From Isurus oxyrinchus (taxonomy: Eukaryota): a stretch of DNA of 64,000 nt. Within the stretch, counting starts at the first letter, position 1; each line of letters opens with the position of its first letter. Position numbers and translations under genes: made by a program. The DNA lies in NCBI GenBank assembly GCA_026770705.1, contig JANJGN010000036.1, forward strand, positions 2,356,001 through 2,420,000, written 5' to 3'. This document shows positions 1-64,000 of this stretch, piece by piece. The notes below the pieces were generated by a model that ran no database searches, had not been told where the DNA came from, and saw nothing but the letters and a program-made list of their open reading frames with translations.

Positions 1-659
1 TTCTTTGCACTGTATATTTTGTTTCAGATTTCCAGAATCCATAGTGATTTGTTTCCATTGTTGGGAGCATGCTTCCTTGTAGAACTTAGCTCAGTTCCGT
101 TCCCGAACGGGAGCCAAACCCCTGCCTCCAGCGACAATTTATTGCCGGGAGTGTTTGTGACTGTAGATTGAGACTTAGGGTGTGTCAGGAAACTGAATAG
201 AAATCCTGATCCGAATGAGCATGTATTAGTGGGAGTACTGATCATGGTGAAATTGTACTGAGGTAGGGTTGCTAACAGCACTGGACGAAACTGACCCCTG
301 TGATGATTTGGCACTGGGAATATTTGTCGTTCTCGCATTGAACTAAGTGTGTGTCTCAAAGGACATGAAGCAAGTTAGTTACATGTTAAATCATTGTTTC
401 AGGAAACTGAACGCCCTGGATATACTTTTGTATTTAGTTATCGATTAGAAAGAGGAAGGTTTTCACTGTTGGTTAATATTTGGTAATAAGTTCATCAATT
501 GTAATTTTTTGATGCTGTTCTGTCCCTCAATCAAATGCACTTTTAACTTTTGACTAACTGGTAAGCAGAAGAACAATGCTACTCTATTTAGACCCTCTAA
601 AATTATGAATTGTTGCACAGTAATTCTAAAGACTGTTGTTGTTTTGGTGCTTATACATC

Positions 660-1150
660 AGGCCACTAACTTAAAACCCTATGTGTTAGAAAGATCCAGT
701 CTCCCGACATTCTAGGTAAAGACGTTTCTCTGGAGTTCACTCTTGTATTCAATAGAGGCTCTCCTACATTAATTAACTGCACATTCCATCTTTCTACCAA
801 AGGGTAGTATTGTCCTCATATTTTCCCTCTCAATCCCCTTGACATTTTAAAGTTCTCCATTTGATTATTCCTCAGTTGCCTGTTTTCTAGAGATTAGAGT
901 CACAGCCAGTTACTCGTCCTAACAGTTATCATCTCTCGGATATGACACTTTTCCTGAGAATAATATTTGCACGTCTGTAAAGTTTCGATCTCGATTTCGT
1001 AATATGAAGGCCAGAAATATAGACAGGACCCTTAACATAGTGTAGTTCGAGTTCCATAAATGAATAAATATACTCTTTCCAATTGTATTCTTCTTTGCCT
1101 ATTAAAAAACCCCAGTTCTTTGATCGCATCTTCACCGTGTTGTTAGACAT
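660..1150 (-). mobile_element. Highly decayed CR1-like LINE 3' remnant
   Basis: Minus strand encodes LEKRQLRNNQMENFKMSRG-like residues resembling the CR1 ORF2 C-terminal motif (LEKRRLRGDLIEVFKI); heavily degraded. Confidence 0.4.
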
Positions 1151-1788
1151 CATTTCTGTCTTGAATCACTTGTGACTCTCTTCCCCTCAAAACCTGTTCT
1201 CCATTGTTTAGTTTATGATTTGTTTGCCTCATTTTACCTGAAATGTCTTCAAATTTGTATTATTCATTCTTTCAACTCTTATCTGAGAGGCAATTGCTCC
1301 CTTTCAGGTTTCCCTTCGTTTTCTGCATCTGAATCCTCAACAACTGTTCATTATTCTTCAATTGGCCAAAGAGGCTTCTTGCCTTAGAATTTGAAGTTGC
1401 TCCCTGGATGCCCATTGATATTTAGATGCATGCCAGTCCGCCCTCTCTGCACCCAAGGCAAGAAGCTGCCCTTAAGCTGCCATATGGCTGGATCTTTCCT
1501 GGACTACAACCAAACAGTCTTTCCCAACCAGTTTCCCTCGACCATCTCTCATGCTTCCCTTTTAAGGGTCCCATTTGAAATGTATTATTTTGTTTTGGTT
1601 CATCTACAACCCACTTTGGAAACCCTTCCCACATTACTGGCTATGCATTGCTGAGGTTTCCTGCTTCAACCTTTGTTTTTCCTTATCACTCCCACTCCCT
1701 TCTTAACCAGACTCAACCATGTCCATAACAAAAACAGAATTACCTGGAAAAACTCAGCAGGTCTGGCAGCATCGGCGGAGAAGAAAAG

Positions 1789-1827
1789 AGTTGACGTTTC
1801 GAGTCCTCATGACCCTTCGACAGAACT
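1789..1827 (-). ncRNA. Minimal type I hammerhead-ribozyme-like motif in Penelope pLTR
   Basis: AGTT-CTGTCGA-A-GGGTC(ATGAG)GACTC-GAAAC-GTC-AACT: stem I AGTT/AACT, stem II GGGTC/GACTC, loopless palindromic stem III, GUC cleavage triplet. Core is CUGUCGA rather than CUGANGA. Confidence 0.7.
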
Positions 1828-2201
1828 TGATTTCGAGTCCAAGAAAGAGTTGAAATATAAGCTGGTTTAAGGTGTGTGTGTGGGGCGGAGAGATAGGGAG
1901 AGAGAGAGGTGGTTGTGTAGACAAACAAGCAGTGATAGAAGCAGATCATCAAAAGATGTCAGCGACAATGGTACAAAAGAACACATAGGTGTTACTGTTA
2001 AAGTTGGTGGTATTATCTAAACGAATGTGCTAATTAAGAATGGATGGTAGGGCACTCAAGGTACAGCTCTAGTGGTGGTGGGGGAGCATAAAAGATTTTA
2101 AAATATTTAAAAATAATGGAAATAGGTGGGAAAAGAAAAATCTATATAATTTATAGGGAAAAAGGGGGAAACAGAAAGGGGGTGGGGATGGGGGAGGGAG
2201 C

Positions 2202-4608
2202 TCACGACCTAAAGTTGTTGAATTCAATATTCAGTCCAGAAGGCTGTAAAGTGCCTAGTCGGAAGATGAGGTGTTGTTCCTCCAGTTTGCGTTGGGCTTC
2301 ACTGGAACAATGCAGCAAGCCAAGGACAGACATGTGGGCAAGACAGCAGGGTGGAGTGTTAAAATGGCAAGCGACAGGGAGGTTTGGATCATTCTTGCGG
2401 ACAGACCGCAGGTGTTCTGCAAAGCGGTCACCCAGTTTACGTTTGGTCTCTCCAATGTAGAGGAGACCACATTGGGAGCAACGAATGCAGTAGACTAAGT
2501 TGGGGGAAATGCAAGTGAAATGCTGCTTCACTTGAAAGGAATGTTTGGGCCCTTGGACGGTGAGGAGAGAGGAAGTGAAGGGGCAGGTGTTACATCTTTT
2601 GCGTGGGCATGGGTTGGTGCCATAGGAGGGGGTTGAGGAGTAGGGGGTGATGCAGGAGTGGACCAGGGTGCCCGGAGGGAGCGATGCCTACGGAATGCCG
2701 ATAAGGGGGGTGAAGGGAAGATGTGTTTGGTGGTGGCATCATGCTGGAGTTGGCGGAAATGGCGGAGGATGATCCTTTGAATGCGGAGGCTGGTGGGGAG
2801 ATAAGTGAGGACAAGGGGTACCCTATCATGTTTCTGGGAGGGAGGAGGAGGCGTGAGGGCGGATGCGCGGGAGATGGGCCGGACACGGTTGAGGGCCCTG
2901 TCAACGACCGTGGGTGGAAAACCTTGGTTAAGGAAGAAGGAGGACATGTCAGAGGAACCGTTTTTGAAGGTAGCATCATCGGAACAGATGCGACGAAGGC
3001 GAAGGAACTAGGAGAATGGGATGGAGTCCTTACAGGAAGCGGGGTGTGAGGAGCTGTAGTCGAGGTAGCTGTGGGAGTCGGTGGGTTTGTAATGGATATT
3101 GGTGGACAGTCTATCACCAGAGATTGAGACAGAGAGGTCAAGGAAGGGAAGGGAAGTGTCAGAGATGGACCACGTGAAAATGATGGAGGGGTGGAGATTG
3201 GAAGCAAAATTAATACATTTTTCCAAGTCCCGACGAGAGCATGAAGCGGCACCGAAGTAATCATCGATGTACCGGAGAAAACGTTGTGGAAGGGGGCCAG
3301 AGTAGGACTGCAACAAGGAATGTTCCACATACCCCATAAAGAGACAGGCATAGCTGGGGCCCATGCGGGTACCCATAGCCACACCTTTTATTTGGAGAAA
3401 GTGAGAGGAGTTGAAGGAGAAATTGTTCAACGTGAGAACAAGTTCAGCCAGACGGAGGAGAGTAGTGGTGGATGGGGATTGTTCGGGCCTCTGTTCGAGG
3501 AAGAAGCTAAGGGCCCTCAGACCATCCTGGTAGGGGATGGAGGTGTAGAGGGATTGGACGTCCATGGTGAAGAGGAAGCGGTTGGAGCCAGGGAACTGGA
3601 AATTGTTGATGTGATGTAAGGTGTCAGAGGAATCACGGATGTAGGTGGGAAGGGACTGGACATGGGGAGAGAGAAGGGAGTCAAGATAACGAGAGATGAG
3701 TTCTGTGGGGCAGGAGCAAGCTGAGATGATCGGTCTACCGGGGCAGTTCTGTTTGTGGATTTTGGGTAGGAGATAGAAGCGGGCCGTCCGAGGTTGGGCG
3801 ACTATCAGGTTGGAAGCTGTGGGAGGGAGATCCCCAGAGGAGATGAGGTCAGTGACAGTCCTGGAAACAATGGCTTGATGTTCAGTGGTGGGGTCATGGT
3901 CCAGGGAGAGGTAGGAGGAAGTGTCTGCGAGTTGACGCTCAGCCTCAGCGAGGTAGAGGTCAGTGCGCCAGACAACAACAGTACCACCCTTGTCAGCGGG
4001 TTTGATGACAATGTCAGGGTTGGACCTGAGAGAATGGAGTGCAGTAAGTTCAGAGAGAGACAGGTTAGTATGGGTGAGAGGAGCAGAGAAATTGAGACGA
4101 CTAATGTCACGCCGACAGTTCTCAATGAAAAGATCAAGAGAAGGTAAGAATCCAGAGGGAGGGGTCCAGGTGGAGGGAGAATATTGGAGATGGGTAAAAG
4201 GATCCGTTGAACTGGGAGAGGACTCCTGCCCGAAGAAGTGAGCCCGGAGACGAAGACGGCGAAAGAAGTGTTCAGTATCATGCCGAGCCCGAAATTCATG
4301 GCACTGAGTGTGGGTTTCAGAAAGTGACCGGAACAGCAGTCTGAGAAACGTTTTATGTCCCGGAGATACCGGTAATCCTGGGTGGGTTCGAAAGATGAGG
4401 GGTGGAATTTCAGTTGAAATCCACGTGGGGTAAGTCGGAGACGGAGACAGTCACTGAGAAAGGAGATATGGCTGTGAAAGCGGGTTTTAGTAAACACCTT
4501 GTCAAACACCAGGAGGGAAATGGAAAGCAAAGAAGGTGAACAAGGCAACAGAGAGATACGGAAATCTTGTCGCAGAGAGGAACAGAACTTCTTCAAGGAG
4601 GTAGGCAT
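2202..4608 (-). pseudogene. Penelope-like RT / GIY-YIG endonuclease ORF, disrupted (left arm)
   Basis: Starts MPTSLKK (ATG 4608). RT motifs DVQSLYT, GVAMGTRMGPSYA, RYIDD; endonuclease LVYCIRC..LYIGETKR. Broken by an internal deletion at ~4298, a stop at 3008-3010 and a 1-bp deletion at ~2671. Confidence 0.92.
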
Positions 4609-4744
4609 TTCTTGAAGAGCAGTGGCAGTCAATTAAACACAGAGATAAAAACAAAACAAAACTGCGGATGCTGGAAATCCAAAACAAAAACAGAATTACC
4701 TGGAAAAACTCAGCAGGTCTGGCAGCATCGGCGGAGAAGAAAAG

Positions 4745-4783
4745 AGTTCACGTTTCGAGTCCTCATGACCCTTCGACAGAACT
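4745..4783 (-). ncRNA. Hammerhead-like motif (GUG at cleavage site; likely inactive)
   Basis: Same motif as 1789-1827 but reads GAAACGTGAACT. Confidence 0.55.
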
Positions 4784-4899
4784 TGATTTCGAGTCCAAGA
4801 AAGAGTTGAAATATAAGCTGGTTTAGGGTGTGTGTGTGGGGCGGAGAGATAGGGAGAGAGATAGGTGGTTGTGTAAACAAACAAGCAGTGATAGAAGCA

Positions 4900-7082
4900 T
4901 ACCCCCTGACCTTCCCCTCTCCGATGCTGAACGTTCAGTGCTCAGCAAAGGACTTAGTTTCATACCCTTACGCCCTCACCTCAATGAATTTTGGGCTCAG
5001 CATGATACTGAACTCTTCTTTCACCGTCTTCGTCTCCGGGCTCACTTCTTTGGGCAGGAGTCCTCTCCCAGTTCAACGGATCCTTTTACCCATCTCCAAT
5101 ATTCTCCCTCCACCTGGACCCCTCCCTCTGGATTCTTACCTTCTCTTGATCTTTTCATTGAGAACTGTCGGCGCGACATTAGTCGTCTCAATTTCTCTGC
5201 TCCTCTCACCCATACTAACCTGTCTCTCTCTGAACTTACTGCACTCCATTCTCTCAGGTCCAACCCTGACATTGTCATCAAACCCGCTGACAAGGGTGGT
5301 ACTGTTGTTGTCTGACGCACTGACCTCTACCTCGCTGAGGCTGAGCGTCAACTCGCAGACACTTCCTCCTACCTCTCCCTGGACCATGACCCCACCACTG
5401 AACATCAAGCCATTGTTTCCAGGACTGTCACTGACCTCATCTCCTCTGGGGATCTCCCTCCCACAGCTTCCAACCTGATAGTCGCCCAACCTCGGACGGC
5501 CCGCTTCTATCTCCTACCCAAAATCCACAAACAGAACTGCCCCGGTAGACCGATCGTCTCAGCTTGCTCCTGCCCCACAGAACTCATCTCTCGTTATCTT
5601 GACTCCCTTCTCTCTCCCCTTGTCCAGTCCCTTCCCACCTACATCCGTGATTCCTCTGACACCTTACGTCACATCAACAATTTCCAGTTCCCTGGCTCCA
5701 ACCGCTTCCTCTTCACCATGGACGTCCAATCCCTCTACACCTCCATCCCCCACCAGGATGGTCTGAGGGCCCATAGCTTCTTCCTCGAACAGAGGCCCGA
5801 ACAATCCCCATCCACCACTACTCTCCTCCGTCTGGCTGAACTTGTTCTCACGTTGAACAATTTCTCCTTCAACTCCTCTCACTTTCTCCAAATAAAAGGT
5901 GTGGCTATGGGTACCCGCATGGGCCCCAGCTATGCCTGTCTCTTTATGGGGTATGTGGAACATTCCTTGTTGCAGTCCTACTCCGGCCCCCTTCCACAAC
6001 TTTTTCTCCGGTACATCAATGATTACTTCGGTGCCGCTTCATGCTCTCGTCGGGACTTGGAAAAATGTATTAATTTTGCTTCCAATCTCCACCCCTCCAT
6101 CATTTTCACGTGGTCCATCTCTGACACTTCCCTTCCCTTCCTTGACCTCTCTGTCTCAATCTCTGGTGATAGACTGTCCACCAATATCCATTACAAACCC
6201 ACCGACTCCCACAGCTACCTCGACTACAGCTCCTCACACCCCGCTTCCTGTAAGGACTCCATCCCATTCTCCCAGTTCCTTCGCCTTCGTCGCATCTGTT
6301 CCGATGATGCTACCTTCAAAAACGGTTCCTCTGACATGTCCTCCTTCTTCCTTAACCGAGGTTTTCCACCCACGGTCGTTGACAGGGCCCTCAACCGTGT
6401 CCGGCCCATCTCCCGCGCATCCGCCCTCACGTCTCCTCCTCCCTCCCAGAAACATGATAGGGTCCCCCTTGTCCTCACTTATCACCCCACCAGCCTCCGC
6501 ATTCAAAGGATCATCCTCCGCCATTTCCGCCAACTCCAGCATGATGCCACCACCAAACACATCTTCCCTTCACCCCCCTTATCGGCATTCCGTAGCGATT
6601 GCTCCCTCCGGGACACCCTGGTCCACTCCTCCATCACCCCCTACTTCTCAACCCCCTCCTATGGCACCACCCTATGCCCACGCAAAAGATGTAACACCTG
6701 CCCCTTCACTTCCTCTCTCCTCACCGTCCAAGGGCCCAAACATTCCTTTCAAGTGAAGCAGCATTTCATTTGCATTTCCCCCAACTTAGTCTACTGCATT
6801 CGTTGCTCCCAATGTGGTCTCCTCTACATTGGAGAGACCAAACGTAAACTGGGCGACCGCTTTGCAGAACACCTGCGGTCTGTCCGCAAGAATGATCCAA
6901 ACCTCCCTGTCGCTTGCTATTTTAACACTCCACCCTGCTCTCTTGCCCACATGTCTGTCCTTGGCTTGCTGCATTGTTCCAGTGAAGCCCAACGTAAACT
7001 GGAGGAACAACACCTCATCTTCCGACTAGGCACTCTACAGCCTTCCGGACTGAATATTGAGTTCAACAACTTTAGGTCGTGA
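4900..7082 (+). pseudogene. Penelope-like RT / GIY-YIG endonuclease ORF, 5'-truncated (right arm)
   Basis: KPADKGG, PKIHK..PGRPIVS, DVQSLYT, GVAMG motifs; CPRKRCNTC Zn-linker (Neptune-type); VYCIRC..YIGET. Has a TGG>TGA stop at 5313-5315 and catalytic YIDD mutated to YIND (~6012-6023). Confidence 0.92.
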
Positions 7083-7472
7083 GCTCCCTCCCCCATCCCC
7101 ACCCCCTTTCTGTTTCCTCCTTTTTCCCTTTTTTTTCCCTATAAATTATATAGATTTTTCTTTTCCCACCTATTTCCATTATTTTTAAATATTTTAAAAT
7201 CTTTTATGCTCCCCCCACCCCCACTAGAGCTGTACCTTGAGTGCCCTACCATCCATTCTTAATTAGCACATTCGTTTAGATAATATCACCAACTTTAACT
7301 GTAACACCTATGTGTTCTTTTGTACCATTGTCGCTGACATCTTTTGATGATCTGCTTCTATCACTGCTTGTTTGTCTACACAACCACCTCTCTCTCTCCC
7401 TATCTCTCCGCCCCCCCCACACACACAACTTAAACCAGCTTATATTTCAACTCTTTCTTGGACTCGAAATCA

Positions 7473-7511
7473 AGTTTTGTCGAAGGGTCATGAGGACTCG
7501 AAACGTGAACT
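7473..7511 (+). ncRNA. Hammerhead-like motif, degenerate (TTGTCGA core, GUG site)
   Basis: AGTTTTGTCGAAGGGTCATGAGGACTCGAAACGTGAACT. Confidence 0.5.
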
Positions 7512-8489
7512 CTTTTCTTCTCCGCCGATGCTGCCAGACCTGCTGAGTTTTTCCAGGTAATTCTGTTTTTGTTTTTGATTTCCAGCATCCGCAGTTTTGT
7601 TTTGTTTTTATCAACCATGTCCATTCTATTTCCAACATTGTTGCCCTCGCAGTCAAAACCTGCAGAGGGAGCACTTGTCCAGAGAGATTTCTTTTCCACT
7701 CTGTCTTGTGTTCACATCTTCTCTCGCTGTCAATAGAAGTTCTTGCAGATCTTTCCACACAATCAAATGATTCATTCCTCAGAAAGAGGGAGAGAGAGAG
7801 AGAAAATAAATTGGCTACAAAATATCAAAAGATTCAGATGAAATTTGAATCAGCAAGATTCAGCAATCTGCATAACAAGAGCCAAAGCTCCATTTGTAAT
7901 TTCCATACATAATCTCCCTGTACCTGCCAAATATCAGCAAATATCATCTCCCAATCTACATGTACGTTCATATAAACCTAATATTCCCTCAAATAAATTA
8001 TGTTCAATCACGAAATATTATTGTCCATCTCTCAACGGGCATTCATTTCAAAGGCTTCCACCATCAGTCAAACTCATTTGAATCCCTAAATATTTCTTGT
8101 CCTTCTCTCAAAGTTAATCGAAAACTCTTCTGTTACTTCGTAAACGCTTGCAATTCCCTAAATATCCTTGTGCTTCTTCCTCTCTCTACCTGCACCTGCC
8201 ATTAAAGACTCTGAGATAATTGCGTTATTCTAATTCCCTCCTCCTGCGCACCCCTTGCCTTAATTGTTCCAAGGTTACTCCCGTGCCTTTAGCTGCTTTA
8301 ACACTAAGCTCTAGAATTAGTTTCCCGAACATCTCTTCATCCCTAAATCTCTTTTTTGTTCTAAACTGTCCCTTTAATTCTGAGTTTTATCAAGTTTCCA
8401 GTCACCTGACCTTATATCAACTTGTGTAGTTCAATGTTAAGCGTTCAATAACATTCTGCAAGAAATAATGTTTTTGCAAAGCGCCTAGG

Positions 8490-8620
8490 AACATTTGAAC
8501 AGGTGAAGGCCATTCAGCCCATCGAGCATGCACCACCAATCAAAGCTATCATAGCCGATCTAACACTTCAATGCCGTTTACCCACACCATCTCCATAGCT
8601 CTTTACATTATGGTTAATCA
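8490..8620 (-). mobile_element. CR1-like LINE/SINE 3' tail fragment
   Basis: GGCCATTCAGCCCATCGAGC is the reverse complement of the CR1-type 3' end also seen at ~30400 and ~27220. Confidence 0.5.
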
Positions 8621-8789
8621 TAAATCTATCAATCTGAGGGTTTTTTGCTGCTTTAAACACATTTTACAAATGTAAACTATTGTTACCCTGGTCAAATAAA
8701 TTCTAAAAGTACTGGCACAATATGGAATGCATACAGACTGAACTCAATCTATGGTGTACCATCAATTCTCCTCATGGCAGGAACGGAAT

Positions 8790-10470
8790 TAGTTACATCA
8801 AGATTAAAGCTCCCTTTGCAACTCCCAGTCAAATGGCCCAGGGAAAGAGTGTAGCGTAAATGCAGATATGTGCACCCTCAATTATAACCAATGAAAGAGT
8901 TCTATGAAATGTAAAAGTGCATGTGTTAACTGCAGAGTTTAGTTCCTTGTACACGGTCACCTCAAAGTATTCCAATTAGATACAGCACTGTTAAAACACA
9001 GAGAACCCGCTCCACGCTCTCCTATTTAACACTAAATCTCAAAATGTACAATGCAGGTTAGATGCATATTAATCATTCTTCTAAAATCTAAGATCGTAAA
9101 GCATAACATAAGTATAGATTAATCTTCCCCAGAAATGTCACATCAACCATGATCCGAGCAAGGGTTCAATTCTGATTTAAACTCCATTTGCATCATCCCA
9201 TCAAATTATGCAAGAACAGGTGAAGCACAGGTTAGATACAGAGTAAAACTGCCTCTATACACTGCTCCACTAAACACTCCTCTGGAAGGAACAACAGGGG
9301 TTGGATACAGAGTATATTCCCTCAATACACTGTTCAATAAAGCACCCCATGGACATTTAGCAGGGGTTAGACATAGCTTAGGTACAGAGGCATGTCTGTC
9401 CCTTCAAATGCTGCCAGGAATGGTGCAGAACTGGATAGGTGCAGCGTAATATTCCCTCTACACTGGATGACAATTACAAGGGCAAGTAAAACATGGCTTT
9501 GATGCAGTGCACAGTTCACTTTTAAATGTCACAACATCAAATCATGGACAGGTATAGCTTGATGATAAATTGCTTACAAGAACTTCAGCACTTCCCCATT
9601 ACATTTATGACATGTACAGCTGGGTACACATAGAAGTATAATGCCTCATTTACACTATCTCTGAAACATCTCAGGGCAGGTGCAGCACCACGTAGGCACA
9701 CAGTAACGTTGTCTCTATTTTGTCCCATCAAACACCCAGTTCAGTTACAGAACAGTTTAGATGCAAAGTAAATTTCCCTGGATGCTCTAAGATCAGCTTC
9801 ATGGAAAATCAAGCAGCTATTGGAAAGAGAATAAATCTCCTGCTGTACCGTCCCAACAAACAAAACCAAGGCGTGCTGATCTAACACAGATGGATAAAGA
9901 ATAAAACTCACTCAACAATGTCACGTAAAACACTTCCAGGACAGGCACAGCAAGTGGTTAGATACAGACTGAATCTCCTTCAACACTGCCCACATCACCT
10001 CCCCCAGGACAGCTGCAGCACAGGGTTAGATACAGAGTAAAACTCCCCCTGCGCTGTCCCCATCAAACACTCCCAGGGCAGGTATAGATCGGGGTTAGAA
10101 ACAAAGTAAATCTCCCTCTACACTGTCCACATCAAACTCTCCGAGGGCATGTAAAGCACAGGGCTAGATACAGAGTAATTCTTCCTCTACATTGCCCCCT
10201 TCAAACACTAGTAGGGTAGATACAGCATGGGGTTAGATGCAGAGCAAAGATCCCTCTACACTGCCCCATCAAATACTCCCGAGCGGGTACAGTAGCGGTT
10301 AGATACAGAGTACATCCTCATCGACAATGCCCCATCGAACATCGATATGCTCGGGACCGAATGGGTCGGATATACAGACAAGCTTCCTCTACTCTGTCCC
10401 ATGAAAAATGCCAGGACAATTACAGCACGCTTGAGACATAGAATAAAGCAACCTCCATATTGTCCCACCA
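8790..10470 (-). repeat. Degenerate 69-bp satellite array (reverse orientation)
   Basis: Recurring GGTTAGATACAGAGTAAA..CCCTCTACACTGTCCCCATCAAACACTCCCAGG units, better conserved towards 10400. Confidence 0.8.
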
Positions 10471-10746
10471 ACATTCACATGAATGGTCAAGAAGAGTTTC
10501 AATGTAGGTTAAAACTCATTCTCTAATGCCACATCAAGCGATCCTCGATGAAGTACCACTCCACGGTCAGCACTGCCTGGTTCCGCGCTCCAGTCCAGTA
10601 AGGAGATCTTTGTAACAAGCTGTTTCACCAAATATGTCCAATCTTAGACCCAGGGGATGTGTCCAGTCTCTGCTAATCAAAAGAAGTGCTCATGACGGAG
10701 TCCTATTGCCCAAAGCGAGATCTTTGCCTGAGATAATTCCAATGTG

Positions 10747-10951
10747 AAACAAAACCAGAATTACCTGGAAAAACTCAGTAGGTCTGGCAGCATCGGCGGA
10801 GAAGAAAAGAGTTGACGTTTCGAGTCCTCATGACCCTTCGACAGAACTTGAGTGAGTCCAAGAAAGGGGTGAAATATCAGCTGGTTTAAGGTGTGTGGGG
10901 TGGGGGGAGAGAGAGTGAAGTGGAGGGGGTTTGTGTGGTTGAAGGGACAAA
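10747..10951 (-). mobile_element. Penelope-like pLTR fragment with hammerhead motif (10810-10848)
   Basis: Matches 1727-1930; flanked by the 7-bp direct repeat CAATGTG (10740-10746, 10952-10958). Confidence 0.88.
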
Positions 10952-12739
10952 CAATGTGGTTGGATGACTGTGTTTAGTGGTCTCGAGTGCGTCTGGAACC
11001 ACTTCTGCTTCTGCTATTTCATACGAAGTGATGCAAAGACACTTGCTATCTCTCCAAAACTGTCCTCAGCTCTTTTCAACTCCTGCAATTCTGAGGTATG
11101 GAACTCGCAACCGACCAATGAAAAACAGTAAACTGGGTAATAATAGAATTTGTCAGCCTTATTAATATATTTTATATGCCATATCGCCTCCTGCATGCGG
11201 TCCCCTACTTGTCCACTCTCCCTACTGTGTAAAACATTGAAGTGAGGCAGCTGGAGGCGGTTTGAAGATGCTTTTGAGATTCCTACTGGGCATTGCACAG
11301 AGGGACAATGGCTTGAGTGGGGATGGGGTGGGGGTGGAGATCTGGGGATATTATTATGCAGCACTGTCAGTCTGGTCTCTGTAACACAACGCCTCAGAGA
11401 ATGCTTGATATGAAATAAGAATTGTAAATCTAGCCAATGTATAAATGTATTGATGACCCTCAGAGTGCCACACACTAAATTGAAAGAGAGTGAACTGTAT
11501 TGCACTTTATGTCAACGTGGGAGCCATGTAATGCACCCTCACAGATTGCCTAAATAAAGTGGATTCTTTGGAAAGCTAGTTGCAGTTCCCCGCCTTCTCG
11601 TNNNNNNNNNNNNNNNNNNNNNNNNNNNNNNNNNNNNNNNNNNNNNNNNNNNNNNNNNNNNNNNNNNNNNNNNNNNNNNNNNNNNNNNNNNNNNNNNNNN
11701 NNNNNNNNNNNNNNNNNNNNNNNNNNNNNNNNNNNNNNNNNNNNNNACAGGGTCCTCGGGGATGAGCCTGGGCAGAAACCAATGCAGCTCGATCCCGGGC
11801 AGCTTGGTAAATGTACATCGCAGCATTTCACCTGTCCTGTTCCTCCATCTGATCACAGGGCATCTGCACTTTAATTCTTCCCCCCTCCCCCGTCCCCACC
11901 TCCTTGTGTCCAATGTTTTCAGTATCTAAACTCCTGCCAGCACTGATCTCAGATCCCTGTCCTGAAACATGAAGCCAGTTGCAATCTCATTGGCACCGGT
12001 ACAGTTTGAACTAAAAAGAGCTGCACTCACTCAGCATGTCCAATGGACACAAGAGGCTGTCCAATGGACACAAGAGGCTGTCTGGTCATTGGAAATATAA
12101 TCAGTAACAAACACTATTGGAAGAAAATGATGAAGTTTGAACCTTATGGAATGTAATATAATCTTTACCTGGTTTAACCCAGTGGGAACAAGTTGTGGAA
12201 GGAATGTTCCTGAGCTGCTCTCTGCTGAATTTAAAGTTGCATCTCTCTCAACTCCATTGTTCGTGGGGTGTGAGGCTGGTGTGGAGGGCAGACTGGGGGA
12301 AGGGAGAAACAGACAGAGAGATTGCCCTGGGCTAAACCATTTGCCTGGTGGTTTTCACCCCTCCCAGTCACACAGAGATTCCTGTTGGGCTGTTCCCCAC
12401 CTTGGGTAGGGGTGTCTCAGGTGTAGAGAGCTGTAAACTGGTTGGATGGGGTAGATTTGGGCGGTGTGGTGTGCTTGAGAGACAGATATGGGGATATAAA
12501 ACGCCTGGAGCATCCATTGTTTGTTCTTGGGTAAGTAACATTGTCTGAGGTGAGATTTGTATATCTGTCTGTCTGTCTGTCTGTTGCCTGAACCAAGTCC
12601 CAGCTCTGGTCTTTTAAACTCCCCACCCAGCCCAAACCCCCAGGCCCAGGGTCTCTCTCTGCACCAAGGGAGGAGATGGGAGGAGTGTGGGCCCATCAAA
12701 GGATGTCAGAACCTATATATTGGTGAGTATGAAATGCTT

Positions 12740-15400
12740 TAATTTCTCTGCCTCTCACTGTCTCTGTCTCTCTGCTGCACTCTCTCTATCTCTCCCTTTT
12801 TTTCCTTTCTCTCTCTCTGCCTCTCTCTATGTCTGTCTCTCTCTGCCTCTCAATCTCTCTCTCTGCCTCTATATCTCTGTCTCTCCATCTCACTCTTTGT
12901 CTTTCTCTCTCTGCCATACTCTCTCTGCCTCCCCCTGCCACACTTTCTCTCTCTCTCTGCCTCACTCTGTCTTTTTCCTTTTCCTTCTGACTTTTCTCTT
13001 TTTCCCTCTGACTTTTCTTTTTCCCTCTGAAATTTCCCCTCTGAATTTTTTCTTTTCCCCGGCTTTCCTTTCCCCTCTGACTTTTTCCTTTCCCCTCTGA
13101 CTTTCCCCCTCTGTCTTTACCCCTCTGTCTTTTCCTCTCTGTCTTTCCCCCCCTGTCTTTTCCCTCTGTCTTTTCTCTTTTTCCCTGACTTTTTCCCTCT
13201 GACATTTTCCCTCTGACTTTTCTCTTTTTCCTTCCGTCTTTTACCCTTTTTTCCCTCTTGCACTCTATTCCCTCTCTCACTCTATTCCCTCTCTGTCTCC
13301 CTTCACTCCTCTCTTTCTGTCTAACTCCCATCCTCTCTAACCTCCCTGCTTTACTCCTCTCCCCCTTCTCCAATTCTCCCGTGTCTAACTCCTCTCAATC
13401 TCCACCCCTTCCCTGTCAAACTCCACCCCCACTTCCCTGTCCAAATCAGGGTCCCCCATTCTGTGTCCAACTCCACTGCCCCCCTCCACTTTCCGGCCAA
13501 ACTCCACCCCCATGCCCTGTCCAACTCGAACATCCCCTTGCTGTGTCTAATTCCCTCTCCTGTGTCTAATTCCCTCTCCTGTGTCTAATATCCTCTCCTG
13601 TGTCGAACATCCTCTCCTGTGTCTAATTCCCTCTCCTGTGTCTAATATCCTCTCCTGTGTCGAACATCCTCTCCTGTGTCTAATTCCCTCTCTCCAATTC
13701 CCTCTCTCCAATTCCCTCTCTCTCTGTTTAATTCCCCCCTCTCTAATTACTCTCTCTCTCTCTGGCTAATTTCTCTTTTTTCCTCAGACTGTTCTCTTTT
13801 TCCTTCTGGCTTTTCTCTTTTTCCCTCTGACTTTTCCCTTTTCCCTCTGACTTTTCCCTCTGTAGTCTTTTCCCTCCCTTTATTCCCTCTCTATTCCCTC
13901 TCTATGCCTTCTCTCCCTCTCTCTATCCCCGCTCTCTAACTCCACTTCTCTTTCTGTCTAACTCCTGTCCTCTCTCTGTCTAACTCAGTATCTCTGTCTA
14001 ACTCTCCTTCCTCTCTCTCTGTCTAACTCTCCCTCCTCTCTCTCTGTCTAACTCCCCTCCCCTCTTTCTGTCTAACTCCCCCTCCCCCTCTGTCTAACTC
14101 CCCCCTACTCTCCCTAACTCCCCTCCTCTCTAACTACCCTCCCCCTTCTCTTCCCCCCATCTAACTCCTCTCCAACTCCCTGTCCAAGTCCACAACCCCT
14201 CCGTCCAACAACCCCCTCCCTGTCCAACAACCCCCTCTTTGTTTCATCCCCATCCTCTGTCTCATTCCCTTGTCTAATTCTCCCCTCCTGTCTAATTCTC
14301 CCCTCTTGTGTCTAATTCTCCCCTCTTGTGTCTAATTCCCTCTCCTGTGTCTAATTCCCTCTCCTGTGTCTAATTCCACTCTCTCCTGTGTCTAATTCCA
14401 CTCTCTCCTGTATCTAATTCCCTGTCCTGTGTGTAATTCCACCCTCTCCTGTGTCTTAATTCCACTCTCTCCTGTGTCTAATTCCACCGTCTCCTGTGTC
14501 TAATTCCACCCTCTCCTGTGTCTAATTCCACTCTTTCCTGTGTCTAATTCCACTCTCTCCTGTGTCTAATTCCATTCTTTCCTGTATCTAATTCCACTTT
14601 CTCCTGTGTCTAATTACTCTCTCTGTCTAATTTCTCTTTTTCCCTCTGATTTTTCTCTTTTTCCCTGTCTTTTTCCCTCTGACTTTTCCCTTTTCCCTCT
14701 GTAGTCTTTTCCCTCCCTCTATTCCCTCTCTATTCCCTCTCTCCCTCTCTCTATTCCCTCTCTCTAACTCCCCTCCTCTTTCTGTCTAACTCCTGTCCTC
14801 TCTCTGTCTAACTCAGTCTCTCTGTCGAACTCCCCTTCCCCTCTCTCTAACTCCCCTCCCCTCTCTCTGTCTAACTCCCCTCCCCCTCTGTCTAACTCCC
14901 CTCCCCTCTCTCTAACTTCCCTCCCCTCCTCTGTCTAACTCCCCTCTCCTCTGTCTAACTTCCCTCCCCTCTCTCTGTCTAACTCCCCCTACTCTCCCTA
15001 ACTCCCCTCCTCTCTAACTCCCTCCCCCCACTTCTCTAATTCCACCCCTGTCCAACTCCTCTCCAACTCCCTGTCTAACTTCAGCCCGTCCCTGTCTAAC
15101 AACTCACATTGTCTCATCCCCATCCTCTGTCTAATCCCCTTGTCTAATTCCCCCTCCTGTCTAATTGCCGCTCCTGTCTAATTCCCCTTCGTGTCTAAAT
15201 TCCCACTCCCCTCATCTAATTAACCCTCTCTTTCTAATTCCACTCTCTCCAATTCCCTCTCTAACTATAATTCCCCCTCTTTAATTATTCTCTCTCTCTG
15301 TGTAATTCCCTCCATCTCTGTGTCTAAATCCTCACCCTATCTGTCTAATTACTGCCCCCCCTTGTCTAATTCCGCCCCTCCTGTGTATAATTTTAATGAC
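12740..15400 (+). repeat. Pyrimidine-rich low-complexity/minisatellite tract (CT-rich, ~19-21 bp CCCTCTCCTGTGTCTAATT units)
   Basis: Direct reading; includes an internal ~840-bp tandem duplication (13770-14300 vs 14630-15170). Confidence 0.85.
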
Positions 15401-15739
15401 CCCTCTAACCCGACCCCAGCCCCCAGTGAGGGAGCAGAGACGTCAAGAGGGAAAGATGAAACTGGGCTGGAATTAGGCTCGGTGTCATGGTGCAAACTGG
15501 ATGCTTGGCAATGTCTGCTCCCTTTACACATCCCTCCCCCTGTTTCCACAACCTAATGGGAATAAACCTCGGCAGAGATGGCAAACAGGATGATCTGAAT
15601 CATTCTCACCCCTATAATACCGTGGCAACGAGTCCAACTCTCCCCCAGACAGAGGGACAGAGACACACAAAGAAGAGAGTTCCAGGGAGATAGGCAGAAC
15701 TGAGAGCGACAGAGATAGTTTCCCTCTCCCTGCCTGAGA

Positions 15740-16045
15740 GCAGAGAAAGCGAGAGATGGGCAGACAGAGAGCAAGGGATGGGCGAACAGAGAGAGCGTGA
15801 GATGGGCAGACAGAGAGAGCGCGAGATGGGCAGACAGAGAGAGCGTGAGATGGGCAGACAGAGTGAGTGAGAGATGGGCAGACAGAGTGAGTGAGAGATG
15901 GGCAGACAGAGAGAGCGCGAGATGGGCAGACAGAGAGAGAGCGCGAGATGGGCAAACAGAGAGATCAAGAGATATACAGAGTGAGAGTGAGAGATGGGCA
16001 GAGAGTGAGAGCGAGAGATGGGCAGAGAGAGCGAGAGATGTAGAG
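15740..16045 (+). repeat. ~24-bp minisatellite GAGATGGGCAGACAGAGAGAGCGC
   Basis: About 11 tandem units. Confidence 0.9.
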
Positions 16046-16942
16046 ACAGAGCATGCTGCTGTGATGTAGATCAAAACAATGATCCACAGAGAGAGAGAGA
16101 AAGATGTGCAGAGAGAGAAAGATGCTGAGAGGCTGAGAGACAATGTGAGATGTAGAGAGAAATAGAGGAGCTGAGGTGGGGGGAGATTGGAAAGAACTGA
16201 GTGACAAAGTTTCAGAGAGAGAGATGCAGAGAGATTTGTAGGAAGGGATAAAAAGTGAAACTTATCATAATTCAGAGAGGTCGAGATACAAAGGATGTGG
16301 AGAGATGCGATTTGAAAGAACGATGTGAGGAAACAGTGAGGAACATGGAGGGAGGAGCAGAGATAGAGTCGCAGGAAGAGGTGGAGGGATTGAACTCAGT
16401 GGGATTATATTGGGATCGCTGCAGCACTGTCTCTTAACCTGGACCCCCTGAGTAACATCCCCCTTCCCCAACCTCCCGACACTGAACCCAATCGTCGGTG
16501 TGAATATTCCACAAGTCCTTTCTCTGGGAATAGGAATGAGTGACAAAGACACGGATACATTTTTATTATTAGTTTTCTCTCTGGTTTTAGCTCTTGTCCG
16601 AGGATTCCTCACGGCAAATCGATTCCCTCTCTGCATCGTCAATGCTCAGCTTCCAAATCCATTCTCCTTGGGACAGAGAGAGAGAGAAATGGAAATTGTT
16701 TAAAATAAAGCAAAGATTATTGAAACAAAAAGGACAGAGCAAGATCCCAGGGCTCTTCTCACTCACTTACATCCACAATCTCGGACAGGGCGGTGGAGTG
16801 CGGGGAGAGGCACCATTTGAAAAACACATCCCCTGTTATTAAACACAGACAATGGGAAGAGATTTAAAAGCAGATAAAGGTGTAAATGCCTCGTGACCAC
16901 CCGTCTCCCTCTGTCTTTAACCTGCCAGCTCCAGCTGCTTTA

Positions 16943-18004
16943 AAACAAAAACAGAATTACCTGGAAAAACTCAGCAGGTCTGGCAGCATTGGCGGAGAAG
17001 AAAAGAGTTGACGTTTCGAGTCCTCATGACCCTTCGACAGAACTTGATTTCGAGTCCAAGAAAGAGTTGAAATATAAGCTGGTTTAAGGTGTGTGTGTGG
17101 GGGGGCGGAGAGATAGAGAGAGAGAGAGGTGGTTGTGTAGACAAACAAGCAATGATAGAAGCAAATCATCAAAAGATGTCAGCGACAATGGTACAATAGA
17201 ACACATAGGTGTTAAAGTTAAAGTTGGTGATATTATCTAAACGAATGTGCTAATTAAGAATGGATGGTAGGGCACTCAAGGTACAGCTCTAGTGGGGGTG
17301 GGGGGAGCATAAAAGATTTTAAAATATTTAAAAATAATGGAAATAGGTGGGAAAAGAAAAATCTATAAAATTTATAGGGAAAAAAAAGGGGAAAAAGGGG
17401 GAAACAGAAAGGGGGTGGGGATGGGGAAGGGAGCTCACGACCTAAAGTTGTTGAATTCAATATTCAGACCGGAAGGCTGTAAAGTGCCTAGTCGGAAGAT
17501 GAGGTGCTGTTCCTCCAGTTTGCATTGGGCTTCACTGGAACAATGCAGCAAGCCAAGGACAGACATGTGGGCAAGAGAGCAGGGTGGAGTGTTAAAATGG
17601 CAAGCGACAGGGAGGTTTGGATCATTCTTGAGGACAGACCGCAGGTGTTCTGCAAAGCGGTCACCCAGTTTACGTTTGGTCTCTCCAGTGTAGAGGAGAC
17701 CACATTGGGAGCAACGAATGCAGTAGACTAAGTTGGGGGAAATGCAAGTGAAATGCTGCTTCACTTGAAAGGAGTGTTTGGGCCATTGGATGGTGAGGAG
17801 AGAGGAAGTGAAGGGGCAGGTGTTACATCTTTTGCGTGGGCATGGGGTGGTGCCATAGGAGGAGGTTGAGGAGTAGGGGGTGATGGAGGAGTGGACCAGG
17901 GTGCCCCGGAGGGAGCGATCCCTACGGAATGCCGATAAGGGGGGTGAAGGGAAGATATGTTTGGTGGTGGCATCATGCTGGAGTTGGCGGAAATGGCGGA
18001 GGAT
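16943..18004 (-). mobile_element. 5'-truncated Penelope-like element (GIY-YIG region 17435-17764; hammerhead motif 17006-17044)
   Basis: Near-identical to 1727-2770; 9-bp direct repeat GCTGCTTTA at 16934-16942 and 18005-18013. Confidence 0.92.
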
Positions 18005-18379
18005 GCTGCTTTACTGCCTCTTTGTAAAAAACACACAAACACTCATTAATTCCCCCTCACCGTCCCGCTCCCATTCACTGCCCCCACCCCCTCTATCTGC
18101 TCACTCCAGGGCTGCTGCTGTTTGGACACAAAATATTCACATTGCACTTTCCACTTCTAACACTGTCACCTCTCCCTCTCCCTTTCTCACTCTGTTTCTC
18201 TCCCCCTCTCTCTGTAAACATCTAGCCCACTCCATCCCTGCTAATATTTCCCTCTCGCTCTCTCTCCCGCTTGATAATCTGTCGCTATCTCTGTTCTTTT
18301 TCCATTCTTCAGGATTGAACTTGATTGAAAGGCACTCTGAAAAGTACCTCTCTGACCATTTGAAATAATGATGCACTGT

Positions 18380-21300
18380 GGCCATGTTTTATATTTATCG
18401 ATGATTTACTGAGAAATGGGGGGGGGGCGGAAATGAGAACAATCCTTAATCAGCTCGTCAGTAAACTGAACTCAGGGAAGGTAGCCATGGTTGCAGTGCA
18501 GGACAGGCTGCAGGCCAGACATGCACAGCAAGATCCCATAAGCAAGGTGATTGTAGCCATGTATCCTTCCACCCGCCCCACGCCCAGAAATGCCTAATCT
18601 TCCTCTTTTAGACTGGGGTCAGGTGGGGTGGGGAAATGATTGTTTTGCAAAACGTTTGAAGACTTCAGAGAAAACACTGAGTGGAATTAAACCCACAATC
18701 CCCACCCCGTCTTATTCATCACCTGGCCTTCAACACAGGGAAGATAACAATAAATAAACAATTTAAAAATAACTAGCACAGTGGCACATTTAGACATTCA
18801 ATTCAAGGAGCTCAAACATTGGACAGTCAATACATTAATGTTTACAATTGCAGCGCACAGCAGGATCCCACAAAGAGCACCACGAGGGACATGGCCACAA
18901 TGCAGAAACTCCAGATCCTGTGTCTCCCTCATAACCGCCCCTCCTTCCATCTGTTACCTCTCCACTCAATATTTCCCTCAATCTATCCTCTTTCCCACCT
19001 CTCCCCCTCTCTCCCGCTCTCTGTTTCTCACATGCCAGAATATGGAGAGGCAGAGAGAGAGAGAGAGAAAACCACAGTCAGGGCCTCAATAAACTCTGTT
19101 CAAAATGGTTCCTGCACATTTCATTAAAGCCTCAATTCATCGCAGTGTCTAAAACAGCAGCATTATTCGGGGAAACAGCTTCATGTGAACAAGTTTCACT
19201 TCAGGCCCTCCCGCCTGCTTCACCAGTCGGTAAATTAATTTTTAAATTGTGCTCCCTGCTGGTCATTTGGAAAACCCTGTTGGTGTTTGCGCACAGAAAG
19301 ATCCCACACACTGCAGTCTGCTCACAGTCAGATCAAAGTAGTTTAGGTTGAGAATTGGTGAAAAGGCAAGGCAGGGAAATATCTTTAAACAAGATAGCAC
19401 AGAATGGCCCCTCAGTGACACAGATTGTTTTCACAAATCCAACATTCTGGAAGGCTGAGATTGAGGGTCTTTTCTCCAGGGACTGGGAGCCGGGCAGTGA
19501 CTGCACGCCAGAGACCCCCAGGTCCTCGTCTCTTCCCTCCCTGGCCCTCCATCTTCCTGTTTTCCTCCCTCTCCCCTTTCTCTCTCCCTCCCTGATAAGT
19601 CACAATTGAAAGAGGGAGAGAGAGACAGCAAGAAAGCACACAATCACATCCTCAATCAAATGAATTCAACAGGCTGCTGCACATTTTGTTTCACCATCAC
19701 ATTCATCTCCTGAAACACGGGCCTTATTGGGAAGTTCAGACAATGCTCAGCCCCTCCCTCAAGGGCCCTGAAATTAGGTCGTGAATTGGGCCCAGTCACA
19801 GATTGTGCATTAAATCTCAGGGACAGGAACAGGCCCCAGTCTAACAGAACATTCCTCTCCCTCCACAGCTCAGCCCAAACCTCACAGACAGGGCTGGAGG
19901 TAGTGAGAGGAAAATGGGACCCACTCCCCATCAACCCCCACTCCAACCCCCTCCACCCACCACCCCACAATTCAAACAAGGGCAAATCACACTGGGACTT
20001 TTCTATCAGTTTACTACAAGATGAAGTAAAGAAAGAAATGTCTGGAAAGAGAGAGGGAGAGAGAAAGCTGGAGTGACAGAAACAGGGAAATTCCACCCCC
20101 TCCCCCAGAAACCCTCAACCTCCCACAAAGACAATCCTGGGGTTTAGAACAAGCCTTTACCCAGGATCAGGGTCTTTTCATTTGAATGACAGTCAATGAA
20201 CTGGTTTTTCTTTAACATCGTGTGGTGCCTGTTGGAGTTCAGGAAAAGTTGCAGGCCATTTCTGCACAGGGGGATCCCACAGGCAGCAATGTGATGCTAT
20301 CCGGATGGGGACAGGGAGACAGATTCCTTCCCGAGCCTCATGCCTGCTGTAATCCTCCCTCTCCCTCTACCCCGGGCACCATGTGTGCTCTGCGTCTGGA
20401 CACATCCCCAGAAAGGCCTAAACTCCCTCTTTAAAGCTGGAACAAGCTGCTGCTACCTTGTTGAGAATTTTTGAAATCTCCATCCCAGCATTGATTTTTA
20501 CAAACCAGGCATGCCCAGGAGCGTGTGACTGAGGCTTTTCTGCAGGGACTGAGATCTGGGCACTGACTCCACACTGGAGACCCCCCTCCCCATATCCTAT
20601 GTCTCTTCCTTACCCCTTACCCCCTGCCTCTGTTTCACTGTCTTTTCCTGTTTCCCTCACTCTCCTCTCTCTCTCTCTGTTGTAACGTCGGGACAAATAG
20701 AGAGACAGACTGAATTCAAATGATTTGCTCCAGCTTCCAATTCATCGCCCTGCCTAAAACACCAGCAGTATTCAGGAATTATCACAATCTTTTACACACT
20801 TTCACAGTTTGGAATTGGTAAAGGCTCCTGAGGGACTGGAAATTAGTCCAATCAGCACATTTTAAAAATTTAACTCATTGTGGCACAGTATGAAACACTG
20901 CAGGCATATTGTGCAGAGCAAGATCCCACAGGGGGCAGTCAGTTTTGGTCAGCACTTCTTAAACTGGGCAAATATTTACACACAGAGAGAGGGAGCAATT
21001 TGGAGAGAGACTAAGACAGTGCAGACCTCCCCCCTTCAGAAGCTCACAAAGACTGAGTGCTTTTCAGTGAAGGAATTAATTTTGAAAATACACTCATTGT
21101 TAGTGAGTCACTTGCTTCACCGCCCCTCGCTTCATTTTTGCAATTCAGCTTTTCTAGAAGGAGGTGACTGGGAGCTGGGCAGAGTCTACACATTGGAGAC
21201 CCCCAGACCCTGTGTCCATTCACCCCCGTCTTGTTTTGCTATCTCTGCCCCTCTGTTTCCCCTCACTCACTCCCCCTTTGTTTCTCTCTCTCTCTTCACC

Positions 21301-22900
21301 CATTTCTCTTATTAAGGGAGAAAGATGGAGAGACCGAGGGAGAGAGAAGAGGCTGAGAATTTTACAATCAGATCAGTGAAGTGAATTAAATTGGCTATTG
21401 AGCCTTTACCTTTCACTGTTACATTAATTGCTCTCAGACACGCGCCCTGTGTTCTTGGTGAATTGGACCCGGGTACAAGTTCTGGCCTTTTTAATCCCAC
21501 ACCCCTGTGAGTGCTGGATAGAAATGCACTCTGGAAAGTTCCTGTCTTACTATCTCAAACAAAAATGCACACCGCACTGGCCATGTTTTATATTGACAAT
21601 TCCACAATCTGATCCCCCCCCCCTCAGTCAATGAAATAGTTATTAGGGCTGCAATTAAGGCATTTCTGCACAGCAGGATCCCATGAGCGGTCCCACAATG
21701 GAGGAGTACACCCCCAAGACCCTGTGTCTCCTTCCCCAGCCTCTGAGCCCGCAACTCACCCACTCCCTCTCTGTTGAACTCTCCCTCATTCTGTTCCTCT
21801 TTCTCTCTCTGCCCCCACCTCTCCCTCCACACCCTCTTCCTTCCCCTCATTCTTTCATTTTTAAAATGTGGTCACTCTTGTGGAGGGCAAGGAACAGGTC
21901 AGGGTGCGGGGGGCAGACCAAGTGTACGCAGAAAGATCCCACTCCCCACCTGCATGTGCCCAGTTAAAAACGTTTTGGTTGAGAATTGGGGGAAAGTGAG
22001 TGGGGAATGGGCCTCACCCCCTCTCTCTCCCCCAACACCCCCCCCCCAATTAAAATAACCACAGATCACATTGGTATTTTTATACATTTTATTGAAAGAT
22101 GAAATATGGACAGAATTGACTGTAGAGGGAGAGAGAGAAAGATGGAGAGACAGAGACTGAGGGCTGCTCTCCCCCGACCCTCACCACCAGCACCCCCCAG
22201 AGCTATATTAAACTGAATTCAAATGGCTGCTGCCCCTTCCATTTAACCCAGGAAACCCTGTGCCCCGGCCTGTCTAACACTCACAGACATGACTCTGGGG
22301 GTGAAAAGAAGCCTTCACAAAGGCTCCAGATTCTCATTTCAGGCTCTCTCTCTCTCGCCAACTGCTTCACCTTCCATGAACCCATTTTTATCAAGTGTGG
22401 TCACTGATGCAGTTCAGGAAAGGCTGCAGGCCTCTGTGTTTTTTTTTACACAGCAGGGATCCCATGACTTTCCCTATCTCCACACCTGTTGTGAAAGCCT
22501 CTCTCTCCCCCCCTTCCCCGTGTGGATTCCCCAGTCTGGGGTCATCTCCTCAGTTCCGCCCCACCCTCCCCCAACACAACCCCCTGAAAGGGCTGAAACT
22601 CAAACTGGGAAGCAGCTGGATTCTCCCAGGAGACATTTTTAAAATCACTCCCTCAGGATTTCAGCTGGTGTAAAATCCCACTTTCAGGAAGGCCCTGACT
22701 GGGAGCTGGGCAGTGACTGCAAACAAGGAGCCCTCTCACCCCCAGGACCCTGTGTCTTTTAACCCCCCAACCCAAATCCGCTCTGTTTTGTTATCTCACC
22801 CCCTCTTTCCCCTGACCTCTCCTTTCTCTCTCTCATGTGGGAAAAGGCCACAGGCCACTGTGGGCACAGCAAGATCAGCTGGATGGAGAGAGAGTGAAAT
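18380..22900 (+). repeat. Old degenerate array of SINE-derived modules
   Basis: About 9 co-oriented copies of a CACAGCA(A/G)GATCCCA-like motif and 4 copies of GACTGGGAGCTGGGCAG-like sequence at 0.3-1 kb spacing. The first motif resembles a common shark SINE segment (from memory, Deu-domain SINE-like). Confidence 0.45.
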
Positions 22901-24489
22901 CCACAAACAGAAGCAGCAAAAACTGCATTAAAACGGTTCCCCCTGTCCTCATCTGTCTCCAGAAGGTGCTTAACTCCCTGTCTTATTTTGGAATTATAAC
23001 AAGCTTTTAAACAGCTTCAGGTTTCAGATTTTTAATCTCTTTCTCACACACCAAAGGTTTAATGTGTTTGTGATTAATTGCAAGGCCGTGCTATTTTAAA
23101 GAGCCCAGGATTCCATCCCCATCCTTCACAGTTACACTATCTCTCAGCAACATCCTAATACAAAAATATCCCAGTTATAAACCCGAGGCTAAAACAGATT
23201 GAGAGACCGGTCGGTCCCTCCCCTATGTTTCTCTTTGTATCTCTCTCTCCTTAACTCACTCACAACCCAGTCCCCCTCACACTCTCTCTCTCTCTCTGTC
23301 TCAGAGATAAAAACTAAAACTTGATCGGGATAATAAACAGACACACCTCACGTGGGCGAAGCCTGTGGACCAGGCCTCAGTCTATCCCCCTCTGGAAGAA
23401 GCTCCTTGTCCTTGTCTCAAACTTTCCCTCTTTGCATCCTCACCTTCCAGGTTTCAGATTACAAATTTCTCAGTAGAAAAAGAGATAAAATTGGTTAAAA
23501 AGACAAAAGCAAGGACATTTTTTCAAAACAATATCGCACAGCCAGAGTTTCCATTCTCAAGTCAATCTCTCAGCAACTTCCCAACACAAACAAATCACAG
23601 TTTGAAAGCGGAATGAGACACATAGAAACACACACAGACATTGAACCAGAGTGAGGAGGGTGTTCATTCTCTCCAGAGAGAGAGTGTACAGGGAGTTTGT
23701 TGGATTGGGACTGGTTTGGGAATATCTTGATCCACATTGATCCTGAGTGAGCTCTATACAGACTCCACCCCCTTATTCTCGGATATGTTTGGAATGTCTC
23801 TCAGTCTCTCCCCTAGGAGCCCCGTCCATTGAATGTTAATCCCAGGACAGGACACCTTGCTGATCCTGTCAATTGAGGTGTTAATCCCAGGACAGACATG
23901 GTTTCAACAAGGGTCTGTCTTTATTTTTGGGTTAATTTTAAATCTATCTTTCTTTCCCCTATTGGTTGTGGGTACTCCAGTTCCAAACCCTGATCTCACA
24001 CAAAGCCCTAAAACACTGGCAGTAACTCGCTCCCCCACGACACACAGGAAGTAGACAGAGAATGGGGCTTTTTACTGAGGTTGTGTCTGTGGATGTTTTA
24101 CTGACCTCACTGTGGATTGTACAGTTTGTGAGTTTGTCCCTCTGTGTGTGTCCCTCTGTGTGTGTCTCTGTGTGTGTGTCTCTGTGAGTGTGTGTGTGCG
24201 TGTGTCTTGTCTGTCTGTGTACATTTGTGTGTCTGTGTGTATGTGTCTGTGTGTGTGTGTCTGTGTACATCTGTCTTCTGGAGTATCTCCCTGTCTCCTG
24301 ACACTTCCTGCGCTGCCTGGTGCAGACATGTAAAGAACTCGAGTTAGACACAACCTCAAACCCCTGCCCTCAATTTGAAGAGTAATTACTCTCTTTCTTA
24401 CCACCCATTACCCACTTTCTTCCCACCCAGATGAAAGATCATCCTCACTGTGAGGGGTAATAAATTATCTCATCCCATTTCTTACTCAT

Positions 24490-24850
24490 CTCTCTCTCCC
24501 TCTCACCCCAACCCTCTCTCCCTCTCAACCTAACCCTCTCTCCCTCTCCCCCAACTCTCTCTCCCTCTCACCCCAACCCTCTCCCCCTCTCACCCCAACT
24601 CTCTCTCCCTCTCATCCCAACTCTCTCTCCTTCTCACCCCAACTCTCTTCCTCTCACCCAACCCTCTCCCCCTCTCACCCCAACACTCTCTCCCTCTCAC
24701 CCCAAATCTCTCTCCCTCTCACCCCAACCCTCTCTCCCTCTCAACCCCAAGCTCTCTCTCTCTCCTCACTTTCCCTCTCTCTCCCTATCTCTCTCCCTCT
24801 CACCCCATCTCTCTCCCTCTCACCCCATCTCTCTGTCTCGCCATATCTCC
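24490..24850 (+). repeat. ~21-bp minisatellite CTCTCTCCCTCTCACCCCAAC
   Basis: Tandem units read directly. Confidence 0.85.
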
Positions 24851-25229
24851 CTCTCGCCTCACCTCATCTACCTCTCGCTCCCACACACACCCTCTCTCTC
24901 TCTCCCTCTCTCACTCACACCACACATTCTCTCTCACACAATAACACACACACACAGATATATTCTCATACACAGACACATGCACACACATACACATACA
25001 CACAGTCACACTCACACAGATACTTCTCACTTTCACACACACAAACGTACACACATTCTCTCTCCATCCCTACACACTCACACACACACATTCTCTCTCT
25101 CCCTCATGCACGCACACACGTTTTCTCTCCCGCTCTCTCACACACACACACACATGCACACACACTCTCACACACACATACGCACTCACAAACTCGCACA
25201 CCCTACCTCTCTCAAATTCACTCCTGCAA

Positions 25230-26460
25230 TCTCTCACACACAGTCTCTCACACAATCTCTCTCATGCTCTCACTCAGACACAAACCCTCTCACACACAAT
25301 CCCTCTCACGCGCAATCGCCCTCACATGCAATTCCCCTGACATGCAATCCCTCTCACAAGCAATATCCCTCACATGCAATCCCCCTCACATGCATGCCCT
25401 CTCACACGCAATCCCCCGCACACGCGGTACCCCTCACACACAATCCATTTCAGACACAATCCGCCACACACTCAATCCCCCCTCACATGCGATCCCTCTC
25501 ACACTTAATCACCCGACACGCAATCCCCCTCCTACTCAATCCCCTTCACATGCAACCCCCTGACACGCAATCCCTCTCACTTGAATACCCCTCACACGCA
25601 ATCCCCCAACACGCAATCCCCCAGCACGCAATCCCCCTCACATGCAATCTCCCTCACACACAATCCCACTCACATGCAATCCCCCTCACACGCAATCCCC
25701 CTCATATGCAATCCATTTCACACACAATCCCTCTCACACACAAACCCTCTCACACACAATCCCTCTCACACAATCCCTCTCACTTAATCCCTCTCATACA
25801 CAATCCCCCTCACACACAATCCCTCTCACACACAATCCCTCTCACACACAACCCCTCTTACACACAATCCCCCTCACACACAGTCACTCTCACACACAAA
25901 CCCTCTCACACACAATCCTCCTCACACACAATCCCGCTCACACACAATCGATCTCACACACAATCCCTCTCACACACAATCCCTCTCACACAATCGATCT
26001 CACACACAATCCCTCTCACACACAATCCCTCTCTCACTTAATCTCCGTCACACACAATCCCCCTCACACACAATCCCTCTCACACAATCGATCAAACACA
26101 CAAACCCTCTCACACACAATTGCTCTCACACACAAACCCTCTCTCACTTAATCTCCGTCACACACAATCCCCCTCACACACAATCCCCCTAACACACAAT
26201 CCTCCTCACACACAATCCCTCTCACACACAATCCCCCTCACACACAATCCCCCTCACACACAATCCCTCTCACACACAATTCCCCTCACACACAATCCCT
26301 CTCACACGCAATCCCCCTCACACACAATCCCTTTCACATACAATCCCTCTCACACACAATCCCCCTCACATACAATTCCCCTCACACACAATCCCTCTCA
26401 CACACAATCCCCCTCACACACAATCCCCCTCACAGACAATCCCCCTCACCACAATCTCTC
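25230..26460 (+). repeat. ~16-bp minisatellite CACACACAATCCC(T/C)CT
   Basis: About 70 tandem units; explains the spurious H/T/P/S-rich ORFs. Confidence 0.9.
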
Positions 26461-27344
26461 ACACACTCGCTCTCACACATTTCCTCTCTCTCTCACACGC
26501 ACTCTCTCTTCCCCCAAGGTCTCTCTCCCTACACACCCTCTACACTCCCAGCTGACCCCCCCTCCCCCGCAACCCCCCTACGTTCTCTCCATTTTTGGAT
26601 GAGAAAGAGATGGTGACAGAGGCTGGAGATCCCTTATGAACCCGTTTCTCAGCCTCTCTTTCTCTCTCACCCCTTCTCTCTCAGTCTCTGTCCCACTCTG
26701 TCTCTTGCCCCAACTCTCCCTTGCCCTGGATCCTTGGCACTCTCTGTCCCTCTCTCTCACTCCATTTCTCTCACCTCAGGCCTCGGTCACTATCGCTCCC
26801 TCTCTCTTTTCCCCATCTCTCTGTCGCTCCTTGTCCTTTTCTCTCTTACCCCATGTCTCTCTCTCTTGCACTGTCTCACTACTGCTCTCTTTCCCTCGCT
26901 CCAAATCTCTCTCTCTCTGTCCCTCTCTCTCTCACCTGGTGTCTCTCTCTCTTTCTCTCTCTCTCTTTCTCTGTCTCTCGCCTTCTCCCTCTTGCTCTGT
27001 CCAGATCTATCTCTCTCTCTGTCTCTCTATCTTTCTGTTTGACTCTGTCTCTCTCTCTCATCCTGTCTTGCTCCCTCTCTCCCTGTCCCTCTCTCTTGCC
27101 CAGTATTTTTTGGGCACAAATTGGATGTGAAGCTGAGGGGAAAATATTTGCAGGGTTAGGGGCAAAGGGCGGACAAGTGAGGACAGCAAAACTGCTCTTG
27201 CAGAGAGTCGACAGTAGCTCGATGGGCTGAATGGCCTCCTCCTGCTGTAACCGTTTTGTGATACACACACATATTATGTTTTCATTCCCAAATAAGCTTT
27301 AATCCTTCCTCCATTGTAGGTTCCAGCACTTACACGTCACATGT

Positions 27345-27845
27345 GGGGAAAGGGATCTCCCTCCTCTTTAAGGATGGAGCAGGGACCTCCCTCTATTTTA
27401 AAGATGGAGAAGGGATCTCCCTCCATTTAAAAGAGGGATAAGGGATTTCCCTCCATTATAAAGATGCAGAAGGAATCTCCCTCCGTTTTAGAGGTGGAGA
27501 AGGGATCGCCATCCATTTTAAAGGTGGAAAAGCGATCAACCTTCATTCTAAATATGGAGAAGGAATCCCCTCCATTTTAAAGGGGGATGAGGGATCCCCT
27601 CAATTTTATAGAGGGTGAAAGTGTCTCCCTTCATTTTAAAGATGGAGAAGGGATCTCCTTCCATTTCTGGATGGAGGAGGGATCTCCCTCCATTTTTAGG
27701 ATGGAGGAGGGATCTCCCTCCATTTTAAAGATAGAGAAGGGATTCCCCCTCCATTTTAAAGAGGGAGAAGGGATTCCCTCTACATTTTAAAGAGGGTGAG
27801 GGGATCTCCCTCCATTTTAAAGATGGGAATTGATCTCCTCCCATT
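27345..27845 (+). repeat. ~30-bp minisatellite AAGGGATCTCCCTCCATTTTAAAGATGGAG (short copies also at ~32040, ~52305, ~55735)
   Basis: About 17 tandem units with an internal inverted repeat CTCCAT..ATGGAG. Confidence 0.88.
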
Positions 27846-29499
27846 TCCTATCTTGCTCTGCTTCCCTATCTCTTTCTCTCTCTCTCCCTATTTTCTTTGC
27901 ACACACACAGTCACAATCACACAGATGCTTTCTCACATGCACACACCTTCTCTCTCTTACAGACACCAATTCCCTCTTTTTCTCTCTAACACACACACCA
28001 ACACCTTCACCCAGACACACAGTCACACACATACACACAAACTCTCTCTCACTCACACACACGCACTCGCACAGCTACATTCTTCCTCACACGCACACAG
28101 ATTCTCTTACAGACACCAATTCTCTCTTTCTCACACTATCACTCTCTCTCTCACACACACACAGTCACACACATACACACACACACATTCTCTCTCTCTC
28201 CCACACAGACACACACAAACACCTTCACACANNNNNNNNNNNNNNNNNNNNNNNNNNNNNNNNNNNNNNNNNNNNNNNNNNNNNNNNNNNNNNNNNNNNN
28301 NNNNNNNNNNNNNNNNNNNNNNNNNNNNNNNNNNNNNNNNNNNNNNNNNNNNNNNNNNNNNNNNNNNNGCACCTTCACGCACACACACAATCTCACACAA
28401 ATATTCTCTCTCTCACTCCTCCACACACATTCTCCTTTCTCTCACACACAGTCACACTCACACAAATATATTTTCTCTCTCTCACACACAAACACGAATA
28501 AAGGAGAGATGGCAGCCAACCACTGAATTGAAGGTGTGAGTCTTGTTCACAATGTGTTCAAATCTGGAAAACAGGGCTGACCCTGAAAGCACAAAGTTAT
28601 CAATAGCCACATTGGGCTGCTGTGAATTAAAATACTGTTTTCTCTAAGACTGAATGTGTTATAAAAGAAAATGTCCTGGATGGAGTGATTCACTACCGTC
28701 TGCCACTGCATACAGCATTTGGCCATTTTAAGTTGGTTCGTGGTGGCAATTTTTACACCAAATTCCTGTTTCATCACAGCAAGATTTCCTTAATATTGTA
28801 GACCAATTGATGGGACAGTGCAGAGGGAGCTTGACCCTCTGTATAACCCTGTGTTGTTCTTCTACATTATCAATATTATAACATCTTCTTGTAACATTAA
28901 GTTTCCCTGAGTACTGAGTGTAACATTTGCAGCAGGCCAAAATATATTATTCCTGGTGTTTGTATTATCTGAATCCAGCTGTCAATTCTCTCCTAATGTT
29001 GCTAATTTTGCCCTGACAGGCAGGGGAATAGAGTTCAGCCTCTCAGTGATTTTCCAGATTTAACAATTAAAGGTTTTAAATGGGGGTTTTATGGGGGAAT
29101 GTTGCAGTGATGAGGGGTGAACCTACCAAATCTAGAGCCCCTTTGATGTCAAGGAGCATACAGGACAGGAGAAGGCAACATAGGAACGTTTATATCAGAT
29201 ACTGAGAGCCCAAACACACAGGCAAAAACAGACACAAAGCAACACTCACACACATGCACTCACACAAACAGACACACACACTCACTCAGTCACTCTCACA
29301 CACACACACACACACACACACACATTCACTCACTCACTTTCACACACACACACACACTCACACACACACACACACAGTCACTCACTCACTCTCACATGAT
29401 GGTGCAGCCAACCATTAGGAAGGCGAATGGACTGAGTGACTTTATTGTTAAAGAATTGGAACACATGAGCAAGGAAAAGTTTGATGTGGAATATTTATA

Positions 29500-29990
29500 G
29501 GGAGCTTCACTCTGCAGGTACCCCATTCTCTACATGCCCTGGGATTGTTAGATGGGGACAATATAGAGGGAGATTTACTCTTTATCTAACCCCATGCTGT
29601 ACAAGTCCTGGGAGTGTTTGATTGGGACAGTGTAGAGGGAGCTTTACTCTGTATAGAACCCCATGCTGTACCAGTCCTGGGAATGTTTGACGGGGACAGT
29701 ATAGAGGGAGATTTACTCTTTATCTAACCCCATGCTGTACCAGTCCTGGGAGTGTTTGATCAGGACAGTGTAGAGGGAGATTTACTCTGTATCTAACCCC
29801 ATGCTCTACCAGTCCTGGCAGTGTTTGATGGGGACAGTGTAGAGGGAGCCTTACTCTGTATATAACCCCATGCTGTACCGGTCCTGGGAATGTTTGACGG
29901 GGACAGTATAGAGGGAGATTTACTCTTTATCTAACCCCATGCTGTACCAGTCCTGGGAGAGTTTGATTGGGACAGTGTAGAGGGAAAACT
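29500..29990 (+). repeat. 69-bp satellite block
   Basis: GGGACAGTGTAGAGGGAGCTTTACTCTGTATCTAACCCCGTGCTGTACCTGTCCTGGGAGTGTTTGATG units. Confidence 0.9.
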
Positions 29991-30050
29991 CCTACACGCA
30001 AAGGGTTGTGGAAGTTTGGAAAAGTCCTACCCAATTATAATTGATGCTCA

Positions 30051-30451
30051 GCTTAGAAGAATGAGGGGGAATCTGATTGAAACTTACAGAATACAGAGAG
30101 GCCTGGATAAAGTGGACGTGGGGAAGATGTTTCCATTAGTGGGAGAGAATAGGACTCGAGGGCACGACCTCAGAGTAAAGGGAAGACTTTTTAGAACAGA
30201 GATGAGGAGAAACTTCTTTAGCCAGAGAGTGGTGAATCTATGGAATTCATTGTCACAGAAGGCTGTGGAGGCCAGGTCATTGAATGTATTTAAGACCAAG
30301 ATTGATAGGTTCTGGATTGGTGAGGGGATCAAAGGTTACGGGGAGAAGGCGGGAGAATGGGGTTGAGAAAATTATCAGCCGTGATTGAATGGCAGAGCAG
30401 ACTCGATGGGCCAAATGGCCTAATTTCTGCTCCTATGTCTTATGGCTTATA
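30051..30451 (+). mobile_element. CR1-like LINE 3' end (5'-truncated)
   Basis: RRMRGNLIETYRI..FFSQRVVNLWNSL is the CR1 ORF2 C-terminus, followed by a 3' UTR and TCTTATGGCTTAT tail. An empty paralogous site is present at ~57750. Confidence 0.88.
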
Positions 30452-30733
30452 AGTCATTTTTTAATTTCAAATCTACAATAAACCTGATCTGATGCCTTTC
30501 ATAAATCCAAATATGCCTCTATTCCTCTCTGTCCCTTGCTCAGTTTGTGTATGTGTGCGTGTTTGTGTGCATGTGTGTGTTTTTGTGTGTATGTGTGTGT
30601 GTGTTTTTGTGTGTGTGTGTGTTTGTGTGTGTGTTTGTGTGTGTGTGCCTCTTTCTATGTGTCTGTGAGCGTGTGTCTGTGCACCTCTTTCTGTCTGTAT
30701 CTGTTTCAATGTGTTTCTGCCTGTGCGTGTTTG

Positions 30734-30776
<43 letters not shown>

Positions 30777-30999
30777 CTGTGTGTGTGTGTTTGTGCATGT
30801 CTTTCTGTCTGCATATGTTTCAGTGTGTATGCGTGTCTGTTTATGTGTGTGTGTGTATGTCTGCGTGTGTGTGTGTCCCTTTTGCTCTCTCCGACACACT
30901 GGAAGCCTTTCACATACATCATTTGGCCATTTTACGTTTATTCATGGTGGTGATTTTCAAACTAAAATTCTGTTTTATCACAGCAAATCTTCCTTAATA

Positions 31000-31360
31000 T
31001 TGTACACAAATTGATGGAACATTGTAAAGGGAGCCTGCCCCTCTGTATAACCCTGTAGTGTACCTGTTTTGCAGGTGTCTGTTGGAAAGTGAAGACGAAG
31101 GTTTACTCTGTTTATTACATGTACAGCACCTATCGTGAGTGTGTCTGATGGGGACAGTGCAGAAAGAGATTTACTCTGTCTCTAACCCTGTGCTGTATCT
31201 GCCCTGGGAATGTTTGATGGGTCAGTACAGAGGGAGCTTTACTCTGTGTCTAACCCCGTGGTGTGCATTTCCTGGGAGTGTTTGAAGGGACAGTGTAGAC
31301 AGAGATTTTCTCTATTATTAACCCCGTGCTGCACCATCTCTGGGGGTATTTGATGGCAAC
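31000..31360 (+). repeat. 69-bp satellite block
   Basis: Same unit, degenerate. Confidence 0.8.
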
Positions 31361-31945
31361 ATTCTCACCCAACACGAAAGCATTCCACCAAGCAGGACTC
31401 ACAAATTGAAAATGAGTTTCCTTGTTTGATTCTCCTGGGTCTGTTCTGATTCTCTGATAGATTCCGGGTGCTTATCCTCCACATGAGCAGTTGTCCTAAT
31501 CCCGTGTACCTGTCCTGCTCCCAAACACAGCATCCGACTCCAATAAGGCAAGTGATACAGGAGCGTCTCAGTGAGTGAGACAGGTTTGTCTTGAGCCTGA
31601 CCTGGTTGTATGTGAGTGACCCAGGTTAATCCGACACTCCAGGGACAGTTTAGACAGTTTGAGTGCAATGCAGCTTTGCCAGAATGAGACCTGGATTCCA
31701 AGGGTTAAATAACAAAGTGAGATTGCACAAACTCGGGTTGTATTCCCTGAAATTTAGCAGCATCAAGGGTGATTTGATCAAGTTGTCACAGTATGAGCCC
31801 TTTTCCTGTGCAACAAGCTTTCATCAGACACCTTATGGATTCATTCTTGAAAATCCAAGTATCCTTCGGTCACCAGCTCTCTGTCTCTCGCTCACCCTCT
31901 CGGGCTGTATCTCTCTCACCGTCCCTCTGTCTGATGTTTAAAATT
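31357..31945 (+). repeat. Locally triplicated module (copies at ~35841-36480 and ~59346-59930), including a CR1 fragment at ~31670-31790
   Basis: Colinear, highly similar sequence starting CAACATTCT(C/T)A(C/T)CCA in all three places. Confidence 0.9.
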
Positions 31946-33279
31946 TTAAACTTCTTCATAGCTGCATTCACACAATACAGACAACAATGTGTGGTAGATG
32001 TTGGAAACGCTGCAAATGTTGACAAACTCAACACGCAGGGAAATATCTTAAAGATGGAAAAGGGATCTCACTTCATTTTAATGATTGGGAAGGGATCTCA
32101 CTTCATTTTAAAGATTGAAGGTGCTTCTTATTCCATTCCGTCCCCTCTCCCTCTCTCTCTTTCTCCCTCTCTCACTATATTGTTTACCTTCTCTAGACGC
32201 ACTTTCCTGACTCTCTCTCTCACCACACACACCTCTTTTTGTTCTCTCACCCCTTCTCTCCCTCTCTCTCTCATGCCATCCTTCTTCTCTCTTTCCGCTG
32301 CCTGTGTCTTTCTCTCTCTCTCTCTCATTCGAACTCATTATCTCTCTATTGCCCTGCCTCTGTCTTTCTCTCTCTCTCTCTATTTCTCTCTCTTGCCCTG
32401 TCTCTGTGTCTCTCTCTTTCCCTTTTGCCCAATCTTTCTCTCTCATCCTAACTCTTTTTCTCTCTTGCATGTCTCTCTGTCTCTCCCTACCTCTTGCCCC
32501 TTCCCCCTCTCTCACCCCTGCTCCGTCTCTCTCTCTCACCCTGTCTCATTCCTTAACTCTATCTCCCGCCCCAACTCTCTGCCTCTCTCACCCCTTAGTT
32601 CTGTGTCTCTCTCCCTCAGCTCACTTCTTTAGCTATCAATCGTTCCCCTCTCTCTGTCTCTCTCTCAATCTACATCTCTTCTTCCTTCACATAATCACCT
32701 CTCTTTATCTCTCTGCTTCACCCTGCCTCTTTGTCTCCCTTTCCCACTCATCCCGTCTCTCCGTCTCTCTCTCTCACCACATCTCTTCTTCCTTCACATA
32801 ATCACCTCTCTTTATCTCTCTTCTTCACCCTGTCTCTTTGTCTCCGTTTCCCACTCACCCCGTCTCTCTGTCTCCCTTTCCCTCTCACTCCATCTATATG
32901 TCTCTCTCTCTTTCTCTTTCCCTGTCCCTTTTTGATCCAAAATTGGACATGAAGCTGACGGGAAAACATTTTCAGGGTGACGGAGAAAGGGCAGAGGGGT
33001 GCATTGTACCGTATGTGTGACTGTGTCTCTGTTAATATGTATGTGTGAATGTCAGTGTGTGTCTGTTTATGTACGTCTGCATGTGCCTCCGTGTCTGCCT
33101 CTGTATGTGGGTGTGTGTGTGTCTGTCTGTTTGTTTGTGCCTGTCTGTGTGTGTGTCAGTCTGTCTGTGTCTTTCATGTCTTCTGAAGTATCTCTCACTC
33201 TCCTGACAATTCCTGCCCTGCCTGGTGAAGACATGTAAAGAACTCAAATTAAACACAACCTCATTTCTCCCCATCAACT

Positions 33280-34020
33280 CTGTACTCTGTAGCTAACCCC
33301 GTGCTGTACCTGTCTTGAGTGTGTTTGATGGGGACAGTGTAGAGGGAGCTTTACTCTGTATCTAACCCCGTGATATACCTGTCCTGGGAGTGTTTGATGG
33401 GGACAGTGTAGAGGGAGCTTTACTCTGTATCTAACCTCGTGCTGTACCTGTCCTGGGAGTGTTTGATGGGGACAGTGTAGAGGGGGCTTTACTATGTATC
33501 TAACCCCATGCTGTAACTGTCCTGGGAGTGTTTGATGGGGACAGTGTAGAGGGAGATTTACTTTGTATCTAACCCTGTGCTGAACGCGCCCTGGGAGGGT
33601 TGGGTGGGGAATTCAGAGGGCTATTTAAGCTGCTTCTAACCCTTTGCTGCACCTGCCCTGAGAGTGTTTCATTTGGACAGGGTAGTGGCAATTTACCTGT
33701 ATGTAATCCCATGCTGTAATAGCCCCGGGAATGTTTAAGGGGACAGTGTAGATGGAGATTCATTTTGTATCTAGTGCTGTGCTGCACATGCCCTGTGAGT
33801 GTTTTATCCAGGGTGGTTCACTCTGTATCTAACTCCGTGCTGTAGCTGTCCTGAGAGTGTTGGATGGGGACAGTTTAGAAGGAGCTTTACACTGTATCTC
33901 ACCCTGTACTGTACCTGTCCTGGGACAGTTTCACAGGATAGTTTGGACAGACAGAGCTTTCCTGTATATTGAAACTCTGCTTTCCCTGTCCTGGGAATTT
34001 AGATGGGACAGTGGAAATAG
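33280..34020 (+). repeat. 69-bp satellite block
   Basis: Period 69 (GGGACAGTGT at 33331, 33400, 33469). Confidence 0.92.
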
Positions 34021-34728
34021 AGAGGCCTGGGATATCTTCATGTGGAGGAGATAATGTCTCATATTTGAATTATGATTAAAGGGGCAGTGGCAGAATATAT
34101 GTGACATAGGCTCAGAGACAGATCACAGTGTAGTCAATAACGGTTGTTTCAGATTGGAGGGACGTACAGAGTCATATTCCCCAGTGGATCATATTAGGGG
34201 CCCTGCTTTTTCTGTTATATAAGAATAAACTGGACCTGAGTTCAGAGGGCATCACTTCGCAGTTTGCAGATGTCTCCCAAAGTGACAATGTAGTGAACAG
34301 GAAAGAGAATAGTAGCAGACTTCAGGAGAATATGGTCAGTCTGGTGCAATGGACAGACTGATATCAGGATAATTTCAATAAGGTGATATGTGTCGTGATA
34401 CATTTTGAATATTAGACCGAAGAGGGTCAATATGAATTAAATTGTCCGATGTTAAAGTGGGTGCATAGAACAGAGAAAGCTGCAGTTTCATTTCTGTGTT
34501 GCTTTCTATCTCTTTCTATCTCAATTTTGGGCTGTAGGCCTGAAAATTTCATCCTGAAAGCTGTTAGCAATTACATTAGGGAAATTTGTCAAAAACATTT
34601 TTCCTTCAGAATTCCTGCATTGTGGAAATGTGAGTTATCTTTGCAGAAAGGGAAGATGGGGGGTTTGAATGGATATGCCGGTTTTTGGTTGATTTAACAG
34701 CAAATTCAATGATGTCCCTTTGAGATAA

Positions 34729-34859
34729 AAACAAAGAAAACTGCGGATGCTGGAAATCCAAAACAAAAACAGAACTACCCGAAAAAACTCAGCAGGTCCG
34801 GCAGCATCGGCGGAGAAGCCGGACCTGCTGAGTTTTTCCGGGTAGTTCTGTTTTTGTTT
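34729..34859. mobile_element. Miniature palindromic Penelope-derived insertion
   Basis: Two inverted pLTR 3' ends; 16-bp TSD TGTCCCTTTGAGATAA (34713-34728, 34860-34875). Empty paralogous sites at ~38260 and ~56330. Confidence 0.9.
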
Positions 34860-34937
34860 TGTCCCTTTGAGATAAGCTGGTTACAGTAAGTGCCCCAAGA
34901 CAATTAAAAGCTTCCACACTGTCTGGCTAAATACACA

Positions 34938-34993
<56 letters not shown>

Positions 34994-35089
34994 AAGGTGC
35001 AGCCAACCATTAGGAAGGCAAATGGATTGAGTGTCTTTATTGCCAAAGAATTAGAGTACATGAGCAAGGAAATGTTTCATGTGGACAAT

Positions 35090-35840
35090 TAGAGTTAGCT
35101 TTGCTCTGTATCTAACTCTGTGCTTCTCCTGCCCTGAGAATGTTTGATGGGAACATTTTACAGGGAGTTTTACCCTGAATCTAACCCCGTGCTGTACCTG
35201 TCCTAGGAGTGTTTGATGGGGACAGTGTAGAGGGAGCTTTACTCTGTATCTAACCCCATGCTGTACCTATCCTGGGAGTGTTTGATGGGGGACAGTGTAG
35301 AAGGAGCTTTACTCTGTATCTAACCCCATGCTGTACCTGTCCTGGGAGTGTTCGATAGGGACAGTGTAGAAGAAGTTTTACTCTGTATCTAAACCCGTGC
35401 TGTACCTGTCCTGGGAGTGTTTGATGGGGACAGTGTGAAAGGAGTTTTACTCTGTATCTAACCCCGTGCTGTACCTGTCCTGGGAGTGTTGGATGGGGAC
35501 AGTGTAGAGGGACATTTACTCTGTATCTAAACCCATGCTGTACCTGTCCTGGGAGTGATTGATGGGCACAGTGTAGAGGGAGCTTTACCCTGTATCTAAC
35601 CCTGTGCTGTACCTGTCCTGGGAGCGTTTGATGGGGACAGTGTAGAGGGAGCTTTTCTCTGTATCTAACCCCATGCTATACCTGACTTGGGTATGCTTGA
35701 TGACGACAGTGTAGAGGGATATCTACTCTGTATCTAACCCCGTACTGTACCTGTCCTAGGAGTGTTTGATGGGGACAGCGTAGAGGGATCGTAACTCTGA
35801 ATCTAACCCTGTACTGTACCTGTCCTGAGAGTGCTTGATT
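35090..35840 (+). repeat. 69-bp satellite block
   Basis: About 11 units. Confidence 0.92.
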
Positions 35841-37579
35841 GCAACATTCTTACCCAGCACAAAAACATTCCACAAAACAGGGCTCACAAATTGAACATGA
35901 GTTTCCTTGTTTGATTCTCCCTGGTCTGTTCTGATTTGCTGATAGATTCCAGGTGCTTATCCTCCACATGAGCAGTCATCCTAATCCCGTGTACCTGTCC
36001 TTCTCCCAAACATGGCATCCGACTCCAATAAGGCAAGTGATACAGGAACATCTCAGTGAGTGCGACAGCTGAGTCATAAGCCTGACCTGGGTATATGTGA
36101 GTGACCTGGGTTAATCCGACACTCCAGGGACTGTTTAGACAGTTTGAGTGCATTGCAGCTTTGCCAGAATGAGGCCTGGATTCCAAGGTTTAAATGGTAA
36201 AGTGAGATTGCACAATCTCGGGTTGTATTCCCTGAAATTTAGTAGCATCAGGGGTGAGTTAATCAAGTTGTCAAATCCTGAGAGGAATGAGGGGGGAGAT
36301 TAGGGGAATGTATGAGCTCTTGTCCTGAGTAACAAGCGTTGTGGAGCATCTTATCGAATCCCTTTTAATCAGACAAGTATCCTTCTGTCACTTGCTCTCT
36401 GTCTCTCTCTCACCACCTCCATCTGTATCTCTCTCACTGTCTCTTTGCCTGTTTTTCTTGTGACTAAAACTTTAAACCTCTGTACTGCTGGATCCACAGA
36501 TTGCCAACAGCAATGTATATGATATTTTATAAATGCTGCAAATCTTGTTATCTCAGTGTACAGGGCACCTAAATGTTGCAATGTTATCCTGCTAATTTTC
36601 ATCCCACTGAGTCAAAATTTCTGCGATTCTGTGACTGAGTCAGAACTTCAAATAGTTCAGTTTCACTGTTTAAAATATGCAGTCACTTTTCTGTGGTAGT
36701 TTTAGAGATTGAGTTTGGAGCTCAGAATCTGTCGGTGGAATTGAGTTTCTGCCGTCATTTTCAGGCATTCCTGTATTTTGGAAATGTGTGCGATCCATTC
36801 AGAGATAGGAAATGGTATTGATGAATAAAGTTGCAGCCTTTTTGTTCATTGCATTAGATTGTGTCTGTTGCAGTTTCACAGGAGTTTACATTTTCATGGG
36901 AAAAGAATGATTAACCAATGCCTAGAATTCAATTTCCTCAGACAACTGAAAATGCAAAAGAAAGAGAGAATATACAAACCCTGAAACAGACAGGCAACTG
37001 TATGAGGAATGTTATAATTCTCTGCATGTTTTAATGTCCTGAGCTCACGATTGAAATAAACAAGAGTTTAAATCTCACACTGTGATGCTGTGTAATTTGA
37101 GTTCTGTTTCTCCTAAAATTTGAAATCACAATCAATAATTAAAAATTCCTTGCACAGAGCAGAGGGAATTTGACTTGGTATCGAACCCATACTGTAAATG
37201 GGTTGGGAGTGTTTGATGAACAGTGTAGTCAAAACTTCACTCTGAAACATTGGAATTTAGGTTAAGGGGTGATTTGATCAAATGCTTCAAGATAATAATG
37301 GAAATGGAGAGAGTCATTAAAGACCAACTATTTCTGCTGCTTGCAGAGTCTAGCACGAAACAACATTGGATTGCAGACTATGTTTCGAATTTTAGAGCTT
37401 TTGGAGTGAAATTCAGAAACACTTTGCCACACCAGGTGGCAATCTTCTGCAAATGGCAATTGATGCAAAGTACCTGTTAATGTTAAAATGTGAGGTTGAT
37501 AGATTTTTGTTAGCCAAAGGTGTAATGAGATATAGATTTAGATCAGAGATCAGCCATGATCTCATTGAATGTCAGAAAC

Positions 37580-37930
37580 AGGGGACAGTGTAGCGGGAGA
37601 TTTACTCTGCATCTAACCTGTGCTGTACATGTCTTGGGAATGTTTGATGGTGACAGTGTAGATGGAGCTTTACTCTGCATCTAACCCCATGCTGCACCTG
37701 TCCTCGGAGTGTTAGATGGAGATAGTGTAGACGGTTCTTTACTCTCTATCTAAACCTGTGCTGTACCTGTCCTGGGAGTGTTTGATGGGGACAGGGTAGA
37801 TGGAGCTTTACTCTGTATCTAAACCTGTGCTGTACCTGTCATGTGAGTGTTTGTTGGACGCAGTGTCAATTGAGCTTTAGTCTGGATCTAACCCCGTGCT
37901 GCACCTGTCCTGGGAGTGTTTGATGGGGAC
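37580..37930 (+). repeat. 69-bp satellite block
   Basis: About 5 units. Confidence 0.88.
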
Positions 37931-37959
37931 AATTTATTAACATCTTTAATTCCAATCTT

Positions 37960-39120
37960 ACTCCGCGCTGTCCAATAATGGATGCAGAAAGAGAGAAATC
38001 TGTGGTTTCATTTCTGTGTCACTTTCTGTATCTTGAAGCTTCCATTTGGAGCTGAAATTCTGTCAGTTGATGAATGTTGTCCTGAAAATTTCACCCTGAA
38101 TAATGTGAGCCTTAGTATTGTGGAAACATGTGAAGAAAGTTGTTTGCATTCACACAGTCCTACATTGTGAAAGGTGAGTTATCTTTGAAGCAATAGGACG
38201 TCGGTCCAGGTAGTCTATGTACAAACAGGTTTTGGTTGATTAAAGAGCGAATTTTAATGATGTCCTTTCCAGGAGCCGTTTACTGTAAATGCCCCGAGAC
38301 AATGAAATGCTTCAGAGCTGTTCATAGGAAATGTCTTGAGAGAATGAAATGGGTCCTCAATATCTGATTCACTATCCAAGTCTGAAGAGACATGATGGGG
38401 CCAGAGATATTGTAAGATACAGATCATGAGATGCCAGAGAATCACAGAATTGAAGTTGTGGGGCCCTCTCCAGTTCAGAATGTCAGTTTTGATGTTTTAA
38501 TCTGTGAACCTGGGCGATTGATTCAGAAAGCAGAAGGTTCCAATCCCACACTTTGCTGTTGTGAATTTCAATTCTGAATTTTCTAAAATTGAACCTGGAA
38601 TTAATAACCTCTGGGATGGAATGATTCTCATTCTGTCTGCTGCTGCAAAGCCCGTGTGTGTGTCTCAGTGTCTCTGTTTTTATTAACGATTTAAGATAAT
38701 GGGGTAGAATGCCACAAGTTTGCTAATAGGCACAAAAAGCAGCAGCATTGTCAACATTGTAGCTGGAAGCTTCAAATTCCATATGAATGCCTTAAATGAA
38801 ATAGTGAAATAGTGAAAGATGGATTTCATTGTAGGCAAATGTGTGGCCACTCACTTAAAAAAAGATGGAACAGCTTACATTATAAATGGTGAAAATCTGC
38901 AAACAGTGAGGGTCCAAAGAGACTTTGGAGTCCCTGTCCATTTGTGTCAAGACTAAATATTTCCAATGAGAAATTAAATTTGATCTTTGAGATAAAACTG
39001 TTTTAGCAACTCACACGGCACATTACATGAATCAGCCTCTGTAACCTGCACTTCAGCACATCACAGGAAAAATGATATTTTCAAGTGTTAATGATTTCAA
39101 CCAATCATTCAATGTAAAAA
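37960..39120 (+). repeat. Duplicated module (paralog at ~56030-57210; diverged partial copy at ~34470-34930)
   Basis: Colinear sequence, e.g. GATATTGTAAGATACAGATCATGAGATGCCAGAGAATCACAGAATTGAAGTTGTGGGGCCC in both copies. Confidence 0.9.
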
Positions 39121-42100
39121 TCTCCACCGAACCCCTCGAATAGATTCCAATCTGTAACTCACAACCGGGTATCTGTTATTCTATATATAAACCAGCAAGA
39201 ACCCCTCAATTAGATTCCAGCCTGTATCTCACTCCCGGGTATCTGTTATCTGATATATAAACCAAACCAAACCCCTCGATTAGATTCCAGTCTGTAACTC
39301 ACACCCGGGCAAATGTTATTCTTTATATATTATATACATATGATTTATATATAAATCACCCTGAACCACTCAATTAAATACCAGCCTGCAACTCACTCCT
39401 GAATATCAGTTATTCTGTATAAAAGCCATCCCAAAGCCCTCGGTTAGATTCCACTCTGTATCTTACTGCCGCGTATCAGTTATCCTATATATAAAGCACC
39501 CCGAAACTCTTGATTAGTTTCCGGCCTGTAACTTACATCTGGAAATCTGTTATCCCATATATAAAGCACCCCAAAACCCTTGATTAGATTCCAGTCTGTA
39601 ACACACTGCCGGGTATCTGTTATCCTAAATATAAACCACCCCAAAAACCTTGATTAGATTCCAGTCTGTAACTCACTCCCGGGTATCTGTTATTCTATAT
39701 GTACCCCACCCCGAGCCCCTCGAATAGATTCAAGTCTGTAATTGCCTCCCTCGATTAGATACCACTCTGTAATTTACACCTGGGTATCGGTTATTTTATG
39801 TATAAACCACCATGAACACCTCGATTAGATTCCAGTCTGTACCTTAATCTCGGGAGTCTGTCATTCTATATATACGCCCCCCGAACCACTAGATTAGATT
39901 GCAGTCTGTAACTCACTCCCGGGCATCAGTTGTTCTTTATATATTATATACATATGATGTGTATATAAACCACACCGAACACCTCAATTAAATGCCAGCC
40001 TGTAACTCACTTCCGGGTATCTGTTAATCTGTAGCTGAACTATCCTGAACACCTCGAATAGATTCCGGAGTGTAACTCAGTCTCGGGTATCTGTTAATCA
40101 AAATGTAAACTAACATGAGCCCCTTGATTAGATTCCAGTCTGTTATTCTTTATATAAAGCACCCCGAACCCTTCAATTATACTCTAGCCAAAACTCACTC
40201 CCAGATAACAGTTATCCTACATATAAGCCACCCAGAGCCCCTCAATTAGATTCCATTCTATGACTCACATCTGGGCAAATGTTATTGTTTATATATTATA
40301 TACTGATGATGTATACATAAACCACCCTTAACAGCTCAATTAAATTCCAGTCTGTAGCTCACTCCCGGGTATCTGTTATTGGATATAAAAACCACTCCAA
40401 ACCCCTCAATTTGCTTCCAGCCTGTAACTCACTCCAGGATATCTGTTATCCTATATATAAACCACCCCAAACCACTCGATTATTTTGCAGTCTCTAACTC
40501 ACTCACACGTATCTGTTATTCTCTATATAAAACACCCCAGACCCCTTGATTAGATTCCAGTCTGTAACACAATCCAGTGCATCTGTTATTCTATATATAA
40601 AACAACCCGAAAATCTTGATTACATCCCGGTCTGTAACTCACTCCCAGGTATCTTTTATCCTATTTATAAGCCCCCCTGAACCCCTTGATTTGATTCCAG
40701 TCTGTAACTTACTCCGGGTATCTGTTATCCTATACATAAACCACCATGAACTCCTCGATTAGATTCTAGTCTGTACCTCACTCCCGGGTATCTGTTATTC
40801 TATATATAAACCACACTACAACCCTCGATTAGATTCCAGTCTGTAACTCCCACCAGGTGCCAGTTATCCTATATATAAACAACCACGAACACTTCAGTTA
40901 GACTTCAGTCTGTAACTCACTCCCGGGAATCTGTCATTCTCTATATAAACCACCCTGAACATCTCAATTATATTCCAAGCTGTAACTCACTCCCGGGTAT
41001 CTGTTATCACACATATAAACCACCACAATCCCCATAATTAGGTTCTGGTCTGTAACTCACTCCAGCGTGCCTGTTATCCCATATATAAACCACACCGAAC
41101 CCTTCGATTAGATTCCAGTCCATAACTCACATCCGGGTATTGGTTATTCTTTGGATAAATGACCACGAACCCTTCGATTAGATTCCAGCCTGTACCTCAC
41201 TCCCGGGAATCTGTCATTCCATATATAAGCCCCCCGAGCCAATCGATTAGATTCCAGTCTGCAACGCACTCCCGGGCAACTCTTATTCTTTATAAATTAT
41301 ATACATATGATGTTTATATAAACCACCCGGATACCTCAATTAAATTCCAGCCTGTAACTCACTCCTGGGTATCTCTTATTCTGTATAACACTATCCTGAA
41401 CAACTGGACTAGATTCCAGTCTGAAACTCAGTCCTATGTATCTGTTATTTGAAGTAAGAACAACTCCAAACCCCTCGATCAGAACCCAGTCTGCAACTCA
41501 CTCCTGGGTACCTTATTCTGTATGTAAACCACCCCAAAGCACTCGATTAGATTGCAGTCTGTAACTCACTCCCGTGTATCTGTTATTCGATAAAAAACCA
41601 CTCCAAATCCCTCGATTAGATTGCAGTCTGTAACACACTCCCGGGTACCTGTTATTCTATACATAAACCCCCTCAAACCCCTCAATTAGATTCTAGTCTG
41701 TAACTCACTGCCGAGTATCTGTTATTCTCAATATAAATCCCCGAACCCCTCAATTAGATTCCAGTCTGTAACTCACATCCAGATATCTGTTATTCTTTAT
41801 ATAAACCACCTCGAAACCCTCAATTAGATTCCAGCCTGTAACTCACACCCGGGTATCTGCTTTAAAATATATATAAACCACCACAAACGCCTTGAATAGA
41901 TTCTGGTCTGTAACTCACTCCAGGGTATCTGTTCACAATATATAAACCAACCTAATCCCATCGATTATATTCCAGTCTGTAACTCACTCCCGCCTATCTG
42001 TTATCCTGTATATAAACCACCCTGAAACTCTCAATTATATTCCAGCCTGTAACGCACTCCCGGGTATTTGTTATCATATACCTAAACCACCACAAACCTC

Positions 42101-45100
42101 TTGATTAGATTCCAGTCTGTAACTCCATCCCGGGTATCTGTTATCATTTATATCAACCACCCTAAACCCCTCGATTAGATTCTAGTCTGTAAGTCACTCC
42201 CGGTTATCTGTTATCATATATATATAAACCACCCCAAGCCCTTCGATTAGATTCTAGTCTATAACTCACTCCCGAGTGCCTATTATCCTATATATAAAAC
42301 ACTACAAACACCTCGATTAGATTCCAGTCTGTACCTCACTTCCGGTAATCTGTCATCTTTATGTAAGCCACCCCGAGCCCGTTGATTAGATTTCAGCCTG
42401 TAACACACTCGCGGGTATCTGCTTTACTAAATATAAACCACCACAAACTCCTTGATTAGATTCTGGTCTCTAACTCTCTCTCGGGTATCTGTTAACCTAT
42501 GTATAAACCACACTGTTCCCCTTGATTATATTCAAGATTGTAACTCACTCCCAGGTATCTGTTATCATATATATAAACCACTCTGAGGCCCTCGATTCGA
42601 TTCCAGTCTGTAACTCAATCCCGCGAGCCTGTTATCCTTTTTATAAACAACACCGAAGCCCTCGATTAGATTCCAGTCTGTAACTCAATCCCAGGTATCA
42701 ATTATTCCAAGTATAAATGACGACGAACCCCTCAATTAGCGTCCAGCCTGTAATTCACTCCCGGGTATTTGTTATCCTATATAAACTGCCCTGAACCCCA
42801 CGGTTATATTCCAGCCTGTAACTCACTCCTGGGTATCTGTTATTCGATACAAAAACCAATCTAAACCATTCAATTAGATTCTAGTCTGTAACTCACTCCC
42901 GGGAATCTGGTATTCGACAAAAACACCACTCCAAATCCCTCGATTAGATTGCATTCTGTAACACACTCCTGGGTAATTGTTATTCTGTATATAACCGCCT
43001 CCCCCCCCCCCCCCCCCCCCCCCCCAAACCCCTCAATTAGATTCCAGTCTGTAGCTCACTGCCGGGTATTTGTGATTCCAAATATAAACCACAGAACCCC
43101 ACAATTAGATTCCAGTCTGTAACTCACATCCAGATATCTGTTATTCTTTATATAAACCACTTCGAAACCCTCAATTAGATTCCAGCCTGTAACTCACTCC
43201 CGGGTATCTGCTTTAAAATATATATAAACTACCATAAACCCCTTGAATAGATTCCGGTCTGTAGCTCACTCCAGGGTATCTGTTCACCTATATATAAACC
43301 AATCTGATCCCCTCGATTATATTCCAGCCTGTAACTCACTCCCGTGTATCTGTTATCATATACGTAAACCACCACAAACCTCTAGATTAGATTCCGGTCT
43401 GTAACTCCATCCCGGGTATCTGTTATCATATATATATAAACCACCCTAAACCCCTCGATTAGATTCTAGTCTGTAAGTCACTCCCGGTTATCTGTTATCC
43501 TATATATATATACCAGTACGAGCCTCTCGATTAGATTCCAGTCTGTAACTCACTCCCAGGTGCCTATTATCCTCCATATAAAACATTACAAACACGTCGA
43601 TTAGATTCCAGTCTGTACCCCACTTCCAGGAATCTGTCATCCATATATAAGCCACCCCGAGCACCATGATTAGATTTCAGCCTGTAACCCACTCGCGGGT
43701 ATCTGCTTTACTATATATAAACCACCACAAACTCCTTGATTAGACTCTGGTCTCTAACTCACTCCCAGGTATCTGTTAACCTATATATAAACCACACTGA
43801 TCCCCTCGATTATATTCAAGACTGTAACTCACTCCCAGGTATCTGTTATCCTATATATAAACCACCCCGAGCCCCTCGATTCGATTCCAGTCTGTAACTC
43901 ACTCCCAGGTATCGATAATTCCAAGTATAAACGATGACAAACCCCTCAATTAGCGTCCAGCCTGTAATTCACTCCCGGGTATTTGTTATCCTATATATAA
44001 ACCGCCCTGAACCCCATGATTAAATTCCAGCCTGTAACTCACTCCCAGTATCTGTTATCATATGTATAAACCACTACAAAACCCAATATTAGATTCTGGT
44101 CAGTAACTCCCTCCTGGGTGCCTGTTATCCTGGACATAAACCACACTGATCCACTCAATTAGATTCCAGTCTGTACCTCACTCCTGGGAATCTGTCATTC
44201 CATATATGAGCCCCCCGAACCCCTCGATTAGATTCCAGTCTGTAACTCACTCCCTGGTATCTGTGGTTCGACATTTAAACCCCCAAACCCCTCGATTAGA
44301 TTCCACTCTATAACTCACTGCCGAGTATCTGTGATTCTAAATATAAACTCCCAAAGCCCTCAATTAGTTTCCAGTCTGTTACTCAAATCCAGATATCTGT
44401 TATTCTTTATATAAAACACCCCAAACCCCTCAATTGGATTCCAACCTGTATCTCACTCCCGGGTACTGTTATCCCCCATATAAACCAAACCAAACCCCTC
44501 GATTAGACTCCAGTCTGTAACTCACACCCGGGCAACTGTTAATCTTTATATATTATATACATATGATTTATATATAAACCACCCTGAACCACTCAGTTAA
44601 ACACCAGCCTGAAACTCACTACCGGATATCTGTTATCCTATATATAAACCACCCCAAAACATTTGATTGGATTCCGGTCTGTAACTCACTCCCGCGTTAT
44701 CTGTTATCCCATATATAAACCACCACAGACCCCTCGATTAGATTCCAGTCTGTACCTCACCCTTGGAAGTCTGTCATTCTATATATAAGCCCCCCCGAGC
44801 CACTTGATTAGATTGCACTCTATAACTCACTCCCGGGAATCTATTATTCTTTATATATTGTATACATTTGATGTATATATAAACCACACAGAACACCTCA
44901 ATTAAATTCCATCCTGTAAATCACTCCCGGGTATCTGTTAATCTGTAGCTAAACTATCCTGAACACCTCGAATAGAAACCGGTCTGTAACTCACACCTGG
45001 GTATCTGTTATCCTATATATAAACTACCCCAAACACACAATTAGATTCCAGTCTGTAACTCACTCCCAGGTATCTGTTATTCTATATATAAAACAACTCG

Positions 45101-48100
45101 AACCTCTTGATTACGTCCCGGTCTGTAACTCACTCCCAGGTATCTGTTATCCTATATATAAGCCCCCTGAATCCCTCGAATTGATTCCAGTCTGTAAATC
45201 ACTCCCGGGTGCCTGTTTTCCTATAAAAATCCCACCACGAATATTTCAATTAGATTCCCATCTGTACCTCACTCCCGGGTATCTGTTATCCGAAGTATAA
45301 ACCACCCCGAAACCCTTGATTAGATTCCAGTCTGTAACTCAGTCCCAGGTTTCTGTTAATCTGTATAAAAACTATCCTGAACACCTGGATGAGATTCCAG
45401 TCTGTAACTCACTCCCGGGTATCTGTTATTCTATATTTAAACCACCCTGAAGCCTTCGATTAGATTCCAGACTGTAATTCACTCCCGGGTATCTGTTATT
45501 CGATAAAAAAAACACTCTAAACCCCTCAATTTGATTCCAGGCTGTAACTCACTCCTGGGTGCCTGTTATCCTAAATATAAACCACCCCGAAACCCTTGAT
45601 TAGATTCCAGTCTGTAACTCAGTCCAGGGTATCTGTTATCCTATATATAAACCACCACGAACACCTCGATTAGAGTCCAGTCTGTACCTCTCTCCCGGGT
45701 ATCTCTTATTCTACATATAAAACAAACCGAACCTCTTGATTGCATCCCGGTCTGTAACTCACTCCCGGGTATCTGTTATCGTATATATAAGCCCTCTGAA
45801 TCCCTCGAACTGATTCCAGTCTGTAACTCACTCCCGGGTGCCTGTTATCCTAAATATAAACCACCCCGAAACCCTTGATTAGATTCCAGTCTGTAACTCA
45901 GTCCCGGGTCTCTGTTAATCTGTATAAAAACTTTTCTGAACACCTGGACGAAATTCCAGTCTGTAACTCACTCCTGGGTATCTGTTATTCGATATAAAAA
46001 CCACTCTAAACCCCTTGATTTGATTCCAGTCTGTAGCTCACTCCTGGATATCTGTTATCCTATATATAAACCACCCCAAACACACAATTAGATTCCAGTC
46101 TTCAACTCACTCCCGGGTATCTGTTAATCTGTATATAAACTATCCTGAACACCTGGACGAGAATCCAGTCTATAACTCACTGCAGGGTATCTCTTATGCT
46201 ATATATAAAACAACCCGAACCTCTTGATTACATCCTGGTCTGTTACTCACTCCTGGGTATCTGTTATCCTATATATAAGCCCTCTGAACCCCTCGAATTG
46301 ATTCCAGTCTGTAACTCACTCCCGGGTATCTGTTATCCTATATTTAAACCACACGGCACCCTTTGATTAGATTCCAGTCTGTAACTCACACCCGGGTATC
46401 CATTATTCTTTGTATAAACGACCATGAACCCCTCAATTAGATTCCAGTCTGTACCTCACTCTGTGGAATATGTCATTCCATATATAAGACCCCAGAGACA
46501 CTCGATTAGATTCCAGTCTGTAACTCACTCCCGGGCAACTGTTAATCTTCATATATTATATGATGTGTATATAAACATATATACATATAGATGTATATGA
46601 TGCATATAAACATATATATGTATATAACTCACTCCAGGGTATCTGTTAATCTTTATATAATCTATCCTGAACAACTGGAATAGATTCAAGTCTGTAACTC
46701 ACTCCCGCATATCTGTAATTCTATATATAAACCACGCCAAACCCCTTGATAAGATTGCAGTCTGTAACTCACTCCTGGGTATCTGTTATTCTATATATAA
46801 ACCCCCCCCCCCCCACCCCAAAACCCCTTGATTAGATTCCAGTCTGTAACTCACTTCCAGGCATCTGTTTTACTATGAATAAATCACCACAAACCCCTTG
46901 ATTAGATTCCAGTCTGTAACTCACTGCCGGGTATCTGTGATCCAAAATATAAACCACAGAACCCCTGTATTAGATTCAATTTCGTAACTCACATTCAGAT
47001 ATCTGTTATTCTATATATAAACCACCTCGAAACCCTCAAATATATTCCTGCCTGTAATTCACTCCCAGGTATCTGTTATCCTGTATTTAAATCATCCTGA
47101 ACCCCTTGATTAGATTCCAGCCTGTAACTCATTTCCGGGTCTCTGTTTTACTATGTATAAACCACCACAAACTCCTTGATTAGATTCCATTCTGTAACTC
47201 AGTCCAGGGTATCTGTTAACCTATATACAGAACCACCCTGATCCCCTCGATTAGGTTGCAGTCTGTAACTCTCAGGTATTCTATGTTTAAATTACCATGA
47301 ACCCCTCCATTGGATTCCAGCCTGTACCTCACTCCCACGTACCTCTTATCCTATACATAAGCTACCCTGAATCCCTCGATTAGATTCCAGGCTGTAATTC
47401 ACTCTCGGGTATTTGTTATCTTATATATAAATCACCCTGAACCCCTCAATTAGATTCCAGCCTGTAATCCACTCCCGGGTATCTGTTATTCTATATATAA
47501 TCCACCACAAACCCCTTGATTAGATTCCTTTCTGTAACTCAGTCCCGGGTATCTGTTAACTGATATATAAACCACCCTGATCCCCTCAATTAGATTCAAG
47601 TCTGTAACTCATTCCCTGGTATCCGTTATTCTAAATATAACCACCTCAAACCCCTTGATTAGATTCTGGTCTGTAACTCACTCCCGGGTATCGGTTATTC
47701 TATATATAAACCAGTCCGAACCCTTCTATTAGATTCTAGTCTGTAACTCACTCTTGGGTATCTGTTATTCTATATATCAACCCCCGCACCCCTCGATTAG
47801 ATTCCAGTTTAAAATCACTCCCTGGTATCGGTTATTCTATATATAAGCCCACCGAGCCACTTGATTAGATTCCAGTCTGTATCTCACTCCCAGGTGTCTG
47901 CTATCCTAAATATAACCTGCCCCGAACCCCTCGATTAGATTCTATGCGGTAATTCACTCCTGGGTATCTGTTATTCTATATAAAAACCATTCCAAACCAT
48001 TCGATTAGATTCCAGTCTGTAACTCACTCCCTCGTATCTGTTATTCTATACATTAACCACCCCAAACCCCTCAATTAGATTCCAGTCTGTAACTCACTCC

Positions 48101-49366
48101 CGGGTATCTGTTATCCTATATATAAAACACAACAATCCTCTTGATTACACTCTGGTCTGCAACTCACTCCCTGCTTTCTGTTATCCTATATATAAATCAC
48201 CCAGAACCCCTTGAATAGATTCCGGTCTGTAACCCTGGGTATCGGATATTCTATGTATAAACAACCATGAACCCCTCCATTAGATTCCAGCCTCTAACTA
48301 ACTCCCGGGTATCTGTAATTCGATATATAAGCCACCCCAAAACCCTCCATTAGATTCCAGTCTATAACTCACTCCCAGCTAACTGTTCTTGCATATATAA
48401 AACACACCAAACTCCTCGATTAGATTCCAGTCTGTAACTTTCACCTAGACATCTGTTATTCTGTATATTTGATGTACATATGATTCACATATAAACCACC
48501 CCGAAACCCTCTATTAGATTCCGGTCTGTAACTCACTCCCGGGTATTGGTTATTCTATATATAAACCACTCCGAACCCCTTGATTAGATTCCAGTTTGTA
48601 ACTCACTACCAGGCATCTGTTATTCTTTATATATTATATACATATGATGTAAATATAAACCACCTTGAATACATCAATTAAATTCCAGCCTGTAACTCAA
48701 TCTAGGGTATCTGTTAATCTGTATATAAACTATTCTGAACACCTGGACTAGATGCCGGTCTGTAACTCACTCCTGGGTATCTATTATTCTATATATAAAT
48801 CACCCCGAACCCCTTGATTAGATTCCAGTCTGTAACTCACTCCTGGGTATCTGTTATTCTATATATAAACCACCCCGAAGCCCTCGATTAGATTCTAGTC
48901 TGTAACTCACTCCTGGGTATTTGTTATTCTATATATAAACCACACCGAAGCCCTCGATTAGATTCTAGTCTGTAACTTAATCCTGGGTATCTGTTATTCG
49001 ATACAAAAACCACTCCAAGCCCTTTGATTAGCTTCCAATTTGTAACTCACTCCTGGGTATCTGTTATCTTATATATAAAACTTCCCAAACCATTCAATTA
49101 GATTGTAGTCTGTAACTCACTTACGTGTTTCTGTTATTCTTTATATAAACTATCCCTAACTCCTCAATTTGATTCCAGTCTGTAACGCACTCCCGGGTAT
49201 CTGTTATCCTATATATAAACCACCCCGAACCCCTTTGTGGAAGAATAAAATACATCTACAGGACAACTAAATGTTAAACGGTTAAAATCATAGTGGAATA
49301 CTACAGCACAGTTCCCTATTTTTTTCTCGCAGGCACAGGAAAGGAGGAAAGGAGTATCATAAACAA

Positions 49367-49601
49367 ACTAAAAACAAAAAACTACAGATGCTGGAAATCC
49401 AGAACAAAAACAGAATTACCTGGAAAAACTCAGCAGGTCTGGCAGCATTGACGGAGTAGAAAATAGTTGGCGTTTTGAGTCCTCATGACCCTTCAACAGA
49501 CTCTGTTGAAGGGTCATGAGGACTCAAAACGTCAACTCTTTTCTTCTCCGCCGATGCTGCCAGACCTGCTGAGTTTTTCCAGGTAATTCTGGTTTTGTTT
49601 T
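49367..49601. mobile_element. Palindromic Penelope-derived insertion
   Basis: Inverted pLTR arms folding at ~49500; 13-bp TSD GTATCATAAACAA (49354-49366, 49602-49614). Confidence 0.9.
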
Positions 49602-49752
49602 GTATCATAAACAAGCTGCCTGGAATCCTTGATGCAAGGGTGGGATGTCTGCCCCAACACAAAGGGACAGGATCAAGCAATTGTCATTTGTGCTTTAACA
49701 TTTTCACCCCCTAGCACTATAGATAAGGTCAAGCAGGGTTATCTATTCTCTG

Positions 49753-49957
49753 CAACAAAAACAGAATTACCTGGAAAAACTCAGCAGGTCTGGCAGCATC
49801 GGCGGAGAAGAAAAGAGTTGACGTTTCGAGTCCTCATGACCCTTCGACAGAACTTGCTGAGCTCCTGCTGTGTTTTTCCAGGTAATTCTGTTTTTGTTTT
49901 GGATTTCCAGCATCCGCAGTTTTTTTTTTTTTTTGTTTTTTTTTGTTTTTTTTGTTT
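49753..49957. mobile_element. Inverted-arm Penelope-derived insertion (hammerhead motif 49816-49854, minus)
   Basis: 14-bp TSD TTATCTATTCTCTG (49739-49752, 49958-49971). Confidence 0.9.
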
Positions 49958-52900
49958 TTATCTATTCTCTGTCTCACTTCTTATCGCCAGATGGGCTCCT
50001 CCTAAGATCCTGGGTAGTCGTATGCTAGAATAGATCAATTGTATACTGCATGCCGTAAACAACGATTCTCAATGTAATTACTTATTGAAGGTTAGATGGT
50101 TTTATCACATTCAGGCTCTTGGATATGTACAACGTTTACTATAACTATGTGTGCACTCTGATGCTTCTTCAGAGTGTCAGCTAGCTCCACTGTAAGCTGC
50201 TGGGCTGTCCGTGATATCACGGTTTTAATAAAAGGCTTCCGAGACAAATCTCCTGGGTCTGAGTGTTCACTCTGATTTCCACGACACCCTTGATTAGATG
50301 CCGGTCTGTAGCTCACTCTCCGGCATCTGTTATCCTATATAGAAGCCTCCTTCAACCCCTCGATTGGATTCCAGCCTGTACCTCAAACCCGGGTATCTGT
50401 TATCCTATATATAAAACACGATGATCCCCTTGATTACACTCTGGTCTGTAACTCACTCCCTGCTTTCTGTTATCCTATATATAAACCACCCAGAACCCCT
50501 TGAATAGATTCCGGCCTGTAACTCTGGGTATCGGATATTCTATATATAAACAACCATGAACCCCTCCATTAGATTCCAGCCTCTAACTAACCCCCGGGTA
50601 TCTGTAATTTGATATATAAGCCACCCCGAAACCCTCCATTACATTCCAGTCTATAACTCAATACCGGGCATCTGTTATTCTTTGTATATTATATACATAT
50701 GATGTATATATAAACCACCTTGAATACATTAATTAAATTCCAGCCTGTAACTCACTCCAGGGCATCTGCTAATCTGTATATAAACTATTCTAAACACCTG
50801 GTCTAGATACCAGTCTGTAACTCACTCCTGGGTATCTGTTATTCTATATATAAATCACCCCGAAGCCCTCGATTAGATTCTAGTTTATAACTTAATCACG
50901 GGTATCTGTTATTCTATATATAAACCACCCCGAACCCCTTGTTTAGAGTCCAGTCTGTAACTCACTCCTGGGTATCTGTTATTCTTTAGATAAACTATCC
51001 CAAACTCCTCAATTTGATTCCAATCTGTAACTCACTCCCGGCTATCTGTTATCCTATATATAAACCCCCCCCGATCCCCTTGATTAGATGCCAGTCTGTA
51101 GCTCACTCTCGGGCATCTATTATCCTATATATAATTGTCATTCAACCCCTCGATCAGATTCCAGTCTGTACCTCAATCCTGGGTACTGTTATCCTATATA
51201 TAAACCACCCCAAAACCCTCCGTTAGATTCCAGTCTATAACTCACTACCAGGGTACTGTTATTGCATATATAAAGCACACCAAACTCCTCGGTTACATTC
51301 CAGCCTGAAACTAACTCACAGGTGTCTGTTATACTATATATAAACCAACAGGAACCCCTTGATTACATTCCAGTCTGTAACTCACTCCCGGCTATCTGTT
51401 ATCCTATATATAAGCCACGCTGAAACCCTCGATTAGATTCCAGTCTGTAAATCACCCCCGGGTATCTGTTATCCTATATATAAACCACACCGAGCCCCTC
51501 AATTAGATTCCAGTCTGTACCTCAATCCCGGGTGCCTGTTATCCTATTCTTAAACCACCACGAATGCCTCGATTAGATTCCAGTCTGTAACTCACTCCTG
51601 GGCAACTGTTATTCTTTATATATTGTATACACATAATGTTTATATAAACCACCATGAACACCTCAATTAAATTACAGCCTGTAACTCACTCCCAGATCCC
51701 TGTTAATCTGCATATAAACCATCCTGAACACCTCGACTAGAATCCAGTCTGTAACTCACTCCCGGGTATCTGTTATTCGATATAAAAACCACTTCAATCC
51801 CCTCGATTAGATTGCAGTCTGTAACTCACTCCCGGGTATCTGTTACCCTACATGATTAGATTGCAGTCTGTAACTCACTCCCTCGTATCTGTTATTCTAT
51901 ACATAAACCATCACGAACCCCTCACTTAGATTCCAGGCCGTAACTCACTCCTGGGTATCTGTTATCCTATATATAAACCACCCAGAAACCCTTGAATAGG
52001 GTCTGGTCTGTAACTCTGGGTATCGGATATTCTATGTATAAACAACGATGAACCCTTCCATTAGATTCCAACCTCTAACTCACTCCCGGGCATCTGTTAT
52101 CGTATATATAAACCACCACAAACCCTTTGATTAGATACCAGTCTGTCACCCCCTCCTGGATATCTGTTATTATATATATATATATAAACTACCCTGAAAC
52201 CCTCGATTAGGTTCCAATCTGTTCCTCACTCACGGATATCTGTTATTCTATAAATAAAACACCCCTAACACCTCGATTAGATTCCAGCTCTTCCACATCA
52301 CATGTTGAGGAAGAGGTCTCCCTCCATTTTAATGATGGGAAGGGATCTCCCTCTAATTTTAAAGATGGGGAAGGATCTCCCTCCATTTTAAAGAAGGGGA
52401 CAGATCTCGCTCCAATTTAAAGATCGTGAAGTGATATGTCGCACAATATTGTTTTTTATACTCAATGTTTACAGCTTTTTGAACATTTTCAGTTTTCCCC
52501 TGCACTGTCTCTTTCTCTCACCCCGTCTCGTTCATTCACTCTCCTGCCCCAACAGTCTGTCACTCTCACCACGTCTCTCTGTTTCTCACTCTCACCCCAT
52601 CTCTTTACCCGACACTCGACCCCCTCTCTTCATCTCTCTCTTTCACCCCATCCCTTTCTTTTGCTCGCACTGCTCTCTCTACCTCACTCGCTCACCCCAT
52701 CTCTCTCTCTCTGTCTCCCTCATCCTGTCTCTCCACCGCTATGTCCCTCCACCTCTCGTTCCATCTATCTCTCTCTCCCTCTCACTCCTTACCTCCGTTG
52801 CTCTGTTGCTCGTCCTGTCCCCCCATCTCTCTCCTGCTCGCCTTGTCTCTCTGTCGCTCTCTTTCTATCTCTGTCCCTCTCTCGTCCCATCTATCTCTCC

Positions 52901-53009
52901 TACTCTCTCACTCTCTCTCTCTCTCTCTCTCTATCTGTCTCCCAGCTGAAGCTGAATGGAAAATATTTTTAGGGTCCCGGGAAAAGGCAGACGACTGAGT
53001 TCAGTGATA

Positions 53010-53605
53010 CTTGGATACAAAATTGGTGGAGGGAGAGGAAACAGAGATTAATGGTTCATGAGTATTTTTCAGGCTGGAAGAACGTTTGTAGTGGAGTTCC
53101 CCAGGGGTCAGTATTGGGATATTTGATTTTCCTGATGTACATCAATGATTTAGATCTTGGTGTGCAGGGGACCAGTTCAGAGTTTATGGACGGCACAAAA
53201 CTTGGGAGAATTGTAAACATTGATGCGGACAGTGTAGAGCTTCAAAAGGACATTGACAAGTTGGTAGAGTGAGCAGATAGTTGGCCAATGATGTTCAATG
53301 TGGAGAAGTGCGAGGTGATGCATTATGGTAGGAGGAACATGACAGACAAAATAAAATTAGGGGTGAAATTTTGAAGGGGGTGCAGGAGCAGAAAGACCTG
53401 GGTGTATGTGTGCATTGATCATTGAAGATGGCAGGAGAGGGTGAGAGAGTGGTTCATAAAGCATATCGTATCCTGGAATTTATTAATAGGGGCATAGAGA
53501 ACAAGTGCAGGGAGGTTATGCTGAATTTATATAAGACACGAGTTAGACCTCAGCTGGAGTATTGTGTACGGTCCTAGGAGCCACACTATAGGAAGGATGT
53601 GATTC
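53010..53605 (+). mobile_element. CR1-like LINE reverse-transcriptase fragment
   Basis: SGVPQGSVLG..F.MYINDLD..GTKLG and RPQLEYCV motifs, with stops. Confidence 0.88.
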
Positions 53606-54380
53606 CTGGGGCAGTGTGATTACGTGGGATGCAATTGAATTTTACACCCCTTCTGTGTTTGATATTGGAATCATCTTCATTTAGGGTGTGCTGTGTTTTC
53701 GAGACATTTTTAGATCTTTTTAAATAATTCCCTTTTTGGATAGATTGCATCAGGTTCAGCATGAATTGGAGCTTTGCGTCCATTTTTAAAATTGTTTCAG
53801 AATGATTTTAACTTTTGTCCCTTGTTCCAGTCTCTCCCAGAAGGGGAAACATCCTCTCTGTCAAGTCCCCTCAGGATTTTATATGCTTCACTAAGAGCAC
53901 CTCTCCTAATTCTAAACTCCAATGGATACAGGCCCAGCCTGACCAACCTTTCCTCATTAGAAAATCAGAATTCTTTCCACATAAGATCAGAGATGATGAG
54001 AAATGCCTCACACAGTTGGCCTCGTCCTTGTCATCATTGGTTTCTGAGCAACAATCTGTTTCTGTTCTGACTGCCCTCGACCAGGCCTCTGTTTCTATTA
54101 CACTGGACCCTGGCTCAGTTATTACTGCACTAGACAATCTCTCAGTCGATAAAACATGCTGCAATGTCTCTGCGAATGCTACACTTCACCCGCTCTCTGT
54201 TTGGACTGTGCGGGACCATTTCTCTGTTTATCACACAATAGGCCTTGTCTTCACTTGGTATCTAATCCCATGCTGCCCTTTCCAGATCAGCCAGGATCTT
54301 ATTGAATAGCAGAAGAGGGTTGAAGGGTTAATTGGCCTCCTTCTCTTTCCATGCGCTATGACCAATACTCTTTATTCACT

Positions 54381-54626
54381 GATAAAAACAAAAAAATTGT
54401 GGATGCTCGAAATTCAAAACAAAAACAGAATTATCTGGAAAAACTCAGCAGGTCTGGCAGCATCGGCGGAGAAGAAAAGAGTTGACGTTTCGAGTCCTCA
54501 TGACCCTTCGACAGAACTTGATTTCGAGTCCAATTTCAACTCTTTCTTGGACTCGAACTCAAGTTCTGTTGAAGGGTCATGAGGACTCGAAAAATCAACT
54601 CTTTTCTTCTCCGCCAATGCTGCCAG
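54381..54626. mobile_element. Palindromic Penelope-derived insertion (hammerhead motifs 54480-54518 minus, 54562-54600 plus)
   Basis: 14-bp TSD ACTCTTTATTCACT (54367-54380, 54627-54640). Confidence 0.9.
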
Positions 54627-57209
54627 ACTCTTTATTCACTCTCTGGCTCTCAGTCACTCACTCGGTCTGAGAGTCTCTATTTTGCATTCACTTGATATGT
54701 GGCTTCTCTCCCTGCCTCTCTTTCTCTGAGAATCTAGTCTACAAACACCAGTCAGCCATTTTAGGTTTGTTCACAGTGGTCATTTTATGTTCCCACAGCA
54801 CTGGGACGTTAATGACAGAGTGACCCCTCACTCATATAAGATTAATATTTTAGATGTGGCAGAGAGACAGCTATGGAGACTTAAATTCACTGGCATATTG
54901 AAAGATCTGGGTATTCAGTCCCACATGTTGCTGTTGTGAATTTGAATCCTGAATTATCTAAAATTGAATCTGGAATTAAAAACCTCCGGGATGGAATGAT
55001 TCACATTCTGTCTGCTGCTGAAAAGCCCATGTGTATGTCTCAGTTTCTCTGTTTTTATAATGGTCTAAGATAACTAGATAGAATGCCACAAGTTGCCATA
55101 AATCAACTCAGTCATAAATGTCCCAGTGCTATGACCAATATCATTCTTTCACCATCTGCCTCTTCATCCTCTTTCGCTCTGTGTCTCTCTCTTTAACATT
55201 CCCTCGTTCTGTGTCTTCTCTTTCCCCTCTCTCTCTCTCTCAGACTATGTAAGAAAAATCCACAAACATCAGGCAGCCATTTTAGGTTTGTTCACAATGG
55301 CCATTTTATGTTCCTACAGCCCTGAGACATTTATGATAGAGTTGACTCCTCACGAATGTGACATTAGTACTTTCGTTGTGACAAAGACACAGCTATGGAG
55401 ACACTGAGACACCGATCAAACACTCATCCCTGAAACACCGCATTGTCCACGGGTTACAGGTCATTAACACTCGCTGATTTAAAAAGGTGCTCACTGCATC
55501 CCAACCTTCATCCCTTTCCCAAATCCTTCAACCTGTATCTCCCCCGTCATCCTTGAACCACATTTGTTGAATTTGAGTTTGTATTGAACCCCATAGTGTA
55601 ATTGGGTTAGGAGTGTTTGATGAACAGTGTAGTCAAAGCTTCACTCTGGAGCACTGGAATTGAGGTTAAGGGATGATTTGATCAAACGCTTCAAGATAAT
55701 AATGGAAATGAAGAGGGTGGATAACAGTGGTAAAGTTGGAGAAGGGACCTCCCTCTATTTTAAAGATGGGGAAAGGATATGTCACAGGATAATGTTTTTT
55801 ATACCGAGGCATGTAGAAAAATATTTAGAGCTTTAGCCTTTTCTCCAGCTGATGAACTTTTAATTGAACACTGTTTTTAATTTGTACTCTAATTCAAAAG
55901 AGAATGATGTTTTTTAATCTCATAACTCCAAGTGTTGAGGGAGCTTTACTCTGTATCTAACCCCATGCTGTACCTGTCCTGGGAGTGTTTGAACTGGACT
56001 GTGTAGAGGGAGATATACTCTGTATCTAAACCCACGCTGTCCAATATCAGATGCAGAAACAGATAAATCGGAGGTTTCATTTCTGTGTCACTTTCTGTAT
56101 CTTGAAGCTTCCAATTGGAGATGTAAATATGTCAGCTGATGAATTTTGTCTTGAAAATTTCATCCTGAATAGTGTGAGCCTTAGTATTGTGGAAACGTGT
56201 GAAGAGAGTGTTTGCATTTACACAGTCCTACATGGTGAAATGTGAGTTATCTTTGAAGCAATAGGATGTAGGTCCAAGGAATCTGAATGGACTATCAGGT
56301 TTTGGTTGATTAAAGAATGAATTTTAATGATGTCCTTTGCAGGAGCCGTTTACTGTAAATGCCCCGAGATAGTGAAATGCTTCAGAAGCTGTTCCCAGGA
56401 AATTTTCCTGAGAAAATAATGGTTTCCCAATGTCTGGATAACTTTCCAATTCTTCAGACACATGAAGGGGGCAGAGATATTGTAAGATACAGATCATGAG
56501 ATGCCAGAGAATCACAGAATTGAAGTTGTGGGGCCCTCTCCTGTTTCAGAATGTCAGTTTTGATGTTTTAGTCTGTGAACCTGGGCAAATGATTCAGAAA
56601 GCAGAAGGTTCCAATCCCGCTCTTTGCTGTTGTGAATTTGAATTCTGAATTTTCTAAAATTGAATCTGGAATTAAAAACCTCCGGGATGGAATGATTCTC
56701 ATTTTGTCTGCTGCTGCAAAGCCCGTGTGTGTGTCTCAGTTTCTCTGTTTTTATTTATGATTTAAGATAATGGGATAGAATGCCACAAGTTTACTAAAGG
56801 GCACAAAAATAGGCAGCAATGGCAGCATTGTAGCTGGAAGCTTCAAATTCCACAGAGATATGAACGCCTTAAGTGATTGGGTGAAATAGTGAAAGATGGA
56901 TTTGATTGTAGGTAAATGTGTGGCCGCTCACTTTAAAAAGGACGGAACAGTTACATTATAAATGATGAAAGGCTGGAAATAGTGGGGATCTAGAGAGACT
57001 TGAGAGCCCCTGTCCATTTGTGTCATGACAAAGGAAACTTCAAACCATTACAATGAGAAATTAAATGTGAACAATGGGGTAAAGCTGGTTAACAACTCAC
57101 ACTACGCATTCCATGAATCAGCCTCTGTAACCTGCACTTCAGCACATCACAAGAAAAATGATATTTTCAATGGTTCGTGATTTGAATCAATCATTCTGTG
57201 TTAAAACCC

Positions 57210-57430
57210 CACTGAATCCCTCGATTAGTATCCAGTCCGTAACTCACTCCCAGGTATCTTCTATTCTTTATTTAAACCACCAGCAAAACCTTTGATTAGA
57301 TTCCAGGCTGTAACTCACTCCCGGGTATCCGTTATTCTATATATAAACCACCCCGAGCCCCTCGATTAGATTCCAGTCTGTAACTCACTTCTGGGTATCC
57401 TTTATTCTATGTATACACCAGCCAGAACCC
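57210..57430 (+). repeat. Short (~3-unit) copy of the 70-bp satellite
   Basis: Same unit, at the position paralogous to the start of the 13-kb array. Confidence 0.85.
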
Positions 57431-59345
57431 ATCTAGCTGCACCTGTTCTGGTAGTGTTTGATGTGGACAGTGTAGAGGGAGATTTACTCTGTATCTAACC
57501 CCGTGCTGCACCTGTCCTGGAGTGTTTGATGGGGACAGTGTAGAGGGAGCTTTACTCAGTATCTAACCCCGTACTGCACCTGTCCTGGGGTGTTTGATGG
57601 AGACAGTGTAGAGGGAGCTTTACTCTGTATCTATACCCATGCTGTAACTGTCCTGGGAGTGTTTGATGGGGACAGTGTAGAAGGAAAAACTTCTAAACAC
57701 AAAGGGTTGTGGATGTTTGGAACTGTCCTCACCAATTGTAGTTAATGCTGAGTCAATTTTTAATTTTCAAATCTATGATAGACCTGATCTGAAGCCTTTC
57801 ATAAATCCAAATATGCCTCTATTCCTCTGTCCTTGCTCAATTTGTAGATGAGTGTCTGTGTATGTGTGTGCCTCTTTCTGTGTGTTTCTGTATCNNNNNN
57901 NNNNNNNNNNNNNNNNNNNNNNNNNNNNNNNNNNNNNNNNNNNNNNNNNNNNNNNNNNNNNNNNNNNNNNNNNNNNNNNNNNNNNNNNNNNNNNNNNNNN
58001 NNNNNNNNNNNNNNNNNNNNNNNNNNNNNNNNNNNNNNNNNNNNNNNNNNNNNNNNNNNNNNNNNNNNTCTCTCCCGCACTCTGGAAATCTTCACATACA
58101 TCATTTGGCCATTTTAAGTTGGCTCATGGTGGCCATTTTTACACCAAAATTCTGTTTTACCACAGCAAGTCTTCCTTAATATTGTAGACCAATTGGACAA
58201 TGTAAAGGGAGCTTGAGGCTCTGTGTAACCCTGTATTGTACCTGTTCTCCAAGTGTCTGATGGAAAGTGAAGAGGAAGGTTTACTCCGCCTCTTACATGT
58301 GCTGCACCTGTCGTGGGCATCTTTGAAAGGGAGATTGTAGAGGGAGCTTTACTCTGTACTGTACCTGTCCTGTGAGTGTTTGATAGGGACAGTGTAGAAG
58401 GAGCCTTACTCTGTATTGTCCCTGCCCTGCAAGTGTTTGAGAGGAGATTGTGAAGAGAAATTTACTCTGTATTTGAAGGGACAGTGCAGAGGGAGCTTCA
58501 TCTTCTATATTACCTTGTGTTGTTTCTGTACTGCAAGTGTCTGATGGGAGAGTGGAAAGGAAGATTTACCCAGTTTCTCACGTGTCCTGGGTATGTATGA
58601 ATGGGAGATTGTAGAGGAAGCTTTATTCTGTACTGTACCTGTCCTGGGAGTGTTTGAAAGGAGATTATACAGGGAATTTACTTTGTTACTAACCATGTGC
58701 TGTTCCTGCCCTGGGAGTGATTGTTGGGACGTTGTAGAGGGAGATTTACTCTGTACATAACCATGTGCTGTAACTCTCCAGGGACTGATTATGTGTGACC
58801 TTCTAAAGGGAACTTTAACCAGTACCTAACCCCGTACTATATCAGCCTGGGGAGCATTTGAGGATACAGTATAGAGAGAATTTTACTCCGTATCCAACAG
58901 CGTGCTGTGCCTGACATGTCCTGGGAGTGTTTGATATGACTGTTTAGAAGGAGTTAACTCTGTATTTAACCCCATGCTGTAACTGTGCTGGGAGTGTTTT
59001 ATGGGGTTGGTGTAGAGGGAGCTCTACTCTGTATCAAACCCTGTGCTGTACCTGTCCTGGGAGTGTTTGATGGGTCAGCGTGGAGGTAGTTTTGTTCAGT
59101 ATCTAACCCTGTGCAGTGCCAGTCCTGGGAGTTCTTGATGGGAACAGTGTAGAGAGAGGTTACTCTGTATCTAGCCCCATGCTGTACCTGTCCTGGGAGT
59201 GTTTGATGGGGACGGTGTAGAGGGATATTAACTCTGTATCTAACCCTGTGCTGTACCTGTCTTTGGAGTGTTTGATGGAGACAGCGAAAGGGAGCTTTAA
59301 ATTGTATTTAACCCCGTGCTGTATCATCTCTGGGGGTATTTGATG
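57430..59345 (+). repeat. 69-bp satellite blocks interleaved with modules duplicated from ~29985-31350
   Basis: Direct reading; colinear with the 30-31 kb region. Confidence 0.85.
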
Positions 59346-60982
59346 GCAACATTCTCATCCAACACGAAAGCATTCCACAGAGCAGGGCCAGAAATTGAAC
59401 ATGAGTTTCCTTGTTTGATTCTTTCTGGTCTGTTCTGATTCTCTGATAGATTCCTGGTGCTTATACTCCACATGAGCAGTTGTCCTAATCCTGTGTACTT
59501 GTCCTGCTCCCAAACACGGTATCTGACTCCAATAAGGCAAGCAATACAGGAGCGTCTCAGTGAGTGAGACAGGTGAGTCTTGAGCCTGACCCGGGTGTAT
59601 GTGAGTGACCCAGGTTAATCCGACACTCCAGGGACAGTTTAGACAGTTTGAGTGCAATGCAGCTTTGCCAGAATGAGACCTGGATTCCAAGGGTTAAATG
59701 ACAAAGTGAGATTGCACATACTCGGGTTGTATTCCCTGAAATTTAGCAGCATCAGTGGGGATTTGATCAAGTTGTCACAGTATGAGCCCTTTTCCTGTGT
59801 AACAACCTTTCGTCAGACACCTTATGGAATCATTCTTGAAAATCCAAGTATCCTTCCATGACCAGCTCTCTGTCTCTCGCTCACCCTCTCGGGCAGTATC
59901 TCTCTCACCGTCTCTCTGTCTGATGTTTAAAAATGTTCTCTCACCTCATTTTGGATGTGTGGGAATAACAATTGTGAAACAATGTTCTAAATCTGCTTTA
60001 ATTGTATTTTCTGCGCTTGTTCGCAACTTGTCAGAGAGAGAGAGAAAAAGAGTGAGAGAGATAGAGAAGGGGAGAGGAAGACAGAGAGGGAAGGAGAGAT
60101 TGAGTTAGAAATGGAGAGGGAGAGAGAAGGGGATGAATGTGAGGCGTGGGGTGAGGGGGGAGAGAAAGAGAGAAGTATCGAGAGAGAGAGAAGGAAATAT
60201 AGACGGACGGAGAGTGCGGAGAAACTTCCATGGAAATCCCATAGTCTGATCAGTGATCTCCTTCAGAATTACAATCACATCAGTCAAACAGGATTTCCCT
60301 TTAACAAAGCTGTACTGGGGTCCACTGCTCAGTTCACATTGCTGAAGACTCCATCCACCCTATCCTGAATGACAGATTCTAAAAACTCCCCCACAACTGG
60401 CAATACACTGAGAGGTCCGTGGTTACCCGGTTGTCCTTTCCCCCGCCCCTCTTAAACCTTTCAGGATAGGAAAGAATGTGTATAGTTCCCGACAACTCAT
60501 TACAAAAAGCATCGATTGGAAGGGGCGCAGCACAGATTAACCATCGTGTTACTGGGAGTCCATGGTTAAAATTACGAGGGGGAGTTACATAGTTTGGCTT
60601 CCCTGAACTGGGGATTATTAAGGGAGGATATGATAGGGATTTTGAGCATTTGGGAAAAGTAAAGGGGTAAATAGAGAGAAAATACTCTCTTGATAAGGGG
60701 GACGTCCAAAACCAGGAGACATGTCTTTAAAATGAATAAATCCAATGGGGAATTCAGGAGAAACTTATTAAACTAGGGAGTCATTACAATGTGGAATTCG
60801 CTCCCCAGGGAGCGGTTGAGGCCGATCGCACACTCACATATTTTTCGATTTCTCTTTTATGTAATTCTATGTATTATTGCCCCATTCTACAAGCAGAGAG
60901 AATTTACACATAGGATACTAGGGAAAATTCGACAGAATATTTTGAGTCACAAAGTCGGACACTCATTTAACTCGCTTCCGAT

Positions 60983-60988
60983 TTTATT
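60983..60988 (-). terminator. Polyadenylation signal AATAAA of the Ig light-chain gene
   Basis: First minus-strand AATAAA, ~145 nt downstream of the C-exon stop. Confidence 0.7.
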
Positions 60989-61132
60989 CAACATTCAGGT
61001 TGTTCGCCAAAACCTGACATTGCCACAGCCACTACATTGCAGTTAAAAAGAGGCACATTTTGCACACATGGAATCTTCTGCGGAATTACATGAAAGATGA
61101 ATAAATGAAACTCTAACTCCAACAAAAGTCTC

Positions 61133-61461
61133 TCAGAGTGAGCAATCGCTGAAGCTGATGGTGTTGAGAAGGGGTGAGTTCAGGGAGCCGTGGCTGACAC
61201 TGCAGGAATATCTGGAGCCCTTCTTCCAGTCAGTGGCTGGGACTCTCAGGTAACTGCTCAGGCTGTAGGTTTGATCGCTGTCCGGGGACACAACGCTTGT
61301 CCTCACTCCGCTGTCTGTCTCTTTGCCATCCACACTCCAGAGGACCCGCACGAAACCCGGCTTAAAGCCACTCACCAGGCAGGACAGAGTGGCCGAGCCC
61401 GAGTCTATCTCTTTTGAGGAAGGGGGGAGAAGAAGGACGGATGGCGTTCGATCCTCAGTAC
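61133..61461 (-). CDS. Ig light-chain constant exon (cartilaginous-fish type I / sigma-cart-like)
   Basis: (S)TEDRTPSVLLLPPSSKEIDSGSATLSCLVSGFKPG..VLWSVDG..YSLSSYLRV..W..GSRYSCSVSH..DCSL*: a C1-set domain with terminal Cys; phase-1 acceptor CACACAG|GT. Confidence 0.95.
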
Positions 61462-61880
61462 CTGTGTGTGTGAGAGAAAGTACAGAAAATATATTAATAT
61501 AAAGAACACATTGACCTGTGTGTTTGTGAGAGAGAGAGAGAGGGGGGGGCGGAGAATGCCCCTTAACGTATAGAAAACACTGACGTGTGTGCGAGAAAGA
61601 GAGGGAGAAATTCATTACTATATAGGAGGCTTTAACCTGTGTATTTTTGAAAGAAAATTCATTCAGACACATAACAGTCGTATCTATGTGTGCATATGTG
61701 TGTGTGTGAGAGAGAGAAAAATAAATAAATCATTAATATATAGAACACTCTGACCTGTGTGTTTGTGTGTGTGTGAGAGAGAGAGACGGAGAGGGGAGAG
61801 AGTGAGAGAGAGAGAAAGAAAGAGAGAAAGAGAAAGAGAGTTCTGTAAAATGCATTCATATATAGAACACTCTGATCCCG

Positions 61881-61914
<34 letters not shown>

Positions 61915-62130
61915 CAGAGAGAGAGACGGAGGGGTGTGAGTGTGAGAGAGAAAGAGAGGGTTCTGCAATATATAGAACACTGTGAACTGTGCGTATGTGA
62001 GAGAGGGAGGAGAGAAAATGTATTCATATATAGAACACTCTGATCCCTGTGTGTGTGTGTACATTTCTGTGTGAGAGGGAAATAGTTCATTAATATAAGG
62101 CAAACTCTGACCTGTGCATGTGTGTGTGAG
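61462..62130 (-). repeat. J-C intronic tandem repeat (~10 units of (CT)n(CA)n-CAG-GTCAGAGTGTTCTATATA)
   Basis: Plus strand shows recurring TATATAGAACACTCTGACCTGTGTGT..GAGAGA. Confidence 0.85.
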
Positions 62131-62808
62131 AAAAAATCTCATGATACATAGATCTCGCTGATCTGAAATCGGACTGGACGCCAAAAGTCAATCACGAATC
62201 ATTTTAACTTTAACTTAAATTATTGATTAAAACACGTGTTCCAACAACTTCTTATTCCCATAATTCCCTGCCCAATCTTAAAATCCCTTTGCTGACATTG
62301 TAACAGTGACTAGGTGAAAAATAGTTCGTTGCTTATTAATCTTTTGGGCGCCTTGGGGGGCGCTGAAGGCTCTGGAAGAAACTCAAAGAATCAGAGGCTG
62401 ACCCAGCAAAATAAGAGGTCATGCGGCTCCTCACGCCTCTGCTAGCTCTTGTAAGAGCTTTCCAAGTAGTCCCACTCACCGCCTCTGCTTGCAAAGCGCT
62501 GCAAATTTTCCCTTTCAAGTATTTGTCGACTGTACACTTTTGAAAGTATCTATAGAATCTACGTCCACCTGCCTTTCTGGAAGCCTGTTCTTTCATAATT
62601 TAATTTATAATTTGACCCTGATTCTCTCGTTATTTTCTCCCGGTGCAGTTCAATTCCAAGTCTGACTCAGTTAACAATTCTGGATATAAATTGATCAGAT
62701 CAAAATTTACGAAATGGGGATTTGACATCCGCTGGAGAATGATGTCGCCTCTAAATTAATAATAATTGAAACAATGTGACTTAGAGAGAGAGAGGGGGAA
62801 TCACTTAC

Positions 62809-62845
62809 TCCGAACATTCAAGGTGGTCCCACCTCCGAAGATCCA
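62809..62845 (-). CDS. Ig light-chain J segment (WIFGGGTTLNVR)
   Basis: FGGG motif followed by a phase-1 GTAAGT donor at 62808. Confidence 0.95.
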
Positions 62846-62884
62846 CACAGAGCGGCGGTGCAATCGGACGGGTCATCTGAAACT
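62846..62884 (+). promoter_or_regulatory. J recombination signal, 23-bp spacer (CACAGAG-23-TCTGAAACT)
   Basis: Heptamer abuts J; nonamer is degenerate but keeps AAAC at positions 5-8. Confidence 0.8.
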
Positions 62885-63070
62885 CAGGCTGCGGGGAAAA
62901 GTACAGGATGAAATATTAATAACCTCTCTTTTATCACATTCCCTGTCACATTCTGCCTTTCACATGGGCTCGAACACATAGAACAAGAGAGATATTTCAA
63001 AAATAGCGTGAAACCCTGATAATAGTCATCGTTACTGACCAGGGTAATATTGAGAACCGCTATTGAGAAA

Positions 63071-63078
63071 ATGCAAAT
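63071..63078 (-). promoter_or_regulatory. Octamer ATTTGCAT in the V-J spacer
   Basis: Perfect octamer in the same orientation as the V promoter octamer; function is inferred only. Confidence 0.45.
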
Positions 63079-63203
63079 TAACCCTTGGAATCTCAGTTAA
63101 ATTTCTCAAGAACTTACACAAGGAACACTTTGGAAGTTGATGACATATTCTCGGCCAGGAACACTCCAGCTGCTGTTATAATTCTGAGCGGTTTTCTACA
63201 TAC

Positions 63204-63231
63204 AGTTTTTGTATGGCTCTGTCTCACTGTG
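63204..63231 (-). promoter_or_regulatory. V recombination signal, 12-bp spacer (CACAGTG-AGACAGAGCCAT-ACAAAAACT)
   Basis: Consensus heptamer and near-consensus nonamer directly after V. Confidence 0.95.
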
Positions 63232-63557
63232 CACGCCTGCTGAGCTATCCCAGACCTGACAGTAATAGACGGCGGAGTCACCGGACTCCAGGCTTCCAAT
63301 GGTCAGAATGAAATTGTTCCTGGAGGTGTCTCTCGAAGGTTGAAAACGGTCGGTGAAGCCGGTGCCTCGAGAGACGCTGCCATCTTTGCTCTGATATAGC
63401 ACCCAGACGGGAGCTTCACCGGGTCGCTGCCGGTGCCAGTACACATAAGCGCTTCCCACATTCCCGTTCTGCATCCCGCACTGTAATCGGGCGGTCTGAC
63501 CAGCGGAGACTGGGTCGGAAATTGGGACTTGATTGAGGACGAGAACCGCCAGGACTC
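63232..63557 (-). CDS. Ig light-chain V exon, unrearranged (type I / sigma-cart-like)
   Basis: GVLA-VLVLNQVPISDPVSAGQTARLQC..VYWHRQRPGEAP..DRFQPSRD..LTIGSLESGDSAVYYCQVWDSSAGV: open frame with canonical C-W-C; acceptor TTTTTAATTGAAG. Confidence 0.95.
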
Positions 63558-63703
63558 CTTCAATTAAAAAGAGACAAAAGAAAACATTCAATAACCTGCA
63601 GCAAATGTGTCGTTAATGCATCAATAAACATGGGTCTTTACCGGACCGTTCTCGGTGTTTAACGGATTCTCTGTAATCAAAACCCGCTCCTCCAATATCT
63701 GAC

Positions 63704-63752
63704 CTGTTAAATGGAGCAGCAGAGCCCACACGAGATGCAGCACTGGAGCCAT
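63704..63752 (-). CDS. Ig light-chain leader exon (MAPVLHLVWALLLHLT-G)
   Basis: ATG at 63752, hydrophobic signal peptide, phase-1 donor CAG|GTCAGA matching the V acceptor phase. Confidence 0.9.
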
Positions 63753-63857
63753 TTCCTCTGGATAAGCGCCTGCCCAAATTTCCCACTGTAGCGGTTGCTG
63801 TCAACTCCGAGAGCGGCTCCGGTTCCAGTGCCAGTTATACCCGACACTCCAGCTCCA

Positions 63858-63878
63858 TTTATTAAGCAGAATGCAAAT
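63858..63878 (-). promoter_or_regulatory. Ig V promoter: octamer ATTTGCAT (63871-63878) plus TATA-like TTAATAAA (63858-63865)
   Basis: Light-chain-type octamer orientation ~120 bp upstream of the ATG. Confidence 0.85.
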
Positions 63879-64000
63879 GAGTGGGAGCGGCCAGGGAAAC
63901 GGTGCCGGCAAATTTACATTTCGAGTTGTTTTTTTGGCTGGTAAAGTTATTGCCAAAATCTTAACCTTTGATTTACAAATATTTAATCTGCAATTGGAAT

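Follow-up and report, generated by a model that had tools for sequence, protein, structure and literature searches.

Inverted insertions of a Penelope-like retrotransposon in Isurus oxyrinchus carry footprints suggestive of two-ended priming

The two-armed insertions of one endonuclease-bearing (EN+) Penelope-like element (PLE) in the shark Isurus oxyrinchus probably arose in single events, in which nicks in the two target strands, 14 nt from each other within a mirror-image site, would leave two 3′ overhangs that both prime the same RNA, from two fixed start sites. This reading rests on head-to-head arms, one tail per insertion, a modal TSD of 14 bp, an RRN-[14]-NYY target, rare variants shared between the arms, and matched arm lengths. 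The inverted arm, the one-sided tail, and the TSD are already published; the quantitative footprints are the addition. The wider proposal, that two-ended priming is the normal route of this family, with a homodimer on one RNA, a symmetric 14-nt cut at that target, one start site per subunit, and one-arm copies as failed or trimmed versions, stands at about even chances. If true, the tail at one end only, the pLTR inversion, and the TSD length of Penelope-like elements would share a single mechanism, distinct from LINE TPRT, and hairpins would have been scattered through the genome as by-products in their tens of thousands.

The window, that is, the whole 64,000-nt stretch analyzed, covers positions 2356001–2420000 of contig JANJGN010000036.1 (C36) in a genome of 4.98 Gb. 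It contains immunoglobulin V-set and C1-set exons, and a cluster paralogous to it lies ~1.15 Mb off on the same contig. A preliminary description had placed seven insertions with TSDs in the window, and all of them were found there (Table 1). Four of the seven (at 1727, 10747, 16943, and 54381) have empty paralogous sites on the same contig, and their TSDs of 14, 7, 9, and 14 bp, respectively, were confirmed because the duplicated sequence occurs only once at these sites. The 34.7-kb hairpin and the two at 49 kb occur in the paralogous cluster as well, with their flanks included, indicating that those duplicates result from segmental duplication. The 5.9-kb copy proved to be compound, as its tail-less arm lacks ~350 nt internally and continues into an upstream pLTR copy (4644–4899); each arm has sequence absent from the other.

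Table 1. Positions in the window of the seven insertions and of features within the 5.9-kb copy
Feature	Position	Strand	Remarks
Left TSD of the 5.9-kb two-arm insertion, 14 bp	1713..1726	+	Single copy at empty paralog L179
Tail-less arm of the 5.9-kb copy: 3′ pLTR, internally deleted ORF, 5′ region, upstream pLTR copy (4644-4899)	1727..4899	-	
Tailed arm of the 5.9-kb copy, 5′-truncated	4900..7610	+	
RT, CX4CxxC linker, and GIY-YIG endonuclease in one open frame	5316..7082	+	RVT_1 9e-6, GIY-YIG 6e-4, both below Pfam cut-off
TATA-like word, ~33 nt upstream of the 5′-end hotspot; putative promoter element	7440..7447	+	
Hammerhead-like motif, found by eye, core non-canonical; arm 5′ ends cluster at its 5′ edge (hotspot)	7473..7511	+	
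T-tract, end point of tail-less arms; putative RT start site 1	7561..7576	+	
Tail; its end is putative RT start site 2	7577..7610	+	Sample arm ends; PMC11167929 (accessible part)
Right TSD of the 5.9-kb insertion, 14 bp	7611..7624	+	
One-arm tail-less insertion	10747..10951	-	TSD 7 bp, 10740-10746/10952-10958
One-arm tail-less insertion	16943..18004	-	TSD 9 bp, 16934-16942/18005-18013
131-bp hairpin, 34729-34859	34713..34875	.	TSD 16 bp, 34713-34728/34860-34875
235-bp hairpin, 49367-49601	49354..49614	.	TSD 13 bp, 49354-49366/49602-49614; both arms end at the hotspot
205-bp hairpin, 49753-49957	49739..49971	.	TSD 14 bp, 49739-49752/49958-49971; tailed arm short, T runs expanded
246-bp hairpin, 54381-54626	54367..54640	.	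TSD 14 bp, 54367-54380/54627-54640; second arm stops early, at GCCAG

The insertions were counted in a sample of 153 sequences (1,577,328 bases, 1.58 Mb), which consisted of the window, 20 random 10-kb stretches, three neighbours of the window, and stretches around pattern matches in contig C1 (first 14 Mb). This sampling favours two-arm copies, each of which had two chances of being matched. Arm ends were taken from BLAST ends and are accurate to a few bases. The 155 clusters comprised 89 two-arm, 57 one-arm, and 9 complex ones; after four one-arm fragments of <60 bp and the complex clusters were left out, 89 two-arm and 53 one-arm insertions were counted. On inspection, four of the nine complex clusters proved to be two-arm. 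The 89 two-arm insertions form a continuous size range of 101–5,886 bp, with 46 of ≤330 bp.

The arms belong to one family of EN+ PLE with a Neptune/Nematis-type linker. A 25-base word near the 3′ end of the element occurs 117,459 times in the genome, indicating at least 117,459 end copies. A single ORF of 917–918 aa was found in three loci; the full 918-aa ORF matched the RVT_1 (2e-6) and GIY-YIG (9e-4) profiles, both just below the Pfam cut-offs, and the DKG motif and two Cys within the GIY-YIG core are visible in it. As in EN+ Penelope-like elements, a PLE-type RT and, at the C terminus, a GIY-YIG share this single ORF, and tandem or partial-tandem pLTRs, inverted copies, and a tail of 30–40 nt are present. 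Upstream of GIY-YIG, the RT-EN linker carries CX4CxxC. The CX2-5CxxC linker motif marks Neptune/Nematis and is missing in Penelope/Poseidon (PMC8557442; this and the other papers are cited from the accessible parts of their text), so by this mark the element falls with the former and not with the latter. A type I hammerhead would be expected in the pLTR, where a hammerhead-like layout with a non-canonical core can be read by eye; an Rfam search gave no hammerhead match and only generic miRNA-hairpin matches under the cut-off. A 5′-UTR intron across both start sites, suggested by a donor-like word before the tract and an acceptor-like word before the ATG, was rejected as its joint was absent from three presumed-RNA contig sets, although such contigs cannot prove absence.

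The ends of the arms follow a nearly strict rule. Exactly one arm was tailed in 88 of the 89 two-arm insertions; none had two tails and one (L115) had none. Within the 88, 82 combined the tail with an end at the tract, and six combined it with an earlier end. The one-arm copies comprise 23 tailed and 30 tail-less ones, so that about half of the two-arm insertions would have one tail if each arm chose its end independently (p = 4e-26). A held-out set of 36 loci gave 22 two-arm calls, one of them a duplicate of the main sample, and the remaining 21 all obeyed the rule. So did three of the four two-arm copies among the complex clusters, the exception being L111; the tailless L115 and L111 count against two-ended priming. 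The preliminary description had already noted, for the window, one tailed arm per two-arm copy with the other arm stopping at the T-tract, or at GCCAG in the 54.4-kb copy, and its expectation of fixed rather than random end points was borne out by the 82/89 with tail and tract. The spacing of ~30–35 nt given there needs correction, as the end points lie 35–40 nt apart (tract ends at reference positions 2671–2678 and tail ends at 2709–2714).

TSD length depended on the number of arms, as had been proposed: a TSD of 12–16 bp was present in 80 of 89 two-arm but only 20 of 53 one-arm insertions (p = 9e-11). The accompanying statement that one-arm copies have TSDs of only 7–9 bp holds for both copies in the window but fails for these 20; the other 33 one-arm TSDs were shorter or not found. 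Pairing flanks from different insertions yielded a 12–16-bp repeat by chance in 2 of 150 cases. Two-arm TSDs (n = 89) had a mode of 14 bp, with 14 bp in 36, 15 in 24, 13 in 10, and 16 in 6. When a fixed duplication of 14 nt was simulated, it was called as 14 in 61/120 and as 15 in 28/120, owing to chance matches to the element ends. The simulation came close to the observed shape except for TSDs of 12–13 bp, which were found in 14/89, beyond what it accounts for; thus the stagger or the trimming is not wholly fixed. Three one-arm copies with a long TSD bear stubs of 6–14 nt resembling a second arm.

The target motif around the TSD is a mirror image, RRN-[14]-NYY. In the set of 36 14-bp TSDs, the third and second bases preceding the TSD were purines in 100% and 75%, and the second and third bases following it were pyrimidines in 83% and 97%, respectively, with an overall agreement of 128/144 positions. 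These positions were flat in the simulation (0.41–0.59), and 15 held-out sites showed the same motif. This geometry of motif and TSD indicates 3′ overhangs, each able to prime. In one-arm copies with a TSD of 6–11 bp, pyrimidines were found 16–17 nt from the primed nick in 26/32 positions (p = 6e-4), so the far motif remains at an unchanged distance, the outcome foretold by the same cut followed by trimming of the unprimed overhang.

The two arms of an insertion resemble each other in length and in sequence. Arm lengths were correlated (rho 0.86), with 40 short-short, 44 long-long, and 5 mixed pairs (n = 89). Rare variants common to both arms numbered 51 per 26,020 bp, compared with 53 per 507,827 bp in random pairs, a ~19-fold excess, and in 27 of 28 long overlaps the partner arm was closer than the median copy. 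One outer TSD, the tail rule, and these shared variants support the earlier suggestion of a single event with both cut strands primed. Of the 89 arm-arm junctions, 32 showed microhomology, 14 were blunt, and 43 were filled.

Forty of 134 arm 5′ ends fell within 12 bases at the 5′ edge of the hammerhead-like motif. The density at this hotspot was 3.3 ends per base; it was 1.4 immediately downstream and 0.13–0.4 in most of the bins nearby. Genome-wide, 3,515 hairpins have both arms exact up to the hotspot, with junctions within 30 nt of it. Because the TATA-like word lies ~33 nt upstream, the hotspot may reflect run-off at the RNA 5′ end and would then be a transcription start; the cap test gave no support. 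In this test, CC at the hotspot was counted 206 times genome-wide against 921 for GG, so a cap-templated C lacked support and was rejected, the comparison also being confounded by one-step variants.

In the proposed mechanism, a dimer would make the staggered cut, with the end of the tail as the start for one subunit and the T-tract, 35–40 nt upstream, for the other. The two cDNAs would then be joined end to end through repair or a template jump. Priming would shield both overhangs and thereby allow duplication of all 14 nt; an overhang left unprimed in a one-arm event may often be trimmed, leaving a shorter TSD. The hairpins of 200–250 bp could result from priming on the 5′ pLTR, with both cDNAs ending by run-off at the RNA 5′ end, ~100 and ~140 nt farther on. 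Since one stretch of RNA would be copied twice, the model requires strand displacement, which counts against it.

The same symmetric cut and two-ended priming might have used a separate RNA at each end, usually from the same source locus, a variant that we consider unlikely. A common source would suffice for the shared variants, and the arms differ at two rare positions in L173 and at one in L168, as either two templates or later mutation would give; these differences count against one RNA. However, separate RNAs would need an extra asymmetry to leave one tail per insertion in 88/89, and away from the hotspot the arm 5′ ends were ≤6 nt apart in 8/35 insertions (one of the eight, L096, being an alignment artefact), with 0.4 expected. 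A single RNA is favoured only tentatively over two from one source. Quite improbable as a general route is single priming followed by fold-back of the cDNA or antisense template, which then self-primes, with the endonuclease resolving the product and stripping one tail, as the accessible parts of PMC3846280 and PMC8557442 may be read. Fold-back accounts for palindromic junctions and near-equal 5′ ends (26/89 within 5 nt), and identical arms would be expected from it. But in 43 of 89 insertions the longer arm was the tail-less one (by >50 nt in 26), against 20 in which it was the tailed one; fold-back copying of a tailed cDNA cannot yield an arm longer than its template, nor can a tail arise by copying a tail-less cDNA. 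The private sequence in each arm of the 5.9-kb copy, the 30/53 one-arm copies in which the tail-less end is the primed end, and the same target motif at both edges also argue against it. Fold-back, which the preliminary description had offered beside two-strand priming, is thus disfavoured as a general route and may make a minority of symmetric junctions.

That the hairpins, which had been called MITE-like, are non-autonomous elements amplifying as units appears very improbable. Like MITEs (PMC8969392, accessible part), they are short, with inverted arms, a TSD, and many copies; about half (46/89) are ≤330 bp, the 3,515 hairpins join ≤30 nt from one site, and certain junctions are found more than once. 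Unlike MITEs, they are reverse-transcribed; instead of symmetric terminal inverted repeats to which a DNA transposase binds, they have ends that are unequal in 88/89 and match the retroelement 3′ end, and a junction census of the 89 together with one genome-wide count gave no evidence for unit amplification. Their sizes form a continuous series, and the duplicates of the 34.7-kb hairpin carry the same flanks. A check of junction recurrence, proposed earlier, showed mostly unique junctions: only two types were repeated among the 89, both at the hotspot and none off it. The 54.4-kb junction, the one counted genome-wide, occurred twice, in the window and in its segmental paralog. Accordingly, the hairpins appear to be by-products and not an amplifying family. 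Scarcely credible, finally, are two independent insertions, the second into the first, or later gene conversion evening out the arms. Adjacent inverted arms can undergo gene conversion; yet C>T/G>A made up 153/339 of the unshared changes and 15/51 of the shared ones, which speaks against conversion. The element can cut within its own pLTR (PMC11167929, accessible part), but a single TSD encloses both arms and, together with the tail rule, refutes nested insertion as the general case. Moreover, neighbours within 500 bp among the first 100 matches to the 25-base end word were head-to-head in 13 cases and tail-to-tail in 1.

Two-ended priming can be set against reports on related elements. Pen2a_Av has an inverted pLTR, an optional 31-bp tail, and a TSD of 9–10 bp, and self-priming was proposed for it (PMC3846280). 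Resolution by the endonuclease was given as the reason why the tail is often at one end only, and a variable second nick as the cause of TSD length (PMC8557442). Complex EN+ PLE insertions in the accessible parts of both papers resemble those of the shark family in having an inverted 5′-truncated copy, a one-end tail of 30–40 bp, a TSD, and partial tandems that give pLTRs; however, the TSDs reported there are 8–10 bp, whereas the shark family peaks at 14, with a mirror-image motif and one tail nearly as a rule. How tandem and inverted PLE structures form was named an open question in PMC8557442. The Poseidon protein of Anolis carolinensis, a predicted dimer, cuts and extends both strands in vitro from two start sites bounding the tail, and the word it prefers, ATT-like, resembles the NYY half-site of the shark family (PMC11167929). 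Poseidon belongs to another clade, and the shark family differs in having both start sites upstream of the ORF start. The accessible part of that paper is silent on TSDs, on a stagger, and on inverted insertions, and the start site did not differ between strands, which counts against one site per strand. The in vitro system already in use there (PMC11167929) could directly test the numbers supplied by the footprints: a stagger of 14 nt, a target of mirror-image form, a single start site for each strand, and one RNA per insertion. Further background is found in the accessible parts of PMC9977147, PMC2377424, and bioRxiv 10.64898/2026.07.22.740005. In the freely accessible literature, mostly judged without full text and with subscription papers and supplements outside it, no paper was found that ties PLE inverted repeats to priming at both ends, to a stagger of fixed length, or to a target of mirror-image form.

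A comparable case is L1 twin priming (Ostertag and Kazazian 2001), in which both target ends reportedly prime one RNA to give a head-to-head inversion within one TSD, the second primer being said to use a variable internal site and to leave non-overlapping arms. In contrast, the arms of the shark family overlap, the second site is fixed 35–40 nt from the first, and the inversion is a main outcome.

General A-to-I editing of the template was considered and rejected: the 34.7-kb hairpin, with three rare A>G changes common to both arms, and one other locus share 3–4 A>G in both arms, yet A>G was not enriched among the shared rare variants (2/51). Assembled contigs could not inform on transcription or editing of the 49-kb hairpins, as most map to the repeat and none spans a hairpin. 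The hairpins are a large potential source of double-stranded RNA, and siRNAs from Penelope inverted repeats have been reported in Drosophila (PMC3681739, accessible part).

The layout in which one arm carries the full 3' tail and the other ends at the T-tract was also present in an older hairpin in another sampled genome stretch (L029:2204-2376), which was 75-82% identical. This copy hints that the tail-plus-tract rule is older than the present subfamily. At L125:1498-1936, 194 bp of non-element sequence was caught between the arms of a two-arm insertion, and at least four tandem units with a period of ~3,325 bp were observed in the same genome (G000:C1:12156566-12166626, L250). On the element sense strand, A>G clusters were seen at window 34729-34859 and in L164/L165, L156, and L166. 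Such clusters, which were rare and in two hairpins occurred in both arms, may represent edited templates.

In the copy at L024:1579-1667, a donor-like splice word lay right before the T-tract, and an acceptor-like word lay right before the ORF start. A putative intron between these words would enclose both inferred RT start sites. Its spliced joint was not found in the contigs, which cannot show absence. A hammerhead-like motif was located at window 7473-7511, with a non-canonical core in the young subfamily; in the older copy L005, the core was canonical when read by eye.

A second copy of the immunoglobulin exon cluster was located ~1.15 Mb from the window. The paralog flank identity was about 87-92% near window 1.7-18 kb and 97-100% near 34-54 kb. 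Parts of this duplication could be dated from shared versus empty insertion sites.

Other repeats and immunoglobulin exons in the window
Feature	Window positions	Orientation
~69-bp tandem repeat, dispersed	9996-10280, 29520-29985, 33279-33610, 35068-35846, 37621-37914	both
Immunoglobulin C1-set and V-set exons	61133-61729 and 63196-63612	- strand
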